Positions 1 to 64,000 of a DNA stretch of 64,000 bases are shown here, piece by piece. Under the pieces are notes generated by a model. It was not told the DNA's origin, ran no database searches, and worked only from the letters and a program-made list of their open reading frames with translations. Numbering within the stretch: the stretch's first letter is position 1; the number at the start of each line of letters is the position of its first letter. A program made the position numbers and the translations under genes. Source of the DNA: a virus. Taxonomy: Duplodnaviria; Caudoviricetes. Location of the stretch: IMG/VR virus record IMGVR_UViG_3300021060_000011, positions 1 to 64,000 of that record; one strand, 5' to 3'.

Positions 1-25
1 GCGCTTGTCTCATCGAGGCCCCCGC

Positions 26-115
26 GGAGAGGTGGCAGAGCGGTTGAATGCACCGCACTCGAAATGCGGCATGCCTGCAAGGGCATCGGGGGTTCGAATC
101 CCCCCCTCTCCGCCA
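26..115 (+). tRNA. tRNA-Ser (anticodon CGA), probable prophage integration site (attL)
   Basis: GGAGAGG...CCTCTCC-G-CCA acceptor; anticodon arm CCGCA-CT-CGA-AA-TGCGG; long variable arm; T arm GGGGG-TTCGAAT-CCCCC; 90 nt. Confidence 0.97.
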
Positions 116-214
116 ATATTCCTATAGCGGCCTGGCACTGGCAATAAAATCAAGCACTTAGCGGATCGCACCGCACGGCATGTTGTACGCCGTGTGTGAC
201 GCTAGGAGGCTGAT

Positions 215-772
215 TTGCCTGCCGTCGCCCCGCATCCCGACGTCGCTGAAAAACGGAAAATGATGGCGCTTCGCAAGATGCGCCTGTACGAGCCCGACCG
301 CTGGCAACGCCGCCTTGCGCGCCTCGATGCCGCCGAGCGTGCTATTGCCGAGAGGCTTGCTGCCCGGAAGGCTCGCCGGCCTACGCCAACTCCAAAGCCG
401 CTCAAGGCGGCCCACCTGCCGGTGCTCAAGCCGTGGGAAGAGTATCGCCTATGGGCCAAGGTACAGAAAGGCGAGCCGGACGAGTGCTGGCCTTGGACGG
501 CGGCGCGGTCGAACTTCGGTCACGGTCGCTTCAAGGTCGACGGCAAGCTCTACCTGCCGCATCGGCTGATCTACGCCCTCACGAAAGGCCCCATCACCAA
601 CGCTGAGGAGCACCACGGCACCGTCGTGATGCACTCTTGCGACAACCCCGCATGCTGCAACCCGGCGCACCTCAGCTTGGGCCGTCAGGTCGACAACGTC
701 GCGGACATGACGGCGAAGGGGCGCAATCGCTCTCCGTTCGTCTCTGCCCCCTCTCTGTCCGGGAGGGCCTGA
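215..772 (+). CDS. HNH endonuclease (phage HNH_3-type)
   Basis: CWPWT...GHGRF...HRLIY...VMHSCDNPACCNPAHL...DN motif; AGGAGG SD before TTG start. Confidence 0.85.
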   Translation: MPAVAPHPDVAEKRKMMALRKMRLYEPDRWQRRLARLDAAERAIAERLAARKARRPTPTPKPLKAAHLPVLKPWEEYRLWAKVQKGEPDECWPWTAARSNFGHGRFKVDGKLYLPHRLIYALTKGPITNAEEHHGTVVMHSCDNPACCNPAHLSLGRQVDNVADMTAKGRNRSPFVSAPSLSGRA

Positions 773-776
773 GCCC

Positions 777-1448
777 ATGGCAAATCCCACCTACGCCATC
801 GCCGACCTTCACGGCCGGTTCGACCTCTTCACGCAAGCTGTTGCAGCCATAGCCGAGCGCAGCGGCGGCAAGGTCGTCTTCACGGGCGACTACGTGGACC
901 GTGGACCACAGAGCAGAGAGATCATCGAGGCCCTAATGTCCGGGCCGCCCGAGGGGCAAACGTGGATCTGCCTTAAGGGCAACCACGAGGACATGATGGC
1001 CGAGACCATCATGGCGCCCCTGGAGCCGGATTGGTGGATCGGCAACGGCGGGGCTGCCACGGTGCGGTCCTACGGCGGCACGGTCCCGCTGGAGCACGTC
1101 CGCTGGGCCGCACGGCTTCCGCTCTATCACGAGACGGAGCACCACATTTTCTGCCACGCGGGCGGGGACGAGACCAAGCTGCTCGCCGAACAGACCGAGC
1201 GGGACCTTTGTTGGTTCCGCTGCGCGCGGGATCGAGACTACAGCATCGACGGCAAGCACGTCGTGCACGGCCACACGCCGTTCAAAGATGGACCTGTCTG
1301 TCTGCCCGGCCGCACGAACCTCGACACGGGCGCTTACGCTACCGGGCGCCTCGTCATCGGGGTTTTCGATGAGACGAAGCCTGGCGGTCCCGTCGAGGTG
1401 ATCGAGATCACCGCACTTGCCCCCTCCCTCTCCGGGAGGACGGTTTGA
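777..1448 (+). CDS. Metallophosphoesterase / Ser-Thr protein phosphatase (lambda NinI/PrpA-like)
   Basis: DLHG, GDYVDRG, GNHE, HAG, HGHT, DTG motifs. Confidence 0.92.
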   Translation: MANPTYAIADLHGRFDLFTQAVAAIAERSGGKVVFTGDYVDRGPQSREIIEALMSGPPEGQTWICLKGNHEDMMAETIMAPLEPDWWIGNGGAATVRSYGGTVPLEHVRWAARLPLYHETEHHIFCHAGGDETKLLAEQTERDLCWFRCARDRDYSIDGKHVVHGHTPFKDGPVCLPGRTNLDTGAYATGRLVIGVFDETKPGGPVEVIEITALAPSLSGRTV

Positions 1449-1885
1449 TGGCCTGGAAGCTCTACGACGTGATCGTGGCCGGCTACGGCACCGAGGTCAT
1501 GACCGGGCGCTCGGCGTCTGCCGTGCGTGCCGCCGCGTGGCGATCCTCTGCCTTCGGCCACATCAGCTTCGGCGACTTCATGAAGATGTGCCGGGTGAAG
1601 ACCCGAACGGAGCCCTTGGTCTCCGATGGCTACAGCTACGTGCGCCGCCAGTACGGGGTTGATCCGCAACTCGGCCAACGCGTCCGGCTGCCGGCCACGT
1701 GCGGAGGCATGCCCGACCGGGAGGGCGTGGTGACCTACCCCGGACAGAGCACGGCCTGTGTTCACGTGCTGGTGGACGGCCGGAACCATTCGAGCCTGTT
1801 CCATCCGTCCGACGTGGTGTTCCCCGAGTCCCCCTCCATCCCACCGGACGGGCGTTCTGTTCCTTCCGTTTCGGGGAGGGGGTGA
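1448..1885 (+). CDS. hypothetical phage protein
   Basis: TGATG-coupled ORF, SD GGGAGG. Confidence 0.7.
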   Translation: MAWKLYDVIVAGYGTEVMTGRSASAVRAAAWRSSAFGHISFGDFMKMCRVKTRTEPLVSDGYSYVRRQYGVDPQLGQRVRLPATCGGMPDREGVVTYPGQSTACVHVLVDGRNHSSLFHPSDVVFPESPSIPPDGRSVPSVSGRG

Positions 1886-1888
1886 GCG

Positions 1889-2257
1889 ATGGGTATGACC
1901 GACAAACAGCTTGTCCGGTTCGCTAGCGAGTTCCGTGAAGGCATCCTCGACGGCGATCCGCCGAACTGGATGTGCTTCGCCATCTGCGCACCGCTCTCCA
2001 GCTTGCTCGCGATGCACGGCGTGCCGAACGAGGTGGTTGAAAGCGACCTCGGCGAGTTCAACCACTTCTGGCTTCGCTTGGCGGATGGCCGCGCGCTGGA
2101 CCCAACCGCCGATCAGTTTAACCACCTGTTCGCGATGAACCGCCCGCCCGTCTACCTCGGGCCACCGCTGGATCTCCATGTCCTGCTGGATGGTCCCGCC
2201 GGCATCCCGGATCGGCGCGTGGCTGCCACCGACGCCGCAGGGGAGAACGGACGATGA
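1889..2257 (+). CDS. hypothetical protein (C...H.W...D.T..QF, transglutaminase/papain-like triad possible)
   Basis: WMCFAIC...NHFWL...LDPTADQF; coupled ORF. Confidence 0.6.
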   Translation: MGMTDKQLVRFASEFREGILDGDPPNWMCFAICAPLSSLLAMHGVPNEVVESDLGEFNHFWLRLADGRALDPTADQFNHLFAMNRPPVYLGPPLDLHVLLDGPAGIPDRRVAATDAAGENGR

Positions 2258-2505
2258 GCGCACGTAAAACCATCCTCTGCATCGGCATCGGCTGGCTCGC
2301 GGCAACCATCTTCGTTTCGATGTTCGCGGCGTGGCCCCTGGCCTGCGCGCATGTGGCGGTCTGGCTTGAGAGAGCGCAGTGGGCCGATGCCGACGCGGCG
2401 CGTTCTATCGGCCGTAGCTTGGTTGTTCTGCCCTTCTTCGGGATCGGGTTCTCAGCCCTCGCATGGCTGTTCGTGCGTGCCTTCCATTCGGAGGCAACCT
2501 CATGA
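2254..2505 (+). CDS. small membrane protein
   Basis: ATGA overlap; two hydrophobic segments. Confidence 0.65.
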   Translation: MSARKTILCIGIGWLAATIFVSMFAAWPLACAHVAVWLERAQWADADAARSIGRSLVVLPFFGIGFSALAWLFVRAFHSEATS

Positions 2506-2561
2506 AGGTCCCCACCACCCCCGTCGCTCCTAACCTCGCGCAGGGAGGCGAAACGCCGTGA
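2502..2561 (+). CDS. 19-aa coupling mini-ORF (MKVPTTPVAPNLAQGGETP)
   Basis: ATGA overlap upstream, GTGA overlap downstream, SD GGAGG; not in ORF track. Confidence 0.45.
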   Translation: MKVPTTPVAPNLAQGGETP

Positions 2562-2845
2562 CAAAGTGCAAATACATGCTGGCGTGGTCCGGCCCGTGTT
2601 GCGCCGAGGCCGAGACCGGCCTCCGCTGCTCAAGACACACAGGCGTCGCCTGTAAAAGCTGCGGTGCTCCGGCTGACGGTGAGTGCAGCCACACGGGACA
2701 GTTCGTGTGCGGCGCCCCGCTCTGCGATCAGTGTGAGGGCTTTGTGGACACCAGCCGGCCCGGCGGGAATTGGGGTTTCCTGAATCACTCGCACCGTCCG
2801 AAGCCCCTCTCCGCACCCGCAACCCCGCAGGAGGAAACGCCGTGA
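2558..2845 (+). CDS. Cys-rich zinc-binding hypothetical protein
   Basis: multiple CxxC/CxxH pairs; GTGA overlap. Confidence 0.65.
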   Translation: MTKCKYMLAWSGPCCAEAETGLRCSRHTGVACKSCGAPADGECSHTGQFVCGAPLCDQCEGFVDTSRPGGNWGFLNHSHRPKPLSAPATPQEETP

Positions 2846-3066
2846 GCGAGCCCGAGAACATCGACGTGGATCTATACGACAGCCGAGCGGAGGCCATACA
2901 AGCCGCCCTCGACTCGTCGGAGGCCGGCGACACGATTGTCGTGTGTCGCGGCGACTGGACCAGCTGTGCCGCAGCCCGTGCGGAGACATGCGAGTTCTGC
3001 GCTCGCGTGCCTTGGCGGGTCGGCCTGACGACAGCAGAGGTCATGACGCTGGCTTCTGCGTCCTAG
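2842..3066 (+). CDS. hypothetical protein
   Basis: GTG start overlapping previous stop, SD AGGAGG. Confidence 0.6.
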   Translation: MSEPENIDVDLYDSRAEAIQAALDSSEAGDTIVVCRGDWTSCAAARAETCEFCARVPWRVGLTTAEVMTLASAS

Positions 3067-3067
3067 T

Positions 3068-3105
3068 CCCCCTCCCCTCAATCTGTTTTCGGATTGGGGC
3101 GGGGG
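3068..3105. terminator. hairpin between convergent genes (probable terminator)
   Basis: CCCCTCCCCTCAATCTG-TTTT-CGGATTGGGGCGGGG imperfect stem-loop. Confidence 0.5.
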
Positions 3106-3123
3106 CGCTCGCGGCGGGTGAGT

Positions 3124-3360
3124 TCAATCCTTGAGACGGACGCCTTTTCCGCCGGTCCGCATATCTCCCGGCTCCATGAAGACGACACCAGCCGCCTCGA
3201 ACGCCTCTTGAATTGCTCGAAGCGTACTGCTGCGAATATCGCGAACACCCGCGTCCACGTTCCTGATCGTGGCGACCGACACTCCGGACCGCGCGGCTAA
3301 ATCCTTCTGTTTCCAGTCAAGCAGCCCGAGAGCCGCGCGCATCTGAGCCGCGTCGATCAT
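3124..3360 (-). CDS. XRE-family HTH transcriptional regulator
   Basis: MIDAAQMRAALGLLDWKQKDLAARSGVSVATIRNVD...IQEAFEAAGVVF. Confidence 0.9.
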   Translation of the reverse strand: MIDAAQMRAALGLLDWKQKDLAARSGVSVATIRNVDAGVRDIRSSTLRAIQEAFEAAGVVFMEPGDMRTGGKGVRLKD

Positions 3361-3400
3361 GGCGGCGTCGTACACGCGAATGGGTTTTCGAGCGAGCAAA

Positions 3401-3465
3401 TTAGCTCCGAGCGCTAAATTGACGTTGACCACGCTATTGTTAGCGCTTAGAACTAATATCGTCAA
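3401..3465. promoter_or_regulatory. Divergent promoter region with two 17-bp inverted operators
   Basis: TTAGCTCCGAGCGCTAA (3401-3417) and TTAGCGCTTAGAACTAA (3440-3456; reverse complement matches the first 14/17); TTGAC hexamers on both strands. Confidence 0.7.
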
Positions 3466-3478
3466 TCGGAGAACGCAT

Positions 3479-3859
3479 ATGCCCTCCCGCCCCACTCCCC
3501 GCCAGGCCAAGCCGAAGCCCGACGCCGCCCTCTACGCTGATTTCCTCGCCGCCATGATCCGCGTGATTGAGCACGGCGAGACGGTCACCGTTCACGGCTA
3601 CACCGTGTCCTGGCCCAAGGCGCAGCCGAACTACTTCGCCCTGCACGTAGACGCGCCACGCACCGTTCGTGACATCTGGACCGGCGAGCTTCGCACTATC
3701 GTTGGCAGTCAGGGCGGTAGCGCCCGTTGCGCCAAGAAGGCCGCCGCAAACTTTGCCTTTCAGGTGATGGATGATCGCGCTTCCGTGACGCGCATGCTGG
3801 CCGAGGCCAAGCCCGGCATCCTGAGCGGCAGCGTCACGCACATTGCGGAGGCCGCGTGA
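3479..3859 (+). CDS. hypothetical phage protein
   Basis: SD GGAG, first gene after divergent promoter. Confidence 0.7.
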   Translation: MPSRPTPRQAKPKPDAALYADFLAAMIRVIEHGETVTVHGYTVSWPKAQPNYFALHVDAPRTVRDIWTGELRTIVGSQGGSARCAKKAAANFAFQVMDDRASVTRMLAEAKPGILSGSVTHIAEAA

Positions 3860-4140
3860 TGCCCCGCAAGCTCTCTGACACCCGCATTCGCATCCTGCGT
3901 CGCCTCGCGAGCCGAGACCTCGACCGTGACGGCGCCGAGTGCGCCCGCGACATCGCAATCGGCTGTGGTGAGGCTCACAGGGCGTCGGATTGGGCGACTG
4001 GAGCCCTGCGAGAAATGTCGTTTGCGTGGCCCAAGCCGCTCGTTCGACGCCTCGGCGTGACGTTCGCCAACGCCCGCACATGGACGATCACGGACGCCGG
4101 CCGCGAGGCTCTGGCTAAGACCGACGCCCCCTCCCCCTAG
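3856..4140 (+). CDS. small winged-helix-like protein
   Basis: C-terminal WTITDAGREAL wing motif. Confidence 0.55.
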   Translation: MMPRKLSDTRIRILRRLASRDLDRDGAECARDIAIGCGEAHRASDWATGALREMSFAWPKPLVRRLGVTFANARTWTITDAGREALAKTDAPSP

Positions 4141-4177
4141 CCCAACCTTCCCCCTCTCGAACAGGAGACCGGACGCT

Positions 4178-4516
4178 ATGGCTGAGAGGACGACGAGAGA
4201 AGAGCCTGGCAAGATTGCATTCGACGCCTATTGGGAAACGCCAAGCGCCCGGCGGGATGAGATGTCCGATCTGGGCAAGGCGAAGTGGGCACAGGCCGAG
4301 GCCAAGATCGTTTCGGCTCTCGGCGGCAGGGCGCCAGACCTCCGCATTGTGTTTGATGGGCCGCCCGGTCCCGAGGCCGGTCGCTTCGTGGAGGTGGAGG
4401 ACGCGCACGGCAACAGCATCAGTGTCGGCGCGTGGCACGCGCGTGGCGATGGCCTGCATGAGCTGCGCCTTGGGGATTGCGCGCCCCTCGATCTCTCGAC
4501 GGCTGTGGAGGGCTGA
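4178..4516 (+). CDS. hypothetical phage protein
   Basis: IVFDGPPGPEAGRFVEVED motif typical of phage accessory proteins; SD AGGAG. Confidence 0.7.
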   Translation: MAERTTREEPGKIAFDAYWETPSARRDEMSDLGKAKWAQAEAKIVSALGGRAPDLRIVFDGPPGPEAGRFVEVEDAHGNSISVGAWHARGDGLHELRLGDCAPLDLSTAVEG

Positions 4517-4520
4517 CACG

Positions 4521-4994
4521 ATGGGCTACCAACCTGAACTAGGCCAAATGGTCTTCGGCCAGCCATGGCAAAAGCATGAATGCCCGCAAATTCTAGAGGC
4601 TGCGCTGGCGTTTCTTTCGGAGGAGGTTCAGCGCGTACTCTGGAATATTAAGCAGGAACAACTGAACCCCTTCGGAAACCACTGCGAGGCATTTCGCTGT
4701 GAGGCATTCGGTGTCTGGTCATATGACTGGAGCGACAATGAAGATGCGGCGCAGCCTTATAACTTCTGCCATCCGAAATCAGGTGTTTGTATTTCGTGGC
4801 ATAAATATGCCGGTCGAGGCATGTCCTGCAATCGTGCGGTCAACCCAAACGAAGTCGCTGAGATATTGAGCGATTGTATTGAGGCGATGAATGACGTCGA
4901 GAGAAAGGGCGCCGTTTATTCGGTCGGTGTTCTTGGCGAAGTGCCGTACTTTGGCCCACCCGACGCCGCTCGCTCGACAGAGGAAGGGGAGTGA
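4521..4994 (+). CDS. hypothetical phage protein (lower GC)
   Basis: MGYQPELGQM...PYNF...ISWHKYAGRGM; visibly AT-richer. Confidence 0.7.
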   Translation: MGYQPELGQMVFGQPWQKHECPQILEAALAFLSEEVQRVLWNIKQEQLNPFGNHCEAFRCEAFGVWSYDWSDNEDAAQPYNFCHPKSGVCISWHKYAGRGMSCNRAVNPNEVAEILSDCIEAMNDVERKGAVYSVGVLGEVPYFGPPDAARSTEEGE

Positions 4995-5305
4995 GGGGGA
5001 TGGTCACGGTAAGCGCCGATCCAGAGAACCAGCCGACCGTATTCACGATGGGGCTCGGCTCCGTCGTAGTCGGATCGGTCATCCACGAGGACATGCCCGG
5101 CATCTACTTCTGCCCGGCAGTGCGCCCCGGCATGGTCGATAGCGACGCCACTGGCGAGGTCGAAGGCAAGACCGTGCCGGGTGAGGCCGTGGTAATCCGC
5201 TTCGCCAGCATGGATGCCGTCCTAGCCCACCTTGAGCGCATCCAGAGCATGATGCGGACCTTCGAAGCCGAGTTGGCGAAGCGCCCTCCCCGGAGCCCAG
5301 CATGA
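4991..5305 (+). CDS. hypothetical protein
   Basis: GTGA-coupled ORF. Confidence 0.6.
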   Translation: MRGMVTVSADPENQPTVFTMGLGSVVVGSVIHEDMPGIYFCPAVRPGMVDSDATGEVEGKTVPGEAVVIRFASMDAVLAHLERIQSMMRTFEAELAKRPPRSPA

Positions 5306-5646
5306 CCGCACCCCAGGCTGAACGCCCCCTGACGAAAACCGAACGGGCCGTCCGGATCGTCCGCGCCGCGCCGGAGTGGACCGTTCGGCAGATCGGCAAC
5401 CTTGCCCCAACGCTAATGGTGTTTGCAGGCGTGATCCTGGCTCGCGCCACGGCTGGCCACGAGAGTACGTCCAGCGCGGGCATGATCATCGCGGCCATCC
5501 TCTGCGGTGTCGCCCTGGCGCTGGCCTACAGCCAGGGTCACGACCGGGGCGAGGCCAAGCGCGTCACCAGCACCACCGTCAACATGAGCGTGAAGCTGGC
5601 GGACGGCTACGCCATCGTTCGCCAGGAATCCCCCTCCCATGACTAA
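5302..5646 (+). CDS. membrane protein
   Basis: two hydrophobic helices; ATGA overlap. Confidence 0.6.
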   Translation: MTAPQAERPLTKTERAVRIVRAAPEWTVRQIGNLAPTLMVFAGVILARATAGHESTSSAGMIIAAILCGVALALAYSQGHDRGEAKRVTSTTVNMSVKLADGYAIVRQESPSHD

Positions 5647-6199
5647 CCGCCCCCTGATCCTGCCGCCCCTGCGGAGGACGGCGAAAGACGCGGAAGCGTT
5701 CGCGCGGGTCGTCCATGAGGGGCAGTTCGATAAGGCTGGGCGCCCGTACATCGAGCACTTGGAGCGAGTGGCCGCACGCGCTGAGACGCTGATTGCCGAC
5801 CATTTCGAGCACCGCATGGTGCGATGGGATGCGGCCATACAGGTCGCTTGGTTGCACGACATGCTGGAGCCCGACAAGCGCCCGTTCGGCCCCGTCACCG
5901 CTGACCGCCTCCGAGAAGAAGGATTCTCCGAGTTAGTCGTTTCCAACGTCATCGCGCTCGGGTCGGCGCCCTCTGACCGCTCTTACGTCGAAAAGATCGA
6001 ATGGCTTCTGATGCTCATTCGAGAGCAGTTGCACGTCATCCTCGTCAAGATCGCGGATGTCGAAGACAACTCCGATCCCGAACGCCTCGCGCTTCTGGAT
6101 GAGCCCACACGGGAGCGGCTGAAGAAGAAGTACGGGGCCGCCCTCCCGATACTAAAGCACGCCGCCGCGCGGCTGGGTTGGAGGAAGGGGAATGGGTGA
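5639..6199 (+). CDS. HD-domain hydrolase (RelA/SpoT hydrolase-like, small alarmone hydrolase family)
   Basis: A..H.GQ.DKAG.PYIEH..RVA, AWLHDMLE, VKIADVEDN. Confidence 0.8.
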   Translation: MTNRPLILPPLRRTAKDAEAFARVVHEGQFDKAGRPYIEHLERVAARAETLIADHFEHRMVRWDAAIQVAWLHDMLEPDKRPFGPVTADRLREEGFSELVVSNVIALGSAPSDRSYVEKIEWLLMLIREQLHVILVKIADVEDNSDPERLALLDEPTRERLKKKYGAALPILKHAAARLGWRKGNG

Positions 6200-6545
6200 G
6201 ACCGTGATGGTTGAGGCCGTGGCGCGGGCGATGTTGGCCCGCATCCGGGGTCTGGGTGTTTTCGCGCCTTGGGCGATTGATGGCGACGACGAGCACGCCT
6301 TGCCGGAAGACGGCACCCTGCAAGTGCTGGTGGACGGTCGGTTCGACATGATGGAGGTGGCTCGCGCCGCTATCGACGCTATCCGCAACCACAGCTTCGG
6401 CGACACCATCGTGCTCGTCAACGGCACCGATCCCGTGGCGACCCTAAAGGGCGATCTGCCAGGGACGATCCTGCGGGCCTTGATTGATCTGGCGATGGCG
6501 GAAGACCCCGCCCTCGCTTCGCCCGAAGAGGGGAGGACGCCGTGA
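6192..6545 (+). CDS. hypothetical protein
   Basis: MVEAVARA...ARAAIDAIR phage accessory motif. Confidence 0.6.
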   Translation: MGETVMVEAVARAMLARIRGLGVFAPWAIDGDDEHALPEDGTLQVLVDGRFDMMEVARAAIDAIRNHSFGDTIVLVNGTDPVATLKGDLPGTILRALIDLAMAEDPALASPEEGRTP

Positions 6546-6688
6546 GTCAAGCCGAAGCTGACCACCTTCGCGGCATCGTCCGCATCCGAGCGCCAGGGTG
6601 TGGGGAGGTCGTCGTCCACTTGGATGAGATCGTGGATCGGGCGCTGGCGATGATGTGTCGTGAGGTGAGCGGGGGAGAGAAGCTGTGA
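6542..6688 (+). CDS. 48-aa hypothetical protein
   Basis: GTGA overlaps at both ends, SD GGAGG; below ORF-track cutoff. Confidence 0.5.
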   Translation: MSQAEADHLRGIVRIRAPGCGEVVVHLDEIVDRALAMMCREVSGGEKL

Positions 6689-6912
6689 GCGAAGACCCGA
6701 GAGACGCGCGGATTGCCGAACTGGAAACCGAACTCGCCGGCTGGCAGCGCGTTGCGGTCGAGGCCGTGATTCCTCTGGAGGCAATGGTGGCCTCTGGCAC
6801 GATGAAACTCCACAGCACGATGACACAGACGGAAATCGTGAACGCAGTCACCGTGGTTCGGCGGGCCGTGTCAGGTAAGGGGCTTCCAAGTCGGGCGCAG
6901 TCCCGCCCGTGA
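6685..6912 (+). CDS. hypothetical protein
   Basis: coupled ORF, coiled-coil N-terminus. Confidence 0.6.
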   Translation: MSEDPRDARIAELETELAGWQRVAVEAVIPLEAMVASGTMKLHSTMTQTEIVNAVTVVRRAVSGKGLPSRAQSRP

Positions 6913-7247
6913 GCGCCCACCGCGGCCCCGTCACGATCTGGACCCCCGGCCAGGGCGAGCCGGTCCCGCACCACAAGCGCAATCCCCGCCGGGCCTATGA
7001 CGCTGAAGGGCGGGAAATCGTCCCTGCCACCGTCGCCAATTCCCGGCAGAACGGCGCGCGCGGCGTCATGGTCCTGTGCAAGTGCGGATACGAAGCGACC
7101 TTGCCGTTCGACGGGCTCTCGGATGATGCGCTCGTGCCGGATATCGCCTTGCGGCTGCGGTGCTCGGCGTGTGGAACTGGCCCGAAGGACATCGAGACGC
7201 GGCCCGATTTCACGGGGCGGGCTTTTGATGGAACGGCGGGGGCTTGA
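6909..7247 (+). CDS. zinc-ribbon protein
   Basis: CKCG...LRCSACG...TRPD. Confidence 0.7.
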   Translation: MSAHRGPVTIWTPGQGEPVPHHKRNPRRAYDAEGREIVPATVANSRQNGARGVMVLCKCGYEATLPFDGLSDDALVPDIALRLRCSACGTGPKDIETRPDFTGRAFDGTAGA

Positions 7248-7327
7248 ACGTAATGAGCCCGGCGGATTGCGGTGAATATGGCGCGGCTGCCGGGGTTGCT
7301 GGGGGCGAAGACGGAGGGGGATTGACC

Positions 7328-7687
7328 ATGCGAGTGGTGATCTACGACGCCGAGGACATGGAGCCGATCACGGTCATCAAACTGGATGATCGCCTAGTCA
7401 TGCGTCTGAGACAGGATCGCGAACTGAGGATTCCCGTCAGGCTTCCGATGCGATCTCCCACGCTCGAAATGACGGAGGCCCGCTTGGCAGGGCCGCGCTA
7501 CTGCTGCATCCGGTTCGAGCCGATCATGAAGGGCGAAGACTTCATGATGTGGATCTGCACGACGATGGATGGTGAGAGTGCCCTGCTGCTACGATCCGTG
7601 TTTCTGCCGGGCCAGCAGGCGTCCGTCGCCCGCGAGCGCGAGGACGCGTTCATGCAAGGTCTGATGGTGGCGTTGGATGGCACTTGA
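7328..7687 (+). CDS. hypothetical phage protein
   Basis: SD GGAGGG; MRVVIYDAEDMEPITVI...LPGQ. Confidence 0.7.
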   Translation: MRVVIYDAEDMEPITVIKLDDRLVMRLRQDRELRIPVRLPMRSPTLEMTEARLAGPRYCCIRFEPIMKGEDFMMWICTTMDGESALLLRSVFLPGQQASVAREREDAFMQGLMVALDGT

Positions 7688-7725
7688 AACGAAAAAGCCC
7701 GGCGCGTCGGAGTGACGGCCGGGCT
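7688..7725 (-). terminator. rho-independent terminator (ends late/lysis and ncRNA transcripts)
   Basis: minus strand AGCCCGGC...GCCGGGCT followed by TTTTCGTTTC. Confidence 0.85.
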
Positions 7726-7966
7726 CGGTAGGGCTGACGTGGTGGCGGTGATGCCAAAAACAACAAACCCCGACGCAACTCATGCCAAAATGGCATTAGT
7801 TCAAATTGAAGGCCGCCCTCTGCACCGACGAGCCTCAGAAACTGAAGGTGCAAAGAGCGGGTCATCTCCACTTAGGAGAAGAAATTGATCCGCCGCATGG
7901 GCGGGCCATTCTTTTGCGACACAGCCGCTTTCACGGCCACCTTGGCGGGACTCGTCGCCACTTCGG
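7688..7966 (-). ncRNA. candidate ~280-nt structured non-coding RNA
   Basis: own promoter TTGGCG-N17-TATTGT (8001-7973), successive hairpins including GCCGT-GAAA-GCGGC and a 14-bp stem, ends at the terminator; no credible internal ORF. Confidence 0.5.
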
Positions 7967-8004
7967 ATCTCGACAATACGCGCATCCATCGGTGCCGCCA
8001 AGTC

Positions 8005-8097
8005 CTACCTTCTCACCACCCCGCCCAACACCATCCCCACCATCAACGCCAGGAGCACATAGACCCCGGTGAGGTCTTGGGGGGCTGGGCATCTCAT
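8005..8097 (-). CDS. 30-aa single-TM peptide at end of lysis cassette
   Basis: MRCPAPQDLTGVYVLLALMVGMVLGGVVRR; ATGA overlap; not in ORF track. Confidence 0.45.
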   Translation of the reverse strand: MRCPAPQDLTGVYVLLALMVGMVLGGVVRR

Positions 8098-8681
8098 GCC
8101 GGCGGGTCCCCGGTGGTCTGCAGCGCCCCCGTCTCCCAGAAATCCCGCATCCAAGCCGGTGCCCGGTCGATCAGGAACGTCGGATCGGGCTTAGTCACGA
8201 CGAGCGCCGTCGCCAGGATCATTGCGAGCATGAAGAACCCCGCCACCGCTGCCTTGTTGCCCTGGGGCACGACGCCGTTGGCTGCGCCTTTCGGGACGAC
8301 GTGGAGCACGGCGGCGATCACGGACAGGAGCTTCAAAGGCGCGAACAGTTCCGAGTTCATCAGGGCCGGCGGGAAGCCGGACAGCCGGGCCAGCAGCGCC
8401 AGGATTGCCTGTCCGTCCGTCGAGATCCACGAGAGGACAATACCGACGATCAGGAAGTCGGTATTGGCCGAGGACCCTGTCACCACCGCCCGGATTGAGG
8501 CACCGATGTAGTAGCACAGCACCATCGACGCCATGACGGCTTGGAGCACGCCCACGACGATGTTCACGTCACTGTTGGGCAGCAGCACATTCAGGATCAC
8601 GTACCCAATGACCAGAACCAGGGTGGACAGGTAGATCGTGCTTCGGATCGTCTCCGGTCGCGCATCGTCGTAAATCAACAC
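8094..8681 (-). CDS. multi-pass membrane protein (lysis cassette)
   Basis: about 5 hydrophobic helices. Confidence 0.7.
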   Translation of the reverse strand: MLIYDDARPETIRSTIYLSTLVLVIGYVILNVLLPNSDVNIVVGVLQAVMASMVLCYYIGASIRAVVTGSSANTDFLIVGIVLSWISTDGQAILALLARLSGFPPALMNSELFAPLKLLSVIAAVLHVVPKGAANGVVPQGNKAAVAGFFMLAMILATALVVTKPDPTFLIDRAPAWMRDFWETGALQTTGDPPA

Positions 8682-8992
8682 GATCCCTCGCCCTCGTCAT
8701 GGATCTCTGGGTGGTTCAGCATCGTGTCGACAAGCTCGCGGATATCGTTGGTGCGAATGCGCTTGTCGCGGGCGATGGTTTCTTGCCGCTGCGTCCGCTC
8801 CTTGATCTCGGTGCGGATGCCCTCGATGTACCGACGCCCGTCATCGGCCGTCTTGGCGACGCGGACACCCTCGCGGGCCGTGCTCTCTGAAGCGGCCTTA
8901 CTCTCTTCGAGCGCCGCGATAAGCCGCGCGGACGTTTCGTCGTTGCCGTGCCGACAAGTGACGAGATCGGCGAGGCGCGACAGCCATTTCAT
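8675..8992 (-). CDS. hypothetical coiled-coil protein (lysis cassette)
   Basis: coupled ORF MKWLSRLADL. Confidence 0.65.
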   Translation of the reverse strand: MKWLSRLADLVTCRHGNDETSARLIAALEESKAASESTAREGVRVAKTADDGRRYIEGIRTEIKERTQRQETIARDKRIRTNDIRELVDTMLNHPEIHDEGEGSC

Positions 8993-9423
8993 GCGCCGCC
9001 CCCGTTCTGGCCCCTGCCCTGGTGCAGCCACCGCGACACGGAGTCGAGGATGCTCGCCATATTGCCGAGCGTGTGTCGGGTTTCCGTAGTCGTCCGGTCG
9101 ATCTGGTGAGATAGATCGCCGATGGCCTGGCCTCGGGTCTCTAGGATCTCCCGAATGCCGCGCATGGCCTCACGAACGGCGGCCGACTCATCACGGGCTC
9201 CCTCGACGGCGGTGATGAGCTTTTCAATGATGCCGCGCTCGCGGGCGCTCGACGCCAAACCCTCGTTGTAAAGGCTTCGGATCACGAACAGCGCAGCGAC
9301 CAGCAAGACGATGAGGAACACGCATGTCGCGCCAAGGACGCCCTGGTTCAGGTAGACTTCGGCGGCCTTGGCGGCGGCCTGCGTCGCCTCGGCTGTTTGC
9401 GCGTGCGCGTCTGTGACGAGCAT
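8989..9423 (-). CDS. single-TM coiled-coil protein (holin/antiholin or i-spanin-like)
   Basis: N-proximal TM GVLGATCVFLIVLLVAALFVI followed by a helical domain; downstream of holin. Confidence 0.6.
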   Translation of the reverse strand: MLVTDAHAQTAEATQAAAKAAEVYLNQGVLGATCVFLIVLLVAALFVIRSLYNEGLASSARERGIIEKLITAVEGARDESAAVREAMRGIREILETRGQAIGDLSHQIDRTTTETRHTLGNMASILDSVSRWLHQGRGQNGGGA

Positions 9424-9426
9424 CGG

Positions 9427-9972
9427 TTAGCGACGCGCGATCTGCGGCACCGACAGCGCGGCGGTGAGTTGGCTGTCCTTCACCTGCGAGGACCGCGACG
9501 AGCCGAGCCAGAACGCGATGGCCGTGCCGAGGGCGAGGTTCGAGGCGCCGTAGGCTTGGCTCAGAAGCTGGTAGACCCGCTCCGGGATTTCGGACTGGAC
9601 GAAGTAGAGCGCCACCGTGAGCGTGATCCACGCCATGAAGATGAGGAGCGTCACGATGGCTGGCATGTTCGAGACCCAGGAATGGGTCTGGACAAGGCCG
9701 AGCTGCATGGCGCGAGCGTTCGCCATGTCCGCCAGATAGGCGTCCTGGCGCTTGGTTTCTGCCTCGATCTCGGCGAGCTTGATCGCGGCGCCGGAGGGAT
9801 CGGCTGCAACGGCCGAGGAAACCGCCTCAGGGGTCGCAGGAACGCCGAGAGCGGCGGCAACGCCCTTTCCGACTAGGGCGCCAACCGTGCCGCCCAGCGG
9901 GCCTCCGAACAGCGTTCCGAGGGCAGGCAGGCCGATTTGGGCGAGCTGCCCCGCGAGCGATGACCAGTCCAT
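9427..9972 (-). CDS. holin (3TM/GTA-holin-like)
   Basis: P.LGT.FGGPLGG..G, D.ANARAMQ, two C-terminal TMs, FWLGSSRSSQ.KD. Confidence 0.75.
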   Translation of the reverse strand: MDWSSLAGQLAQIGLPALGTLFGGPLGGTVGALVGKGVAAALGVPATPEAVSSAVAADPSGAAIKLAEIEAETKRQDAYLADMANARAMQLGLVQTHSWVSNMPAIVTLLIFMAWITLTVALYFVQSEIPERVYQLLSQAYGASNLALGTAIAFWLGSSRSSQVKDSQLTAALSVPQIARR

Positions 9973-9980
9973 GGGGTGCC

Positions 9981-10775
9981 TCAGGAGTTCCAGATGCGGG
10001 AAAGGGTAGTGGCGAGCCATCCGCCGACGCTGCCGGTCTGAACGGAGGGTTCGGCCGGCGGCAGCACGCCGCTCTTGCGGGGCGCAGGCGCGACCAGCGG
10101 GCCGACCGTGACGGGCGGGATGGGGACGGCCTCGACGCCGCCAGGGACGTGCTGTGCGGCCAGCAGCGCGGCGCGGAAGTCGCGGAAGTACCCCGCGATC
10201 AGATCCGCTTTGTCCGTGCCGTTGATGATGGCCCGTGCGCCTACGGGGATCGACGCGCCCGTGCCGAAGAACTGCGACAGCTTGCGGCCGGTGAACCAGC
10301 CTTCGGCCATGCCCCGGAACATGATCGCGGCGGCGACGTCCGGCACCATCGCCATGTCGGGCGTGACGGTCAGGTCCATGGTCTGGTCAAGGATGCCGAG
10401 GGCCTGAAGCTCACCTGTCGCGCGGCGGTAATTGGCCCGCCCGGTCAACTGGACGTAGCCCCGACCGGCGAACTTCACGCCGTCGCCCGGCACAGTGTTG
10501 CCAAGATCCTTGGCGACTTTCGGCCGGTCGCCCTGCGGATCGTACATCCGGCGATAGTACGCGTCCCCGCCGTACTCTTTGACGGGCAGCATGGTCTTGG
10601 CCGTCTCATGGAAGGCCGTCGCGAGACAGTAGGCCAGCGCGTCGGTGGCGAGAAGCGGCGGGCAGGCGTCCAGCAGGCTTTCCATGCCGGAGACCTGCCC
10701 CTGGGACAGCGATCCACCGAAGGGTTTGGTGCGCACAGCATTGAAGAACGCCTGCCGATTGAGGGCAGCGGCCAT
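9981..10775 (-). CDS. endolysin, GH19 chitinase-like
   Basis: AY.LAT.FHET, LGNT.PGDG.KF.GRGYVQLTGRANY, AR.IINGTD.A. Confidence 0.92.
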   Translation of the reverse strand: MAAALNRQAFFNAVRTKPFGGSLSQGQVSGMESLLDACPPLLATDALAYCLATAFHETAKTMLPVKEYGGDAYYRRMYDPQGDRPKVAKDLGNTVPGDGVKFAGRGYVQLTGRANYRRATGELQALGILDQTMDLTVTPDMAMVPDVAAAIMFRGMAEGWFTGRKLSQFFGTGASIPVGARAIINGTDKADLIAGYFRDFRAALLAAQHVPGGVEAVPIPPVTVGPLVAPAPRKSGVLPPAEPSVQTGSVGGWLATTLSRIWNS

Positions 10776-10806
10776 AGTCTCTCTCCGGGGATTGTCAGAA
10801 AATCAG

Positions 10807-10835
10807 TTGCAACCGGCGCGATGGGCGCGCATTCT
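10807..10835 (+). promoter_or_regulatory. sigma70-type moron promoter
   Basis: TTGCAA-N17-CATTCT. Confidence 0.6.
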
Positions 10836-10841
10836 GAGTTG

Positions 10842-10898
10842 GTCACGACCCGCCACAGGATCTGGTTCGCCAGACTGCAAAAGGGCGGGTCTTTTCGT
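10842..10898 (+). ncRNA. candidate ~55-nt small RNA / attenuator hairpin
   Basis: GACCCGCC...GGCGGGTC-TTTT closing stem with inner TCTGG-TTCG-CCAGA. Confidence 0.45.
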
Positions 10899-10997
10899 TG
10901 AGGGGCAGACAGGTGTTGCGGGCGCTCATTAGAGGCCCAAGCCGGTTCGAGTCCGGTCGGAAGCACGGGGTTCGACTCCCCGCTGCCTACTTCCTCA
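10899..10997 (+). ncRNA. tRNA-like RNA with two T-arms
   Basis: GCCGG-TTCGAGT-CCGGT and CGGGG-TTCGACT-CCCCG; acceptor-like GGGCAG/CTGCCT; no D arm, no CCA. Confidence 0.55.
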
Positions 10998-11086
10998 GAA
11001 CGTAAACCTCGGCATAAACACCGCCGTGGGAAGGTGTCCTGACTGCCAGGGTCGTGGTAGGAGCGTTTCTCTCACGGGAGATCGCG

Positions 11087-11374
11087 ATGAGTGACAACGT
11101 CCGAATTCTGCAACTCACCCCGCCGACCGGCGACGGCGTTCAGTGCCGGGCCATTGCCCGCGAGCGCGAGACGGCGCGCTGGTCGCAGATCACCCCACTC
11201 CTTCAGGAGATCCAGATCGGCAAGGTGCCGGCCGGCAGCAGGTTCGCAAACTACCAGGACGGCTGGGCGACCTTCACGGCGCCGGATGGCACGGAGATGC
11301 GCTTCGACCTACGCGAGCCGCTGAAGCTGCATGAGGGCGCCGGGATGGCGACTCCCACGGGCGCTATGAACTAA
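11087..11374 (+). CDS. moron, hypothetical protein
   Basis: SD GGGAG; opposite strand to late operon. Confidence 0.65.
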   Translation: MSDNVRILQLTPPTGDGVQCRAIARERETARWSQITPLLQEIQIGKVPAGSRFANYQDGWATFTAPDGTEMRFDLREPLKLHEGAGMATPTGAMN

Positions 11375-11383
11375 GGTATCCCC

Positions 11384-12310
11384 ATGCGGCACGCTGTTGT
11401 TTTTTCTTCCTTCGTTCCTGACACCGAAGTGGCAAGAGATGTAGGCGCCTATTACATCGACCTTTTCCAGCGACGGTTCCGCGACTGCACGATCTATGTT
11501 GGCATCAATTCCGGTTCATCTCGCAGTTGGCACGCGAGTTTAGCCGACGCAGATCTTGACATCGTCATCTGCGAAACGCCCGACCGCCTCGTCGTAAACT
11601 CCGATGTTTCGGGGTTTCAGTCCGCCCTACGAACGCTTCGTAATACGCGCGCGCAGCACGACTATTACTGGTTTGGCCACACAAAGGGGGCGACCCACGA
11701 CGCGTTTCGGCACACCGATGGGTTGCGAGAGGTGATGGAGCGAGAGTTCTGGTCTCGCCGGAGCGAAGTGGAGACATTTTGCGATCCGACACGACACGGC
11801 ACGTTCTGTGCCCTCCCGATGCTTGCAACAAGCAGATCAAGCGAGACGGTCGATTATCTTCGCCGGATCTTTCCGGCTTTGTACCCTCCGGTCGGGATCT
11901 TTCCATACGCTACATTTTTCGGGATGACCGGAACTGCTTTACGCAACTTCTTAGCCAGTGCCGCCGAAAGCTTTTTTACGAAAAATCTTATCGAGGGGAC
12001 AGGAGTCTCGCGATACTTCTTCGAAGGCGGGTTCTCTTGGGTGGCCGATATGGCAGGCTTCGAGCCGTACTTGCTCCAGAAAGGCCCTAGGTTCCCGCCC
12101 GATGACCCTCTTCTGAGGGCACCCTGCCGCGACTATGAATTCGTCGCCAATCAACAGCGGGCCGAGAAGGTGGTTGAGATGTGGCGAGCTGATAGGGCTG
12201 GCCACGATTTCGCCGGCTGGCCGTTGTGGGCAGGAGAAATGATAGACTATCAAGGTAATATCTACGGAGCAGATGAATTTTTCCGCATGAACCCTGATTA
12301 CAATCCATGA
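11384..12310 (+). CDS. moron, putative glycosyltransferase-like protein (HTKG motif)
   Basis: YYWFGHTKG and RYFFE motifs recall RgpF-like GT-A enzymes; AT-richer; convergent with tailspike. Confidence 0.5.
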   Translation: MRHAVVFSSFVPDTEVARDVGAYYIDLFQRRFRDCTIYVGINSGSSRSWHASLADADLDIVICETPDRLVVNSDVSGFQSALRTLRNTRAQHDYYWFGHTKGATHDAFRHTDGLREVMEREFWSRRSEVETFCDPTRHGTFCALPMLATSRSSETVDYLRRIFPALYPPVGIFPYATFFGMTGTALRNFLASAAESFFTKNLIEGTGVSRYFFEGGFSWVADMAGFEPYLLQKGPRFPPDDPLLRAPCRDYEFVANQQRAEKVVEMWRADRAGHDFAGWPLWAGEMIDYQGNIYGADEFFRMNPDYNP

Positions 12311-12313
12311 ATA

Positions 12314-14431
12314 CTAAATTGTTACGTCCATGTTATAAATTATGTTGCCAGCCGTACTCAGACCGAGGATGTAGACGGCCATGGTGATGTTCGTGGCGTC
12401 TGCGGAGAGGAAAGTTGCGGTCCCGCCTTGAAACGCAGCGCCACCCGACTGCGACGGAATTGCTTGCAGAGTGCAGTGACATTTATTCAAGTTTGGCGTC
12501 CCCGCCAGTCCATGGGGGACCAGAATGAAGCCTACAAAGTTACCGGCGCCCGACGCAGCCGCCACGAAAGAGCCCGTCCCCGTCAGATAAGGGAATTTGC
12601 GTGCAAGCTTGAACCCGGTCGTCTCGTAGGAGACGACCAGTTTCGAACGATCCGACATGGAGAACTCGGGGGCGCCGCTGCCGGCGAACACGCACCGGCC
12701 GGTGAAGAACGGCCCGCCCGCCGAGCCGTCGATGCACACGAACGCCCGATTGCAGCCCTCGAACGTCGCGCCGATGGTGACGTTCTTCGTTTGGTTGAAG
12801 ATCGCGCCCGTGTCGGAGATTTGGATGAAGACGCTGCCGGTGAAGTCGACGTTGTCGGACAGCCCGTCAAACACCGCTCCGAACTTGCCGCCAAAAATAT
12901 AGTCCTGAAACCGAGCGAACTTGAGCACAGCATTCGGGCCGTTTGCGAGAGTGCTGTCCTGCTGGATCACCGGCCCCGTGGTGATTTGGCCCGTGCTGTC
13001 GTACCAGTTCGACGTGCTGCGGACATCGAGGATGCCGGGGCCGGTCGGCCTGATAAGGAACGTGGTTCCATTCGAGATGCAGAACGAGTTTCCGGTCAGC
13101 CGGAGAAGGAGGCAGCATTCGAGGACGACGCTGAAATTGAACGTCTGAACCGAGTTGAAGTTTACGTGCACGCCTTCGGGCTTGTTCTGTGTTCCGTCGT
13201 AGTTCGTGCGAGCGCCACGGCAGCCGATGTATAGGAACGGCCCCAAGCCGCCGCAATAATTCTGCTCGATGTGGTTCTCGATGCAGTGGATCGGCTCATC
13301 CTTCGGCCGGTCGAGCGCGATGGCGAAGCTGTCGTTGTTTCGACGAAAGTTGTCGAACGCGTTGTGGTGGTAGTGGCTCAGTGGCCCGTTGCTGTGAATG
13401 ATGTCAGAAGCGACCGAGCCGTCGTTGTCGGCGATGAAATAATTGTCGTAAATATACCACGCGGCCCACTTGCCTTGCTTGATGCATCGGCCCGAAACAC
13501 CGTAATGGAAGAACGCCAAGCCAGCGATAGTCCCGCCGTTGCCGACGATGTTGAACATGTCGATTGCGGCATTGGTGCGGATCTTGACCCTACGGTCCTG
13601 GCCATTGCCCGGCTTGCAGATCGTCGTGAGTCCGGGAACGTTGACCGGCGCGGCGAAATAGTAATCACCAGGGGATGGGACGACCCACTTGCCCTGCGCG
13701 TTTGCGGCATCAACCGCAGCCTGCCATGCCGGGCTGTCGTTCGTCGTTCCGTCGCCCTTGGCGCCATACGCTTTCGGGTCGATCGATCCGTTCGCGGCGA
13801 TCGCGGCGAACCGGGCGTCATTGCCTTCGGCGTAGGTGCCCGCAGCCGTTCCGAATGCGATGCCAAGGGCGGCACGTGCCTGCGCGGCCGTGCCGGTCAG
13901 GACGGAGCGTCCGGACGTTGAGCTATCCGTGATCTGTGAGGCTGTGATCGGTACGCCAGCGGCGACCCGCCCCTCAATCGACGTGATGGCGCCCTGGACG
14001 TTGGTGTAGCCCTGGCTCGCGGGCGGGACCACAGAGACGTTCGCAGCCGTGGTCGCCACCGATCCGCCCGAGGTGATGCCGAGGGCCTCCAGAACCTGGG
14101 TGAAGTTCACGTCCTGCGGCGGGGCCGTGGAGCCCAACAGGTTGGCCTTGAACGTCCGCGCTGGCATGGTCGCGAGCTTGGTGTTGGTCTGCGTCCCGTC
14201 GCCAGTCTGCGCCGTGGGAAGCGCCGTGACCGGCAGCGCGCCGATGAGGCCCGTTCCAGGGTCCTGCACCGGCACCAGCCCGCCGGCCGGGATCGTGGTG
14301 AGGCGCTGGGTCTGGCGCAGATCGAGGGCGATGCGGGTGGCAAGCCCCTGCTTGTCCACGCGGATGCCGCCGCCGTTGCGGACATCGGTGGGATAGGACG
14401 CGTCGAGGCGCCCGCCGAAACCGGAGGTCAT
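12314..14431 (-). CDS. tailspike / beta-helix depolymerase (pectate lyase 3-like)
   Basis: IDPKAYGAKGDGTTNDSPAWQAAVDAA followed by Asn/Gly-rich beta-helix repeats. Confidence 0.85.
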   Translation of the reverse strand: MTSGFGGRLDASYPTDVRNGGGIRVDKQGLATRIALDLRQTQRLTTIPAGGLVPVQDPGTGLIGALPVTALPTAQTGDGTQTNTKLATMPARTFKANLLGSTAPPQDVNFTQVLEALGITSGGSVATTAANVSVVPPASQGYTNVQGAITSIEGRVAAGVPITASQITDSSTSGRSVLTGTAAQARAALGIAFGTAAGTYAEGNDARFAAIAANGSIDPKAYGAKGDGTTNDSPAWQAAVDAANAQGKWVVPSPGDYYFAAPVNVPGLTTICKPGNGQDRRVKIRTNAAIDMFNIVGNGGTIAGLAFFHYGVSGRCIKQGKWAAWYIYDNYFIADNDGSVASDIIHSNGPLSHYHHNAFDNFRRNNDSFAIALDRPKDEPIHCIENHIEQNYCGGLGPFLYIGCRGARTNYDGTQNKPEGVHVNFNSVQTFNFSVVLECCLLLRLTGNSFCISNGTTFLIRPTGPGILDVRSTSNWYDSTGQITTGPVIQQDSTLANGPNAVLKFARFQDYIFGGKFGAVFDGLSDNVDFTGSVFIQISDTGAIFNQTKNVTIGATFEGCNRAFVCIDGSAGGPFFTGRCVFAGSGAPEFSMSDRSKLVVSYETTGFKLARKFPYLTGTGSFVAAASGAGNFVGFILVPHGLAGTPNLNKCHCTLQAIPSQSGGAAFQGGTATFLSADATNITMAVYILGLSTAGNIIYNMDVTI

Positions 14432-15003
14432 GGGGTGTCCTTGTCGTTGGGAAGCGGCCAGACGCCGGAGAGATCGCCGGCCTGCACCTGAGCCGCGCGC
14501 CAGAGGCTTTCCTCGATGTACTCGACGGAGAAGCCCACGGCGTCCTTGAGCGCCAGGAGGTCGGCCCGCAGCACGTTGTTGGAATAGTTCACCCGTTCGT
14601 CGGCGACAGGACCGAGGGGGTGCCCCGCGTCGAGAAGCGCCTTGATCTTGGCAAGCACCTCGTCTCGGCGATTGCCGCCCGGCGTCTTCCAGAGGACGAG
14701 CCCCACGCGCCAGTCGCCGAGCGTCGGGTTGTCGGGCGCGGTGGGCGGCTTGGGATCTGGTGCCGGCTGGTAGGAGACGGACCAAACCGGGCGCTTGCTG
14801 CGGCTCACGAGCGTGCGGCTCGTCTCCATCTGCCCCTCCGGCGCCGCATCAGGCTCCGGAACCACGTAGACACCGAACGCCTCGCGCTCGTCGTCAGACC
14901 ACAGCATGACCGTAGCGTAGGAGGCCGTGACGCCCTGATAGGTGACGTCCTCGCCATAGGGGAGAAGCGCCCAGCCGGAGCTGGCGCGGATTGCGTGCGT
15001 CAT
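14428..15003 (-). CDS. tail fibre accessory / chaperone-like protein
   Basis: position; W..DEREAFGVY motif; ATGA overlap. Confidence 0.55.
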   Translation of the reverse strand: MTHAIRASSGWALLPYGEDVTYQGVTASYATVMLWSDDEREAFGVYVVPEPDAAPEGQMETSRTLVSRSKRPVWSVSYQPAPDPKPPTAPDNPTLGDWRVGLVLWKTPGGNRRDEVLAKIKALLDAGHPLGPVADERVNYSNNVLRADLLALKDAVGFSVEYIEESLWRAAQVQAGDLSGVWPLPNDKDTP

Positions 15004-15016
15004 GGCTGGGGGGTCC

Positions 15017-15604
15017 TCAAGAAGCGTCAATCAGGCGGACACCGCCTGACGGTAGAGGGTTTGTGAATGCCGTAGCCCCAAAGTTCACAGTCGCCCTCTC
15101 CCCACTGTAACCTTTCATCGCAGGGTAAAGTGCTCCGGTGAGGGTGGTAACCACAGAACCAACCAAACTACCTCCTGCGTACAGGTAGAAAGTCTTGTTG
15201 CTGGCACGGTAGAGCAATCCTATGGCGGAGCCGTTCGCCACGGAAAACGCTGCTCCTTGGCTTCCGTTATAGATAATCCTGCCGCTGCCTTGCTGGTTAT
15301 AGAACAACCCAACGCTAGGGTATTGAGGCCCTCCGGGGTAGCCGTCCCCCACTGCTGCACTAAGTGGGACGAACCCCACGTCTAGTTCGGCACCAAAAGC
15401 CTCGCAAGCGACCTCGAAGTAAACGTCAGCAGAACTGAAGCCCTTTGTCGCACGGGTTAGGCCTTGCGTGCTGCTAGCCCACTGCGCTGTGAGGTTTCCG
15501 TTGGACAGGGTGATGCCAGCGGTAGTATCTGCTGGATTGAGTGTTACTGCGGATGCCGCATTCAGTGACAAGGGCCGCAGGATCGTCGGCGTCATCATGA
15601 ACAT
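15017..15604 (-). CDS. SPRY/concanavalin-like domain tail protein
   Basis: TLNPAD...ITLSNGNLTA...YFEV...LYPA...VNFGATAF...PSG; AT-richer. Confidence 0.75.
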   Translation of the reverse strand: MFMMTPTILRPLSLNAASAVTLNPADTTAGITLSNGNLTAQWASSTQGLTRATKGFSSADVYFEVACEAFGAELDVGFVPLSAAVGDGYPGGPQYPSVGLFYNQQGSGRIIYNGSQGAAFSVANGSAIGLLYRASNKTFYLYAGGSLVGSVVTTLTGALYPAMKGYSGERATVNFGATAFTNPLPSGGVRLIDAS

Positions 15605-17040
15605 CAGGCCGACTTCCCGAAGTACGCGCGGACCACCGGCCCGGTCGTGTTGATGACCACGTAGGAAATCGTGTCGATCTTGCCCGCCGCCGTGGACAGC
15701 GTGGGCGCGCCGGCCGAGCCGAAGTCCCACCCCGTGGCGTAGGCCAGGGTCCGCGAGCCGGTGCCGTCCTGAATGATCTGGATGATCCCGCTCTGGCCCT
15801 CCTTAGCGTTGGTGGGGGTGCCGAGGGTGCGGTTGCCGGCCAGCGTCACCTTCGCGTTGAGGAAGGTAGACATGTCGGTCGCGATGGTGGCCGCGTCGGT
15901 GAGAGTGACGAACGCCTGCGAGGACCAGAGCGCGTTGACCGACAGCACCTTGGACGCGACATTGGTCCAGACGTCCGAGGCCGCCGAGGCGACGGCCGCC
16001 GCCGCGAGCTTGGCGAAGGTGACGACGCCGTTCGCGATGGTGGTGGCGAGTGAGCCCGCCGTGGTCGTGACGTCACCCGTAAGCGCGACGTTGGCCGCTG
16101 CGGTCGCCCGGCCTTTGGCGTCGAAGGTCGCGCTGTGGAGGCCGGTGTAGGCTTGGGCGGTGACGCCGCTCGCGGCGAGCGTGGTCGCTAGGGACCCGGC
16201 CGTGGTGGTCAAGTCGCCCGTCAGCGCGGGGAAGTTCGCGGCCGGGAGCGCGGTAACGCCTGCGATGTTCGTGGCGGTGGTGAACGTCGCGAGTTGTCCG
16301 GCCGTGGGCGACCCTGAGGACGTGACCGTGCCCGTGCCGCTGGCGGTTCCGCTCGACGCCGCCGTGAGCCGCCCGGTGGCATCCACGGTGAGCGTCGCGT
16401 TGGTGAACGTGCCTGGTGTCACGGCGGTGTTTGGCAGACGGGCCGCCGGGAGCGTGCCCGTGGTGAGATCCGAAGCCGAGCCGCTCGTTGCTACCGCCGC
16501 CAGAGTCGGCGCGGTGTACGAGATCACGCCCGTGGTGGTGTTGTACGCCAGCGAGCCCGACACCGAGATCGCGGCCCGCGCCCGCGCCGTAGTGAAATAG
16601 AGGTTGGTCGTGCCCTCGGGGAGCCCATCCGTGCTCGTCGGCCCGCCGCCCCCGGTCGCGATGGTGGCAAGCGTCACGCCGGACACGCGCCCCTGCGCAT
16701 CCACCGTGACCACCGGGACCTGCGTCGCGGACCCGTAGGTGCCGGCCGTGCCCGTGGTCGGCAGGCGCGCGACGGGCACGGTGCCGGTGGACAGGTCGCT
16801 GGCGCTGCCCGATGTGGCGATGGGCGCGAGCGTTCCGCTGCCCATGCCGGCGAGAAGCGCCGCGTACTCGGTCGGCGAGATCAGGCGGGAGACCCGCGTC
16901 GAGCCGTCCCCGGCCCGCGAGAACAACAGGCCATCGGCCTGATTGATCGCAAACCCGCCGTTGTCGGTGATGAGACGGGTGTTGCCCGCCGTGTTGGAAT
17001 AGTCGAGCCGCGCGCGGACGAAGACCGTGGTATCGGCCAT
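15604..17040 (-). CDS. tail fibre with internal repeats
   Basis: Thr/Ala/Gly-rich; LA..ATSGSASDL.TGT.P.ARLP x2, TVDA.GR repeats, EG.TNLYFT.ARAR, C-terminal QDGTGSRTL adaptor. Confidence 0.8.
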   Translation of the reverse strand: MADTTVFVRARLDYSNTAGNTRLITDNGGFAINQADGLLFSRAGDGSTRVSRLISPTEYAALLAGMGSGTLAPIATSGSASDLSTGTVPVARLPTTGTAGTYGSATQVPVVTVDAQGRVSGVTLATIATGGGGPTSTDGLPEGTTNLYFTTARARAAISVSGSLAYNTTTGVISYTAPTLAAVATSGSASDLTTGTLPAARLPNTAVTPGTFTNATLTVDATGRLTAASSGTASGTGTVTSSGSPTAGQLATFTTATNIAGVTALPAANFPALTGDLTTTAGSLATTLAASGVTAQAYTGLHSATFDAKGRATAAANVALTGDVTTTAGSLATTIANGVVTFAKLAAAAVASAASDVWTNVASKVLSVNALWSSQAFVTLTDAATIATDMSTFLNAKVTLAGNRTLGTPTNAKEGQSGIIQIIQDGTGSRTLAYATGWDFGSAGAPTLSTAAGKIDTISYVVINTTGPVVRAYFGKSA

Positions 17041-17041
17041 T

Positions 17042-17500
17042 CTAGAATTCCTCCACGACGGGGATCACGTTGGGCGTGACGGGGTCGGCTGCGACCGGCT
17101 GAGCCGTGGGGCTCGACGCGGGCGAGCCGTCCGCCACGACGACGAACGAGCCGATTTCCTGCACCTCGTCGGCGACGATGGCGCCGACGCTCACGAGGTA
17201 GCTGCCTGCCGGGAGGCCTCGTGTCTCAGCGAGCGGGAAGCGCCAGGAGATCACCAGGGCGGTCGAACTCACGCCGATGGCGACGCGGTTGGTGCCGTCG
17301 TCGCTCGACGCGGACAGGCCGCAGCCGCCGTTGGTGAACACCCGCCCGTAATCGTAGCCCCAACGCCCCTCATCGAGCGCCATAACGGTTACGGTGAACC
17401 GGGCGGTGGAGGGATCGACGGGCGCCCGCTCGGGCAAGACGCGGAAATGAGAGACCCAATCCCCACGACGTGGGATCAGGCGGCGGCGCGAGAGCGACAT
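17042..17500 (-). CDS. virion-associated hypothetical protein
   Basis: position in tail operon. Confidence 0.6.
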   Translation of the reverse strand: MSLSRRRLIPRRGDWVSHFRVLPERAPVDPSTARFTVTVMALDEGRWGYDYGRVFTNGGCGLSASSDDGTNRVAIGVSSTALVISWRFPLAETRGLPAGSYLVSVGAIVADEVQEIGSFVVVADGSPASSPTAQPVAADPVTPNVIPVVEEF

Positions 17501-17507
17501 GGGCGCC

Positions 17508-18566
17508 TCAGAGCTTGATATAGCTGCTGACGAGCAGCGAGGGCGGCAGCAGGCTGAACGACTGCCCGCCACCGACCGGGCCGACGCTCACGGTGATGTT
17601 GTGCGCGTGCTGGCCGCTGAACTCGGTGCCGAAGGTATGGGTGTGGTTGTTCGACGTGCCGTTGGTCGGGATCGTCGCATCGCCGCCCGACGTGACCGGC
17701 GTGAAGATCGTCAGCGGGCCGCCCTGGGTGAACGGATAGCCCTTCACCGAAATGGCGTGGTTGTGGTCCGAGCTGTAACCGTTCGTCGTACCGATATGCT
17801 GGTGATTGCCCTGGACGTCCATGGAGGCCGAGACCGGAACGGTGAAACTCGGCAGTTCGGCGACGGTCAGGGTGTGGGCCACTTCGCCCATGGCGGCGCC
17901 CACCGTCGAGGGATCGCCCGCGAGGAACTTCCCGCCGAGAAGACGGCCCGCGTTCCCGTTGCCGAGAGTGTCGAGCGCGATCCGCGCCCGCCCACGCTGG
18001 TCCGGCAACGCGATGGTCTTAGACGCGGCCCAATCACTCTCGGCGTTTGGCCCGCGCCCGCCGGAGACGGCGAGTGTCGCATCCGTCTGCCAGAGGTGGA
18101 CGAAAAGGTCGTGCGCGTCGTCGTTGGCGCGCTCGGACGCGTCCGAGGACGACGGGCCAATGGTCCGGCCGTTCATCCGCACCCACCCGGCATGAACGCC
18201 GGCCGCATAGCGGTCCTTGACGTCGCCGGTTTGTGCCAGCCGGGTCGCGTCCACGTTGCCGCTTCCGCCATCGCCGGGCGCGACGGCATCGGCCACCGCA
18301 TACCCTTCGATCTGGCGCAGTTGCAGCCCGGTCGCGTCCGTGACCCGCAAGCGATAGGTCCCGCCGGGCACGTAGACGATGGGGAAGCACCCAGACGACC
18401 CGTCTGCCTTGATCGGGTGCGTCAGCGGGATCGACAGCCCCGGATCGCTGTAGGCCGTCACGGGGCTCGTCGTGTTCGCCGCGAAGACGAATAGCAACGC
18501 GTCCATGACCGGAAACCCGCCCGGCCCGAAGGTCGGCAGGCACGAGAAAGGCAGTAGCAGGGGCAT
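17508..18566 (-). CDS. tail fibre/collar protein (head-binding N-terminus + collar domain)
   Basis: TTSP..AYSD......THPI.AD..G N-terminus; GW..MNG.TI, LPD.RGR collar motif; H.H repeats. Confidence 0.8.
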   Translation of the reverse strand: MPLLLPFSCLPTFGPGGFPVMDALLFVFAANTTSPVTAYSDPGLSIPLTHPIKADGSSGCFPIVYVPGGTYRLRVTDATGLQLRQIEGYAVADAVAPGDGGSGNVDATRLAQTGDVKDRYAAGVHAGWVRMNGRTIGPSSSDASERANDDAHDLFVHLWQTDATLAVSGGRGPNAESDWAASKTIALPDQRGRARIALDTLGNGNAGRLLGGKFLAGDPSTVGAAMGEVAHTLTVAELPSFTVPVSASMDVQGNHQHIGTTNGYSSDHNHAISVKGYPFTQGGPLTIFTPVTSGGDATIPTNGTSNNHTHTFGTEFSGQHAHNITVSVGPVGGGQSFSLLPPSLLVSSYIKL

Positions 18567-18671
18567 GGGGTGTCCCAACGCGGGAGAAGCCGCCGGAGAG
18601 GGCAGCCGTGGGGAGGTGACGGACGGGGGCGGGGTGGGTTAGGTTTGACGGCTGGACGACAGCGAGGATTG

Positions 18672-18881
18672 ATGACGCCGGGTCGACGCGCTTTGTGTTT
18701 TGTGTTCGGCGGCTCGCTGCTGATCGTCAGCGGCAGGATGCTGTATGGGCACCTGTTCGCGTACTATCCGCAGTCGGGAAAAATCAGCGTCATGCTCCTG
18801 ACGGCGGTTGCCGTGATGGCATTCGTCGGAGCCCTACTCTTCGTGGAAGCGGCCTTTTCAGGGCTTGGCCGCCGTCGCTAA
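18672..18881 (+). CDS. moron, two-TM membrane protein (superinfection-exclusion candidate)
   Basis: opposite strand, convergent with last ejection gene; two TM helices. Confidence 0.55.
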   Translation: MTPGRRALCFVFGGSLLIVSGRMLYGHLFAYYPQSGKISVMLLTAVAVMAFVGALLFVEAAFSGLGRRR

Positions 18882-21556
18882 TTGCGACCCTGCCCCGCCC
18901 CTGTCACGGCCCCGCCAACCGCCCTGAGGCCGGTGGATGGAGGTATAGCCGCACTCGCTTCCGCCAAGCGGCTACCGATGGAGACCGGCTCCCGCCCGTC
19001 AAAAAGCTGCCGGGCGATTGCACCTTGTCGTGCGTCGGAGGCCGCTCGAACCCCCTTTGACATGACGTAGCCGGCCGCCGCACCGACCGGGCCACCCGCG
19101 CTGACGCCGAGCATGGTCCCGATGGCGGTGAAGCTGTCACGGGCGAGGCCAGCAAGGCGGTTGCCTGAGTTGGACGGGTTCGTGGTGCCGGACGGCCCGA
19201 CAATGGCCTTGAGCACGCCTGCGAACCGGCGCATCTCGCTCAATTCCTCTTCGGAAAAGAGACGTCGCGCCATGGTGCGTCCATCGCCATTGATGAACTC
19301 CAGAATGCGCTGAGAGACCTTCTGTGCGCCCATCTCGGTCTTGCCTTCGGCGACGCCAGTCAACCGCTGCCACGCGCCCTGCCGGATGGCGGCCCACTCC
19401 GGCGTTTCACGGCCGACCATGCTGGCGATGGCGTCCACAAGCCTGATGTTGGCCGTGGTGATCTTGTTGCCGTAGCCGAACAAGGCTGCGGCAGTGTCCT
19501 CGGGCGAAAGGCGCTTGTTGGCGACATCGATCAGGGTTTTGATGTGTCCCGTCGCCTCTTCCTGCGCAGCTTTCAGGGGTACAGGCTTCGGCAACGGCTC
19601 GCCGGGACGTTCAGGGGCACGGCGGGCAAACGCCTGCATGGCGTCGCCAAAGGACCGCATCGCGGCGAGGTCGTCAGGCGGGAACATCTGGCGCGCCAGG
19701 GTGCTGCCCTGCCCCGAAGTGAACTCACGGATGCGCTCGGACAGCCGCTGCGCGCCGGCCGGCGTCGCGGCCTCCAAACCGCCGGTCAGCTTCTGCCACG
19801 TCGCCCCCTGGATCGCCTGCATCTCCGGGCTATCGGCGCCCAGGATCTCTCGAAGGCGCGTGAAGGTTCGCACGCTCGTGCCCGTCCCGCCGACACGAGA
19901 GGACCCGATGACGTAGTTCGCCACTTCCTCCGGCGAGGCATCGCGCTCGATGATGTTCTGGATCACACGTCCGGCATCGTCACCCTGTGCGCGGGGGCGA
20001 AACGTCTGCTGGTAGTCGCGGAATTGCTGGCGGGCCGCGCGGAGCCCCTGAAGCGTCCCCTCGTCGCCTGAGAACAGCACGCTATCGAAACCGCGCTCCA
20101 ACTGGTTGTCGAAGGCGTCCATCACACCGCGCAGCGCCCGAGCGTCCTCCGGGGTCGCGGACGCCGCACGGATACGGGCCGTGATGATCTTGCGAGCCTG
20201 TTCAATGCCGCGCAGGTTGACCCCGGCCACTGTCTCTCCGGCGCCCGGCTGCCCGATGCGCCCGAGATTGAGGCTGGCGACGCGGTTGAGGTCGTTCAGA
20301 GTTGCCGAAGCGAGCGGTGTCAGCGTCTTGTCAATGATGATCGGCTCGGCCCGCCGAACCAGATCCTCCGTGATCCGCTGCGAGATCGGCGCAGCGAACT
20401 CGTTGAGCGGTGATCCGCTGGCCGTGAGTTCCTGGCCGCCGGGGCGGGCCACACCCTGGAAGAAGCCGGGGTCGATCTGTCCCTCGCGGTCGAAGGCTTC
20501 GCGGTAGCCTTGCTGGTACCGCTCCCGCCCCTGCGTCGCGCGATTGCGCACCGCCTCGGCAACGTCGGCGCCGGCATCGACGGGGCGGAGATCCTGTGGG
20601 TTGAACCGCTGGCGGCTCGCCTCGGCCGATTGCTGCGCGGCACGGGTCGCGGCCTCGTTCGCGGCCTGTGCGCGAGCCTCTTCCGCTGCATTGGCAGTTG
20701 CGACGCGGGTGGCCTCGGCCTCGTTCAGTTGCGCGACCCGCTGGGCCTCGGCCAGATTGCGGGCCTCAAGCTCGCGCTGGGCCGTCGTGCCGTACTTCTG
20801 AACGGTCTCACCAACGAGCCCGCCGGCATCGGCGGGGCGGTCGAGCGCGATTTGCCCCAAGCCTGCCGTATCGCCGATGCTGTCGCGCGCGGCCGCGATT
20901 TCGGATTGCTGCCGGTCCGCCGCCTCGCGAGCGATGCGCTGGGCCTGCGCACCCTTGGCGCCGCCGGCCATCGCATTCTCAGTCGAAAGCAAGGCCGGGT
21001 CGGCGGTGCGCTGGCCTGCGGTCAACGTGATGCCGAGATCACCCGCGTCCTTGACGACAGAACCAGGTGAGGTCGTCACAACGTCCTGAACGGCGCGACG
21101 TGAAGCTCCGGACTGTGGGTCGGCGAAGAGAACGGATCGCTCGGCCTGTGTCGCGATGCGTCCTGGCGAAACGGGACTGGCAAAGCCCGCGAGATCGGCC
21201 ACGCGCATTCCCTCTTCCTGCGTCATTGCCGAGGGCCTGGTCTGCACCTTGCCCTTGTAGACGTCGCCAGGAAGCGTCACGGCGCTCACGGCCGAGTTGT
21301 AGATCCCCTTGACGAGATTGGAGAGCGTGAATTCCCCGCCCGGCCGCGCGGGCGGCTCCTGCCCTGGAACGACGAAGCCGACCGGCTTTGCACCGGGTGC
21401 AGGCAGGTCGGCTGTGCGGACGGGAGCCTCCTTGAGGATGAAGCCAGGCGGGAGATCGTCCCCAGGCGCAGCCGGAGCCTGCTTTGGTGCGGCAGGCGGC
21501 TGGACAGGCGCGGTCTCCGGCTTCAGCACGAAGCCCGGCGGCAGATCATCGCTCAT
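18878..21556 (-). CDS. DNA ejection (internal virion) protein
   Basis: large helical Ala/Arg-rich protein, DLPPGF repeats, C-terminal NPSNSG motif; P22 ejection-gene position. Confidence 0.75.
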   Translation of the reverse strand: MSDDLPPGFVLKPETAPVQPPAAPKQAPAAPGDDLPPGFILKEAPVRTADLPAPGAKPVGFVVPGQEPPARPGGEFTLSNLVKGIYNSAVSAVTLPGDVYKGKVQTRPSAMTQEEGMRVADLAGFASPVSPGRIATQAERSVLFADPQSGASRRAVQDVVTTSPGSVVKDAGDLGITLTAGQRTADPALLSTENAMAGGAKGAQAQRIAREAADRQQSEIAAARDSIGDTAGLGQIALDRPADAGGLVGETVQKYGTTAQRELEARNLAEAQRVAQLNEAEATRVATANAAEEARAQAANEAATRAAQQSAEASRQRFNPQDLRPVDAGADVAEAVRNRATQGRERYQQGYREAFDREGQIDPGFFQGVARPGGQELTASGSPLNEFAAPISQRITEDLVRRAEPIIIDKTLTPLASATLNDLNRVASLNLGRIGQPGAGETVAGVNLRGIEQARKIITARIRAASATPEDARALRGVMDAFDNQLERGFDSVLFSGDEGTLQGLRAARQQFRDYQQTFRPRAQGDDAGRVIQNIIERDASPEEVANYVIGSSRVGGTGTSVRTFTRLREILGADSPEMQAIQGATWQKLTGGLEAATPAGAQRLSERIREFTSGQGSTLARQMFPPDDLAAMRSFGDAMQAFARRAPERPGEPLPKPVPLKAAQEEATGHIKTLIDVANKRLSPEDTAAALFGYGNKITTANIRLVDAIASMVGRETPEWAAIRQGAWQRLTGVAEGKTEMGAQKVSQRILEFINGDGRTMARRLFSEEELSEMRRFAGVLKAIVGPSGTTNPSNSGNRLAGLARDSFTAIGTMLGVSAGGPVGAAAGYVMSKGVRAASDARQGAIARQLFDGREPVSIGSRLAEASAAIPPSTGLRAVGGAVTGAGQGRN

Positions 21557-23589
21557 AGTTCAGACCGCGCATTCGGAACCCACTGGCCTCCGCGCCGCAC
21601 AAGCTCTTCGTTGGTCTGAGGGTTCACGATGACAGTGCCCTCCTTGAATTTTGGGGCGGCTTCTGGCGTGGACGCTTTCGGGCGCCCCACCTTCGGGGCC
21701 GACAGAGCGGGCGGCAGGGCCACGACCCGGCCAACATCGAGCCCCTGCCCCTTCGCCAGGTCACTGTACCGGGTGGCAACGCTTTCGGCCCCCTGGCGAG
21801 CCTGACCATAGAGGCGCTGGGCGGTATCAATGAAATCCTGGCGCTGCGTCGGGTTCAGGATCTCACCGTTCAGCGCCTTGTTGTAGAGGTTCTGGATGCG
21901 CTCGGGGACGCCGGCCGCATTCTGCGCCGACGCGAATTCCCCCTCACGCACGACCGACCCCGGATCGAGCATTTTCATGAAGCCGAACACGAGGCCGATA
22001 TCCGATGCGGGCGACACCGCGCCGGGGTTGCTCTCGCGCTGTTCGGTGGCCGCGATCAGGCGACGATAGCCGTCCTGCACCTCACCGAAGGTGCCAAGCT
22101 GTTTCGTGAACTCGGTGCGGAGCTTGGCTTCACCCTCGTTCGATTTGTCGCGATCCGCGACCTCTGCAATCCGCCTGCCCTGCGCATCGAAGCGCACCTG
22201 TCCCGGAGAGAGGGTGACGCCGCCGCCCTCCTTGTCCGGCGCCTGAAAGATGACGCGGCCGGTATTGGGGTCCACGAGGGCGCTGCCGGCCGAAACCGTC
22301 TGGGGGCCGACCGGGCGCTGGCCCTCTCGCTGAAAATCCACGAACGAGCCGCCATAGCCCTGCCCGCGCGCGAAGAGGTACTTCTTGACCTCGTCGGGCG
22401 CCTTGGTCTGTTCAAGCTCGTTCGACAGGAGCGTCTTCACGACACCCGACTGGCCCTCTGATAGGCCCGGCATCGTCGCGAGCCGGATCAGAGCGCCGAT
22501 GCGCTGCTGCGAGGCCGGCGCGGTAGCCCCAACCTGTTGCGCGGCGGCCGGCGGCAGGCCCGCTTGCGCGAGTTGCTGCGGAACAGCGGCCGAGACCTGC
22601 GCTCGCGCTTCGGGCGTGGCCTCGGGCGCAGCGACAGGCGCCGAGTCTGCGCTTGGCATGGTCATGGTGGGCGTGCCGGGGGAGGGAGACGGCGGCGCGG
22701 AAGAAGCGGGCGCCGCCTGAGTCGCGCCGGGCATAGCAGGCACAAAGGAGCGATCCACCGAGGCGACCTGCACCGGAGCGGTCTGTGCAGCCGGGGCCGA
22801 TTGTGGCATTTGCATTGCCGTTGCGGGGAGCTGCGGAGCAGTGGCCGGCGCGCCTCGGCCGAGAGCCGCCGTAAACTTGTCGACGTATCGTTGGCCGGTG
22901 GTGCCGAGGACGTCCCGCGCATTCGCCCCCTGCGCGAGAGGGCGCCCCGTGAACCACACCGACGCCGCGTCCTGGGGGTTGCCGTACTTTTCGACGGCCT
23001 GCCCGAATTTCTTCTGGAAGATCGCGTCTTGGATCTGCGGGCTCTTCAGAAATTCATCCGGCGTCACCTCACGTCCGATGGCTTCACGCGACCATGAGGG
23101 AAGATTGCTCTCCATGACCTGATAAGCGCCGAGTGCGCGACCGTATTTCGGATGCGTCGGCCCGACGATCCCATAATTCCCGCCGCTCTCGTTGCTCTGG
23201 ATCGCCCCTGCATAGCGACCGATGTCGCTCCCTTGAGCAAAGGACGGCAGGGAAGCGCCCGGACGCGATGCGGTCGGGGGCGCGGCTGGTTGCGCACCAA
23301 GAGTTCCCAACGACTGCGGCGTGCCGCCGCCCGCATACGACTGTCCGAATGAGTTGAACGCAGCGTTGGCATCGGCCGACTGCTTGGCGGACTGCCCGAG
23401 CTTAAGCAGGCTCAGACCCGTATCAGGGTCGCCAGCATCGAAGGCGACCTTCGACGCGCCAGCATAATCGCCGGCCTGAAGCTTTGAGCCGAGCGCGCCC
23501 AGCATCTGCTTCTTGTCGAACTGCGCAGCGCCATCTGAGTAGGCCTTTCCAAGCCCGGACGTGGCGGCGTAGAACTCACCGAACGACAT
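21553..23589 (-). CDS. DNA ejection protein with lytic transglycosylase/lysozyme-like domain
   Basis: IQSNESGGNY...ALGAYQVM...QD...WFTG; FMKMLDPGSVVREGE. Confidence 0.8.
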   Translation of the reverse strand: MSFGEFYAATSGLGKAYSDGAAQFDKKQMLGALGSKLQAGDYAGASKVAFDAGDPDTGLSLLKLGQSAKQSADANAAFNSFGQSYAGGGTPQSLGTLGAQPAAPPTASRPGASLPSFAQGSDIGRYAGAIQSNESGGNYGIVGPTHPKYGRALGAYQVMESNLPSWSREAIGREVTPDEFLKSPQIQDAIFQKKFGQAVEKYGNPQDAASVWFTGRPLAQGANARDVLGTTGQRYVDKFTAALGRGAPATAPQLPATAMQMPQSAPAAQTAPVQVASVDRSFVPAMPGATQAAPASSAPPSPSPGTPTMTMPSADSAPVAAPEATPEARAQVSAAVPQQLAQAGLPPAAAQQVGATAPASQQRIGALIRLATMPGLSEGQSGVVKTLLSNELEQTKAPDEVKKYLFARGQGYGGSFVDFQREGQRPVGPQTVSAGSALVDPNTGRVIFQAPDKEGGGVTLSPGQVRFDAQGRRIAEVADRDKSNEGEAKLRTEFTKQLGTFGEVQDGYRRLIAATEQRESNPGAVSPASDIGLVFGFMKMLDPGSVVREGEFASAQNAAGVPERIQNLYNKALNGEILNPTQRQDFIDTAQRLYGQARQGAESVATRYSDLAKGQGLDVGRVVALPPALSAPKVGRPKASTPEAAPKFKEGTVIVNPQTNEELVRRGGQWVPNARSEL

Positions 23590-23598
23590 ACGCCGGCC

Positions 23599-24489
23599 TC
23601 ACTTAAAAATGTTCGAGAAGAGGTTCGTGAAACCGCCCGCCTTGCCTGCTGCCCCGAAGACGCTTTCAGCGCCGCCGAGCAGCCCCCCGAGCAGATTGGA
23701 ACTCGCCTCCGTCTGGGATTTCGCAAGCTGATTGTTGTTCTGCACCAACTGCCCGGCGGCGTTAGTCTGGAGCCCGGCGACGTTCTGCCCGAAGCCGACC
23801 TGTTGGTTCGCAGCCGTGCCGTAGATCCCGGCCGCGTTTTGCCCGTAGCCGGTGCCGAGGGCGGCGAGGGACGTGCCCTGCGCCTGGGATGAGCTGGCCT
23901 GCCCCGCGAGGGCGTTGGCTTGGCCCGCGACACCGCTCTGATAGAAGTTCGATCCGTTCTGAAGGTTGGAAACGTACTGCTGATAGCCCTGATCTGCGAG
24001 CCCCGTGGCCGTCTTCAGGATGTCGGCAGTGGCATTCCCACCCGCGAGACCGCCACGGGCCGCAGCGGACCGCTGGACGGCTTCCAGGGCCTGGCTCTGC
24101 GCATACTCGTAGCCGGGCGCGGCGCGGAAGTCGGCGGCGGCCTGCGCGGAGCCGGCCGCGCCGTTCGCCCCGATGGCGTTGTTGTACGCCGAATAGGCGT
24201 TCCCGCCCTGGTTGACGAGGTTGCCGTAGGCGTTGCCGGCCTGCCCCAGATACCCCTGCGTCTGGCCGTACTGGCTGTTGAGATCGTTGCGGGCCTGCCC
24301 ATAGCCGGCGCCGAGCGCAGACAAGGCCGTCCCCGTCGAGCCGTCTCCGGTGCCGAGCAAGCCCTGCGCGTTCCGGTAGCCCGTCGTCAGGGCATCGCCG
24401 CCGAGCTGGGTGCCGGCGCCGATGGCGTATTGGTTGGATTTCGCGGCACGCTGCGAGGCGGCCCCGGAAAGGGCATCGAACAGACCCAC
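23599..24489 (-). CDS. DNA ejection/pilot protein (P22 gp7-like)
   Basis: Gly/Ala/Gln-rich; F..APGY.Y......AVQRSAAARGGL.GG. Confidence 0.75.
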   Translation of the reverse strand: MGLFDALSGAASQRAAKSNQYAIGAGTQLGGDALTTGYRNAQGLLGTGDGSTGTALSALGAGYGQARNDLNSQYGQTQGYLGQAGNAYGNLVNQGGNAYSAYNNAIGANGAAGSAQAAADFRAAPGYEYAQSQALEAVQRSAAARGGLAGGNATADILKTATGLADQGYQQYVSNLQNGSNFYQSGVAGQANALAGQASSSQAQGTSLAALGTGYGQNAAGIYGTAANQQVGFGQNVAGLQTNAAGQLVQNNNQLAKSQTEASSNLLGGLLGGAESVFGAAGKAGGFTNLFSNIFK

Positions 24490-24501
24490 TACAGCCTCCT
24501 G

Positions 24502-24645
24502 TCAGGCGAGCGTTGCGAGGTAGGCCCGGACCTCGGCGTTGAACCGATCCAGGGCGTCAAAATACCTGATCCAGGCCCCGTCCGTGATCGGCACGCTGGC
24601 CGGAGGACGCTTCGGGGGCTGGGGGAAGTTGGCAGGGAGTGCCAT
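24502..24645 (-). CDS. 47-aa virion protein in tail needle/plug position
   Basis: MALPANFPQPPKRPPASVPITDGAWIRYFDALDRFNAEVRAYLATLA; TGATG overlap; not in ORF track. Confidence 0.6.
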   Translation of the reverse strand: MALPANFPQPPKRPPASVPITDGAWIRYFDALDRFNAEVRAYLATLA

Positions 24646-26042
24646 CACGCCCGCCGCTCACTCGGCTTCGGCAGCGTCCCGCCCATGAAGGCGAACGGAA
24701 CCGGGTCGGAGATCGCCCACCGGACTTTCACGCCGCTGGTGCGGGCCAAGCCCAACTGCCCGACGCGGACGTTCCGGCCGTACTCGCCCTGGCGGCCCAT
24801 GCTGCGAAGGAGCGGTTGGCCCCAGCGTCCGCCACCGTCGAGCGACCACGACACCGAGACGCGCGGATCGGTCTCAATGGGGGCTTGGCCGGCTTCCCGC
24901 CCCTGCCCCGTCGAGAACTGAAGATAGAGATCGTTCACCCGGAACCCGGCCGGGTAGGATTTCAACCAGCCCTCGCCCGTGACAACGAGGGGCGACGCGC
25001 CCTCCATGCGGGCCGTTTCATCGAGCGCCATCAATGTCGCGGACTGGATATCGCCCACCAGCCACTTGCCGAACGCTTTGACGCTCGTCCGGCCGCGCCA
25101 CCGCTTCAAGCCATAGCTCTCGCGCTCGAACCACGCGCCCGCGTTGATGTGATAGTCCCAGGTGAAGTCGGGGCCGGACAACGACCACACCGAGTTGCCG
25201 CCATAGGTCGTGACCATGGCTTCAAGCGTGTTCGGATCGGTGACGGTGGCGATGGACCGCTCAACGTCGCGGGTGGAGACGATGGTCGGCGTGTAGCCGT
25301 CCCAGCGCCGCACCGTGCCGTCCGAGGCGACCATGAGCCAAGGCTTGTCCCAGCCATCGTCGGTGCCGGCAACGGCCCATGGCCCGAACAGGCCGACGTC
25401 CACCACCTCGGAACGCTCAAGGGGGAACGGGATGCGTCCAGGATTGTCGTAGAACTCGACTGAGGACTGCCCAAGGGCGATGAACTGGCGCCCCTTGACG
25501 ATGCCGCGTAACAGGCCGTCCGGCTTGGCCTCGGCCTTCGTGAAGCTCTGGTCGTTGATGCCGGTGTCGTTGATCCCGGAGGCGCGGATCGTGGCGTTGC
25601 CGTAGGTGAACAGGAAGTAGGCGTCCAAGAAGCTGACGCTGTTAGGCGAGCCCACGTCGGTATCGGGATAATCCGAGACCGACACGCCGTCCGTGACGAA
25701 GGCGCCGTTCTCCGTGACGATGACGATGTCCGGGGACGGGGCGCGGTTATCCCGCGCCATGGTAACGAGCCCGGAGCCCTGGAGCGGGCCGACGTTCGTG
25801 ACCACGCCGTCCGCCGTGACCTTCAAAAGCGCGTCGGTGACGGCAAGGTAGAGTGTCGAGCCGACGAGAAGCGAGCCGCGCGGGCCAAGGCCCGTCAGGG
25901 CGAACGGCGTCAGCCCCGGAACGGGGCCGTAGCGTACCGCGTCGCCGTCCTTGAAGGCAAAACAGTTGACCAACCGCCCGGCGCCCTCGCCGGGGCGTGA
26001 GCCCGGTGTTGAGGACAGCGGGAACGGGATCGCGACGGGCAT
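24645..26042 (-). CDS. packaged DNA stabilization protein (P22 gp10-like)
   Basis: RLVNCF, SVSFLDAYF, AEAKPDG, SWSLDGG.RW, G.QGEY..V...LG, SDP motifs. Confidence 0.85.
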   Translation of the reverse strand: MPVAIPFPLSSTPGSRPGEGAGRLVNCFAFKDGDAVRYGPVPGLTPFALTGLGPRGSLLVGSTLYLAVTDALLKVTADGVVTNVGPLQGSGLVTMARDNRAPSPDIVIVTENGAFVTDGVSVSDYPDTDVGSPNSVSFLDAYFLFTYGNATIRASGINDTGINDQSFTKAEAKPDGLLRGIVKGRQFIALGQSSVEFYDNPGRIPFPLERSEVVDVGLFGPWAVAGTDDGWDKPWLMVASDGTVRRWDGYTPTIVSTRDVERSIATVTDPNTLEAMVTTYGGNSVWSLSGPDFTWDYHINAGAWFERESYGLKRWRGRTSVKAFGKWLVGDIQSATLMALDETARMEGASPLVVTGEGWLKSYPAGFRVNDLYLQFSTGQGREAGQAPIETDPRVSVSWSLDGGGRWGQPLLRSMGRQGEYGRNVRVGQLGLARTSGVKVRWAISDPVPFAFMGGTLPKPSERRA

Positions 26043-26395
26043 CAGAAATAGTCCACGTGGACCGGCGCCCCGGAATAGGGCAGCGTCCGCAGCGCGCGGA
26101 GTTTCTGTTCGGCGGCCTGTGCCCGGCTCGCGAGCGTCACCACGTCGGACTGCGGCAAGCCGAAATCGTCGCTCATCTCGGACGCCAGGATCGCGGAGAG
26201 ATGGTGGAACGCGGCGGTGTCGATGTCTTCCAAGTCCGCCACGTCGTAGATATCGCGCTCAAGGAGATCCGCGAGGACGCCGGGGATGGCCTCGCGGACC
26301 TTCCTGGCGTCCTCGGGTTCGGCTTCCTGCCCATCCCCCACAGCCCCGAGGCGACGTAGGGCGCGTTCGATCAGGGCTGCGGAGGTGTAGGGCAT
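26042..26395 (-). CDS. head-tail adaptor (P22 gp4-like)
   Basis: T...LIERALRRLG....G..EPED, LA......FG, ends DYF. Confidence 0.7.
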   Translation of the reverse strand: MPYTSAALIERALRRLGAVGDGQEAEPEDARKVREAIPGVLADLLERDIYDVADLEDIDTAAFHHLSAILASEMSDDFGLPQSDVVTLASRAQAAEQKLRALRTLPYSGAPVHVDYF

Positions 26396-26751
26396 CAGTC
26401 GGCGTTCCGAGGACGGCCACGGCGCGGGAGGCTCGGCGTATTGGCCGGCACATCCTCGCCGCCGCTAGACGGCGCACGGTCATCCGGCGCGAGGCCGGCT
26501 GAACCGACGAACGACGAGTCGCTTGCGTCGCCCTCGGGCAGATCGATGCGCGCGATGTCCTCGGGGTCGGCCTGATCCTCGTTCGGATCGGCCTGAGGGT
26601 CGGACTTGCCGGCCCCCGTCACCTCGAAGAACGAATTGCCCTTCGCCGCCGCGATCATGCTCTCGTCATCGACCGAAACGGCCTTACCGGGCTGAAAGCG
26701 GATGTTGCGCCACTCGGTGGGCGCGTCGCCCAGGTACTTGATCTTGGCCAT
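26395..26751 (-). CDS. hypothetical virion-morphogenesis protein
   Basis: acidic, ends RRGRPR; follows capsid genes. Confidence 0.65.
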   Translation of the reverse strand: MAKIKYLGDAPTEWRNIRFQPGKAVSVDDESMIAAAKGNSFFEVTGAGKSDPQADPNEDQADPEDIARIDLPEGDASDSSFVGSAGLAPDDRAPSSGGEDVPANTPSLPRRGRPRNAD

Positions 26752-26759
26752 GGCTCACC

Positions 26760-27188
26760 TCACGACAGGTAGTAGTCAAGATAGACCTCAAAATACGTCC
26801 CACCGGCCTGCGTGGCGGGGGCCGCGACGACGGTGGCGATGACGGTGTCCTCGGCCAGATATTCCTGGCCCTTGGGGGCCGCGCCGACCGCGAGTTCCGC
26901 CGCGCCGCCGGCCTGACCGACGTTCGAGGCGCTGAAGAAGCGCGTCGCCGAGGTGCTGTCGCCGACGTTGAGCGTCACGGCGGGCGTGCCGCCCGTGTCG
27001 ATCTTCTGCGCGTAGAGCAGCACGTTCTTGATGCGGGCGCCGGCCGGAACACGGAACAGGCGGATCACATCGCCGGCCGCGAGGGTCGGGCCGAGGGTGT
27101 AGCGGGCGTGGCCCGTGACTTGCTGTCCTGCGGACAGATTGGTGCGCGCAACGGGCGCCTGCGCGTTGGCGTGCGTGTAAACGGCCAT
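26760..27188 (-). CDS. capsid decoration/cement protein
   Basis: LAAGDVI.L..VPAGARI...TLNVGD; directly after MCP. Confidence 0.7.
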   Translation of the reverse strand: MAVYTHANAQAPVARTNLSAGQQVTGHARYTLGPTLAAGDVIRLFRVPAGARIKNVLLYAQKIDTGGTPAVTLNVGDSTSATRFFSASNVGQAGGAAELAVGAAPKGQEYLAEDTVIATVVAAPATQAGGTYFEVYLDYYLS

Positions 27189-27252
27189 GACGGCTTCCTT
27201 TTTCAGAGATCGGGAGAAAAAGGCGGGGCGGACTCACACCCCGCCGTCAGGC

Positions 27253-28416
27253 TCAGGTCGGATCGACGCTGGCGTGGAAGCCGGTGGCCACACCCCAATC
27301 GACAAGGTTGCCGTTGGCGAGCTTGAACCACGTCTTGCCGACGCCGTAGGCCATGGTGATGCCGCGACCGTCGTAGTGCTGATAGTCGGTGTCTTCGAGG
27401 TAGGTCTCTTTGGGCAACTGGCCCATGACCATGTTCAGCGCCATCTTCCCGCAATAGAAGATCGGGGCGACGCTGATGCCGGCAGCACCCGCGCCGACGA
27501 ACGACGTCAGGGTGTCGATCTCCGGCACCTCGCGGATGATCATCTTGTCGTAGAGAAGATCCCCGTCGTTGAAGAGCGGGTTGTCCTTGAACCGCCCCTC
27601 ACGCGGACGAGCGTCCTTGTTCATGGCGACGATCTTCGGATCGCTCTTCAGGGCGTAGAAGCCGTTCGTGCCGACGAAGACGACGCCGCCCTCGTAACCG
27701 TCGTCCATCATCAGGGACGAGATCTTCGGGTTGCCGACCTGGGGCTTCTTGCCCATGGCCTTGAGCTTGTCGAGCATCGTGGTCGAGGCGATGTCGTTGG
27801 TCTGGTCGATGTTGGCGAGCGACGCGGCGAAGTTGCCGGCCACGCGGTTGCCGTTGGTGCCGGTGTTGGCGATGCCGAACAGAATGCGGTCGGCGTTGGC
27901 CGTCATCCACGTGTTCATCTCGGTGGCCGAAGCCTCGGACCAGAGACGCCCGTTGATGCGGCGACCGACAGCACCGGAGTACCCGTTGGGCGCGGCCTCG
28001 ATGGGCAGGGAGGCCAGGGCGCGAATGATCTCGTCGCGCTGCTGTGTCGCCGCCCACTCGCTGAGGAGAGGGCCGGCATAGTCGTAGATGTCGAAGGACA
28101 TCTTCTTCAGCTCGGCGACCGACTCCTTGACCGCGTTTCGGGTCCAGTCGAGCCAGTAGCGGCACGAGGAGTTCTGGATCGCCTCTTCCGCGCCGGACAG
28201 GAGGCCGTTGCCGACGCCCGCCGCCTTGAGCGCCGATACGAGCGGGATGTTGATCTGATCACCGCCGGTCTTGCCCTTCATGTCCCACACTCGGATCACC
28301 GAGTTGGGGCCGGAGCCCATGTAGGGCTTCAGCATGTTGCCACGCACCATCTCGCGCGTGACGTCTTTTTCGAACTGAATGCCGCGATTGTTCGCAGCGG
28401 CAGTGGTGACGGCCAT
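27253..28416 (-). CDS. major capsid protein (DUF4043/N4-gp56-like)
   Basis: YMG.G.NS.I, GD.INIPLV..L...GV....LSG.EE, NPLF..G, G..K..F, D.GV. Confidence 0.85.
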   Translation of the reverse strand: MAVTTAAANNRGIQFEKDVTREMVRGNMLKPYMGSGPNSVIRVWDMKGKTGGDQINIPLVSALKAAGVGNGLLSGAEEAIQNSSCRYWLDWTRNAVKESVAELKKMSFDIYDYAGPLLSEWAATQQRDEIIRALASLPIEAAPNGYSGAVGRRINGRLWSEASATEMNTWMTANADRILFGIANTGTNGNRVAGNFAASLANIDQTNDIASTTMLDKLKAMGKKPQVGNPKISSLMMDDGYEGGVVFVGTNGFYALKSDPKIVAMNKDARPREGRFKDNPLFNDGDLLYDKMIIREVPEIDTLTSFVGAGAAGISVAPIFYCGKMALNMVMGQLPKETYLEDTDYQHYDGRGITMAYGVGKTWFKLANGNLVDWGVATGFHASVDPT

Positions 28417-28444
28417 GGCCGTGTCCTTTCAGGGAAGGTCGCGG

Positions 28445-29356
28445 TTAGCCGGTGCGCCGGCCGCGTTCCGCGATGGTCTGGGCGAACACGTCCCCGACCC
28501 CGCCTTCGCCAGAGCCATCCCGAGAGGATGTCTGCCGGTTGAGCGAGGGGAGCGTGCGTTGGGGCTGGGGGGTGCCGCCACGGCCAGGGACGCCGGTCTG
28601 AACGGGCGTCGCCATCGAGCGGTGGGCTTCGAGTGCTCTGGCGAGGAACTCGGGGTCTTTCAGCGCCTCTTCGCGCTGCTTCTTGGTGTAGCCTTCGAGG
28701 TCGCCCCCGATGGCTTCGAGGGTGGACCGGCGCTTGTCGAAGGCGACGAGATCCCCGTAGGGATGGCGCGACTTCTCCAGGCTGGCCTTGAGGGCGAGGG
28801 CCTCGGGATCGCCCGACAGGATGGCTTGATGGACGCGCTGCCATGCGGCGACGACCACGTCCTTGCCGTGCTTCTCCTCGGCCCGTTCCCGCGAGGACTC
28901 CTCTCGCTCCTGCTGCCGTTCGGCTCGGAGCTGCTGGATTTCCTGCTGGATCGGGGTCAGGGCCTCGCGGGCGACGTGCTGCGCACGCTGGTCGATGAAC
29001 TGGTTCGGGTCCTGAGCGGTGTAGAAGTCCTGCGTTTTCAGGGCCTCTTCCTGCTCGCGGCGCCGATCCTGTTCCTCGCGCTCAGCACGCCAGCGACGCA
29101 GCTCGGCGGCTTCCGCCGCGATCTGCCGACGCTCCTCTTGGACTTCACGCAAGCGCCACGAAGGGATGTGCCCGTCTTCGTTGCGCTGAGCCGGCGGAGC
29201 GGGTTCGGGAGCGGGTTCCGGGGAAGACTCGGGCTGTGCGCCCGCATCCTGTCCCAGATCTACGGCCTCGGCTTCAACGGTGCCCTCGATCTGAGGTGCA
29301 TCGTTCCCGCTCAGGGCTGCGGCAAAGGCATCGTGCCCGCTCGTGTCGTCCGACAT
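28445..29356 (-). CDS. scaffolding protein
   Basis: acidic helical protein before MCP; IP..RL.E..EERR motif; C-terminal P.SL. Confidence 0.75.
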   Translation of the reverse strand: MSDDTSGHDAFAAALSGNDAPQIEGTVEAEAVDLGQDAGAQPESSPEPAPEPAPPAQRNEDGHIPSWRLREVQEERRQIAAEAAELRRWRAEREEQDRRREQEEALKTQDFYTAQDPNQFIDQRAQHVAREALTPIQQEIQQLRAERQQEREESSRERAEEKHGKDVVVAAWQRVHQAILSGDPEALALKASLEKSRHPYGDLVAFDKRRSTLEAIGGDLEGYTKKQREEALKDPEFLARALEAHRSMATPVQTGVPGRGGTPQPQRTLPSLNRQTSSRDGSGEGGVGDVFAQTIAERGRRTG

Positions 29357-29369
29357 GCTCGGTTCCTTT

Positions 29370-29470
29370 TCACGTATCGTGTGATGACGAGATCACCCGT
29401 GCGCTGGGCGGTGCGGCTCGCGTATCGTGCTGAGCGGACGTGGGGTGCGCCGTATCGTGGCGCGGACGAA
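29370..29470 (-). repeat. three hairpins with identical loop (ACGATAC on mRNA strand) upstream of scaffold gene
   Basis: TCAC-GTATCGT-GTGA, GCTCGC-GTATCGT-GC(T)GAGC, GCGCC-GTATCGT-GGCGC, each followed by GACG. Confidence 0.8.
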
Positions 29471-29510
29471 CTCGTGGTAGGATCGCGATCAATCCCGAAG
29501 GAGATCAGCG

Positions 29511-29723
29511 ATGGCCGTGGAGATTGGCGCTGTACCGCGCGGGTCGCGCTATCTAGGCCGCGACGAAATCGGGCGCTTGGTGTTTCAGGCCAAGGATGGA
29601 GCGGACATCAGGCTTGATGTCCCCGCATCAATGATTGCGGCAGTTGTCAGTCGGTATGTGCTCAGCGCGCCGCCATCCCCTTCGGCTCAGGCGCAACCGG
29701 CGGACGTGGCGCCCTCTGATTAG
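29511..29723 (+). CDS. moron, small hypothetical protein
   Basis: SD AAGGAG; opposite strand between portal and scaffold. Confidence 0.55.
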   Translation: MAVEIGAVPRGSRYLGRDEIGRLVFQAKDGADIRLDVPASMIAAVVSRYVLSAPPSPSAQAQPADVAPSD

Positions 29724-29735
29724 GCGCCACGCTCG

Positions 29736-31700
29736 TCAGTACCCCGCTCCCAGCCCACCAAGTCCCGGCCCTGCGGGCGGCAGGCCCGCCATCCCAGGCG
29801 CGCCCTGCGCATAGGCGCCTTCCATCACGCCCAAAGGCGACGGCTGAGGCGCCATGAATTTCAGCGCGACGTCGGACTCGGTGTCCGCCGCCTTGGCGTG
29901 CTTCAGCCGAACGTCGGCCTCCTGCTCGGCGAGATCGGCCATGTCCTTGCCCGCCGCGTTCGGCTGGCGCTGCGCGTCGGAAAGCAGCTTGGCCGCCCGC
30001 GCCTTGGTCTCCTCAACCTTGGCGACCGCCCCGGCCATCTCGACTTCGGCGGCCTGTTGCGCCTGCGGGTTCGGCGCGGACGATTGCTGAAGGTAGCCAA
30101 GGATCTTATTCTTGGTCGCCTGCGGAAGGTTGGCAAGCTCGATGAAGATCTCGGGCGGAAGGGGCTTGCCGGCTTGCGCCATGCCAGGCGCCACGGCCAT
30201 TAGGCCCTCAAGTGTATCCTCCATCAGGGTCGTGCGATCCGGCCCCTCGTCCACGATGATATCGATGTCGAGCGAGCCCAGCGCGTTGACGAGGATCGGC
30301 ATTCCGGTCTGCGGATCGGTGTCTTGGCCGTTCACCTGAAGGAACTGTGCCAGCCCCTCATCGTCCGTGACCCTGACCCACCGCTCGGCGGTCCAGTATT
30401 GCTGCACGACGTTCCAAACCGCGCGGTAAACGCGCTTTTTCCAGTTCGTGTACTCGATCAGGTACGGGCCGAGTTCCGAGATGCCGGCCTGTTGAAGAAG
30501 CTGGATCGCGCGCCCCGAAGCCGACGCGCCGAGGCCGCCGATCAGGGCTTGGTTGGGGCCGAAGCCCTCGATCTCGTTCTTGGCTTCCGTCAGCATTTCG
30601 AGGTTGCCGCGCACGAGGTCGGCGTTGTTCTCGAAATTGACCTTGGCCCCCATCGGCGTCACGAGAACGGCGTCGGGGCGATGCGCCTCGGTGCGCAGTT
30701 CGTTCACGTCGTCAACCGTGCCATTTTCCACGGTCAGCCGCCACGAGTGCAGGGCGTGGATGCCCTTCGAGCGGCGGTGGTTGATCTCGTCCTGCGGGCC
30801 TTTCAGGTTACGCACGAAGCCGTAACGGTCGTTGTCGTGATCGACGTCGGCCGAGAACAGCACGAAGCGGCAGAACGGATTGCCTTTCTCGTCCACGAAC
30901 GGGCTCTCGCCCTGCGCCAGCGCGAGATCGCCGCAGTAGAACTGATACAGCCAACCGTCGCCGCGCTTGTACCAATGCTCCACGAGCCGGACGTGCTTGG
31001 CGCCGTTGCTGGTGTGCGAGAGACGACGGTCCCGGTCACTGTTGGCCAAGGTGTCGTATCCGCCGCCGCCTGACGCCGCCGACCGAAGCTCGCGCTCGAA
31101 CTCGGGAAACATGCCGATGGCCGAGTCCAGCGCCACCCACTTCGCAACGCCGATATAGCGCGCGTCGGAGAAGTCCGGCCGAGTCGAGCGCGGGTCGTAG
31201 AACACGTCGCGCGGGTCGAGGTAGTGGATCGCCACGTCCGCATCGCCATGGTCGCCCGGCACGACTTCAAGCTCGATGCCGGCCAGGGGCTCGACGGCGC
31301 CGGCCTTGGCGACAGCCGGGGAAACGGACTTCCACTGGTTGATGTCGAGGACGTAATTCATCACCGCCGTGGCGATGTCGGCCCCATTCTGTTGCTGCGG
31401 CGTGCGCGGAAAGCCCTTGGGGTCCTGGCGAAGGCGCTCCACCACGCCCACCACGCCGTCGATCTTCCGCTTGATGCGGTTGTACGTGACGACCGGCTGA
31501 TTGCGAGAGCGCAGGATGCGAACCTCGTCCGAGGTCCACTGATCGCCGTGATAGTAGCGCCGCGCCTCGTCGGCCTCCTGACGCTCGTTCAGCTTCGCCG
31601 TCTCGTAGTCCGACAGCTGCGTGCGCAGCGCCGTCACGGACAGGAAAGCGAGATCGCCGCGATCCTCGACGGGCGCGGCGGGGACAGCGGTTGCGGCCAT
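29736..31700 (-). CDS. portal protein (P22-like)
   Basis: YYHGDQW...R.QP.VTYNRI, YGFVRNLKGPQDEINHRRSK, ASGRAI, DIIVDEGP. Confidence 0.92.
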   Translation of the reverse strand: MAATAVPAAPVEDRGDLAFLSVTALRTQLSDYETAKLNERQEADEARRYYHGDQWTSDEVRILRSRNQPVVTYNRIKRKIDGVVGVVERLRQDPKGFPRTPQQQNGADIATAVMNYVLDINQWKSVSPAVAKAGAVEPLAGIELEVVPGDHGDADVAIHYLDPRDVFYDPRSTRPDFSDARYIGVAKWVALDSAIGMFPEFERELRSAASGGGGYDTLANSDRDRRLSHTSNGAKHVRLVEHWYKRGDGWLYQFYCGDLALAQGESPFVDEKGNPFCRFVLFSADVDHDNDRYGFVRNLKGPQDEINHRRSKGIHALHSWRLTVENGTVDDVNELRTEAHRPDAVLVTPMGAKVNFENNADLVRGNLEMLTEAKNEIEGFGPNQALIGGLGASASGRAIQLLQQAGISELGPYLIEYTNWKKRVYRAVWNVVQQYWTAERWVRVTDDEGLAQFLQVNGQDTDPQTGMPILVNALGSLDIDIIVDEGPDRTTLMEDTLEGLMAVAPGMAQAGKPLPPEIFIELANLPQATKNKILGYLQQSSAPNPQAQQAAEVEMAGAVAKVEETKARAAKLLSDAQRQPNAAGKDMADLAEQEADVRLKHAKAADTESDVALKFMAPQPSPLGVMEGAYAQGAPGMAGLPPAGPGLGGLGAGY

Positions 31701-31704
31701 ATCG

Positions 31705-32205
31705 TCAGGAAGCCTTGACGGCGATGAGGTAGAACCCGGCGTTGGCCGCGTCCTCCGTGGCGTCGTAGCCCGTGATGGACGCCGCGATGGCGTTGAGGCC
31801 GGAGATGACGGAGGTGAGCACGGCGAGGACGCCGAGCGGGTTCGTGGCGAGCGTCTGCGCCGGCAGGCGGCGAGCCCGGCGCCCGTAGACCGTGCAGCCG
31901 GTGAACTTGCCCTGCGCGTTGGTGGTCGGCGTGACGTCGAAGTCCGGCACGGCCCAACCCGCCGCCTTGGCGCCGACCGAGATCACCGTCACGGCCGGCT
32001 CGTTGTCGAAGATCTGTGTGAACACCACCGTGGCGTTGCCCGTGCTGTCGAGCGTACCCTTGGCCGTCGCGGTGAGACGCGGATGCTGGTGATCGGCGTA
32101 GGGGATCTGCGGGACCGATCCGAGCAGCGCCGCACCGGCCTCGGCCTTCGGCATCACCGTGGCGAAGGTGGGCACGTCGAGTTGGCCGGAAGAGAACCCG
32201 CCCAT
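31705..32205 (-). CDS. hypothetical virion protein
   Basis: between terL and portal; YADHQHP motif. Confidence 0.6.
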   Translation of the reverse strand: MGGFSSGQLDVPTFATVMPKAEAGAALLGSVPQIPYADHQHPRLTATAKGTLDSTGNATVVFTQIFDNEPAVTVISVGAKAAGWAVPDFDVTPTTNAQGKFTGCTVYGRRARRLPAQTLATNPLGVLAVLTSVISGLNAIAASITGYDATEDAANAGFYLIAVKAS

Positions 32206-32209
32206 CGGA

Positions 32210-32599
32210 TCAGCCCGCCGTGATGGTGTAGGTGGTGCCGTTGGTCGAGAACAGGTTCACCGATCCCGTGGGGCACTTGGCGTCGAGAACGACAGAGGCG
32301 CCCGCCGCGATGGGGTGGCCGATAGTAGCGGCAGCGGCCTGTCCGAAGCGCAGGGTCATCGGATTGGTGCCGGTGTTCGAGACGATGAGAAGCTGGCGCG
32401 CGGCGTTGGCGGCGAGCGGCGTGACGTTGGTGGCCGCCGCGATGCTGCCCGACGTGTCCGTGGTCGTGGCTGACGAAACGGCGGGAGCCGGAGCCGGGGC
32501 CGTCCGCAGGGCGCCAGCGCCGTCCAGCATGAACGGGCGCGTCTGGCCGTCAACGACAGCCGCCGTGGCCGGGTTGGTGACGACGACGCCCGTACTCAT
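32210..32599 (-). CDS. hypothetical virion protein
   Basis: AAN..R..L.V.N.G motif, beta-rich. Confidence 0.6.
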   Translation of the reverse strand: MSTGVVVTNPATAAVVDGQTRPFMLDGAGALRTAPAPAPAVSSATTTDTSGSIAAATNVTPLAANAARQLLIVSNTGTNPMTLRFGQAAAATIGHPIAAGASVVLDAKCPTGSVNLFSTNGTTYTITAG

Positions 32600-32601
32600 G
32601 G

Positions 32602-32847
32602 CTACACGACGCCCATCATGCGGGCGGTCTCGGTCTCGGTGAACGGGTCGAGATCGGGGCGGTAGCCAGAGGCCAGAGGACGGACGGTGGCATTGCCGGC
32701 ATCGTCTTGCCCCACAACAAGCGTGTTGCCGAATGCTACAAAGCTGGCGAACCGCTCCGCGATCCGGGTCAGCGCGTCGGGATCGGCTTCCGGATACATG
32801 GATCGAGCGCGATCAAGACACGCAAGGCGAACTTCTTCGATGCGCAT
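32602..32847 (-). CDS. hypothetical protein
   Basis: TGATG overlap with terL. Confidence 0.55.
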   Translation of the reverse strand: MRIEEVRLACLDRARSMYPEADPDALTRIAERFASFVAFGNTLVVGQDDAGNATVRPLASGYRPDLDPFTETETARMMGVV

Positions 32848-34211
32848 CAAACCCTCCATGACCCCTGAGACGCCGTTGCCGAGGAATAGCCGGTCTTGGG
32901 CTTGGGCGCGGGCGCCGCAGGCTTCGGGTGGATGCCGCAGTTCACGGCCCACTCACCAAAAGCGTCGGCCCCGTGGCTGTTCTCGTCGTGCAACGGGGTC
33001 TGATAGGTCTGCATCTGGTCGTTCCAGCGCCGGGAGTAGCGCCGAAGCCGAGAGAGGCCGATCTGCACCCGCTTGGTGTTGTTGAACGACACGATGGGCA
33101 GGACCCGCCGCACCGCGTTGATGCGCTCGGAAGCGCCCTGTTGCGCGCCGGCCTGGATCGGCCGGACTCCCAGCGCCATGAGCGTCTGGAACCGCGTCCG
33201 CGCCCCGCCGCCCCATTCCCGCACATTGACGTCGTGCGGCAGGAAGTGGCGGCCGTAGGTGAACGGCTTCCCACGTCCGATCTCGGCGAGCCCCGCCAAC
33301 CGCTCGGCAGGCTCCGGGATCAGCTCCGGCATGCAGGCCCGAACGATCTGTTCGGCCCCGTCGCCGCTCACCTCGTAATAGTCGATGGCCCTGGCCGAGC
33401 GCCCGTCGTCCTGCATGAACCAGACGGCGGTGTAGTCGTCCACGCCGATGTCCCAGGCCGTCTTGACCGGGACGTTGGGCAGATACGGGAAGTCGCCGAT
33501 CCGGCCCGCCCGCTCGGCTTCCGCGAGCATCTTGGCGTAGTAGGCGCCTTCCGTGACGACCTGATATCCGCCGCCCCAGACGTGGTCCGCCTGCTCCTGA
33601 TCAGCGGCGTAGTCGTCGTTCTTCTCGTCCCGGAGTTCCGCCGGAAACCACGGGTTGTCGTACCAGTTGACCTCGATGAACACCGAATTGCTCGGCGGGC
33701 TCGGCCCGCGTGCGAGCTTGTCGATGGCGTCGGTGTCGAAACGCGGGTTCCACGAGAACCACAGCTCGGACCCAGGCTTGCGGATCGTCGGGCGCAGCAT
33801 CCGCAGCGAGTGCGCGGACAGCGATTGCGCCTCTTCCACCCACGCGATGTCGTAGCCTTCCAGCGACTTGATCGTGTCGGCGTTGTAGCTCTGCATCCCT
33901 CGGAAGATGATCAGCGAGCCGTGCGGGCCACGGATCTCGCTCTCAAGGATCTCGAAATAGGCGCCGACGCCGAGCTTGCTGATCTTGTCGGCGAGAAGCT
34001 GCTTGACCGACTCCTTGAGGCTGTTCTGCACCTCGCGGATACACACCGCGCGGGTCGTGCCAGAGAAGCACCGAGCGATCAGTTGCTCGCCGAAGAAGTG
34101 CGACTTCCCCGAACCGCGCCCCCCGTAGGCGCCCTTGTACCGCTTGGGCGCCAGAAGCGGAACGAACGCCTCGGCGATCTCAATCGGAAGGGCGGACGAC
34201 GCGCCATTCAA
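32847..34211 (-). CDS. terL: terminase large subunit (PBSX family)
   Basis: YGGRGSGKS Walker A, WVEEA Walker B, SWNP, AWDIG..D nuclease, SHGADAF. Confidence 0.95.
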   Translation of the reverse strand: MNGASSALPIEIAEAFVPLLAPKRYKGAYGGRGSGKSHFFGEQLIARCFSGTTRAVCIREVQNSLKESVKQLLADKISKLGVGAYFEILESEIRGPHGSLIIFRGMQSYNADTIKSLEGYDIAWVEEAQSLSAHSLRMLRPTIRKPGSELWFSWNPRFDTDAIDKLARGPSPPSNSVFIEVNWYDNPWFPAELRDEKNDDYAADQEQADHVWGGGYQVVTEGAYYAKMLAEAERAGRIGDFPYLPNVPVKTAWDIGVDDYTAVWFMQDDGRSARAIDYYEVSGDGAEQIVRACMPELIPEPAERLAGLAEIGRGKPFTYGRHFLPHDVNVREWGGGARTRFQTLMALGVRPIQAGAQQGASERINAVRRVLPIVSFNNTKRVQIGLSRLRRYSRRWNDQMQTYQTPLHDENSHGADAFGEWAVNCGIHPKPAAPAPKPKTGYSSATASQGSWRV

Positions 34212-34626
34212 TGGCTTGCACCTTGATGGGAGCGCCGTTCGGCCCGGAAATCTCGCTGGTGATCTTGTCGCCGTACTTCTTCGGCGCCGCCTTCGACATC
34301 AGCCACTTGCGCGTATCGACCCGGAGGCGCGAGCGCTGGATATGTTCGGCATCGACTGTCTCGCTGCCATCCGCGCGCTTCTTCGTGTCGTGCGTGCCGT
34401 CGTCGGCTATCTCAACGATTTCGTCAGCCCAGAGATCGGCCTGCGCCTCGCGCGCGAGCGTGTATTGCTCCCGAAAGGCTTCGTCGCCAGCGAGCCACCG
34501 AAACACCATCGACTGCGACGGCATCTCGTCCTCACGGCAGATCGCACGAAGCGTCTCGCCTTCCGCAAGCCGCTGGCAAATCGTGTCGGCGAGTTCAGGG
34601 GTAAAGCTGGAGGGCCTTCCGGTCAT
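34180..34626 (-). CDS. terS: terminase small subunit (Sf6-like)
   Basis: GRPS.FT.ELA..IC.RLAEGE.LR.IC...P....V.RW, RLRVDTRKW..SK.APKKYGD. Confidence 0.93.
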   Translation of the reverse strand: MTGRPSSFTPELADTICQRLAEGETLRAICREDEMPSQSMVFRWLAGDEAFREQYTLAREAQADLWADEIVEIADDGTHDTKKRADGSETVDAEHIQRSRLRVDTRKWLMSKAAPKKYGDKITSEISGPNGAPIKVQAIEWRVVRPSD

Positions 34627-34700
34627 GGATTGGTGTCTCTTAGACCCACCGCCGCATCATCGTAGCCACAAACCCCGCGACCATCGTCACCGCGACGAAC

Positions 34701-34919
34701 TCAGCGAGGGCGGAGGTCATGGGACAGAGGGAAAAGAGGCTGACAACGGTCTGCCATCTCGCGCATCTCTCTAGCTTGCCGAAGCTGAATGGGATCGGGC
34801 TCGTGATACACCAGCACGCCGTGACACAGATGGACGTGGTCGCCCTCAACGCGCTTGATGCCGACGATTGCGGCCATGGCGTCAGCGACGATCTGCGGGG
34901 CGAAGCCGCCTGTGTTCAC
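34701..34919 (-). CDS. hypothetical protein
   Basis: GTGA overlap. Confidence 0.5.
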   Translation of the reverse strand: MNTGGFAPQIVADAMAAIVGIKRVEGDHVHLCHGVLVYHEPDPIQLRQAREMREMADRCQPLFPLSHDLRPR

Positions 34920-35149
34920 TCCCCCACCGCCATACGGTCGGATGAGGGTTTGGGACGGGCCAGTGAAGCATCGTCTGCGGATCGGTCGGGACTTGCGATC
35001 ATAATCCGCCCATTGCTCTGCTCTACCACGAGACATCCAGTGAAGGGCGGTTCGTATGAGAAGGGCACGGTCTCAGCCGGAAACTGCTGAAGCACCGCGA
35101 TCAGCTCGCCGACCGTGCGGCACTCGACTCGCAACTCGCTGGTGCTCAT
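34916..35149 (-). CDS. hypothetical protein, first late gene
   Basis: SD AGGAGAGG; TVGELIAVLQQFP motif. Confidence 0.6.
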   Translation of the reverse strand: MSTSELRVECRTVGELIAVLQQFPAETVPFSYEPPFTGCLVVEQSNGRIMIASPDRSADDASLARPKPSSDRMAVGE

Positions 35150-35159
35150 CACCTCTCCT

Positions 35160-35834
35160 TGCGATCTAGGACGGTGGTGGTGGGGATCGATGCGGGTGGG
35201 GTTCATTCCCAACAGCCGATGGCGAAGCGGCTTGACGGTTTGGTCGCCACCCCGATCAGGCGGCTCTGGACTGGCCCTCGCAGGCTCAGGAGCTACCAAC
35301 TTCGGGTGTCACAGGGTTTTCGTTCATCCCCTGCCGCATCGAACTCAAATCTTGCGCCCGCCAGTAGAGGCTTGCCAGGGCGGGCGTCGCCCTTCCGAGG
35401 TGAAGCCTCGGCGCACCCGTGTCTGGCGCTTTCGTCCAGCCGTGATGCGAGGTTTGTATCGATGCGGGGCTTGGCGCATGGCCCCATTCAACCCGACACC
35501 CCGGAGTCAACCAACGTCGGGCACCTGCCGCATCGAACTCGTGTGCCGCGTGGCGGCGAAACTTGGTGCTCAGGAGGGCGGGAGAAACCCTGCTGCATCG
35601 TCTCCGATGCCCTGGCTGATCCCCTCGCTTCGGTCTTACCTCCCGACCGGGGCTGAGAGCTTGGGAATTGTAGTGAGGCATCCCCGAAGGGATTTCAGCG
35701 TCGCTGCCTATCGGGCGAACCCGGCCTCTGAAGCAGGAACCGGCTCCCGGTCCTGATTGCCCTGCGGAGCGACCCGCTGGGCGGTCTGTTGATCCTCTTG
35801 AGCGGCGGGCTGACGCACAAATCGCCACTCTGAT
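35160..35834 (-). ncRNA. candidate large structured RNA (late leader)
   Basis: near-continuous hairpins with UUCG/GNRA loops on the minus strand; duplicated 17-nt GAGTTCGATGCGGCAGG, each copy closing a 9-bp stem with CCGCATCGA. Confidence 0.55.
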
Positions 35835-35840
35835 AGCTTC

Positions 35841-35869
35841 ACCATCCCATAGTCAGGACTCGCCGTCAA
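35841..35869 (-). promoter_or_regulatory. putative late promoter (pR'-like)
   Basis: TTGACG-N17-GATGGT right after the Q-like gene stop. Confidence 0.6.
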
Positions 35870-35874
35870 CACCT

Positions 35875-36486
35875 CTACGCCCAGGCCCGATGAAGACTGT
35901 TGAGGGCCACGCGCAAGCTGCCGATCTCAGCCTCGTTCTTCGGAAAGCGCGCCATGACACCCACCGAAACTAGGGCCGATGACGCCGCCGCCCACTCCCC
36001 CGTGTCGCACAACGCGGTCTGTGCTTCGTGCCACTGCGCCTTGAGCTTCTGCGCGTCTTCAAAGCTCATGTCCTTCGCCGTGGTGATACCGCCGGCCACG
36101 TCGTTGATGGCTTGGCTCGGGAACTTCGGTAGGTGCCCGGTGACGTGGTGAGCATAGCGCAGATACAGCTCCACGTACCGATTGCCGGCGGCGAGCTGGT
36201 CCAGGCTCAACACCTCCGTGAGGTAGAGGACGCCGAGGGGATAGCCGGCTTTCGGATCGCGTTCCTTCAGCTTCGGGTCGAGGCGCTTGGACTTCGCTAC
36301 GGCCTTGCGGTGGGGATGGTTCAGGGCGACGCGCAAGGCTTCCTCCTCGCTCTCTCGTTCGATGGCGGCGGCCAACCGCTGTCGGCCCTTCACGGTGGTC
36401 TCCCGCTGCGCCTGGCCGTTCTTCTCCCTCGCCCGTGGGACGATGCGGAGGCTCTTCACCTTCTCGGCGGTGTTCGCGTAGGCCAT
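35875..36486 (-). CDS. late-gene regulator / Q-like antiterminator (alphaproteobacterial type)
   Basis: last early gene before late promoter; LG.LYL......Q.AAG.RY, LR.AL..L motifs. Confidence 0.6.
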   Translation of the reverse strand: MAYANTAEKVKSLRIVPRAREKNGQAQRETTVKGRQRLAAAIERESEEEALRVALNHPHRKAVAKSKRLDPKLKERDPKAGYPLGVLYLTEVLSLDQLAAGNRYVELYLRYAHHVTGHLPKFPSQAINDVAGGITTAKDMSFEDAQKLKAQWHEAQTALCDTGEWAAASSALVSVGVMARFPKNEAEIGSLRVALNSLHRAWA

Positions 36487-36523
36487 GGGGGTGTCCTGTA
36501 CGGGGGAGAGGGTTAGGCGGCGA

Positions 36524-36799
36524 TCACTCAGGGCGACCGGCGAGGCCGCAGTAGCCATCGGCTGAGTATTTGCCGATCCGCTCGTCTTCCGGCTCGCGTT
36601 TGTCTCGGTTCTCGTGGTGAACGCGCTTGCGCCAAGCCATGCATGCAGAGCCCTGACACTTGGAGCCCTTCAACTGCCCGGCGCCATCTGCATCGACCAG
36701 CTTATTGCCAGCCGATGGGATGACTTCACCGAGAGATGTTTGCGTGACGACCCTGGCGAACGGGCACCACTTGGTCTTCGCTTCTGTCTCGGTCATCAT
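36524..36799 (-). CDS. Cys-motif phage protein
   Basis: TE.EA..KWCP...C.GS.CMAWR...GYCGLAG.P. Confidence 0.7.
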   Translation of the reverse strand: MMTETEAKTKWCPFARVVTQTSLGEVIPSAGNKLVDADGAGQLKGSKCQGSACMAWRKRVHHENRDKREPEDERIGKYSADGYCGLAGRPE

Positions 36800-36947
36800 C
36801 ACGAGCGTTCCTTCGGTCCAAGGGCATAAGCGATGCCGTAGAGAAACACGCCGACCCAAAAGGCAGGCACCGGGTTCGTACTGATCCAGTTGAGAACGTC
36901 GATCATGCCGGCCCCCCATTCATCCAAGTCGGGTGCGTTTCCCAGTT

Positions 36948-37154
36948 TCACCTCTCGTCAGCATTCGCATACCGCTTCGGCGCGCCCTCGGGCTTGAGGC
37001 GGACGTGGATGCGGAAGCGTAGACGTTCAGACACTTCGCCAGCGCCGTTGCGCGAAGCTGCATCGGCCGCATCTCGCGTGAGGTGATAGTTTCGTCCGAT
37101 GGGGCCGGCACCAAAGTCGTATTGGTTGGTCCACCACTCTCTCATCTCACCCAT
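36948..37154 (-). CDS. hypothetical protein
   Basis: coupled ORF with SD. Confidence 0.55.
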   Translation of the reverse strand: MGEMREWWTNQYDFGAGPIGRNYHLTRDAADAASRNGAGEVSERLRFRIHVRLKPEGAPKRYANADER

Positions 37155-37380
37155 GGCTGTCCGCTCCTACCTTCGCGTCAGAAGAGGTTTCCGGCAGGGT
37201 GGCGAACCGACCACAACGGGTGCAGACTTCACCGACGTAGGTGTGGCGACGAAAGCCATCCAAGAGGTCGCCCGTCATTTTGGTGATGTTTTCGGGAAGT
37301 ATCGCCTCGCTAGTGCTGTATCGAGGCTCAAACGAACACCCGCCGATCCACTTATTCCGGCGCTCGCATACTTCGGTCAT
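37147..37380 (-). CDS. small zinc-binding hypothetical protein
   Basis: C.F.PRY...CTRCG. Confidence 0.6.
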   Translation of the reverse strand: MTEVCERRNKWIGGCSFEPRYSTSEAILPENITKMTGDLLDGFRRHTYVGEVCTRCGRFATLPETSSDAKVGADSHG

Positions 37381-38087
37381 TGCTCCGCTCCTACCTTCGC
37401 CTTACGGGCGGCTTCTGAGGCGGCGAGACGTTCGGCGAGCGCCTTGTTCTCGGCGGCGCGCTCAACGGCAGCGGCCTGCCCCTCGACCTCGCGGGCATCA
37501 CGCATCTTGGCGGCGCGCGCAGTCTCGGCCACGAACTCGTCGTAGCGCCGTGCGACCTCGGCCCGTTCCTCGTCAGTGGGGAGCGTGTAGACCTCGGCGT
37601 CGAGCACAGCGTTGATCTTGGCGCGCTCTTCCTGCGCTGCAGCGAGGAACGAACGGCACACCGCCGCGATCTCACCCGGCTTCGGTGCGTGGATGCCCTG
37701 CCCGCTCGTGCCGTCAAGGAACTGCATGCAGGCCCGCTCGACAGCCCAAGCCGGAAACTTCGTCAACACGGCGAGGTAGGCTTGCCGTTGAAGCTTCTGC
37801 GTCTCCAAATCGACTGTAGGGGCCGCCATGACGCTTCGGAGCATTCCGACCGACCGTCGCACCACCGCGGCGTCGCAGCCCGCCAGAGCCCCGTCCAGGG
37901 CGTTTCTACGGCCTATCAGAAGCGCACGTTGCTCCTCGCTCGGCTCATAGGCCGCCGACAAGGCGCAACGGCGGAAGTTGCCGGGGATCGTTTCCAGCAG
38001 ATTGTGGAGCATCCCGGTAAGGTCGGCCGTCCGCCTGTCGGCCGGCGCGATCCCAGTTCCGGTGGTGGTCGTGAGAGCCGTGGTCAT
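37377..38087 (-). CDS. replication accessory protein (follows initiator)
   Basis: Y...L..FPAWAV..AC...P.PGE motif typical of the gene after DUF1376 initiators. Confidence 0.6.
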   Translation of the reverse strand: MTTALTTTTGTGIAPADRRTADLTGMLHNLLETIPGNFRRCALSAAYEPSEEQRALLIGRRNALDGALAGCDAAVVRRSVGMLRSVMAAPTVDLETQKLQRQAYLAVLTKFPAWAVERACMQFLDGTSGQGIHAPKPGEIAAVCRSFLAAAQEERAKINAVLDAEVYTLPTDEERAEVARRYDEFVAETARAAKMRDAREVEGQAAAVERAAENKALAERLAASEAARKAKVGAEQ

Positions 38088-38904
38088 CGTGGCCTCCCTG
38101 CATTTCGGTGTTCGCGTCTAGGGCGTCAGCGGCCCAGAAATCAGCGGCGGGTGGACGGCCAGTCGGCGTCCTCCGTTTCGCATCGCCTGGCGGCGCAGGC
38201 TGATCGGCCCAACGTCCTTGGTTCAGCCACACCGCGGGGCCGACCCAGTCGTAGTGCTCGGGCTTCGTCGCGATGTACCGGCGCAGCCCGTCCATCAGCT
38301 CGGCGAAGGTGGCGAGCTTCTGTTTCCGAACTCGGTTGAAGGATTTTTCGGCCGCAGGCTTGGCAACCTTGTTCGGCTGGACGCCCCACCAGATGTCGAA
38401 CGCACCCTCGGGGAAACCGTCATCAACCAAAAGAGGAAGAGGCGTAGCCTCTTTCTCTACTGTCTTGTCTAGTCTTCTCTCGTCTTTTAGGCTTGAAACG
38501 TCATTAAGCGCCGCTTGACCCGCATCGTTATTTTCCAATGGGTTAGAGGTGCGGCCGCTCTCGTTTTTCCCAGCTTTCTCACGAAAAGCGCGGGTTTTTC
38601 CGCCTTTTCCAGCGTTTTCTCGGTTTTTCTCAACAAAACGCAGCTCTACGGCGGCGCGAGCGTTGCAGATCCGGCCATCGTGCATGGTCAATTTGCCGGC
38701 CGCCAGAAGCTCGGCGAGGGCCTTCGTGAAAGCCTTCACGGTCATGTTGCAGCGACCGGCGATGCCCCGGTCGTTCGGGGTGATCGGGCCTTCGTTCAGC
38801 ATGATGAGCTGAACGACGACGTGGTAGGCGCGATAAGCCGCGTCGCTGAGGTTCTCGGTCCCGTCCATCCACGCGGGGATGTCGTGCTTGTAAAAGCCAA
38901 CCAT
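37945..38904 (-). CDS. phage replication initiator, YdaU/DUF1376 family
   Basis: FYKHDI..W...T..LS...Y, C-terminal F..WW...P.KV.K..A.K.F...WLNQGRW.D. Confidence 0.8.
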   Translation of the reverse strand: MVGFYKHDIPAWMDGTENLSDAAYRAYHVVVQLIMLNEGPITPNDRGIAGRCNMTVKAFTKALAELLAAGKLTMHDGRICNARAAVELRFVEKNRENAGKGGKTRAFREKAGKNESGRTSNPLENNDAGQAALNDVSSLKDERRLDKTVEKEATPLPLLVDDGFPEGAFDIWWGVQPNKVAKPAAEKSFNRVRKQKLATFAELMDGLRRYIATKPEHYDWVGPAVWLNQGRWADQPAPPGDAKRRTPTGRPPAADFWAADALDANTEMQGGHDDHGSHDHHRNWDRAGRQADGRPYRDAPQSAGNDPRQLPPLRLVGGL

Positions 38905-39491
38905 CAGCCACGCTCCATGAACTCAAGGATTTCGTCAGCGCAGCCAGCGGGGTCGCTCCAGATCTCTGACCCCGTGAAGCGGAGAATTGGGAGACCCTCC
39001 AACTGAGCGACGCGATCTCGGGAGCGGTCTCGCGCAGCTTGCTCCTTGGTCCGCTCGTGATACGCATGGCCGTCGCACTCAACGATGAGACGCCGAAGGA
39101 TCGGGTAGCCATTCTCATCGTGGCCGCCGGCATCAGCGGGGTAGTGCAAAACGAAATCGACACGCCAGCCGGCAATCTGCACCTGCTTTTCGATGAAAGC
39201 CGTCATGCCGATGCGACCCATGATGCTTTCGCCGTTATGCGCCTTCTCAAGCGGGTAATCCCTGCCGCCAGGCAGACACCCTTTACCGAACCGTGAGACG
39301 GCGACGATGCAGCGGTTCTCCCGGTGCGCGCAGATGACGAGTGCCGCGTACAGAAGGTGCTCGATAGGACTCTCGCCCCACGGCTGATCGCGGACCATCA
39401 TCACATGACGATAAGCAAGCTCAGCCTCTTCCTGCGCAAGGAGATCAAAACCGCCGAGCCGACCCGTGCGGCGCTTGTCGTTGTCGCTCAT
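38904..39491 (-). CDS. DUF559/Vsr-like endonuclease
   Basis: ESPIE, Q......RVDF, IVECDGH.YH......RD..RDR.....G..ILRFTGSEI. Confidence 0.85.
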   Translation of the reverse strand: MSDNDKRRTGRLGGFDLLAQEEAELAYRHVMMVRDQPWGESPIEHLLYAALVICAHRENRCIVAVSRFGKGCLPGGRDYPLEKAHNGESIMGRIGMTAFIEKQVQIAGWRVDFVLHYPADAGGHDENGYPILRRLIVECDGHAYHERTKEQAARDRSRDRVAQLEGLPILRFTGSEIWSDPAGCADEILEFMERG

Positions 39492-39724
39492 CGCCCGATA
39501 GCCTGTGAGACAGAGTTGATGTGAGCCTGCATGGGTTCCGGAAGGGCCTGGAGGGCACGCAGAGCGGCGGGGACACGGGTCTCGTCTCTCATGGCAGCGA
39601 AGACCGCGTTGCAGGCGTCTTGAGCCTCCAGAGGGCAGACAGCGCGAATGTCGTTGAGGCTGGAGACGCGGCGCTCCCATGGGCGGCGGGCGTCGAAGGC
39701 GGGATGATCGCGGAAGGGGGTCAT
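39488..39724 (-). CDS. hypothetical protein
   Basis: ATGA overlaps both ends. Confidence 0.55.
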   Translation of the reverse strand: MTPFRDHPAFDARRPWERRVSSLNDIRAVCPLEAQDACNAVFAAMRDETRVPAALRALQALPEPMQAHINSVSQAIGR

Positions 39725-40590
39725 GCGGCTTCCCTCTTGGCGAGAGAGGCAAGAATTGCGTGGCCGATCAGCTCTGGGATTTGCGGGACGACCGCGTTGC
39801 CAAGTCCCCGCAATCGGTCCACCCGATTGGGAACCCCATGAGCCACTCGACCCACGTCGGGTTCAGTGCTCCACTCCCCGTCTCCGACCTCACTGCGTCC
39901 GGCAAACTGTCGGGTAAGCGGCCGGCTTCTCTCCGTGCCTTCGACAAGGTGGACATTTTCACCCCATCCGAGGCCAGCGGAGTAGGCCACAGGCGCACTT
40001 GCATCGCCAAGCCGATCTCCCGACCGGCGGCCAACCTGCGACGGATCGCCGGCAACTGAGCGTCCAATTTGTCCCCGTCCGTTGCGAGTGGCGTATGCCA
40101 CAAGCCAAAGGCGGTCCCTGCGGTGAGGGGCACCAACGGCAGAAGCTGGTATGCAATGCCACTCAGCATCATACCCGAACGCGGCCAATTCCCCGAGAAC
40201 TCGGTCAAGCCCGCGATTAAGCAGTGCTGAGACGTTTTCCACGAGTAGGAAGGCAGGTCGAATTTCGCCAACAAGACGGGCGATTTCAGACCATAGGCCC
40301 GAGCGCGTTCCTTCGGCGATCCCCGCTCCTGCACCGGCAAAACTGATGTCTTGGCAGGGAAAGCCTCCGCAGATGACATCCACGCAAATCCCATCTGCGC
40401 GGAGACGTTCGGCGGTGAGGGTTCGCACGTCTTCATAGCAGGGCACCTCAGGCCAGTGCTTCGCCAGCACACGACGGGGGAAGGGTTCGATCTCGCAGAA
40501 GGCGACGGTCTCAAAACCGCCGGTCCGCTCAAGGCCGAGGCTGAAGCCGCCGATGCCGCTGAAAAGGTCGAGGACGCGCAGCTTGCTCAC
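39721..40590 (-). CDS. DNA (cytosine-5) methyltransferase, alpha subunit (motifs I-VIII and X)
   Basis: LDLFSGIGG, GGFPCQD, ENV, PHRRDR, LGNAVVP; lacks motif IX. Confidence 0.92.
   Translation of the reverse strand: MSKLRVLDLFSGIGGFSLGLERTGGFETVAFCEIEPFPRRVLAKHWPEVPCYEDVRTLTAERLRADGICVDVICGGFPCQDISFAGAGAGIAEGTRSGLWSEIARLVGEIRPAFLLVENVSALLNRGLDRVLGELAAFGYDAEWHCIPASAVGAPHRRDRLWLVAYATRNGRGQIGRSVAGDPSQVGRRSGDRLGDASAPVAYSAGLGWGENVHLVEGTERSRPLTRQFAGRSEVGDGEWSTEPDVGRVAHGVPNRVDRLRGLGNAVVPQIPELIGHAILASLAKREAA
39768..40436 (-). CDS. overlapping out-of-frame C5-MTase beta subunit (TRD + motif IX)
   Basis: WPRSGMM, LW.TP repeats, LNPTWVEWLMGFPIGWTD; GAGGT SD before ATG 40436. Confidence 0.7.
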   Translation of the reverse strand: MKTCEPSPPNVSAQMGFAWMSSAEAFPAKTSVLPVQERGSPKERARAYGLKSPVLLAKFDLPSYSWKTSQHCLIAGLTEFSGNWPRSGMMLSGIAYQLLPLVPLTAGTAFGLWHTPLATDGDKLDAQLPAIRRRLAAGREIGLAMQVRLWPTPLASDGVKMSTLSKARREAGRLPDSLPDAVRSETGSGALNPTWVEWLMGFPIGWTDCGDLATRSSRKSQS

Positions 40591-40733
40591 AGGCGCCCTT
40601 CCGGGATTTGAGCGAGGGCTTTCGGAAGACGGCGCAGTGCTTCCGCCAGTGCAGCCACAAGGGTCTCCGGATCGGCATCCCAAGTGATGTCAGCGATGTC
40701 CTGGAGGGTGTCGCGGATCTCGTCTTCGGTCAT
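40587..40733 (-). CDS. 48-aa hypothetical protein
   Basis: MTEDEIRDTLQDIAD...; overlaps both neighbours; not in ORF track. Confidence 0.5.
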   Translation of the reverse strand: MTEDEIRDTLQDIADITWDADPETLVAALAEALRRLPKALAQIPEGRL

Positions 40734-41134
40734 GCGGATGTAGCCTCCGTTTTGCGGGCACGCTTCGGCTTCGGCTCAATGCGGGGGATGAGATCGGCTG
40801 CGGTCACGGTGACGACGGCGCCTTGGACGCCAGTAGCCCAAGCGAGATCAATGGCCTGACAATCGCTGTCGTTGCGCACGGCGCCACAGGACTGAAGGAG
40901 GTCGTTGACGGGTTTCAGGTAGTTGTCGAGATCGAGGCGCCGGCCAGTCATGCAGCCGACCCGAAGCGACAGCGCGTAGGGACCGTCGATACGCTTCCCG
41001 GCGGCAGCCACGTTCAGGATCAGGCCGGCGCTCGCCTTCCATGCCTCATAGGCCGGAGCGATGTGAACCCGGTTCCTGGCCTTGCGCCACATGCGGTTGG
41101 CTGAAGGAGGCAAGGGGAGTGTGGCGCAGATCAT
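40730..41134 (-). CDS. rusA: RusA family Holliday junction resolvase
   Basis: LPLPPSAN.MWR, RR.DLDNYLK...DLL......ND. Confidence 0.88.
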   Translation of the reverse strand: MICATLPLPPSANRMWRKARNRVHIAPAYEAWKASAGLILNVAAAGKRIDGPYALSLRVGCMTGRRLDLDNYLKPVNDLLQSCGAVRNDSDCQAIDLAWATGVQGAVVTVTAADLIPRIEPKPKRARKTEATSA

Positions 41135-41607
41135 GGTGCCCCTCCCACTTCCTCGCGGGCGGCTACGGGCTCGTCAGGCTGATCCTGATACTTGCCGCGA
41201 TAGACGGCCTCGACAGGCGCGGCGAGTTGGTGGAAGAGCACTTGAGCAATCGGGTCGCCAGCCGCGATGAACAGCGTCTCGCTACCCTGGTTGGCTAGCT
41301 CAACGGTTAGCCATCCGGCCCAGCCGGCTTCAATCACCGTATTGTAGACCGACAACCCACGCCGCGCCCACGTGCTCTTGTCGTGCACGATGCCAATGAC
41401 ATCGTTCGGCATGATGAACCGCTCGACGGTCGAGACAAGAGCAAACCCGTGCGGCGGCAACACAACCTGTTGCTTGCATCGAACGTCGTAGCCAGCGCCG
41501 GATAGACCGAACGACATACCATGCTGAACCGTGCGCTCAACGAACGGCTCGACAATGTGCTGGCCGTCCGTGCGGATCGCGCGAAGCATGTGATCGGGGA
41601 GGATCAT
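41131..41607 (-). CDS. dcd: dCTP deaminase (dUTPase superfamily)
   Basis: GLS.AGYDVR, KSTWARRG, NTVIEAGW.G.LTVEL.N, IAQV.F, Y.GKYQDQ. Confidence 0.88.
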   Translation of the reverse strand: MILPDHMLRAIRTDGQHIVEPFVERTVQHGMSFGLSGAGYDVRCKQQVVLPPHGFALVSTVERFIMPNDVIGIVHDKSTWARRGLSVYNTVIEAGWAGWLTVELANQGSETLFIAAGDPIAQVLFHQLAAPVEAVYRGKYQDQPDEPVAAREEVGGAP

Positions 41608-41798
41608 TCCGCATCCTGAATGCTGAGACGAGGGAGGGTGACGGGTGCGCGCTCGGTCTGCGCCTCGTAGGACGCGACCTGATGGGCGATGCGCTGCCGG
41701 CGGCGGCTCTTTGCGGCGATCCGCTCGCGCTCGGCCAACGAAACCTTGTCTTGGCCGAACCGCTTCTTGTTCGGGTTCGTAGGCGTAAAGGCGGTCAC
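41604..41798 (-). CDS. hypothetical protein
   Basis: ends VTLPRLSI; coupled. Confidence 0.55.
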   Translation of the reverse strand: MTAFTPTNPNKKRFGQDKVSLAERERIAAKSRRRQRIAHQVASYEAQTERAPVTLPRLSIQDAE

Positions 41799-42211
41799 TT
41801 CGCGCTTCCCGCCTGCATCGCGGCGTGAAGCGCCTGCGCGGACGCTAGGACCGCTTGGACCTGACCCACCAGCTTCGGATCTTCAGGACCACGAAGCTGA
41901 CGAACCATTTCCAACTTGGCGTTGAGCGCGGCAATTTCGTTCTCCAAGTCCTGAATGGCATAGGCTGCGAGTTGGTCGCGGATACCCTGATCCAACTTCT
42001 TCAGGCGATCACGAGCAAGGTTGTAGAGCGTGCCGGGCGCGAGCCCGACCTTGCTTGCCAGACGGGCGCGCGCCGTCTGTCTTCCTGTCCCAAGGCGACG
42101 CTGAAGACGCTCCTCGCAATCCTCGGCGACCGTTCGCCAAGCCCCCATTGAATACGACGCGTTCACGCGACGGCTCCTTGGATGAGATGTCCCATTTTTG
42201 TGGATGCGCAT
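41795..42211 (-). CDS. HTH-containing regulator (CII-like position)
   Basis: AR..LASKVGLAPGTL.NL.R.R.K. Confidence 0.6.
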   Translation of the reverse strand: MRIHKNGTSHPRSRRVNASYSMGAWRTVAEDCEERLQRRLGTGRQTARARLASKVGLAPGTLYNLARDRLKKLDQGIRDQLAAYAIQDLENEIAALNAKLEMVRQLRGPEDPKLVGQVQAVLASAQALHAAMQAGSAK

Positions 42212-42476
42212 GACACCGGCTCCATGGTCGATTGGTCCTCGACCGAGGGAGACGTGACGCCGTGTCGAACAGAAAGGATCTCAGACGCGGTACGCTGGAA
42301 CTTGAAGAGATCACCGCCGACGCTTCGTGGTTGGAGCACGTCGAGCGGGTACGAGAGAGCGGGCGACGCTACCGGCCGGCAAGCCATGGCAATCGCCCGT
42401 CGTTGACGGAGCGACCGACCGCACCCGGCAAGGTGCGGCGGACGCCCGAACAGTTGAAACTGGATCTTCGGGCCGC

Positions 42477-43250
42477 TCATTTGGCGGTCCTCTCCGGCCA
42501 ATTGAGCTTCCACAAAAGCCGCGCGATCTTGAGCGCGGGCGAGGTCGGGTCGATCTCAAGCGCCTTGATGGCCCGATCAACCCGCCTCACCCCATAGAGG
42601 CAACTCGTGTGGTCGAAGCCGCCCAACTCGCGCGCCATCGTCAGGTATGACACGGCGGGGATTTCACGGCGGATCAGCCAGAACAGAATATGCCGGGCGC
42701 GGCCGAGCCGGGTTGATCCCTTGTGGTGATGCGCTGCCGGCCTGCCGAGCTGTATCCAGCTCAGTTTTGTGACGTCCTCAACGAGACGGACGATGTGGTC
42801 GATCGACTTGCGTGGGCGAGCACGCTCCCGAAGCGTCCGCGAGATGAGCGTCCGCGACACGCCATGACAAAGCCCGAAGTGCCGATCGATATCCGCAAAG
42901 GAATATCCCGCTTGGAAACGCTTCATCATTGCTTCTCTTGGAAGCGTCGGGGTGTGGCGTCCGATCTTGAAGCCGCTCGGCGGTGGCGGGATATCGTTCG
43001 CGTAGCGACTAACCGTGTGCCGGTCGCACCCAAGCTCTTTAGCGATGTCGCGATACGATCCCCCTGCGGCCCGCTTCTCCCGCATTTTCGCAATCAGGGG
43101 ACGCGTGGCCCGAAAAGTGATCTTGCGCTTTGGCTTGATCTCGGGGGCGGGAAGCGCGACTGGCGCCCAAACCCGCTTGTTGATGGCGGCATAGTGCGCC
43201 AGCAAATCACAGGGATTATCAAAGTTTTTCACAGGCAGCGGAGCGACCAT
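42477..43250 (-). CDS. HTH protein with C-terminal DnaA domain IV (Bac_DnaA_C)-like region
   Basis: GSYRDIAKELGCDRHTV; ARH...W..R.....SY..MARELGGFDHTS.LYGVRR. Confidence 0.75.
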   Translation of the reverse strand: MVAPLPVKNFDNPCDLLAHYAAINKRVWAPVALPAPEIKPKRKITFRATRPLIAKMREKRAAGGSYRDIAKELGCDRHTVSRYANDIPPPPSGFKIGRHTPTLPREAMMKRFQAGYSFADIDRHFGLCHGVSRTLISRTLRERARPRKSIDHIVRLVEDVTKLSWIQLGRPAAHHHKGSTRLGRARHILFWLIRREIPAVSYLTMARELGGFDHTSCLYGVRRVDRAIKALEIDPTSPALKIARLLWKLNWPERTAK

Positions 43251-43253
43251 GAC

Positions 43254-43562
43254 CTAAGCCCCCATCTGGAGGGCTTCGGCCTTGGCGGCGCGCGCCAACC
43301 GAGCCGCGTGGATATCCCCGTAGAGCCGGCAGTTGTCGAAGTAGTCGGCGCGGAGATCGCTAGGAACCCAAGGCGGAATGCGAGGGCTTCTTGCCTGAGG
43401 CGACAGCGATCCACGTGTATCGACCACCACACCTTCGGCCAGCATCCGCTGAACCGCAGATCGGCTGATGCCAGCCTCTTCGCCGATGACGCGGAGGATC
43501 TTCCCTTGATCCAGGCCCGTCTGGACGGCTTGGATAATCTCTTGCGAGCGTGGAGCGGCCAT
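43254..43562 (-). CDS. small HTH protein
   Basis: IGEEAGISRSAVQR; PPWVP.DL. Confidence 0.55.
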   Translation of the reverse strand: MAAPRSQEIIQAVQTGLDQGKILRVIGEEAGISRSAVQRMLAEGVVVDTRGSLSPQARSPRIPPWVPSDLRADYFDNCRLYGDIHAARLARAAKAEALQMGA

Positions 43563-43811
43563 CGTTCAGCCCCACACCAGAGCGCGGGCAACGCCGCCGA
43601 TGTAGGCCCACGGCGCGGCCACGAGGGCGATCACGCCCGCACGGAGGAAGCAGTCCTCGGCAGAAGCATACTCAAACGCGGGCGCCTCAACCTCGAAAGC
43701 GACGGCCGACCAGTCAGACAGCCGGCCGTCAAAGTCAGGGAGGACGCCCGTGAGGGCCTCGGGAGCGCCGTAGCGCGAAGGGAAATGAGTGGTCGTGCCA
43801 GCGGACTGCAT

Positions 43812-44183
43812 CTAGCCGGTTCCTTCAATGTGCGTGGAACGGACGCGAGCCCAATCAATCGGCTCGTCAGACTTGGCACGGTCGCTGCTACGCGCCTGCA
43901 CGTGCACGGGATCGTTGGCTTCGATCTCAGCAGCTTCGTCGGCCATGCCCAGCGTGCTCAGGTACAGGGCGACCAACGAATTATGCTCGGCACGCTTGGC
44001 CGGGTCTTTGCGGCGGATACCGAGAACGGACTTGATCGCGGCCACGTCGAAGCCGTTGCCCTTCGCCTCCGCGAAAAGCTCCTTCTTGTCAGTGTTCAGA
44101 CCAGCGATCTCTTCATCAAGGCGCTCGGCGCGCTCAATGTAGCTTCGGAGCTGACCGGCGGAATTGCTCGCCGCGTCGCTCAT
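43812..44183 (-). CDS. gapR: GapR / DUF2312 nucleoid-associated protein
   Basis: QLRSYIER.ERL.EE......D.KE.FAEAKGNGFD.....R..D...R.E.....LY..LGM. Confidence 0.9.
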   Translation of the reverse strand: MSDAASNSAGQLRSYIERAERLDEEIAGLNTDKKELFAEAKGNGFDVAAIKSVLGIRRKDPAKRAEHNSLVALYLSTLGMADEAAEIEANDPVHVQARSSDRAKSDEPIDWARVRSTHIEGTG

Positions 44184-44593
44184 GCAGAAGCACCAGCCAT
44201 GTACGCAGCAACAACGGCTTTGCGGACGTGCGCAGGGCGCTTACCCTTGCCGGCAGCAATGATTTCAGGCGCATTGTTACGCGTCCAGTTCCAGGCATTC
44301 GTCTCGCTGCCGACGAAGCCCTCAACGGACGACCACGCGTCAGCCACATCCCGCCAAGTACCACCAGCGGCGCGAACCTTCTTGGTCAGGGATGCACGAT
44401 GAGAAAAGTCGCTCCACCGGGTTCCGGCCGGGCTCGTGATCCCCGCCTCTTTCGCCCACTTTCCGACCGTATTTTTGCTGACGCCGGTCTGTTCAGCGGT
44501 CTGATTGAACGAGTAGCCGGAGCGGACAAGCTCAAGAACTTCCTTCTGCTGACGGACGCGGCGCATCAACGAGGTTTCGACAAGCTTCGACAT
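44180..44593 (-). CDS. HTH protein
   Basis: GYSFNQTAEQTGVSKNTV.KW. Confidence 0.7.
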   Translation of the reverse strand: MSKLVETSLMRRVRQQKEVLELVRSGYSFNQTAEQTGVSKNTVGKWAKEAGITSPAGTRWSDFSHRASLTKKVRAAGGTWRDVADAWSSVEGFVGSETNAWNWTRNNAPEIIAAGKGKRPAHVRKAVVAAYMAGASA

Positions 44594-44595
44594 GC

Positions 44596-44865
44596 TCAGG
44601 CTCCGGATAGAGTGACAGTATTGGGAAGGTCGGCATCACGGCAGGGGCGCGCTAATTGGTTCGGGCGCGCAGCATGAGCAGCCACCAACTCGGCGTAGGT
44701 GATCGCCTTGCCCTTCGGCTTCGCCGCCATCAGAGCTGGCCAGTACCGAACCGGGATCGAGCCGCGCCGCTTCATGGCGGCGGCATGCTCAGTCGGCTTT
44801 CCAATCGCCCGACCCACGTTGGCCGGACCGTCGAAACGCTCAAAGATGGCTGAAACCGTGCTCAT
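44596..44865 (-). CDS. cro: Cro-like repressor
   Basis: I...F.G...V..AIG......M..RGSIP..YW; divergent from cI. Confidence 0.85.
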   Translation of the reverse strand: MSTVSAIFERFDGPANVGRAIGKPTEHAAAMKRRGSIPVRYWPALMAAKPKGKAITYAELVAAHAARPNQLARPCRDADLPNTVTLSGA

Positions 44866-44877
44866 GGGTTTGCACGC

Positions 44878-44916
44878 TACGAAACGTATCGCGTTCAGTC
44901 AAGACGAAACGTATCG
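44878..44916 (-). promoter_or_regulatory. OR operators flanking the pR -35 (TTGACT)
   Basis: minus strand CGATACGTTTCGTC-TTGACT-GAACG-CGATACGTTTCGTA; 25-bp period. Confidence 0.9.
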
Positions 44917-44938
44917 CGGAATATGTTTTCGAGATCGA

Positions 44939-45688
44939 ATGACCGAACCGAACGAGCGCCTACAAATTGCCAGATCGCGCGCTGGCTACGCCGACGCGAC
45001 GAGCGCCGCAAAAGCGTTCGGATGGAACGACGTCACCTATCGCGCGCATGAGTCCTCCGGCCGTGGAATTCGCAGGACGGTCGCGGAAAAGTACGCCAAG
45101 GCATTTAGAGTGAGTCCAGCTTGGCTCATGCATGGCGAGGGCGAAGGACCTTCGTCTGACCCAAGCTCGAAATCTGAAGTGCACCCATCGGACATGAAGG
45201 TAGCAGCAATTCGGGTTGCTGGCACAACAGAGGCTGGGGCATTCCGCGAGGTGGATCAGTACGACGACGCCGGTGACGGCGAGTACGTTTTTGATGAGCA
45301 GGACGCCGAATTTCCACGCGCTCGAATGATGGCTTTCGACGTGGCTGGCGACTCAATGAACGAGGCCGACCCACCGATCCTACCGGGCGCTAGAGTTGTT
45401 TGTGTGGACTTCGGAGATACCGGGCTCCCGCTGATTGATGGGATGCTCGTTGTCATTGAGCGCGTCCAAGACGGCGGCCATCGGCGGGAATGGTCTATCA
45501 AGGAGGTCGAGGCCCTTGAGGATCGCACCGTCTTCCATCCGCGTTCATCGAACAAGAAGCACAAGCCCATCGTCATGTGGGACGATCCTGACAGGGAGCC
45601 AGGCGAGAGCGCCGAGGTGATCGCGCTCGTGCGGAGCGTGATTTACGGCGTCGCAAGCGGCCGGCGTCGGAACCCAAGGAAACGCTAA
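44939..45688 (+). CDS. cI: CI-like repressor (XRE HTH + S24 peptidase)
   Basis: N-terminal HTH; AG cleavage-like site; V.GDSM and IKE catalytic Ser/Lys. Confidence 0.92.
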   Translation: MTEPNERLQIARSRAGYADATSAAKAFGWNDVTYRAHESSGRGIRRTVAEKYAKAFRVSPAWLMHGEGEGPSSDPSSKSEVHPSDMKVAAIRVAGTTEAGAFREVDQYDDAGDGEYVFDEQDAEFPRARMMAFDVAGDSMNEADPPILPGARVVCVDFGDTGLPLIDGMLVVIERVQDGGHRREWSIKEVEALEDRTVFHPRSSNKKHKPIVMWDDPDREPGESAEVIALVRSVIYGVASGRRRNPRKR

Positions 45689-45754
45689 CCTCAGCCGCCT
45701 AGCGCCCCGGTTATCCACTGTGTCTGCATTGCAACTCGACAAGCGCGGCAATGA

Positions 45755-45769
45755 GAACAGAATGAGAAC
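45755..45769 (+). promoter_or_regulatory. LexA (SOS) box, alphaproteobacterial type
   Basis: GAAC-AGAATGA-GAAC (GAAC-N7-GAAC) just upstream of 45785. Confidence 0.8.
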
Positions 45770-45784
45770 AAACGGGGGGGCATC

Positions 45785-46018
45785 ATGCGCGCTGTGTCGG
45801 GTGGCGAGATCGTGGCTAAGTTTCGTTTGAGCATGCGGTGTCACAACTGCCGGGCCAAAACGGCTAGCGTCGTTGAGGTGCCTGATGCGGATGGCGCTCC
45901 CACCGACGTGGACGACCTACTATCCAGCGCATTCCTGGCTCGCATCCCATTCCGCTGCGGAAAGTGCGAAAACCCAATTATGACGATCCTAAGCGTCAGC
46001 CCGCTACCGCTTCACTAA
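45785..46018 (+). CDS. LexA-regulated zinc-ribbon protein
   Basis: CHNC...CGKC; SOS box upstream. Confidence 0.65.
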   Translation: MRAVSGGEIVAKFRLSMRCHNCRAKTASVVEVPDADGAPTDVDDLLSSAFLARIPFRCGKCENPIMTILSVSPLPLH

Positions 46019-46032
46019 AAAAATCCTGCCCA

Positions 46033-46071
46033 CGATACGTTTCGTATTGACGTGATCCGATACGTTTCGTA
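46033..46071 (+). promoter_or_regulatory. OL operators flanking the pL -35 (TTGACG)
   Basis: CGATACGTTTCGTA-TTGACG-TGATC-CGATACGTTTCGTA; same architecture as OR. Confidence 0.9.
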
Positions 46072-46107
46072 ACGTAACTCCATCGCCGAACGCGGTGGAG
46101 CCCTTCC

Positions 46108-46362
46108 ATGACATTCCATTCCCTGACAATTGCACCTGGTTACAGCGACTTTGCGCATCGTAAAGTTGCCCATCTGAAGCGTGCCGGTCTTGTCTCTGCG
46201 GGCAAGACGGGATTCGGCCAAAACGGCGGCGCATGTCCTGACTGGCTGCGCTCTGAGCAGGAAGCCGAAGCAAAACGGCACGAGAAGCGCGCGAACCGCC
46301 CCGTTGGCGTTCAGCCTGACATTGAATGGTTTCAGCCTGCCCACTCTGACGTGGCGGCCTGA
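46108..46362 (+). CDS. first pL gene, hypothetical
   Basis: SD GGAG; position. Confidence 0.6.
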   Translation: MTFHSLTIAPGYSDFAHRKVAHLKRAGLVSAGKTGFGQNGGACPDWLRSEQEAEAKRHEKRANRPVGVQPDIEWFQPAHSDVAA

Positions 46363-46522
46363 GCTATGCGGGCCTATCTTCTCACTCTCCCACCCGATGA
46401 TGCGACTACTGTCTGCATCCTGACGGCCATGCTCGCGCCGGCATCTCTCGCCGTCGTCATGTTCGCATGGAGCCGCCTCGTGGCTCCGCGTTCCGTCTCC
46501 CCTCGTGTTGGGGGTTGAGACG

Positions 46523-46810
46523 ATGGCTGCGAAGCATACTCCGACGCCTTGGACCGCTGGAAACAGCGCCATCTTCGCCGGCAACAAGTGCATTGGCGTC
46601 ACCGACTGCGATAGCGTTTCGCGTAATATTGAGGCCGCCAACGCCGCCTTCATCGTCCGCGCCGTCAACAATCATGAGGCGCTGATGACCTTCGCTCAGA
46701 AGGTGATCAATGTTTCGGCCGGCGGCAAAGACACCGTCTCACTTCTAGTCAGCCTTCACGATCTAGCCGTCGAAGCTCTCAAGGTGGTTTCTGACGCGGA
46801 GGCCCTGTGA
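46523..46810 (+). CDS. hypothetical phage protein
   Basis: KHTPTPW...ANAAFIVRAVNNH motif. Confidence 0.75.
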   Translation: MAAKHTPTPWTAGNSAIFAGNKCIGVTDCDSVSRNIEAANAAFIVRAVNNHEALMTFAQKVINVSAGGKDTVSLLVSLHDLAVEALKVVSDAEAL

Positions 46811-47166
46811 TGCTGGCCCGCAATCCACTCGTTCAGACTGAAGCCTGGACCGATCTCGTAGACGGCCGCTCTGATCTCATCCGTGACGGCAAGCTTGTCG
46901 GTGGCATCTATCGCTACTTCGGCCGTTGGTATCCGCAGATCGTCCCGTCCGACGCTCATTCCCCGACGACCCGGCGCACTCTCGATAGCGCAGGCTACGA
47001 AAGCCGCCTCTCGGCGCAGATCCGCGTGGAAGACGCTGTGGCCGCCCTCAATGCCGACCCGAAGGTGCTCGACCCGCTTCTGAACGTTCGCCGCGTGGTC
47101 CTGCCCGGTGGTCCCGGCCGTGATCGGAACGACGAACACCGTCTCACCAAGAACCAGCTCGTTTAG
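46807..47166 (+). CDS. hypothetical protein
   Basis: coupled ORF. Confidence 0.6.
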   Translation: MMLARNPLVQTEAWTDLVDGRSDLIRDGKLVGGIYRYFGRWYPQIVPSDAHSPTTRRTLDSAGYESRLSAQIRVEDAVAALNADPKVLDPLLNVRRVVLPGGPGRDRNDEHRLTKNQLV

Positions 47167-47175
47167 GAGGCCGTC

Positions 47176-47664
47176 ATGGCAGCAAAGCTTTCGCTCGTTT
47201 CCAGTCCCATGACCGCAGCCGATGCGGCGAAGTCGTTCACCGCGTTCCGCGACATGGTTGGCCCCAAGGCCGATGTCTACGTGAGCCTCAATACGAGCCG
47301 TTACGGGCGGGAAACTGAGCCTTTGTCAATGTCGCTCTACAACCGTGGGAGCACCATGGACAAGCTCCTCTTCCGCGTCGATGCGAGCACCTTCGATGGC
47401 CTTCTTTCAGCCGCGCAGGCGAAGTGGGCCGAACACGAAGATCAGTATGCCATCGACACCATCAAGGCGATGGCGCTCGACATCATCCGCATCACCGACG
47501 AGCGCGGACATTGCTCCGATGCTGATCTGCGTGCCGGCGCCTTCGTGGATGACGAGGTGATCCGCTTCGGTGAGCAAGCCTGCGCCAAGGCTGCCGAGAT
47601 GGCAGCCAAGGGGCCGTTCAGCATCGTCGCCCTCGGTGGCTCTAATTGTGTGGGAGCCGCCTGA
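47176..47664 (+). CDS. hypothetical protein
   Basis: SD AGGAGG. Confidence 0.65.
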   Translation: MAAKLSLVSSPMTAADAAKSFTAFRDMVGPKADVYVSLNTSRYGRETEPLSMSLYNRGSTMDKLLFRVDASTFDGLLSAAQAKWAEHEDQYAIDTIKAMALDIIRITDERGHCSDADLRAGAFVDDEVIRFGEQACAKAAEMAAKGPFSIVALGGSNCVGAA

Positions 47665-47665
47665 C

Positions 47666-48244
47666 ATGAGCGCCGCACAGCAAGAGGTCGTGGTGGCCGA
47701 AGACGCGCCACGTCCGAAGGCCAAGGCCAAGCGCGCATTCGGCATCGTTCGTAACGCCGCGCTTGAACTGGAAGCCGCACAGGTTCTCCGCGATCAGATC
47801 GCCGATCTGGCCGGTGGGGACGAAGGCTTCATCCGCGACAGCTTGGAAGGCGAACTGGACCTCGACAGCCTCGTGGGCAAGCTCGTCGCCAGCATCGCCG
47901 AGGACGAGGCCCTTGCCGCTGGCCTGAAAGACCATTGCGAGGCTATGAACGCCCGGCTGCGACGCTTCACCGGGCGGGCCGACGACAAGCGCGCCCTACT
48001 CGTGAAGACGCTGGAGATTGCGGGTCGCCCCAGCATCGAGACGCCAGCCGGCACCGTGTCGATGCGCCCCGTGCCGCCGAAGGTGGTCGAGGCCGACGCC
48101 TCCGAAATCCCGTCCGAGTTCTGGACGCCCTCTCCGCCGAAGCTGGATCGCAAGGCGCTCCTCGAAGCCCTCAAGGCCGGACGCATCGTGCCCGGCGCCT
48201 CCCTCAGCAACGGCGGCCAGACCGTCGCCATCAAGAAGAGCTAG
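47666..48244 (+). CDS. Siphovirus Gp157 family protein
   Basis: coiled coil then T..GTVS.R..PPKV...IPSEFW....KLDRK.L.EALKAG..VPGA.L. Confidence 0.85.
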   Translation: MSAAQQEVVVAEDAPRPKAKAKRAFGIVRNAALELEAAQVLRDQIADLAGGDEGFIRDSLEGELDLDSLVGKLVASIAEDEALAAGLKDHCEAMNARLRRFTGRADDKRALLVKTLEIAGRPSIETPAGTVSMRPVPPKVVEADASEIPSEFWTPSPPKLDRKALLEALKAGRIVPGASLSNGGQTVAIKKS

Positions 48245-48247
48245 GCC

Positions 48248-49231
48248 ATGTCGAGCGTCAGCACCCTGCCGTCCGCCTCGTCCTTCGACGCGCGCCAGAT
48301 GGCCCTCATCCGCCGGACCGTCGCGGCCGACACGAACGACGATGAGTTCAACCAGTTTGCCTGGACGGCTCGTCACCTCAATCTCGATCCACTGCGTCGG
48401 CAGATCTATGCCTTCGTCTACAACAAGACGAACCCGTCGAAGCGGCGCATGTCGATCATCGTGGCCATCGACGGCTTCCGCACGATTGCCGACCGGACGG
48501 GCGCGTATCGTCCCGACGAGGACGAGCCGACCTTCGAGATCGACCCTGACCTGAAGGGGCCAGCGAACCCGGCCGGGCTGATCAAGGCGACCGTCCGTGT
48601 CTGGAAGTTCGCCCATGGTGCTTGGCACAAGGTCACGGCATCGGCCTACTGGGAGGAATACGCCCCCCTGACCCAACAGTGGTCGGAAGTCGTTCGCCGC
48701 GACACCGGGCAGACGTGGCCCGACGGAAAGCCGAAGTTCGACGTGCAGCCCGCCGAGGGCGCCAAGCAGATCTGGAAGCTCGACACGTCCGGCAACTGGG
48801 GGAAGATGCCCCGCCTCATGCTGGCGAAAGTCGCCGAGGCCCTGGCGCTGCGCAAGGCGTGGCCCGACGATCTCGGCAACGTCTATGCTGCCGAAGAGGT
48901 GGACCGGACACGCGTCGTAGACATGCTGCCGTCTGAGGCAGCGGCCGACGGCGCGGCGCAAGATCGCCTGGAGCGGATCGGCGCTGGCAAGGCCATCCTC
49001 ACGTCGTGGGAGCCGAACGCACCGCTGGAGAACGTCCCCGTGGGGCAGTTCGCGGATCGTGCCCTCGCCTTCCTTCGCCGGCATCGCGATGAGCCGTCCG
49101 CCATCGCCGGCTGGAAGGCCCGCAATACCGAGGGGCTTCGCTTGTTTTGGGGTCATGCCCCCGGCGATGCCCTGGAACTGAAAAAGGCCATCGAAAAAGC
49201 CCTATCCGAAGACGCGGAGGTGTCATCGTGA
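48248..49231 (+). CDS. bet: single-strand annealing recombinase Bet/RecT family
   Basis: LDPLRRQIY, IDGFR.IA.RTG.Y, W.KMP..MLAK.AE..ALRKAWP. Confidence 0.9.
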   Translation: MSSVSTLPSASSFDARQMALIRRTVAADTNDDEFNQFAWTARHLNLDPLRRQIYAFVYNKTNPSKRRMSIIVAIDGFRTIADRTGAYRPDEDEPTFEIDPDLKGPANPAGLIKATVRVWKFAHGAWHKVTASAYWEEYAPLTQQWSEVVRRDTGQTWPDGKPKFDVQPAEGAKQIWKLDTSGNWGKMPRLMLAKVAEALALRKAWPDDLGNVYAAEEVDRTRVVDMLPSEAAADGAAQDRLERIGAGKAILTSWEPNAPLENVPVGQFADRALAFLRRHRDEPSAIAGWKARNTEGLRLFWGHAPGDALELKKAIEKALSEDAEVSS

Positions 49232-49650
49232 CCCGGCCGCACCTTTTCCTCACCGACCCTGAAGTTCGGCAGCGCGCAGTCCGCTGGATTATGGCCGCCC
49301 CTCACGGAATGCGCGTCGAGTTCCGCGAGCCGAAGCGTTCAGACGAGCAGAACCGGAAGCTTTGGGCATCCCTCAACGACGTGTCCAAGCAAGTCGAATG
49401 GTACGGCACGAAGCTGCCCCCAGAAGACTGGAAGGACATGTTTACAGCGTCCCTGCGGAAGGCCCGCCTTGTTCCCGGCATCGACGCTGGAACTTTCGTC
49501 CCGCTCGGCATGCGCACGTCCGACATGACGAAGAAGGAGATGAGCGATCTCCTTGAACTGATTATGGCTTTCGGCGCCGAGCGCGGCGTCACCTTCCACG
49601 ACGACGTTTCTCCGGCCGTTCTCTCCCGTGAAGCAGGAAGGGCGGCATGA
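49228..49650 (+). CDS. ninB: NinB/Orf recombination mediator
   Basis: KRS.EQN.KLWA.L.DVSKQV.W.G, EDWK..F, RTS.M...EM.DL.E...AFG.E.GV. Confidence 0.9.
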   Translation: MTRPHLFLTDPEVRQRAVRWIMAAPHGMRVEFREPKRSDEQNRKLWASLNDVSKQVEWYGTKLPPEDWKDMFTASLRKARLVPGIDAGTFVPLGMRTSDMTKKEMSDLLELIMAFGAERGVTFHDDVSPAVLSREAGRAA

Positions 49651-50132
49651 AGCCCGAACCCCGCCGCGCCGTCCCTATGCGTGTCCAGCGCGATCTTGCG
49701 CTGAAGCTCGCGGGCGACCTGATGAAGAAGCTCGGCATGATCCCGGTGGAGATCAGCCCGGCCTTCGAACTGGATCATGTGCCGGCGCTGGCGTTGCGCG
49801 CCATCGGCCCGAACGGCCAGCACGTGCCCCACCAGCATGATCCCGCGCACCTCGTATGGATGACGAAGGAGGCGCACGCTGCCAAGACCTTCGGGACGGG
49901 CGCCACCACTCGCGGTGCTGATGCCGGAGACATCGCCCATCTTCGCAGACTAAACGCGAAGGAACTGGCGTTTCAGGCGCGGCTCATGGCGCGCGACACG
50001 GGCGAAGAACTTCCCATCACGAAGCGCAAAGTCACGATCCCAGCGCGGCCCAAGAAAGACCGTCGCCAACAGAACTCCGCCACCCGCCCTCTCTCCAAGC
50101 CCCCGGTTACCCGAAGGGATCTCCAGTCATGA
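49647..50132 (+). CDS. HNH-like nuclease (degenerate)
   Basis: E.DH.P.L...H..KT....D motif. Confidence 0.55.
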   Translation: MKPEPRRAVPMRVQRDLALKLAGDLMKKLGMIPVEISPAFELDHVPALALRAIGPNGQHVPHQHDPAHLVWMTKEAHAAKTFGTGATTRGADAGDIAHLRRLNAKELAFQARLMARDTGEELPITKRKVTIPARPKKDRRQQNSATRPLSKPPVTRRDLQS

Positions 50133-50620
50133 GCGTTGCCGCCCCTCCCTCTCCGCGCGGCTTCGCCGCTATCGGCCTTTTCAGGCCCAAGACGCCGCAG
50201 AATGTCGGGGGCGTGCTTCGTGCAGCCCACGTCTACGGCGCGGCCATGGTCGCCATCCAGGGCGACCGGACGCCGGTCCGCAGTCATCAGGACACCACGA
50301 AGGCTTACCGGCACATTCCGATCCTGCGCGGCGACGACCTGTTCGCCCTGTCGCCGTTCGATTGCGTGCCGGTGGCCGTCGATCTCGTGGACGGCGCGAC
50401 GTCGCTGCCGTTCTTCGTCCATCCCGAGCGGGCGTTCTACGTCTTCGGTCCGGAGGACGGCACTCTGGGACGGCAGCACTTGGACCGTTGCCGCCACCGC
50501 GTGATGGTCCCCACCCGCTACTGCATGAACCTCGCCGCGACCGTGAATGTGGTCCTCTACGACCGCGCCGCGAAGGCTGCGCGCGCCTCCCACGCTCCGG
50601 CTCATGAGGTGGCGGCATGA
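50129..50620 (+). CDS. SpoU/TrmH-family RNA 2'-O-methyltransferase
   Basis: PK.PQNVG.VLRA, YVFGPEDG, MNLAATV.VVLYDR. Confidence 0.88.
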   Translation: MSVAAPPSPRGFAAIGLFRPKTPQNVGGVLRAAHVYGAAMVAIQGDRTPVRSHQDTTKAYRHIPILRGDDLFALSPFDCVPVAVDLVDGATSLPFFVHPERAFYVFGPEDGTLGRQHLDRCRHRVMVPTRYCMNLAATVNVVLYDRAAKAARASHAPAHEVAA

Positions 50621-51939
50621 CCACCCAAACTCTTTCCGAAGCCGGCCAGAAGCTCGCGGATGCGCTGCGAACCAGCGGCATTCTCTGGATGGACGAGCGT
50701 TCCGATATCAAAACAGCGGGCAGCGAGACGATTGTGCCGCCGCGCTTCCTCAACACCGCCGCCGCGCTCCTCTTCACCCCACCTGAGGGAGAGGGTGCGG
50801 GTGACAAAACAAGATTACAGGCGATCTGCGAAGACGTGGAGCGCGAACTTGGCTGCGGCGGGCTGAGCGGGGTCGGCATCATCTACGGCGATTTCGCTCG
50901 TGAAGTCGCTCGTCGCTACGCCGCCCTCGCCAGCCCGCAACCCGCCGTACAAGGGCTGGTCGCGGCGGGGGTGTCCAATGAGGCCGTGGAGGCCGCGAGC
51001 GCGGCGTTCTACGACACCATGATCGGATCGGAGCGCGAGTTCTGGCCGCACCACGACGGCTGGGCTGGCAAGAACGAGGCGTTCAAGACCAGGGTGCGCG
51101 GCAGAATGCGGACGGCTCTGGAGGCCGCCACCCTCACGCCCCCGGCAGACCCCAAGACGCCGGATGCCGGGGTGGGGTCAATTGATACCAGCCTTGACGT
51201 ACTGATTGATGGCGTCATCAGGGATTATCCCGTCATCCAAGAGACCCTGCGCAAGTCCGAAGGGATCGCCCAACCCGCCCCGGCGGGTGAAGACGATACG
51301 GGGGTGCGGGAGGCGCTGGCACCGTTCGCTGCCTTCAACGATGCGGCGACGTTCCCTGGCTCCACGTGGTCGAAGGAGCCTGACAGCGCCAACGCGCGGG
51401 ATATCGTCGGCATCAGCGCGCCGCTTACGGTCGGCATGTTTCGCGCCGCTTCTGTCGCCCTCGCCCCCCAACCGCCCAAGGCCGAGACGCCGGCAGGAGT
51501 GGTGCTAGACGGCCTGACGCTCGAACAGTTGATCCATAACTACGGCGCGGCCGAATACAACGCGGCGGTGGACGCCAACGAAGGCGCAGAACCTGAGCAC
51601 TACGAGCAGAAGATCGCAGAAGCTAAAGCGAAGCTCATGCAGGGCATCGCCGCCCTCTCCACCGCCCCAGCGGCACGGCCAGGAGACGGGGTGGAGGCCG
51701 ATAAGGACCGGCTGGATTGGCTGGAAAAGGCCGCCCGCAAGAGTCGTAGCGGCATCTCGTTCGATCACATCCCGTCCGTCGAGGGTGAGCGGTCCGGCTT
51801 CCGCTTCATGCGCAAGTTCTTCATCGGCGACGCGCGCGACACTCTGCGCTCGGCCATCGACGCCGCACGTGGCGAGGTCGAGCAAATGCAGCGCCGTGAA
51901 CTCGTCGCCGCACCGGCCGCTGACGGAGGGCGGGGCTGA
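50617..51939 (+). CDS. mosaic Ead/Ea22-like accessory protein
   Basis: several unrelated short modules separated by Ala/Pro linkers; D..RLDWL...LR.AIDAA module. Confidence 0.65.
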   Translation: MTTQTLSEAGQKLADALRTSGILWMDERSDIKTAGSETIVPPRFLNTAAALLFTPPEGEGAGDKTRLQAICEDVERELGCGGLSGVGIIYGDFAREVARRYAALASPQPAVQGLVAAGVSNEAVEAASAAFYDTMIGSEREFWPHHDGWAGKNEAFKTRVRGRMRTALEAATLTPPADPKTPDAGVGSIDTSLDVLIDGVIRDYPVIQETLRKSEGIAQPAPAGEDDTGVREALAPFAAFNDAATFPGSTWSKEPDSANARDIVGISAPLTVGMFRAASVALAPQPPKAETPAGVVLDGLTLEQLIHNYGAAEYNAAVDANEGAEPEHYEQKIAEAKAKLMQGIAALSTAPAARPGDGVEADKDRLDWLEKAARKSRSGISFDHIPSVEGERSGFRFMRKFFIGDARDTLRSAIDAARGEVEQMQRRELVAAPAADGGRG

Positions 51940-52397
51940 TGTCACCCCTTCAGTATCGCCGCTGGTACGACTTCGCTCGCCGTATGGCGCTGCGCACGAT
52001 GGATGTCACGCCCGCACGGCGTGCCAAGATCGCCAAAGAGATCAGGCACATTCTATGGATACTCGAAAACGACATCTCGGAAATCGAAAGCTGGGACGGT
52101 CCGGGATGCTACGTTGGCGATGAGGTCAGTCGCCTCCTGTACGACGCTGGTCACAACGACGAGCGTCAGTTTAAGAACGGTAGCGTCGAGCAAATAGAAC
52201 ATCGCTTCATCAGTCAGGTCTCTTGCTGCATCCGCGCGGGGCTAGATGTTGCCTTAGAGCCATCAGGGGGCGTGCTCGGTTGGACTGTGGGCGATCTACG
52301 CCAGATGTACCCGCTTGGCCTGCCGGCTTGGGTCGCGGCTTATTTTGTCGAACCCATCACAGCCGAGACGCCCTCCGAGATGGGGGTATGGCTATGA
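51939..52397 (+). CDS. hypothetical protein (lower GC)
   Basis: TGATG overlap. Confidence 0.65.
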   Translation: MSPLQYRRWYDFARRMALRTMDVTPARRAKIAKEIRHILWILENDISEIESWDGPGCYVGDEVSRLLYDAGHNDERQFKNGSVEQIEHRFISQVSCCIRAGLDVALEPSGGVLGWTVGDLRQMYPLGLPAWVAAYFVEPITAETPSEMGVWL

Positions 52398-52924
52398 CTT
52401 TCGCCCCCGAAGACCAGAACGGCCTGCGCGAGGCGCTGGCGAGGGCGATCCGTGCGTGGGCGAACCGTTTCGGCGCGTTGCGTCCATGGTCCTCACTCGC
52501 GGACCATCTCATCGCCGGCCCCCTCGCCTCGCTCATCGCCGAACGGGATGCAGCCAACAAAGTCTGCGACATGGCGGCCATGTCCGGCGGCTTCTACTCA
52601 CGCACAGCCGAGAACATGGAGCGCCGCGCCCTCGCCGCCGAAGCCGAGATCACCCGCCTCAAGGAGGGGATGGAGGCGCTGAGGCAGCTCAGCGACGTGG
52701 CGGCGCCGGGAGACTGGTCTGTGTCCGGGGTCCGGCGGCGCGTAGACGAAGCGAGTTGCGTCATCATCGACGCGCCTTCGTGCCCCGTACTGCTCGCGCT
52801 TCCGACAGGCAATGGCGTCCAAGCCCTCGAAGCCTTGCGCGACGCCAAGCTCGCCGTCGCCGCTGTCAATTTTGTCCGCGCCGCCCTCGCAACCCTCTCC
52901 CCGAAGGAGCACCCCCATGGCTGA
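52394..52924 (+). CDS. Ead/Ea22-like hypothetical protein
   Basis: RA.AAEAE..RL coiled coil; A.PG.W...DA...AA.N motif. Confidence 0.6.
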   Translation: MTFAPEDQNGLREALARAIRAWANRFGALRPWSSLADHLIAGPLASLIAERDAANKVCDMAAMSGGFYSRTAENMERRALAAEAEITRLKEGMEALRQLSDVAAPGDWSVSGVRRRVDEASCVIIDAPSCPVLLALPTGNGVQALEALRDAKLAVAAVNFVRAALATLSPKEHPHG

Positions 52925-53507
52925 GACAACGAGCGCGCCGAGCTTGCGGGAGCTTTCCGAGGCGGCGACGCAGGGCGAGCTAAACTATCCGAATTGGGGC
53001 ACGGATTTTAGGGCCGGTACGGTCTTGGTGGGGATGACGAGCCCAGCCTTCGAGGGGAATGGCAGAGCCAACCGGGCATACATCTGCCGCCTCTGGAACG
53101 ACCACCGCGCCAACCGCCTCATCGATCCCACCACCCTAACCGAGGCTATCGCCTCCGCACGGGCTGAGGGCGTCCGCGAGGGGCTGGAGCGGGCGGCGGG
53201 GATGGAGGGCCGCTTCTGGCTTGAACTACGCGAGCCCCGGCGCGTGCCCGAGCGCAAAGGATCATGGCCGCGAGCCGACATCGCAAAGGTGCTCCGCGAG
53301 TTCATGGCGGCCCGGCCTCAGGCCTACATCACCGTCGTCACCATGGGACCGGACGGGCCGCACTTCGATGATGGCCCCGAGACGCTTCAGATGGCCGACG
53401 CCCGGTCCATGTCTACGGGGCGCCAGCACATCGAGCGCGTCCGTGCCGCTCACGGGTCCCGCGAGGATGTTGCGACCCTCACCCCCGGAGGCCGGACCGA
53501 TGGTTAA
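52917..53507 (+). CDS. Ead/Ea22-like hypothetical protein
   Basis: LRELSEAATQG; AR.EG.REGLERAA. Confidence 0.6.
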   Translation: MAETTSAPSLRELSEAATQGELNYPNWGTDFRAGTVLVGMTSPAFEGNGRANRAYICRLWNDHRANRLIDPTTLTEAIASARAEGVREGLERAAGMEGRFWLELREPRRVPERKGSWPRADIAKVLREFMAARPQAYITVVTMGPDGPHFDDGPETLQMADARSMSTGRQHIERVRAAHGSREDVATLTPGGRTDG

Positions 53508-53808
53508 GGGCACGGGACTGACGGGAGCCCTAGAGCGCTTTAATAGGATCGCCAAGGCCGTCGGCGCTCCTCGACCAGGCAGCAACCATCTACCGTTGCT
53601 GGAGGTCGCCTCTGGCGATGGCAGGGTTACCGTCCTAGGCGAAGAATTGGATGCTCTTCATAGGGCCGGATGGCTCACGGCCTGCCCGGACCCTGACGTG
53701 ACGGTCATAGACGGTGGGTCAGAATTCGGGGAGGTCGACTGCGACCACCTTTGGACCATCACTCCCGCCGGCCGCGCCGCCCTCGCTGAACGCGGAGGGG
53801 CGGAGTGA
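53500..53808 (+). CDS. small winged-helix-like protein
   Basis: L.AL.R.GW...WTITPAGRAAL. Confidence 0.55.
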   Translation: MVKGTGLTGALERFNRIAKAVGAPRPGSNHLPLLEVASGDGRVTVLGEELDALHRAGWLTACPDPDVTVIDGGSEFGEVDCDHLWTITPAGRAALAERGGAE

Positions 53809-54344
53809 TGACGAACGACGACGCTTTCATGGTCCTGGCCGGCGTCCGCTACTGCCTCGGCCGCCACAGCTACGCGCCGAGCCTGTGCTGCGATTGGCTC
53901 AAGCTGAAATGGCCGACCTTCGCCGAAGCCGACAAGGCTCAGATCGTCCGCGCGATCCAGGCCCGCGTGGCTGAGGACGGGGCGAACGAAAGCCGCGCCG
54001 GTATCCATAGCTGGGAAACGGACCTCCGAACTTGGCGGGACTTTCTCGAATGGCAGGCCCGGCCGCCATTCCGCACCGGTGACGTCGTTCAGCACGGCCC
54101 GACGGGCGAGAGATGGGTGATCTCCTACGCGGAGCCAGCCACCGGCTACCTGTCCTGGCTCGGTTCGCCCGATGGCGAGGCCAAGATCGCAGACTGCATC
54201 TTGGTCGAGGCCGTCAGCGACGAGGAGCATCACACCATCCTCCGTAACCTCATCAAAGCGGGCGGCTTCCGCGCCGTTCGCGCCCGCCGCCTCTACGGCG
54301 ATCCGCCCTCCCCTCCCGCGCTGCCGACCGGAGCCGACGCATGA
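53805..54344 (+). CDS. two-domain hypothetical protein
   Basis: RYCLGR.SY domain fused to TGD.V.H.PTGE.W domain. Confidence 0.65.
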   Translation: MMTNDDAFMVLAGVRYCLGRHSYAPSLCCDWLKLKWPTFAEADKAQIVRAIQARVAEDGANESRAGIHSWETDLRTWRDFLEWQARPPFRTGDVVQHGPTGERWVISYAEPATGYLSWLGSPDGEAKIADCILVEAVSDEEHHTILRNLIKAGGFRAVRARRLYGDPPSPPALPTGADA

Positions 54345-54565
54345 AACAGATCACGCTGAACATCGACAGCTCGGCGATGTTCGACCTGGTGAAGCGGGCG
54401 GATGACAACGGCGCCGCGCTCGGTTCTCGCCTCGTGATGATGCTCATGACGAGCGGCGAGATGAGTGTGATCGAGGCAATCGGTCTCGCCGTCTATGGCG
54501 TTACCGTCACGGACGTCCGTGACGTCCCGGCCGGCGTCGCTCCCGTTGAGGGGGGCTCGGCATGA
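54341..54565 (+). CDS. hypothetical protein
   Basis: ATGA-coupled. Confidence 0.6.
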   Translation: MKQITLNIDSSAMFDLVKRADDNGAALGSRLVMMLMTSGEMSVIEAIGLAVYGVTVTDVRDVPAGVAPVEGGSA

Positions 54566-54834
54566 GGTGGATCGCCTACACCGCATCCATCGCAGTCGGA
54601 GCCGCGATCGCGTTCGGCATTGCCGCGACCAAGCCGGCCGGAAGTGGTGCGCCTGCCCCATACCGAATCTTCCGCGTCTACGACGGGACCATCTCGCAGC
54701 TCGGCGTCTGGCATGACCTTGATACGGGCTGCCAGTACCTCTCCTATCGGAAGGAGACGGGCCTGACGCCCCGCCTCAACATCGACGGCTCGCCCCTCTG
54801 CATCGGCCCTCTGCCCCAGCAGCCTGCGCCTTGA
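54562..54834 (+). CDS. membrane-anchored protein (DUF6440-like)
   Basis: N-terminal TM; D.DTGCQYL......GLTPRL..DG.P. Confidence 0.65.
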   Translation: MRWIAYTASIAVGAAIAFGIAATKPAGSGAPAPYRIFRVYDGTISQLGVWHDLDTGCQYLSYRKETGLTPRLNIDGSPLCIGPLPQQPAP

Positions 54835-54881
54835 TGCCCGAGCCACGCCCTCCCCTCCTTTTCACAGCCCGGAGCTGACGC

Positions 54882-55160
54882 ATGACGACCAAGACCACCT
54901 TCATCGAGCGCCTCGGGCTGCTCTTTTCCGATGGGTCGATGGGCATCGGCTCCGAACACACGAAGATCGAAGCGCACCGCGAAGATGCGCTGCTCGCCGA
55001 CAAGCATGAGACCCATCCAGACCATTTCACGAAGGTGGTGCGTGTCCGCGTCGAGGTCGTCGAGGTCGTCGAGATCCCGACCGCCGGAAAGCTCCCGGCC
55101 AAGACCAAGGGCCCGTGCCCGACCTGCGGCCACGTGCATGCCCCGGCGAAGGCGGCTTGA
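54882..55160 (+). CDS. hypothetical protein with C-terminal CPTCGH
   Basis: SD GGAG. Confidence 0.6.
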   Translation: MTTKTTFIERLGLLFSDGSMGIGSEHTKIEAHREDALLADKHETHPDHFTKVVRVRVEVVEVVEIPTAGKLPAKTKGPCPTCGHVHAPAKAA

Positions 55161-55163
55161 GCC

Positions 55164-56264
55164 ATGTCGAAGATCGAATGGACCGAGCGGACCTGGAACC
55201 CCATCGTCGGCTGCTCGGTCGTGAGCCCCGGCTGCACGAATTGCTACGCAATGGCCATGGCCGCGCGGCTCGAGCGCATGGGCCTCGAACGCTACGTCGG
55301 CCTCACGCGGCCGAGCAAGGCCGGGCCGGTGTGGACGGGTGAGACGCGCCTGGTCGAGGACACGCTCACCGAACCCCTGCGTCGGCAGAAGCCGACCATG
55401 TGGTTCGTGAACAGCATGTCGGACCTGTTCCATGAGAGCGTGCCGGACGCGTGGATCGACCGGGTGTTCGCCGTCATGGCGCTGGCGCCGCAGCATACCT
55501 TCCAGGTGCTGACGAAGCGGTCGGCGCGGATGCGGGCGTACATGGATCGGCTCGCATCGCAACGTAAGGGCTTTTCGGGGTTCCCGGCGGAGAAGAACGC
55601 GGCCGCCCGCCTCCACCTGGAGGCTCAGAACCTGAACTGGTTCGTGGATAGCCCGGGCGACGGCGCGTACCTCTTGAGCCGTTGGCCCGGCTGGCCGCTC
55701 CCCAACGTCTGGCTCGGCGTCTCAACCGAGGACCAGCGCCGGGCCGACGAGCGCGTGCCGGACCTGCTGGCGACGCCGGCCGCCGTGCGGTTTGTGTCGG
55801 CCGAGCCGCTGCTGGGGTCGATCGATTTCACCCGTCTGTTTGTCGTGAACGGCAACGGCGGTGCCGGGCGATACAACGCCCTCACCGGGGAGTGGCGGCC
55901 CGGCGACATCGCCGCGATGGCCAACCATGACGGGCCGCGTCTCGACCAAATCATCGTCGGGGGCGAGAGCGGTTCCGGCCCCCGGCCAATGCATCCGGCC
56001 TGGGCGCGCTTGATCCGCGATCAGTGCCAGGGAGCCGAGACCAAGTTCTTCTTCAAGCAGTGGGGCGCGTGGGTGCCGGAGGCGCGAGGCGGGGACTGGA
56101 TGATCCTGTCGGCCGATGGTGATCTGGATATTCCGGATGACCGCTGCCCAGACGAAGAGGCCGGTGAGGTCGCCGTCACACTCATCGGCAAACGCGCCGC
56201 CGGCCGCCTCTTCGACGGCGTCGAGCACAACGGCATGCCGGCCGGCGCGGGAGCTGGGTTATGA
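55164..56264 (+). CDS. phage Gp37/Gp68 (DUF5131) radical-SAM-like protein
   Basis: SKIEWT..TWNP..GCSVVSPGCTNCYA (CX6CX2C), FVNSMSDLFH, LTKR, S.EPLL, GGESG, FFFKQWG. Confidence 0.92.
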   Translation: MSKIEWTERTWNPIVGCSVVSPGCTNCYAMAMAARLERMGLERYVGLTRPSKAGPVWTGETRLVEDTLTEPLRRQKPTMWFVNSMSDLFHESVPDAWIDRVFAVMALAPQHTFQVLTKRSARMRAYMDRLASQRKGFSGFPAEKNAAARLHLEAQNLNWFVDSPGDGAYLLSRWPGWPLPNVWLGVSTEDQRRADERVPDLLATPAAVRFVSAEPLLGSIDFTRLFVVNGNGGAGRYNALTGEWRPGDIAAMANHDGPRLDQIIVGGESGSGPRPMHPAWARLIRDQCQGAETKFFFKQWGAWVPEARGGDWMILSADGDLDIPDDRCPDEEAGEVAVTLIGKRAAGRLFDGVEHNGMPAGAGAGL

Positions 56265-56857
56265 CCGCGTTCCTCCCCGGCTTCGAGAAGACCGCCCGTC
56301 CGGACTGGATCGGCTCTGCCGAGTTCAGCCCGTGCGGCCACCACCGACGGCGCCTGGACCGGTGGTGGAGCGACGAGCCGCGCGCCCTCGTTTGCGGCTG
56401 CAATCCCAGCGACGCAGGCAGCAAGAAGAACGATCCGACCGTCTGGCGACTGTTCGACCTGCTCACCGGCCGGCCGGGCATCGGTGGGTTCACGGTGGTG
56501 AACTGGGAGGACTACGTCGCCCCGCACCCGTCCGATCTCGCGATCTGGCGCAGGGATCTGATCCGCTACTATCCCGAGCGGTACCAGGCGATCCGGGACG
56601 CGAACCTCTCACGCATTCGCTCCATGGCCGAGGCCGCCCCGGTGCGGATCATCGCCTGGGGCAACCTCGTCCCGCCGGACGACGAGCATACCGCCCTCGT
56701 GCTCGACGCCATGTCGCTCGACGGCACGCACGACCTGCATGCGTTCGAGATCACGCCCCAGGACCGGCCGAAGCACCCCGGTGCGCGCGGCCTGCACCGG
56801 ATCGCCAGCGGCTTGCCTCTGCCCGTCTGGCGCCCAGCCCGAAGGATCGCAGCATGA
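56261..56857 (+). CDS. DUF1643 family protein
   Basis: A.FS.CG.HR..L.R.W, NPS.A....NDPT, VVN, AWG, PKHP. Confidence 0.85.
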   Translation: MTAFLPGFEKTARPDWIGSAEFSPCGHHRRRLDRWWSDEPRALVCGCNPSDAGSKKNDPTVWRLFDLLTGRPGIGGFTVVNWEDYVAPHPSDLAIWRRDLIRYYPERYQAIRDANLSRIRSMAEAAPVRIIAWGNLVPPDDEHTALVLDAMSLDGTHDLHAFEITPQDRPKHPGARGLHRIASGLPLPVWRPARRIAA

Positions 56858-57336
56858 ACCGCCGGTTCGCCGCCGAAACGTCGGTCTTGATGGACCGCAG
56901 CATCGCGGAGATCCGCACCACGGTCCGGCGCTACGGCGCCACCGAGTTCGCCCACATGGAGAGCGATGCTCAGGCGGCGATCACCTTCACGATGCGGGGC
57001 CGGCGGGTGCTGTTCCGGCTGGCTATGCCGGATCGGAAGGCCCGCGAGTTCACGCACACCGATGCGATGAACAAGCGCCGCACCCCGGCGGCGGCTGAAA
57101 CCGCATGGGAGCAAGCTTGCCGCTCCCGCTGGCGCGCCCTCGCTCTGGTCATCAAGGCGAAGCTCGAAGCCGTCGAGGTCGGCATCGTCGTGTTCGAGGA
57201 CGAGTTCCTGGCGAACACCGTGCCCCCCGGCGCCAGCGCCACCTACGGCGAGGCCGTGCGCGAGAGCATGGCCCTGGCCCACGAGAAGCAGTCCCTCACC
57301 CCCTTGCTCCCCTACATCTCCGGAGACGGCCGATGA
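56854..57336 (+). CDS. conserved phage hypothetical protein
   Basis: T.V...RS..EI...V.RYGA; WRAL.LVIKAKLEAVE.GI..FE.EFL. Confidence 0.75.
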   Translation: MNRRFAAETSVLMDRSIAEIRTTVRRYGATEFAHMESDAQAAITFTMRGRRVLFRLAMPDRKAREFTHTDAMNKRRTPAAAETAWEQACRSRWRALALVIKAKLEAVEVGIVVFEDEFLANTVPPGASATYGEAVRESMALAHEKQSLTPLLPYISGDGR

Positions 57337-58073
57337 ACGATCCCCTGCGCCTGCCCTGCCCGACCTGCTCCGGCACCCGGAGCACCACGACCGGCGATCG
57401 GCACGCCGACACGAACATGGACGTCTGCGCGACGTGCCATGACGAGGGCTGGATCCCGGCGCGGACGGGCGAAAGCCCGGAGGCCTCGTTCCAGCACAGC
57501 CCCACCGTCCGCAGGATCATCGGGCCTACCATCCTCCTTGCGAGCGGCAATTACTTCGACCTGCTGGCGCCGGAGCACAGCACGTTCACGATCGAGGATG
57601 TCGCCCACGGGCTCTCCAACACCTGCCGTTTCGCAGGCCAGTGCATCCGCTTCTACAGCGTCGCCCAGCACAGCGTGATCGTCTCGCAGCATGTCCCGCC
57701 CGAGTTCGCTTTCGCCGGACTGATGCACGATGCGGCGGAAGCCTTCATCGGCGACATCACCAAGCCCCTGAAGGACATCCTTCCTGACTATCGAGCCTTG
57801 GAAAAACGCATCGAAGCGGCTGTGCTGCAGCGCTTCGGCTTGCCGGCCGTCATGCCGCCTGAGGTCAAGGAAATCGACGTCGTGATGCTGGCAACCGAGC
57901 AGGCGCAGCTCATGCGGAATCGTGATGATTGGAACTACACCCGAGGCCGCACACCCATTCCGATCGAGATCCCCGCTATGGGGCCCGAGGCTGCCAAGGC
58001 CGCGTTCCTGGCGCGGTACGCTGAAGTGCGGGCCCAGGGCACGGGCATCTCCCTCGCCGGAAAGGCTGCGTGA
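57333..58073 (+). CDS. HD-domain 5'-deoxynucleotidase (YfbR/YfdR-like) with N-terminal zinc finger
   Basis: IEDVAH.LS..CRF.G....YSVAQHS, LMHDAAEAFIGD...PLK; CPTC...CATC. Confidence 0.88.
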   Translation: MNDPLRLPCPTCSGTRSTTTGDRHADTNMDVCATCHDEGWIPARTGESPEASFQHSPTVRRIIGPTILLASGNYFDLLAPEHSTFTIEDVAHGLSNTCRFAGQCIRFYSVAQHSVIVSQHVPPEFAFAGLMHDAAEAFIGDITKPLKDILPDYRALEKRIEAAVLQRFGLPAVMPPEVKEIDVVMLATEQAQLMRNRDDWNYTRGRTPIPIEIPAMGPEAAKAAFLARYAEVRAQGTGISLAGKAA

Positions 58074-58492
58074 TGGTCGAGGCACCCTTCAAGCTGAACC
58101 TCGTCAAGAACGAGCCCGTGATCCGGGATGACCGGTGGGAGATCTCGATCACGAACCTCGGGGACTTCGGTTTCGACGGTAAGCTCTGTGTCCGACACCG
58201 TCAGCTCGGCACATGGGACGAATGGCCGGACAGCGAGGCGGATGCGCCATCAGCGATCACCGCGCGCGCGTACGACCTCGAGCACGAGGTGACGTTCCCC
58301 TCCCTTGGCAAAGCCATGAGGGCGGCGATGTCCTTCCTCCGAAGGTTCGGCTCGGGCGAGGTCGAGTGGCTGGAATGGGACGTCGATGGGCAGCGCCACG
58401 TCGTCGTCCAGCACACGCAGCGTGGCACAGGCGAGCTGTCGGGCTGGAAGTATCAGCCTGACCCGGTGGCCGCCCTCGCAGCGCCAGCTTGA
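58070..58492 (+). CDS. hypothetical protein
   Basis: coupled ORF. Confidence 0.6.
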   Translation: MMVEAPFKLNLVKNEPVIRDDRWEISITNLGDFGFDGKLCVRHRQLGTWDEWPDSEADAPSAITARAYDLEHEVTFPSLGKAMRAAMSFLRRFGSGEVEWLEWDVDGQRHVVVQHTQRGTGELSGWKYQPDPVAALAAPA

Positions 58493-58548
58493 CAGGACGG
58501 ACGGGTCCGTCCCCGTTTGCCTTCCCTGCATCACTCTGGAGCGTGTCC

Positions 58549-58776
58549 GTGGCTGACGACAATGAGCGATTCGATTGGAGCAGCGATAATATCGTGGTCC
58601 CGGAGCAGAAGCCGATAGCTGTCTACTGGAACCCGCTGGGGGCCTTAGTCATCCGGCAGCAGGCAGGAATGTATGAGACCGAAGATCCCTTCGTCGTCAT
58701 CCAGCCGGGCCACATCCCGGCTCTCATGAGCCGCATCGAGCAGCTGCTCAGCGAGGGGCCTTCCACTGAAGAGTGA
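58549..58776 (+). CDS. hypothetical protein
   Basis: Q..IAVY.N..G..VIRQ motif; SD GGAG. Confidence 0.6.
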   Translation: MADDNERFDWSSDNIVVPEQKPIAVYWNPLGALVIRQQAGMYETEDPFVVIQPGHIPALMSRIEQLLSEGPSTEE

Positions 58777-59017
58777 GCCCCTGCCGACGCGCATTTCGTG
58801 CTGCGTCCCGTTCTGCCAGCGCACCCGGCGGAACGACATCGGCTTCGAGGAATGGATCTGCGGCGATCACTGGCGCGCCGTGCCAGCCCCAATGCGACGG
58901 GTGTACAGCCGAGCCCTTCGCCGGTATCGGCGCGGGGTCGGCTGCTACGGCGCACGCGAAAGCCGGTTGTGGCGGCGCCTCCGCCGGGCGGCCGTTGAGG
59001 CGGCCGCCGGCCTGTAG
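58766..59017 (+). CDS. zinc-finger hypothetical protein, probable CTG start
   Basis: RISCCVPFC.RT...EWIC.DHW; GAGGGG SD 7 nt before CTG; missed by ORF track. Confidence 0.55.
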   Translation: MKSEPLPTRISCCVPFCQRTRRNDIGFEEWICGDHWRAVPAPMRRVYSRALRRYRRGVGCYGARESRLWRRLRRAAVEAAAGL

Positions 59018-59187
59018 GGCCCGCCAAACGCCGATCCGCGTCGGTAGTTCCTCCACACCGGAGTCCGCCTGGTCGCTTGCAACCGGCTCGCGCAGGACTC
59101 GACTCTCGTTACCGAATCATTGCACGTGGTGAAGCTTCGCGTTTATAGCGTCAATCGACGTTAAAAACGGAAGCGAGGGTTCGGAAC

Positions 59188-60408
59188 GTGGACGCGCAAA
59201 CCATGCTGCAACGACCGATCCACGTGGGCGGGGCGACAAGCGGCGAAGTCATCGACGAGTACGCCTCGATCCTGCGCGAGAAGCTCCGGACGCTGTCCGA
59301 GGCCCTGTTCAGTCCCGATTCCGTGAAGACGCTCCGCCGGTTCACCTCGGGGGAGGCGGCCAAGATCATCGGAGTGACCGACAACCGCCTGCGCCAGCTC
59401 TCGCTAGCCGGCGATGGTCCCCTCCCCGAGGTCTCGCCCACCGGCCGCCGGTCGTACACCCTCGCCGACATCCACGGACTGCGCGCGCACATGACCGCGA
59501 TCTCTCGGACAGGGCGCGCCTACAAGCCCTGGCGCGCCGAGGGGGAGCACCTCCAGGTCGTCTCCGTGGTGAACTTCAAGGGCGGCTCCGGCAAGACGAC
59601 CACGGCCGCCCACCTAGCGCAATCCCTGGTGCTGCGCGGCTACCGGGTTCTGGCCATCGACCTCGACCCCCAGGCCAGTCTCTCGGTCCTGCACGGCGTG
59701 CAGCCGGAGATCGAGGTGGGGCCCAACGAGACGCTCTATGGCGCCCTGCGGTACGGGCCCGAGCGGCGACCGATCGCCGAGATCATCCGGCCCACCTACT
59801 TCACCGGCCTCGACTTGATCCCGGCCAACCTCGAGCTGATGGAGTTCGAGCACGAGACGCCGAAGGCGCTCAACCGCCGGGACGACCGAGACCAGCTCTT
59901 CTTCGAGCGCCTGAGCCACGCGCTCCAGACCGTCGAGGACCGCTACGACGTCGTCGTGATCGACTGCCCGCCGCAGCTCGGCTTTCTGACCCTGGCTGCC
60001 CTCTACGCCGCCACGTCGCTGCTCATCACCGTCCACCCGCAGATGCTCGACATCGCCTCGATGTCCCAGTTCCTGACGATGACGGGCGACCTCCTTTCGG
60101 TGGTGCGCGAGGCCGGCGGCGAGATCCAGTTCGATGCAGTTCGCTTCCTCGTCACCCGGTACGAGCCGCAGGACACGCCGCAGACCCGCGTCGTCACCCT
60201 CCTCCGCCACCTGTTCGGCGAAGCGGTGCTGAACGCCACGATGCTGAAGTCCTCGGCGGTGTCGGATGCCGGCTTGTCGAAGCAGACGCTCTACGAGATC
60301 GGACGGGAGACCATGACCCGCTCGACCTACGATCGCGCGGTCGAATCGCTGGAGGCAGTCAACGGCGAGATCGAGGGCATGATCCGGCACGCGTGGGGCC
60401 GGGCATGA
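59188..60408 (+). CDS. repA: plasmid partitioning ATPase RepA (ParA family)
   Basis: N-terminal HTH, NFKGGSGKTTT, DLDPQAS, DCPPQLG.LT, HPQMLD..SM.QFL, S.A.SDAG..KQTLYE. Confidence 0.96.
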   Translation: MDAQTMLQRPIHVGGATSGEVIDEYASILREKLRTLSEALFSPDSVKTLRRFTSGEAAKIIGVTDNRLRQLSLAGDGPLPEVSPTGRRSYTLADIHGLRAHMTAISRTGRAYKPWRAEGEHLQVVSVVNFKGGSGKTTTAAHLAQSLVLRGYRVLAIDLDPQASLSVLHGVQPEIEVGPNETLYGALRYGPERRPIAEIIRPTYFTGLDLIPANLELMEFEHETPKALNRRDDRDQLFFERLSHALQTVEDRYDVVVIDCPPQLGFLTLAALYAATSLLITVHPQMLDIASMSQFLTMTGDLLSVVREAGGEIQFDAVRFLVTRYEPQDTPQTRVVTLLRHLFGEAVLNATMLKSSAVSDAGLSKQTLYEIGRETMTRSTYDRAVESLEAVNGEIEGMIRHAWGRA

Positions 60409-61439
60409 GCCGCAAGACCTCCCTCGACGCGCTGTTTGGCGGTAAGCCGCCGGAGCGATTGTCAGCTGACAATCCGCCCGCGCCGCCCCCGCCGGAGTTG
60501 TCAGCTGACAATCCGCCGGTCCCTCCCCCGGCCCTCGGCCCCGTGCGTGCGCGCAGCGGGGCCGTTCGTGCGATGGGCGCGACACTCGACGACCTGAAGG
60601 CCCGGGCTCGCTCAGCCGAGAACGTCGAGACCGGCTCCGTCGTCGCCGAGTTAGATACCGCGCAAATCGACGGCTCGTTCGTGGCGGACCGCGTGTCCGA
60701 CGCGACGGACCCTGCCATGGCCGGCCTCGTCGAGAGCATGCGCAGCGGGCAGCAAGTCCCGATCCTGGTGCGGCCGCATCCGGAGTCGCCGGGCCGGTAC
60801 CAGATCGCCTACGGGCATCGCCGCGTCCGGGCGGCGGCGGAGCTGGGCACCAAGGTCCGCGCGGTCATCCGGCCGCTTACGGACGACGAGCTGGTCGTGG
60901 CCCAGGGCAAGGAGAACCTGGACCGACGCGACCTCAGTTACATCGAGCGGGCCTTCTTCGCCCTGCGGCTGGAGATGCGGTCGTTCCCCCGCGAGGTGAT
61001 CTGCGCGGCCATGGCGACCGATCTGCCCAACGTGTCCCGGTTCATCACCGTCGCGCGGACCATCCCCGAGGACATCGTCGCGGCCATCGGGCCGGCGCCG
61101 AAGGCGGGGCGGCCGCGCTGGATGGATCTGGCCGAGCGCGTCCAGTCCAAGGGGCGGGCGGCGATCGACCGGCTGATGGGCGACGAGGCGTTTCAGGCCA
61201 TGTCCACGGACGAGCGCTTCGCTGCCGTCCTGGCGGCGGTCAGCGCCAAGCCGACGGGCAAGCGCAAGGCGAAGCCTAAGGACTGGCTCGACGGGGAGGG
61301 GCGGGCCGTCGCGCGCATCGAGCGCGCCGACAACCGGTTCGTCCTGACGATCAATGAGGAATTAGAACCAGAGCTCGGGGACCACCTCATGAGCCGGTTC
61401 GCAGAGATCCTTGCCGAGCATCGCGCTCGCAAGGCGTAA
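60405..61439 (+). CDS. repB: plasmid partitioning protein RepB (ParB family)
   Basis: GQQVPILVRPHP, YGHRR, AQG.EN..R.DLSYIERA, IGPAPKAGRPRW. Confidence 0.95.
   Translation: MSRKTSLDALFGGKPPERLSADNPPAPPPPELSADNPPVPPPALGPVRARSGAVRAMGATLDDLKARARSAENVETGSVVAELDTAQIDGSFVADRVSDATDPAMAGLVESMRSGQQVPILVRPHPESPGRYQIAYGHRRVRAAAELGTKVRAVIRPLTDDELVVAQGKENLDRRDLSYIERAFFALRLEMRSFPREVICAAMATDLPNVSRFITVARTIPEDIVAAIGPAPKAGRPRWMDLAERVQSKGRAAIDRLMGDEAFQAMSTDERFAAVLAAVSAKPTGKRKAKPKDWLDGEGRAVARIERADNRFVLTINEELEPELGDHLMSRFAEILAEHRARKA
60457..60512. promoter_or_regulatory. two parS palindromes
   Basis: TTGTCAGCTGACAA at 60459-60472 and 60498-60511; near match to repABC parS consensus GTTNNCNGCNGNNAAC. Confidence 0.85.
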
Positions 61440-61476
61440 CCCCGCCCGCAACCCCGAATAGAGGACGACGCACCGC

Positions 61477-61531
61477 AAAAGAAAAAGGCCCCCAAGACGT
61501 TTCCGTCCCGGAAGCCTTCTCCGTCTTCAGC
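61477..61531 (-). ncRNA. repABC counter-transcribed RNA (ctRNA)
   Basis: minus promoter TTGACG-N17-GATTCT (61566-61538); ends GGGGGCCTTTTTCTTTT; repB-repC intergenic. Confidence 0.85.
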
Positions 61532-61623
61532 AAACAGAGAATCCCACTTCCGACAGCTCCCGTCAAGAGTCAGGACGCCGTTTTGGCGAACGCCTTCGGC
61601 TTGCCCGGTGCCCGACACCGACG

Positions 61624-62823
61624 ATGAACCTGCACATCACGACGCCCTTCGGGCGGCGTTCGCTGACGGCTGCGCAGATCGATGCGCAGGCGAACGCGGC
61701 CGCATGCCCGCGCGATGCCACGGTCGACAAATGGGCCGTCTTCCGACACATCGCCCAGGCGAAAGACTGGCTCGGCGTATCCGACCGCTCGCTGTCCGTG
61801 TTGAACGCGCTCCTCAGCTTCCATCCCGAGACGGCCCTGATGCCGGGAGAGGGCGCTGGCCTTGTCGTCTTCCCCTCGAACACGCAGCTCGCTTTGCGCG
61901 CGCATGGAATGGCAGGGCCGACCCTGCGTCGGCACCTTGCCGCGCTGGTCGAGGCCGGGCTGATCATCCGGCGGGATAGCCCGAACGGCAAACGCTACGC
62001 CCGGAAAGGGCAGGGCGGGGTGGTCGCGCAGGCCTTCGGCTTCGACCTCATCCCGATCGTGGCGCGCGCAGCCGAGTTCGAGGCCCAGGCCGAGCGGATC
62101 CAGGCTGAGCGACGCACGCTGCACCTCGCCCGCGAGGCTGTGACGATCCTGCGCCGTGACGCGGCGAAACTCATCCTCGCCGGGATCGAGTCCGGGATCG
62201 CGGCAGATTGGACCGGCTATCGCGCCCGCTACGAGGCGATCCTGGGCGGGCTGACGCGCGCGCCTCGCCTCCTGGAGCTGGAGAGCATCCGCACCGCCCT
62301 GACGGCCCTGGTGGCCGATGTGAGCAAGTCCCTGACAGTTCGGCACGAAACACGAGAATCGAACGCCAGTGCTGATCGTAGTGAGCAGCACAGTCAGAGT
62401 TCAAAACCAGAGGCCTTAGATTCTGGAATGGCTATCGGGGATAGAGAAGAAGCCGGGGGCAGGGCACGTCCGGAAGGGGGGAGCGGGACGGCGACGACCT
62501 ACCCACTCGGGATGGTGCTGAACGCCTGCCCCGACATCGTCGACTACGCCCGCAACGGCATCCGTTCGTGGCGGGACCTTGCCGACGTCGCGGACCTTGT
62601 CCGGGGCATGATGGGCATCAGTCCGAGCGCCTGGCGCGACGCCCAGGACGTCATGGGGCCTGATGCAGCAGCGGCGACGATGGCGGCCATCCTGCAGCGG
62701 GCCGAACACATCAAGAGCCCTGGGGGCTACCTGCGCACGCTGGTGGAGCGGAAGAGGGCAGGGCGGTACAGTCTGGGTCCGGTGCTTCTGGCCCTTACTC
62801 GAGCGCGTGCAGCGGCAGCCTGA
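61624..62823 (+). CDS. repC: replication initiator RepC
   Basis: TTPFGRR, L.ALLSFHP, VFPSN.QL..RAHGM...TLRRHLA.LV..GLIIRRDSPNGKRYARK, ACPDI..Y, I.SPGGYLR.L; AT-richer ori-like patch ~62335-62450 with GANTC sites. Confidence 0.96.
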   Translation: MNLHITTPFGRRSLTAAQIDAQANAAACPRDATVDKWAVFRHIAQAKDWLGVSDRSLSVLNALLSFHPETALMPGEGAGLVVFPSNTQLALRAHGMAGPTLRRHLAALVEAGLIIRRDSPNGKRYARKGQGGVVAQAFGFDLIPIVARAAEFEAQAERIQAERRTLHLAREAVTILRRDAAKLILAGIESGIAADWTGYRARYEAILGGLTRAPRLLELESIRTALTALVADVSKSLTVRHETRESNASADRSEQHSQSSKPEALDSGMAIGDREEAGGRARPEGGSGTATTYPLGMVLNACPDIVDYARNGIRSWRDLADVADLVRGMMGISPSAWRDAQDVMGPDAAAATMAAILQRAEHIKSPGGYLRTLVERKRAGRYSLGPVLLALTRARAAAA

Positions 62824-62942
62824 GGGCCCGGGCCCAGCGCGCCGCAGATGTGGTGTGGAATGGGGGCTGAGGCTTCGCTGCGATGCAAATCTGCTTAGCC
62901 GCAGGGCGGAGGAGAGACCCGCCAAACTGAGGAGGGAAGGCG

Positions 62943-63419
62943 ATGCAGACCTTTGCGGAAATTTGGGAGCGGGACGGTCGGTGGCTGTTAGGCCCCGGCT
63001 TGCTCGGCGACGTGATCGAGCACCTTCGCGGGCGAGCCCCGATTGTCGTGGCGAGCGAGCAGGACCCCTCAACCGCGAACATGACGCTCCCCCTGCCCAA
63101 CGTGCGGGACGAAGCGAGCGGGGACCCGCGGAGCATCTATTTCGCGGTCCCGCCCGAGCTGAGAGACCTCTTTGCGGAGCGGTGCAGCCTCATCGTTCGC
63201 GACTGGTACGGACCCGAGGTGGATCGCGCGCTCGGGCAGTACGTCGGCAGGCATCAGATGAGACAACACACGCTCGACAGGATCAACGGCGAACTGCGGA
63301 ACATCGAGCGAGCCCGCGAGGCACGGGGCGAGGACGCCGAGCTTTGGCAGCTTGCCGCCACCCGTTTCGGTTTCAGCCGTTGGGCGCTGCCGAAGCCGGC
63401 CGGCTTGGCCGCCGAGTAG
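62943..63419 (+). CDS. hypothetical protein
   Basis: SD GAGGAGG. Confidence 0.6.
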   Translation: MQTFAEIWERDGRWLLGPGLLGDVIEHLRGRAPIVVASEQDPSTANMTLPLPNVRDEASGDPRSIYFAVPPELRDLFAERCSLIVRDWYGPEVDRALGQYVGRHQMRQHTLDRINGELRNIERAREARGEDAELWQLAATRFGFSRWALPKPAGLAAE

Positions 63420-63445
63420 GGCGGAGGGGAAAGGAGCCGAACCAA

Positions 63446-63715
63446 ATGAGCAGATACACGTTCGCCGGCGCCACGCTCAGCATCGCAGGGCAGGCGGTCA
63501 CAGTCCGGGGCTTCCTCGTGGAGCCGCTTCCCGATCTGGCAACGGCATCGCTTGCCGAGCTGCGCGAGGCGGAATGGTCGGGCCGTGAGCCGTGCAAGGC
63601 TACGGATGGGGCATGGCACGTCTGCCAATGCTGCGGCGCGGCCAAGATCGACGGCGAGGGCCACAAGCCCGGTTGTGCGATGGCAGCGGCCATCCTGGCG
63701 CGGATACCGGAATAG
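63446..63715 (+). CDS. phage-type zinc-binding protein
   Basis: EWSG...CQCCG......GH.PGC motif; SD AAGGAG. Confidence 0.6.
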   Translation: MSRYTFAGATLSIAGQAVTVRGFLVEPLPDLATASLAELREAEWSGREPCKATDGAWHVCQCCGAAKIDGEGHKPGCAMAAAILARIPE

Positions 63716-63777
63716 GGCGGAGGCGACCTCCGCCACGCTGAGCTTGGCGCTGCCGGCCCCTGCCCTATCTGGCTGGC

Positions 63778-64000
63778 ATGGCCAACGCACCTCAGACCAC
63801 CGGCGAGCTGTTCAAGGCGAAGGCCGTGACCGACGTAGATATCGCGGCCGCGGTGGACGCCTTCATCGCCGATCCGAGCACCTCGGCGTTCCTGTTCGGC
63901 GAGGGCTATCGGATCGACCTCGCCGAGGCTGTGCGCGCGCACGAGTGGGCCTCGGTGACGACCGCCAACAAGGATGCGACGGACCACCTGAAGCGCGCCG
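63778..64000 (+). CDS. hypothetical protein (truncated by window end)
   Basis: open frame MANAPQTTGELF... to window end. Confidence 0.55.
   Translation, partial: MANAPQTTGELFKAKAVTDVDIAAAVDAFIADPSTSAFLFGEGYRIDLAEAVRAHEWASVTTANKDATDHLKRA

Follow-up and report, generated by a model that had tools for sequence, protein, structure and literature searches.

What kind of RNA is encoded where two T-arms lie almost side by side in a phage genome, and does this arrangement occur elsewhere? The question arises from one intergenic gap in a 125,103-bp IMG/VR virus record, the first 64 kb of which (64,000 nucleotides) is referred to here as the window. A sequence-only reading of the window had placed a tRNA-like RNA with two tandem T-arms at positions 10899-11086 and described it as heading a moron. 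The element proper is shorter. It is 88 nucleotides in length and occupies positions 10902-10989 on the plus strand, as delimited by its alignment to a model of related phage elements (R2), by its minimum free energy (MFE) fold, and by a second copy in a metagenome contig (L245).

Location and anatomy of the element

The window DNA is G+C-rich, and ARAGORN identifies a tRNA-Ser(CGA) at positions 26-115. The two-T-arm element is placed between the lysis and tail genes of a prophage, in an intergenic gap of 311 nucleotides. An endolysin gene (9981-10775, minus strand, phrog_181) is on the 5’ side of the gap, and an ORF of 95 codons (ORF95, 11087-11374, plus strand) is on the 3’ side. ORF95 is followed in the 3’ direction by ORF308 (308 codons, 11384-12310, plus strand). 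A tailspike-like gene (12314-14785) is convergent to ORF308.

Near the other end of the window, a ctRNA_p42d match (RF00489, 54.5 bits) was identified at positions 61475-61520 on the minus strand, inside this virus-classed record. In repABC plasmid replicons, ctRNA_p42d is the antisense RNA. A phage-plasmid is one possible identity of the record; a prophage call that extends into plasmid-like DNA is another.

The element begins with the 5’ strand of an acceptor stem (10902-10908) and ends with the 3’ strand of the same stem (10983-10989), after which no CCA is encoded. Positions 10903-10908 pair with positions 10983-10988 to form six base pairs, including one G-U, and the end position, 10902/10989, is a G/A mismatch. 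The 5’ strand leads into an 11-nucleotide D-like segment (10909-10919) that contains the motif CAGGTG and has a stem of 2-3 bp at most. Hairpin 2 (10920-10938) has, in the MFE fold, two stem segments of 4 bp and 3 bp, a single bulged G, and a loop of 4 nucleotides. It is separated by two unpaired A nucleotides (10939-10940) from T-arm 1 (10941-10957), which has a 5-bp stem and the loop TTCGAGT. A linker of 8 nucleotides (10958-10965) follows and contains GG and then AA, as does the linker of the family described below. T-arm 2 (10966-10982) has a 5-bp stem and the loop TTCGACT and stacks on the acceptor stem, for a continuous stack of 11 bp rather than 12. The two T-arms start 25 nucleotides apart. 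The acceptor 5’ strand, the linker, and T-arm 2 are unchanged in the L245 copy.

Several parts of this structure had been recognized from the sequence alone. The two canonical T-loop hairpins about 25 nucleotides apart are confirmed, the acceptor-like stem does abut the second T-arm, and the MFE fold of the element agrees with the structure drawn in that reading. The statement that the RNA has no D arm and no CCA holds for a D-arm of normal size and for an encoded CCA, both of which are absent on inspection of the element, and is qualified by the weak D-like segment. Other parts had to be given up. The loop read as a CAT anticodon folds as a 7-bp bulged stem with a 4-nucleotide loop, and no 7-nucleotide anticodon loop is present; hairpin 2 occupies the position of the family’s tetraloop hairpin and not that of an anticodon arm. 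The inner stem that was drawn around the first T-arm (10913-10917/10962-10966) is complementary in this copy, but T10914C in L245 breaks a pair without compensation. This stem has no counterpart in the nearest family members, L199 and L058, nor in L034.

A strict T-arm pattern, defined as a 5-bp stem with a G-C closing pair and a TTCRANY loop, has only four matches on both strands of the 125-kb record. One is the tRNA-Ser, two are those of the element, and one is at 99335. Because the pattern is this rare, two T-arms within 25 nucleotides would be expected by chance in roughly 1 of 1000 cases. In fold energy, the element does not surpass shuffled sequences (z = −0.6), which is frequent in G+C-rich DNA.

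Standard detectors do not report the element. ARAGORN, one of the checks that had been proposed, makes no tRNA or tmRNA call there, and its only call in the window is the tRNA-Ser. Rfam 15 has no tRNA-clan, tmRNA, C4, or YrlA match in positions 10700-11300 at E values up to 10, which speaks against the suggested identities of that kind. A weak mascRNA match (15.6 bits, E = 2.8) covers only the 17 nucleotides of T-arm 2. No match was found by BLAST of the region against phage and plasmid collections, and in 80 endolysin-homologue loci the element is beside the gene in none. An exact pattern of T-arm 1 plus linker, searched in genome contigs, found only an ordinary tRNA and one unrelated site.

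Two other tRNA-like signals were noted in the record beyond the window. ARAGORN reports a 97-nucleotide “tRNA-?” at record positions 88193-88289, whose anticodon has four bases (ggtc), whose extra arm is long, and whose T-loop is poor, and the R2 model has a weak match at record positions 99314-99407 on the minus strand.

A recurrent family of phage RNAs with two T-arms

A pattern of two T-loop cores 8-18 nucleotides apart was scanned against IMG/VR. More than 117 loci with two closely spaced T-arms were found, which is a lower bound, and the matches are heterogeneous. Among them, about 45 distinct elements have a five-part layout in common. This layout consists of a 7-bp acceptor, a small D-arm with TGG in the loop, a 5-bp tetraloop hairpin, T-arm 1, a linker, T-arm 2, and the acceptor 3’ strand. 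The linker is 7-11 nucleotides long with a conserved G and A, each at least 90% conserved in a MAFFT alignment of 25 members.

The layout is supported by covariation, one of the checks that had been proposed for this locus. In a MAFFT alignment of 12 members that was not fitted to any model, 90% of the cells pair, a value that falls to about 50% if partners are shifted along the alignment; compensatory changes are seen in 13 of the 26 pairs. For 30 diverse members the values are 94% against 45-52%, with compensatory changes in 22 of 26 pairs, in an alignment that was fitted to the model and hence leans towards it. The remaining four pairs do not vary, and these are the ones that the search pattern fixes. 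The acceptor stem (family helix 1) covaries in all 7 pairs, and the tetraloop hairpin (family helix 3) in all 5. Invariance of the T-loops is partly by design, since most members were collected with a pattern that fixes both loops. In Synechococcus phage B3, which carries a homologue found independently of the pattern, the arm 1 loop is TTTGATT.

Many members are located among tRNA genes. Same-strand phage tRNA arrays hold 26 of 44 members, each in a tRNA-sized gap. A tRNA array has one two-T-arm gene, and the arm 1 loop is always the same; its sixth base is U in most members. Three isolate genomes, those of Synechococcus phages S-CREM1, B3, and B23, carry the element between tRNA genes, in a gap without annotation. 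ARAGORN labels several members of the family tRNA-Ser and two tRNA-Leu. One locus (L079) differs in that a complete element (1246-1331) lies inside a permuted, two-piece tmRNA gene (1135-1491, plus strand; RF04321, 96.6 bits; RF01849, 81.9 bits). It is positioned between the CCA end of the tmRNA and the 5’ end of the coding piece, in the segment to be excised. Across 45 family loci, no common neighbouring protein was found beyond close relatives, and no partner is thereby indicated. Among 401 genomes from a single bacterial phylum, only three matches to the pattern were found, and the reversed control has none.

Rfam 15, applied to 18 family loci at gathering thresholds, reports the flanking tRNAs and no two-T-arm family. 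The best Rfam match of a core member is tRNA-Sec, with 21 bits against a gathering score of 47. A search of the literature on two or extra T-arms and on phage tRNA-like decoys found no description of the family. The two-T-arm family is thus new to Rfam 15, and no description of it was found in the literature searched.

Two other kinds of RNA were encountered among the loci. A different RNA with two close T-loop cores is present in L024, L025, L033, L038, L041, L048, L066, L077, L081, L117, and others. This recurrent RNA is framed by repeated GTGCA words, ends in GGTGCAAAAC, and falls outside the five-part layout. L041 also holds a ROOL RNA at 2902-3497. In seven loci (L015, L022, L070, L072, L096, L110, and L111), a single additional T-arm and a conserved tail of the form CGAATG ... 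TGAGGTTATGGTAAG come immediately after an ordinary tRNA, in viral contigs of up to 410 kb. Conserved and linked to tRNA, this combination of tRNA, lone T-arm, and tail is a motif of its own in viral contigs of very large size.

The family resembles several known tRNA-like RNAs in part. Type-II tRNAs (Ser/Leu/Tyr; RF00005) share a 7-bp acceptor on a T-arm with a TTCGANY loop, a GG in the D-region, a length of 85-95 nucleotides, an additional arm that follows the central hairpin and precedes the T-arm, and a location in phage tRNA arrays. Unlike them, the family has a tetraloop hairpin in place of the 7-nucleotide anticodon loop, and its extra arm is a full T-arm followed by the conserved 7-11-nucleotide linker. 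The tRNA-like domain of tmRNA, including the permuted two-piece forms (RF01849, RF04321), likewise combines an acceptor and T-arm without a normal D-stem, has a short G-rich D-analogue, and does not decode. The element differs from tmRNA in having a second T-arm and in lacking a tag reading frame, pseudoknots, and the long P2 helix, and its 88 nucleotides compare with about 300-360 for tmRNA.

The mascRNA/MEN-beta RNAs (RF01684) and the C4 RNA of P1/P7 are also tRNA-like cloverleafs with a shortened, non-decoding equivalent of the anticodon arm, and their release presumably involves RNase P together with tRNA processing at the 3’ end. The former are eukaryotic and the latter is a phage antisense family, and both are unrelated in sequence and lack two T-arms. 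YrlA and the bacterial Y RNAs (RF02553) mimic tRNA as non-coding RNAs with T-arm and D-like modules, and they occur in bacteria and phages, in some cases within tRNA clusters. YrlA, however, is circularly permuted and has a Ro60-binding stem, and the element has neither property.

The relation of the window copy to this family was assessed with R2, which was built from 30 phage family members with the window excluded. R2 aligns model positions 1-89 end to end to 10902-10989 with a score of 36.8 bits, or 38.1 bits with an alternative 5’ strand at 10883. The window’s own type-II tRNA-Ser scores 30.0 bits, and no tRNA scores above 25.7 bits in a set of phage loci (487 kb) that was selected without reference to the T-arm pattern. 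The margin of the window copy over ordinary tRNAs is real but modest, and the approximately 7 bits over the type-II tRNA come partly from simply having two T-arms.

The window copy has two T-arms, the second of them adjacent to a closing acceptor, a linker with GG and AA, and a hairpin with a 4-nucleotide loop, as in the family. Its D-arm is poor and its acceptor has 6 bp. Where the family layout has a D-arm with a 3-4-bp stem and TGG in the loop, the window copy has the CAGGTG segment with 2-3 pairs at most, a degenerate form that L199, L058, and L103 show as well at the equivalent position. The nearest relatives are G+C-rich solo copies, namely L199 (48 bits), L058, L085, and L103. Their acceptor stems are different in sequence and fully pairing, and a GG..A linker is common to the window copy, L199, L058, and L103. 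The earlier proposal of a non-canonical tRNA mimic gains support from this end-to-end match to a family that is itself supported by covariation. That 10902-10989 is a divergent, G+C-rich member of the recurrent phage family and also encodes a stand-alone, non-decoding tRNA mimic that acts in trans and is matured by tRNA enzymes is a joint reading to which we give about even credence.

A second copy and mosaic surroundings

The second copy, in contig L245, lies within a stretch of 133 nucleotides that is 94% identical to window positions 10902-11034. The element itself is at 3614-3701 on the minus strand of L245 and differs from the window copy at five of its 88 positions. T10914C falls in the unpaired D-like segment. 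T10930C and A10931G change the loop of hairpin 2 from AUUA to AUCG and leave its stem unchanged. C10942T and T10957C are in the stem of T-arm 1, where pairing is kept (C-G to U-G and G-U to G-C). This is the pattern that a constrained RNA with the family structure would show, although five changes are too few for statistics.

The surroundings of the two copies differ. In L245 the element is approximately 580 nucleotides from a divergent endolysin gene, the stop codon of a convergent ORF of 882 amino acids comes directly after it, and ORF95 and ORF308 are absent. A block common to the window, L245, and L213 (10995-11034, plus strand in the window) forms the C-terminus and stop codon of the 882-amino-acid ORF in L245. 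In the window, this block is therefore probably a relic of a recombination joint.

Relatives of the neighbouring genes show further rearrangements. In L215 and L216, which carry the closest homologues of ORF95 (88-89% identity), the upstream intergenic sequence measures only some 75 nucleotides and lacks the element. L213 and L214 retain the window’s flanks, and an unrelated insert of approximately 170 nucleotides replaces positions 10833-10994. In the endolysin relatives L119-L122, homology ends at 10798-10806, about 25-30 nucleotides past the start codon at 10775. An element that occurs without ORF95 and ORF308 in L245, and moron-carrying loci (L215, L216, and L213) that have no element, leave the view that the RNA heads a moron unsupported. 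On this comparison of sequences, the presence of the element beside ORF95 and ORF308 would be a product of mosaic recombination and not a functional unit.

The two ORFs themselves have no match in Pfam, PHROGs, or PADLOC, and a search of viral contigs with peptide patterns found no ORF95 relatives. ORF308 has homologues on Methylobacterium chromosomes, where a GT-D-like glycosyltransferase is the neighbour and no tRNA-like RNA is near. This neighbour suggests that ORF308 could be a conversion gene that modifies surface polysaccharide. Across ORF308 (11384-12310, plus strand) the G+C content is 54-56%, below that of its surroundings, and no family match was found. A role of ORF95 or ORF308 as a toxin or HEPN partner of a tRNA-like leader was considered and rejected on the missing matches in the three collections and on the Methylobacterium ORF308 homologues that have no tRNA-like RNA.

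A hairpin over the ribosome-binding site of ORF95 had been reported to hide the Shine-Dalgarno sequence of the gene starting at 11087. This hairpin does exist, at 11067-11080. It covaries in homologues along with ORF95, and it is part of the ORF95 leader, unrelated to the tRNA-like element. The sigma-70 promoter proposed upstream was not recovered, as a scan of 10600-11400 finds no sigma-70-like site. The candidate hexamers by eye (10807-10812 and 10830-10835, with a 17-nucleotide spacer) match at only 4 of 6 and 3 of 6 positions.

Immediately upstream of the element, a G+C-rich hairpin (10849-10890) is followed by a T-rich run (10890-10899). Together (10849-10899, plus strand) they may form a leader structure or one that resembles a terminator. 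Against the abiF model RF03085, the hairpin reaches 21.7 bits (gathering score 37, E = 0.25). The likeness is confined to this upstream hairpin, where the letters of the outer stem and a CAAA bulge resemble the consensus; the inner hairpin is unlike that of abiF. The outer stem is common to L245, L119, and L121, where the inner parts differ and the CAAA is missing. No match to Abi_2 (PF07751) was found in the 125-kb record. An abiF identity was rejected on these three grounds (a score below threshold, a CAAA that is not conserved, and no Abi_2 gene), and the likeness is probably coincidental. The abiF RNA (RCd22) is the RNA antitoxin of the AbiF HEPN toxin (bioRxiv 10.1101/2025.04.15.648962). 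Motifs at or above the abiF gathering score do occur 3-4 nucleotides before two-T-arm elements in L042 (2444-2480) and L101 (204-240). A further abiF motif is present in a tRNA array in L028 (4205-4241, minus strand).

In L245, L119, and L121, the hairpin block can be read by eye as a promoter-like pair of hexamers with a 17-nucleotide spacer. It directly precedes the two-T-arm element in L245 and precedes a different structured RNA in L119 and L121. In the latter two, a stretch of approximately 200 nucleotides follows the block (L119, reverse complement of about 3860-4080; L121, about 3950-4170), and its ends are complementary at long range. This stretch has no Rfam match and is possibly another structured RNA cargo. 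L119 additionally contains a 92-nucleotide tRNA-like sequence with a single T-arm, which ARAGORN calls tRNA-Gly(gcc).

A putative trans-acting tRNA mimic and its alternatives

The most likely reading of the element is a tRNA mimic that would act in trans. Positions 10902-10989 would form a stand-alone gene for a small tRNA-like RNA whose transcript is cut by the tRNA-maturation enzymes of the host, in that RNase P would make its cut near 10901/10902 and the 3’ end would be trimmed beyond 10989. For bacterial RNase P and the CCA-adding enzyme, a minihelix of acceptor and T-arm is an acceptable substrate. Excision in the manner of a tRNA is suggested because this minihelix is the minimal substrate and because members of the family sit in tRNA slots and, in L079, in the excised segment of a tmRNA. 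The mature RNA would not decode, since a tetraloop stands in place of the anticodon loop. As decoy or cofactor, it would bind a factor that reads the tRNA elbow or the acceptor arm, and so divert or recruit it. The conserved second T-loop, together with the conserved G in the D-loop and in the linker, suggests two elbow-like modules. The lack of an anticodon loop makes the earlier idea of a decoy for anticodon nucleases unlikely as stated; a decoy for factors that read the acceptor/T-arm or the elbow is possible.

A more specific role can be proposed, which we consider improbable. The two-T-arm RNAs could represent a new class of RNA that phages use for counter-defence. As non-decoding tRNA decoys, they would titrate host toxins or immune nucleases by means of their doubled elbow and acceptor arm. 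Their targets would be enzymes that attack tRNA by the acceptor end or the elbow, for example nucleotidyltransferase toxins of the MenT/AbiEii type, toxSAS enzymes that modify the tRNA CCA, or HEPN RNases. Phages would carry these RNAs alongside other RNA decoys, such as toxin-less abiF RNAs.

The element might instead act in cis, as a signal for RNase P and 3’-end processing that punctuates the transcript between the upstream hairpin RNA and the downstream RNA and leaves an excised piece with no role of its own. The mascRNA of MALAT1 and the tRNAs of mixed operons are precedents for such punctuation. The position of the element between the upstream hairpin and the ORF95 leader agrees with this, as do the abiF motifs that end 3-4 nucleotides before the elements of L042 and L101, and the L079 copy in a segment to be removed from a tmRNA precursor. 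In tRNA arrays, however, the neighbours have their own processing signals and an extra punctuation gene of 90 nucleotides is unneeded. One acceptor/T-arm minihelix would suffice for processing, but lineages that differ greatly retain a second T-arm, the G and A of the linker, and the tetraloop hairpin. The L245 copy, moreover, has no same-strand downstream piece to release. A purely cis-acting signal is therefore unlikely. A non-functional origin, raised earlier as a nested tRNA remnant, would also place the element outside the mimic reading. It would be a leftover in a mosaic junction, either of two tRNA 3’ fragments or of a tRNA gene that recombination or integration events had disrupted. 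T-arm 1 and its 8-nucleotide linker have the exact length of a T-arm plus a 7-nucleotide acceptor strand and discriminator, and they resemble the 3’ end of an ordinary tRNA (L200). The locus is a recombination hot spot with other inserts in relatives, the relic of a neighbouring gene lies just 3’ of the element, and the D-arm is degenerate. Set against this origin is an acceptor stem that closes over both T-arms as it does in the family, with covariation there in all 7 pairs, and the retention of every stem in L245 after 6% divergence. No further copy or direct repeat of the element was found in the 125-kb record, and the tRNA-Ser at the start of the record is 10.9 kb away with no sequence in common. 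Decay of this kind is quite unlikely.

The remaining alternative keeps a decoding function. If arm 1 is taken as an anticodon arm, its loop UUCGAGU presents the anticodon CGA, and the element becomes an odd tRNA-Ser with an extra hairpin before this arm and a long unpaired variable region after it. The tRNA-Ser and tRNA-Leu labels given by ARAGORN to family members point this way, the loop TTTGATT of phage B3 would read UGA, which is also a serine anticodon, and the window loop has a G at the would-be position 37. In most members, however, this sixth loop base is U, and position 37 of a tRNA is almost always a purine. Arm 1 has the full T-arm signature (GG, TTCGA, N, T, CC), the L-shape would be disrupted by a hairpin placed after the D-arm and before the anticodon arm, only a single “anticodon” has ever been seen in this design, and the Rfam tRNA models stay below threshold. 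We regard a decoding tRNA-Ser as very unlikely.

The conserved, tRNA-shaped RNA with a duplicated T-arm, putatively non-decoding, extends from cyanophages to G+C-rich temperate phages. Defining the family would correct the annotation of phage tRNAs, where ARAGORN sometimes miscalls members as tRNA-Ser or tRNA-Leu and where those of S-CREM1, B3, and B23 are unannotated. Culturable cyanophages carry core members, which makes the function directly testable. Phage tRNA clusters are increasingly read as tool-kits against host immunity that targets tRNA, and this RNA would either add a new component to them or constitute a tRNA mimic of a novel kind.

Follow-up and report, generated by a model that had tools for sequence, protein, structure and literature searches.

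Well-documented phage-plasmids come mostly from enterobacteria and a small number of other groups, and to our knowledge a canonical alphaproteobacterial repABC system with its ctRNA (the antisense RNA that limits repC expression, and with it copy number and incompatibility) has hardly been described on a complete tailed-phage genome. In repABC systems the parS site is a 16-bp palindrome (consensus GTTNNCNGCNGNNAAC). Known systems close to the locus examined here include the phage-plasmids P1, N15, SSU5 and the groups of Pfeifer et al.; phage-plasmids, prophages and plasmids can convert into one another, and for P1-like elements both integrative and virion-less relatives have been described (PMC10879196). 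From Alphaproteobacteria there are pLM21S1 of Sinorhizobium sp. LM21 with the RHEph10-like Rhizobium phages (PMC5537653), and the Roseobacter phage-plasmids of Tritonibacter mobilis A3R06 and relatives (PMC10090143).

The DNA analysed here (64,000 nucleotides, referred to as the window) is the first part of the IMG/VR record IMGVR_UViG_3300021060_000011, and it carries a repABC operon that the initial annotation placed in the early operon of a podoviral prophage integrated at tRNA-Ser. We find it likely that the operon belongs to a second, myovirus-type genome, phage B, which would be a repABC phage-plasmid separate from the tRNA-integrated phage A.

The repeat R and the two genomes it adjoins

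The record, a single contig of 125,103 bp, has an exact 798-bp repeat, R, at two places (51647..52444, plus strand, and, 100% identical to it, 124306-125103, the contig end). Within R lie the end of a large ORF (its final ~97 codons), an ORF of 152 aa and the opening 50 nt of the next gene; besides R, the proteins common to the regions on its left (A) and right (B) amount to four more weak partial matches, and an exact 35-mer from R matched no further contig in IMG/VR. A MEGAHIT assembly (ERZ27250785), whose method is independent although its material may not be (it may re-assemble the same or a sister sample), gives three pieces: R on its own as a 798-bp unitig (L118), B (72,143 bp) and C-attP-A (55,158 bp), the latter two lengths each exceeding the unique sequence by 2 x 141 nt. 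R and B are 100% identical to the 125-kb contig, and the A contig is 99.97% identical. An alternative exit from R is provided by a 3.7-kb contig (L104), which has exactly 127 nt in common with the contig end and diverges from 52445 onward. Tetranucleotide and GC composition of 52.4-59 kb is non-discriminating (correlation 0.92 with A, 0.89 with B). A graph of this figure-eight shape fits two circles and one cointegrate alike.

R is a node common to both phage genomes, as the directly observed graph topology has it. The submitted contig is probably a walk through the figure-eight, that is, through two phage genomes with one identical 798-bp segment between them; the two R copies then have to be identical, since they are one graph node that the walk visits on two occasions.

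To the left of R, the tRNA-Ser(CGA) gene (26..115, plus strand; ARAGORN, and 60.1 bits with the Rfam tRNA model) is the host integration target of phage A and lies outside the repABC element. The attL core of phage A, CCCCCCTCTCCGCCAAT (101..117), has the same 17 nt in attR, an exact copy of the tRNA-Ser 3' end at L104:3458-3474 (E = 5e-5), and in attP, at about L120:3472-3488; the left arm of attP matches the left arm of attR and its right arm matches the right arm of attL. These att sites are read directly from the contigs. L104 also encodes a 437-aa tyrosine integrase (PF00589, 37.1 bits), which we assign to phage A and by which phage A would integrate into the 3' end of tRNA-Ser(CGA). The initial annotation had anticipated an integrase and a duplicated tRNA-Ser 3' end past 64 kb; both exist, but on L104, and no attR copy lies within the 125-kb contig.

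Phage A itself (118..51646) is a P22-like podoviral temperate phage with TerS, TerL, a P22-type portal, MCP and tailspike at 12.3-34.6 kb and an early-left operon of Gp157-RecT-NinB-SpoU; the stretch 118-51646 is without an integrase. The DUF1376 initiator (37945-38904, minus strand; 58.5 bits) is present, as is the tRNA-Ser at the left end, and of the cI/cro switch proposed for the same element a cI-like gene (44699-45688) stands, with HTH and S24 matches that are weak only. Closed through attP in the MEGAHIT assembly, phage A measures 55,674 bp and is without repABC, the loop comprising window positions 118-51646, R and 3.3 kb from another contig. We consider phage A, at this length, to be in all probability a self-contained P22-like temperate phage.

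To the right of R, positions 52445 to 124305 form a separate 72,143-bp MEGAHIT unitig with R on both sides; with R added, phage B is 72,659 bp once closed. Its genes include TerL, portal, protease, MCP, sheath, tape measure, baseplate and lysozyme, on a backbone with a lambda-like head, a Mu/P2-like contractile tail and a GpA-type terminase, and we take phage B to be, most likely, a complete myovirus-type temperate phage genome. One unitig holds repC together with the tail and lysis genes; no host junction interrupts it, and phage B self-closes only through R. The distal early-left operon (52445..58789, plus strand, part of the same unitig) consists of a 176-aa ORF, a 231-aa ORF, small ORFs and three further plus-strand genes: DUF5131 (55164-56264), DUF1643 (56261-56857) and an HD-like gene (57105-58073). 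Beyond the window lie a UmuD-like gene, lysis genes and the myovirus virion module (64.2-93.6 kb), followed by a late leader, early genes (among them a SNF2 helicase and an HTH_36-HNH protein) and the early-left operon up to 124305. Phage B retains a 324-aa tyrosine recombinase (98126-99100), and Pfam and PHROGs gave no match for the genes at 115-116 kb that are its candidates for repressor and cro.

The reading originally given, a single podoviral prophage at tRNA-Ser that carries repABC in its own early operon and has integrated, plasmid and lytic states, agrees with a gene orientation that is unbroken over 47-63 kb, but it is already contradicted on several counts and strikes us as extremely improbable: the attP-closed phage A is without repABC, the phage A integrase and attR sit on the other exit from R, everything to the right of R is in a unitig with a second complete virion module, and in the 29-kb viral contig G001 repABC is accompanied by B-type DNA only. 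Outcomes that the initial annotation itself had named as counting against it are seen: the join at 51647-52444 is a path through an exact repeat, and repABC goes with another, myovirus-type genome. A place for repABC between attL and attR of the tRNA-Ser prophage is not supported, nor is its membership of one element with tRNA-Ser and DUF1376 confirmed; the tRNA-Ser end, DUF1376 and the podoviral virion genes are on the left of R and repABC is on its right, the two sides behaving like separate genomes.

A single three-state phage persists only in a minority scenario, a true cointegrate in which phage B is inserted in prophage A by homologous recombination at R (tRNA-Ser-A-R-B-R-C-attR, about 128 kb). 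There, repABC would lie inside the tRNA-bounded region, either silent or acting as an extra chromosomal origin and centromere. The submitted contig, the sole one with both repABC and host-linked sequence, does have the order tRNA-Ser-A-R-B-R, a path that the assembly graph permits; Gp157 and RecT of phage A could promote a crossover at R, and R, being 100% identical, speaks for an exchange between A and B in the recent past. That identity, however, is the one expected from a single node used twice, and the assembler joined A-R-B and not B-R-C, which symmetric read support would not give. Moreover, phage A closes through attP to a head-sized 55.7-kb genome and B-type genomes exist on their own (G001 and the Methylobacterium sp. 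Leaf99 prophage). Looked up by exact protein, A genes came back from the Logan assembly of SRR7162643, B genes from ERZ27250785 only; this is weak evidence, given that such look-ups missed RepA, the phage B MCP and DUF5131 despite the DNA being present. We regard the cointegrate as unlikely.

The repABC cassette

The repABC cassette of phage B (58790..63761, plus strand) is delimited on the left by the start of 97% identity to G001 and on the right by the start of Leaf99 prophage homology. Judged by its genes and sites, this repABC is real and intact, as first annotated. RepA (59188..60408, plus strand; 406 aa), a predicted ParA-type partition ATPase and autorepressor, matches TIGR03453 over model positions 3-387 of 387 (614.8 bits, cut-off 348; 1e-185). 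RepB, the predicted ParB-type centromere-binding protein (60405..61439, plus strand; longest ORF from 60393), has an ATG at 60405 that overlaps the repA stop and matches TIGR03454 end to end (328.4 bits, cut-off 201.5; 5e-98). RepC, the predicted replication initiator (61624..62823, plus strand; 399 aa), matches NF040974 end to end (480.9 bits, cut-off 150; 3.5e-144), with both its N- and C-terminal RP-C domains present (PF03428, PF11800).

Of the regulatory sites that had been proposed, the ctRNA with its terminator, the parS palindromes and the patch in repC were likewise recovered. The ctRNA (61475..61520, minus strand) matches the full Rfam model RF00489 in the repB-repC spacer (54.5 bits against a gathering score of 50) and has a terminator hairpin and U-run; a promoter and terminator scan around repABC was uninformative, missing even this terminator. 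Two parS-like palindromes, GATTGTCAGCTGACAATC (60457-60474) and TTGTCAGCTGACAATC (60497-60513), fall within the repB frame, near its 5' end. Both are perfect, with the core TTGTCAGCTGACAA and no other copies in the 125 kb, and both are kept in G001; the outer base deviates from the repABC consensus in one copy (A/T instead of G/C). A patch in repC at about 62320-62450 has 50% GC compared with ~68% around it, and this compositional evidence makes it a candidate origin. Downstream of repC, a 158-aa ORF (62943..63419, plus strand) that is absent from G001 had no Pfam or PHROGs match; plasmid NZ_CP099613.1 has a counterpart of it, which bears the annotation 'RepB C-terminal domain-containing protein'.

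The genes on both sides of repABC are co-oriented with it and phage-like (DUF5131, DUF1643 and the HD-like gene upstream, small ORFs downstream). The earlier placement of repABC in a phage early operon survives in part: it stands at the distal end, co-oriented, and a plasmid prophage state is plausible, but the choice of the podovirus as its phage is not supported. RepC is 86-88% identical to RepC proteins of Methylobacterium plasmids, and the closest repBC DNA in PLSDB belongs to an ordinary ars/tad plasmid. We also considered an ordinary host plasmid, replicating by repABC and carrying inserted prophages, and rejected it, the 72-kb unitig holding phage genes and the cassette only.

The integrase slot and a model for phage B

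By gene order, repABC occupies the slot of phage B in which relatives carry an integrase, a comparison that, like the gene content, can be made directly on the sequences. An integrated relative of phage B is a prophage of Methylobacterium sp. Leaf99 (NZ_LMMU01000001.1, about 1.904-1.974 Mb), integrated in a 2.2-Mb contig: amino acid identity to phage B is 96% for TerL, 96% for portal, 94% for MCP and 93% for sheath, and the virion module is 76-90% identical in nucleotides. This prophage starts at the homolog of an 88-aa ORF of phage B (63778-64044, plus strand, running past the window end at 64000), the first gene common to the two, and finishes, where the early-left operon ends, in a tyrosine integrase of 349 aa; neither repABC nor the 324-aa recombinase was found in the prophage region. 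Three further relatives (G003, G004 and G005) have an integrase shortly after the homolog of ORF 52812-53507, and two others (L076 and L083) show synteny with the right-arm genes of phage B, which is among the grounds for assigning 52445-58789 to phage B. Relatives found through DUF5131 and RecT have distant, mosaic synteny only, useful for the slot comparison and not decisive for the assignment to A or B.

In the other direction, G001 has lost the virion genes and kept repABC (97% nucleotide identity), and none of its nucleotide matches falls in phage A. Among 2.9 million IMG/VR contigs scanned by motif, canonical RepC turned up in this lineage only. A closed circular relative carrying repABC as well as the virion genes was not found in PLSDB, INPHARED or IMG/VR, and PLSDB searches with both terminases returned no close plasmid relative.

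The early-left operon of phage B thus ends in a full repABC in place of the integrase of its relatives, which makes a phage-plasmid the most likely reading of phage B. That repABC is a mere passenger or a decayed cassette, with phage B persisting otherwise (for example, by integration through the 324-aa recombinase or by purely lytic growth), would make sense of the one tyrosine recombinase that phage B has; we hold it to be decidedly improbable, since repA, repB and repC are each full-length, the ctRNA is as intact as the two parS, the repABC block is 97% conserved in a relative that dropped its virion genes, the 72-kb unitig is unbroken by any host junction, and relatives with a similar 332-337-aa recombinase also encode a separate integrase where phage B has repABC.

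For phage B as a phage-plasmid, we infer that the genome would be circular and extrachromosomal and its replicon active and regulated; the scheme proposed here is modelled on the known repABC family. During lysogeny, RepC would fire an origin inside repC, and the antisense ctRNA would restrain repC expression and thereby keep the copy number near one per chromosome. RepA and RepB would segregate the copies via the two parS palindromes and autorepress the repABC operon, and a putative phage repressor would silence the lytic genes. Induction would hand control to the early genes of the phage itself (SNF2 helicase, HTH_36-HNH protein and others) and to its GpA-type terminase. A more elaborate history, which we rate as quite unlikely, would have a Methylobacterium myovirus swap its integrase-att module for repABC (with ctRNA and parS), becoming a unit-copy phage-plasmid that cointegrates reversibly, via an R kept identical in both phages, into a RecT-encoding, tRNA-integrated podophage in the same cell; reversible cointegration would then be a chromosomal parking state for a plasmid-phage, tying together the fates of two unrelated phages.

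Three natural stages stand side by side (the integrative Leaf99 prophage, the repABC form in the 125-kb contig and the virion-less G001), so that conversion among phage, phage-plasmid and plasmid can be put to a direct test in a phyllosphere genus that is tractable. A repABC-bearing phage should also show incompatibility towards same-group plasmids or chromids resident in the host; phage-plasmid interference of this sort would be new. A practical lesson is that a 125-kb 'virus' record can be two genomes fused at a short common repeat.

Comparison with known systems

The cassette of phage B is arranged like that of alphaproteobacterial repABC plasmids of the p42d and pTi type (repA-repB-ctRNA-repC, proteins of the ParA, ParB and RepC families, RF00489 in the repB-repC spacer, palindromic parS), the nearest being Methylobacterium plasmids such as NZ_CP099613.1. 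It differs in lying on a complete tailed-phage genome, directly after the phage early operon and not in a plasmid backbone, and in its parS, which lies inside the repB frame and has, in one copy, a half-site that starts with A rather than G.

Among the alphaproteobacterial elements, pLM21S1 and the RHEph10-like phages also encode a RepC-family initiator (PMC5537653), with 29-31% identity to phage B RepC over about 77% of its length, in genomes of about 115-120 kb whose backbone is unrelated to that of phage B. The Roseobacter phage-plasmids are 40-50 kb long, and the element studied uses parAB and a P4-family primase (PMC10090143); we found no DNA or protein relation between them and phage B. 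The Leaf99 prophage has the same myovirus backbone and the same slot neighbour (the 63778 homolog), and differs by its integration, its 349-aa integrase and the lack of repABC.

P1, N15, SSU5 and their groups are, like phage B as we read it, temperate phages with plasmid replication and partition genes, and phage B shares with phage-plasmids the lack of an integrase in the usual slot, its 324-aa tyrosine recombinase lying elsewhere; the Leaf99 prophage and G001 are the counterparts here of the integrative and virion-less relatives of P1-like elements (PMC10879196). Phage B, known at present from its sequence, differs from P1, N15 and SSU5 in its replicon (repABC with ctRNA), its host clade (Methylobacterium) and its backbone.

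A repeat shared by two phage genomes

The viral record is a single linear contig of 125,103 bp, of which the window is the first 64 kb, and its final 798 bp (124306-125103) are 100% identical to positions 51647-52444. We call this repeat R, and refer to the sequence on its left (1-51646) as region A and to that on its right (52445-124305) as region B. Region A carries a P22-like podoviral virion module (TerS, TerL, P22-type portal, MCP, Hc3 and tailspike), together with a DUF1376 initiator and a Gp157-RecT-SpoU early-left operon. Region B carries a complete myoviral module (GpA-type TerL, portal, protease, MCP, sheath, tape measure, baseplate, Mu Gp48 and lysozyme), an early region of its own, and the repABC genes. 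Beyond R, self-BLASTP of the two regions returned only four weak partial matches (35-42% identity over 35-100 residues).

An independent MEGAHIT assembly (ENA ERZ27250785) holds three contigs that match the record. The shortest, k141_599140 (798 bp), is R alone. Region B is covered by k141_119099 (72,143 bp), which starts 141 nt inside R and whose first 20.5 kb equal 52304-72823 at 100% identity. The third, k141_118727 (55,158 bp), begins with the last 141 nt of R, continues through the whole of the JGI metagenome contig Ga0182232_1002279 (here L104) as far as an attachment-site core (100%), then into window positions 91-11448 (99.97%), and at its far end stops 141 nt into R. The lengths of the two long contigs equal their unique sequence plus twice 141 nt exactly (71,861 + 282 and 54,876 + 282). 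The record is a walk through R, and region B plus R closes at 72,659 bp with no host junction within it. R contains the C-terminal approximately 100 residues of a 440-aa and a 638-aa protein, along with an identical 152-aa ORF of no known function; it is common to two co-resident, otherwise unrelated phages, and to its right diverged homology goes on (ORF 52394-52924, and a diverged homolog of ORF 52812-53507 on L104).

L104 (3,730 bp) represents the other exit from R: its first 127 nt coincide exactly with the end of the record (a length that is commonly the top k-mer size in SPAdes assemblies), and it departs from the record sequence at 52445 onward. No integrase was found in region A. An integrase and a duplicated tRNA-Ser 3' end (attR) had been sought for the podoviral element, and both were found, but on L104: a minus-strand gene for a tyrosine integrase (437 aa; PF00589, 37.1 bits) and, 123 nt past it, a 17-nt exact copy of the tRNA-Ser 3' end (CCCCCCTCTCCGCCAAT, window 101-117). 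In a three-way alignment the 17-nt core is common to attL, attP and attR, the left arm of attP is that of attR and its right arm is that of attL, which is the textbook pattern; Logan unitigs of run SRR7162643 (L121 and L122) end exactly at the core boundaries. By the MEGAHIT contigs, the att alignment and the unitig breaks, the podophage (phage A) is a temperate phage complete in itself at 55,674 bp, with tRNA-Ser(CGA) as its integration site and no repABC. The initial annotation had placed repABC inside the early operon of this tRNA-integrated prophage, an assignment that the attP-closed genome contradicts. Directly past attR, at L104:3537-3728, a second tyrosine-integrase gene with a DUF6538 N-terminal domain begins, hinting at islands arranged in tandem at this tRNA-Ser.

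We favor two separate molecules, phage A and the myovirus-type phage B (region B plus R), because the assembler made an A-R-B join but no join from B through R to the L104 arm of phage A, because the closed genome of phage A is 55.7 kb, a size that suits a phage head, and because B-type genomes stand alone elsewhere (see below); a weak further point is that A genes, though not the two B genes looked up, turn up in the Logan assembly of SRR7162643. A single cointegrate, running from region A through R, region B and a second R into the L104 arm, is less favored on these grounds, although the figure-eight graph fits it and two circles alike. The two phages may cointegrate transiently at R, perhaps aided by the RecT of phage A.

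The repABC replicon and its place in phage B

The initial annotation of an intact replicon was borne out. Full-length repABC equivalogs were found for RepA (59188-60408; TIGR03453, 614.8 bits), RepB (60393/60405-61439; TIGR03454, 328.4 bits) and RepC (61624-62823; NF040974, 480.9 bits). The 184-nt repB-repC spacer holds, on the minus strand at 61475-61520, the repABC counter-transcribed RNA (ctRNA; Rfam RF00489, 54.5 bits against a gathering score of 50), with the terminator hairpin and U-run present. Two perfect parS-like palindromes (60457-60474 and 60497-60513; core TTGTCAGCTGACAA) have no further copies in the 125-kb contig, and both are kept in one close relative (G001). Both are embedded in the 5' end of repB and are read there as codons, so that the proline-rich N-terminal tail of the encoded protein carries the LSADNPP peptide twice. 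Within repC, a GC scan shows a dip to 50% at about 62320-62450 (background 68%). Origins of repABC replicons are known to map at this place, and by composition the patch is a candidate origin. Methylobacterium plasmids encode RepC proteins with 86-88% identity to this one, and the repB-repC DNA is 85.7% identical to that of an ordinary ars/tad plasmid from a leaf Methylobacterium.

Two relatives bear on the ownership of these genes. G001 (IMGVR_UViG_3300045938_000166; 29,319 bp, from another metagenome) carries repABC at 97% nucleotide identity, with a 99.5-100% identical RepA protein, and its repABC flanks are B-type only (equivalents of 103.4-113, 63.8-65 and 92.1-99.2 kb, at 85-97% identity); at the nucleotide level it has no match in region A. 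Its virion module is gone and its TerL is shortened to 96 residues, while repABC, a 324-aa recombinase and early and late B-type segments are kept (L088/L089); it resembles a phage-plasmid on its way to becoming a plasmid, or else a derivative of satellite type. In Methylobacterium sp. Leaf99, a B-like prophage is integrated in a 2.2-Mb contig (TerL protein 96% identical, virion module DNA 76-90%). The last gene of its early-left operon encodes a tyrosine integrase (349 aa), and at the opposite end the prophage opens with a homolog of ORF 63778; repABC is absent from the prophage region, and a RepC protein search of the Leaf99 genome was also empty. In three more distant relatives (G003, G004 and G005) an integrase gene follows closely on the ORF 52812-53507 homolog, and in another (G006) what is left of an integrase lies between DUF5131 and homologs of 63778-65042. 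By comparison with these genomes, which have an integrase or its remnant there, the cassette at 58,790-63,760 sits in the slot that holds the integrase-att module in the phage B lineage. The Leaf99 prophage also has approximately 11 kb between the UmuD-like and lysis genes (G007:C1:1,906,680-1,917,981; L113) that are missing from this contig.

Accessory genes and proposed lifestyle of phage B

Going by the repABC family, phage B in a lysogen would be replicated from repC, held at about unit copy by the ctRNA and partitioned by RepA, RepB and parS; upon induction, control would pass to the phage genes. The record has a single tyrosine recombinase, a 324-aa protein on the minus strand (98126-99100; L003:14126-15100) that is 99% conserved in G001 and missing from the integrated Leaf99 sibling; our guess is that it may be a multimer resolvase. 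Pfam and PHROGs searches of candidate genes identified no phage B repressor. Adjoining the repABC slot, just past the window end, is a stand-alone, UmuD-like S24 peptidase of 151 aa (64203-64658, minus strand), conserved at 91% in Leaf99 and 87% in G001, which might serve as a cleavable regulator of the LexA type and not in mutagenesis. Phage B also encodes an OmpR/CtrA-type DNA-binding domain protein without a receiver (Trans_reg_C; contig 118994-119653, plus strand), a C5 cytosine methylase (120978-122672, plus strand) and an N6/N4 methylase (94510-95433, minus strand).

Relation to known phage-plasmids

Among deposited phage genomes we found no close RepC, the best being 44% identical (6-kb fragments) and those of RHEph10-like phages 29-31%; a motif-based scan of IMG/VR with a RepC alignment gave G001 as its sole match. 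The circular, 21-kb plasmid pMRAD08 of M. radiotolerans JCM 2831 (L124, NC_010507.1) is without repABC and encodes a GpA-type terminase (55% amino acid identity to phage B TerL), an S49 head protease and a ParA-like ATPase; it resembles a plasmid of phage origin. Phage-plasmids as a kind are already known: a RepC-like system has been reported for pLM21S1 (PMC5537653), 'RepABC' has been named in passing for Roseobacter phage-plasmids (PMC10090143), and conversions among phage-plasmid, prophage and plasmid have been described for P1-like elements (PMC10879196). The present lineage sets an integrative form (Leaf99), a probable plasmid form (phage B) and a virion-less form (G001) side by side as a natural series.
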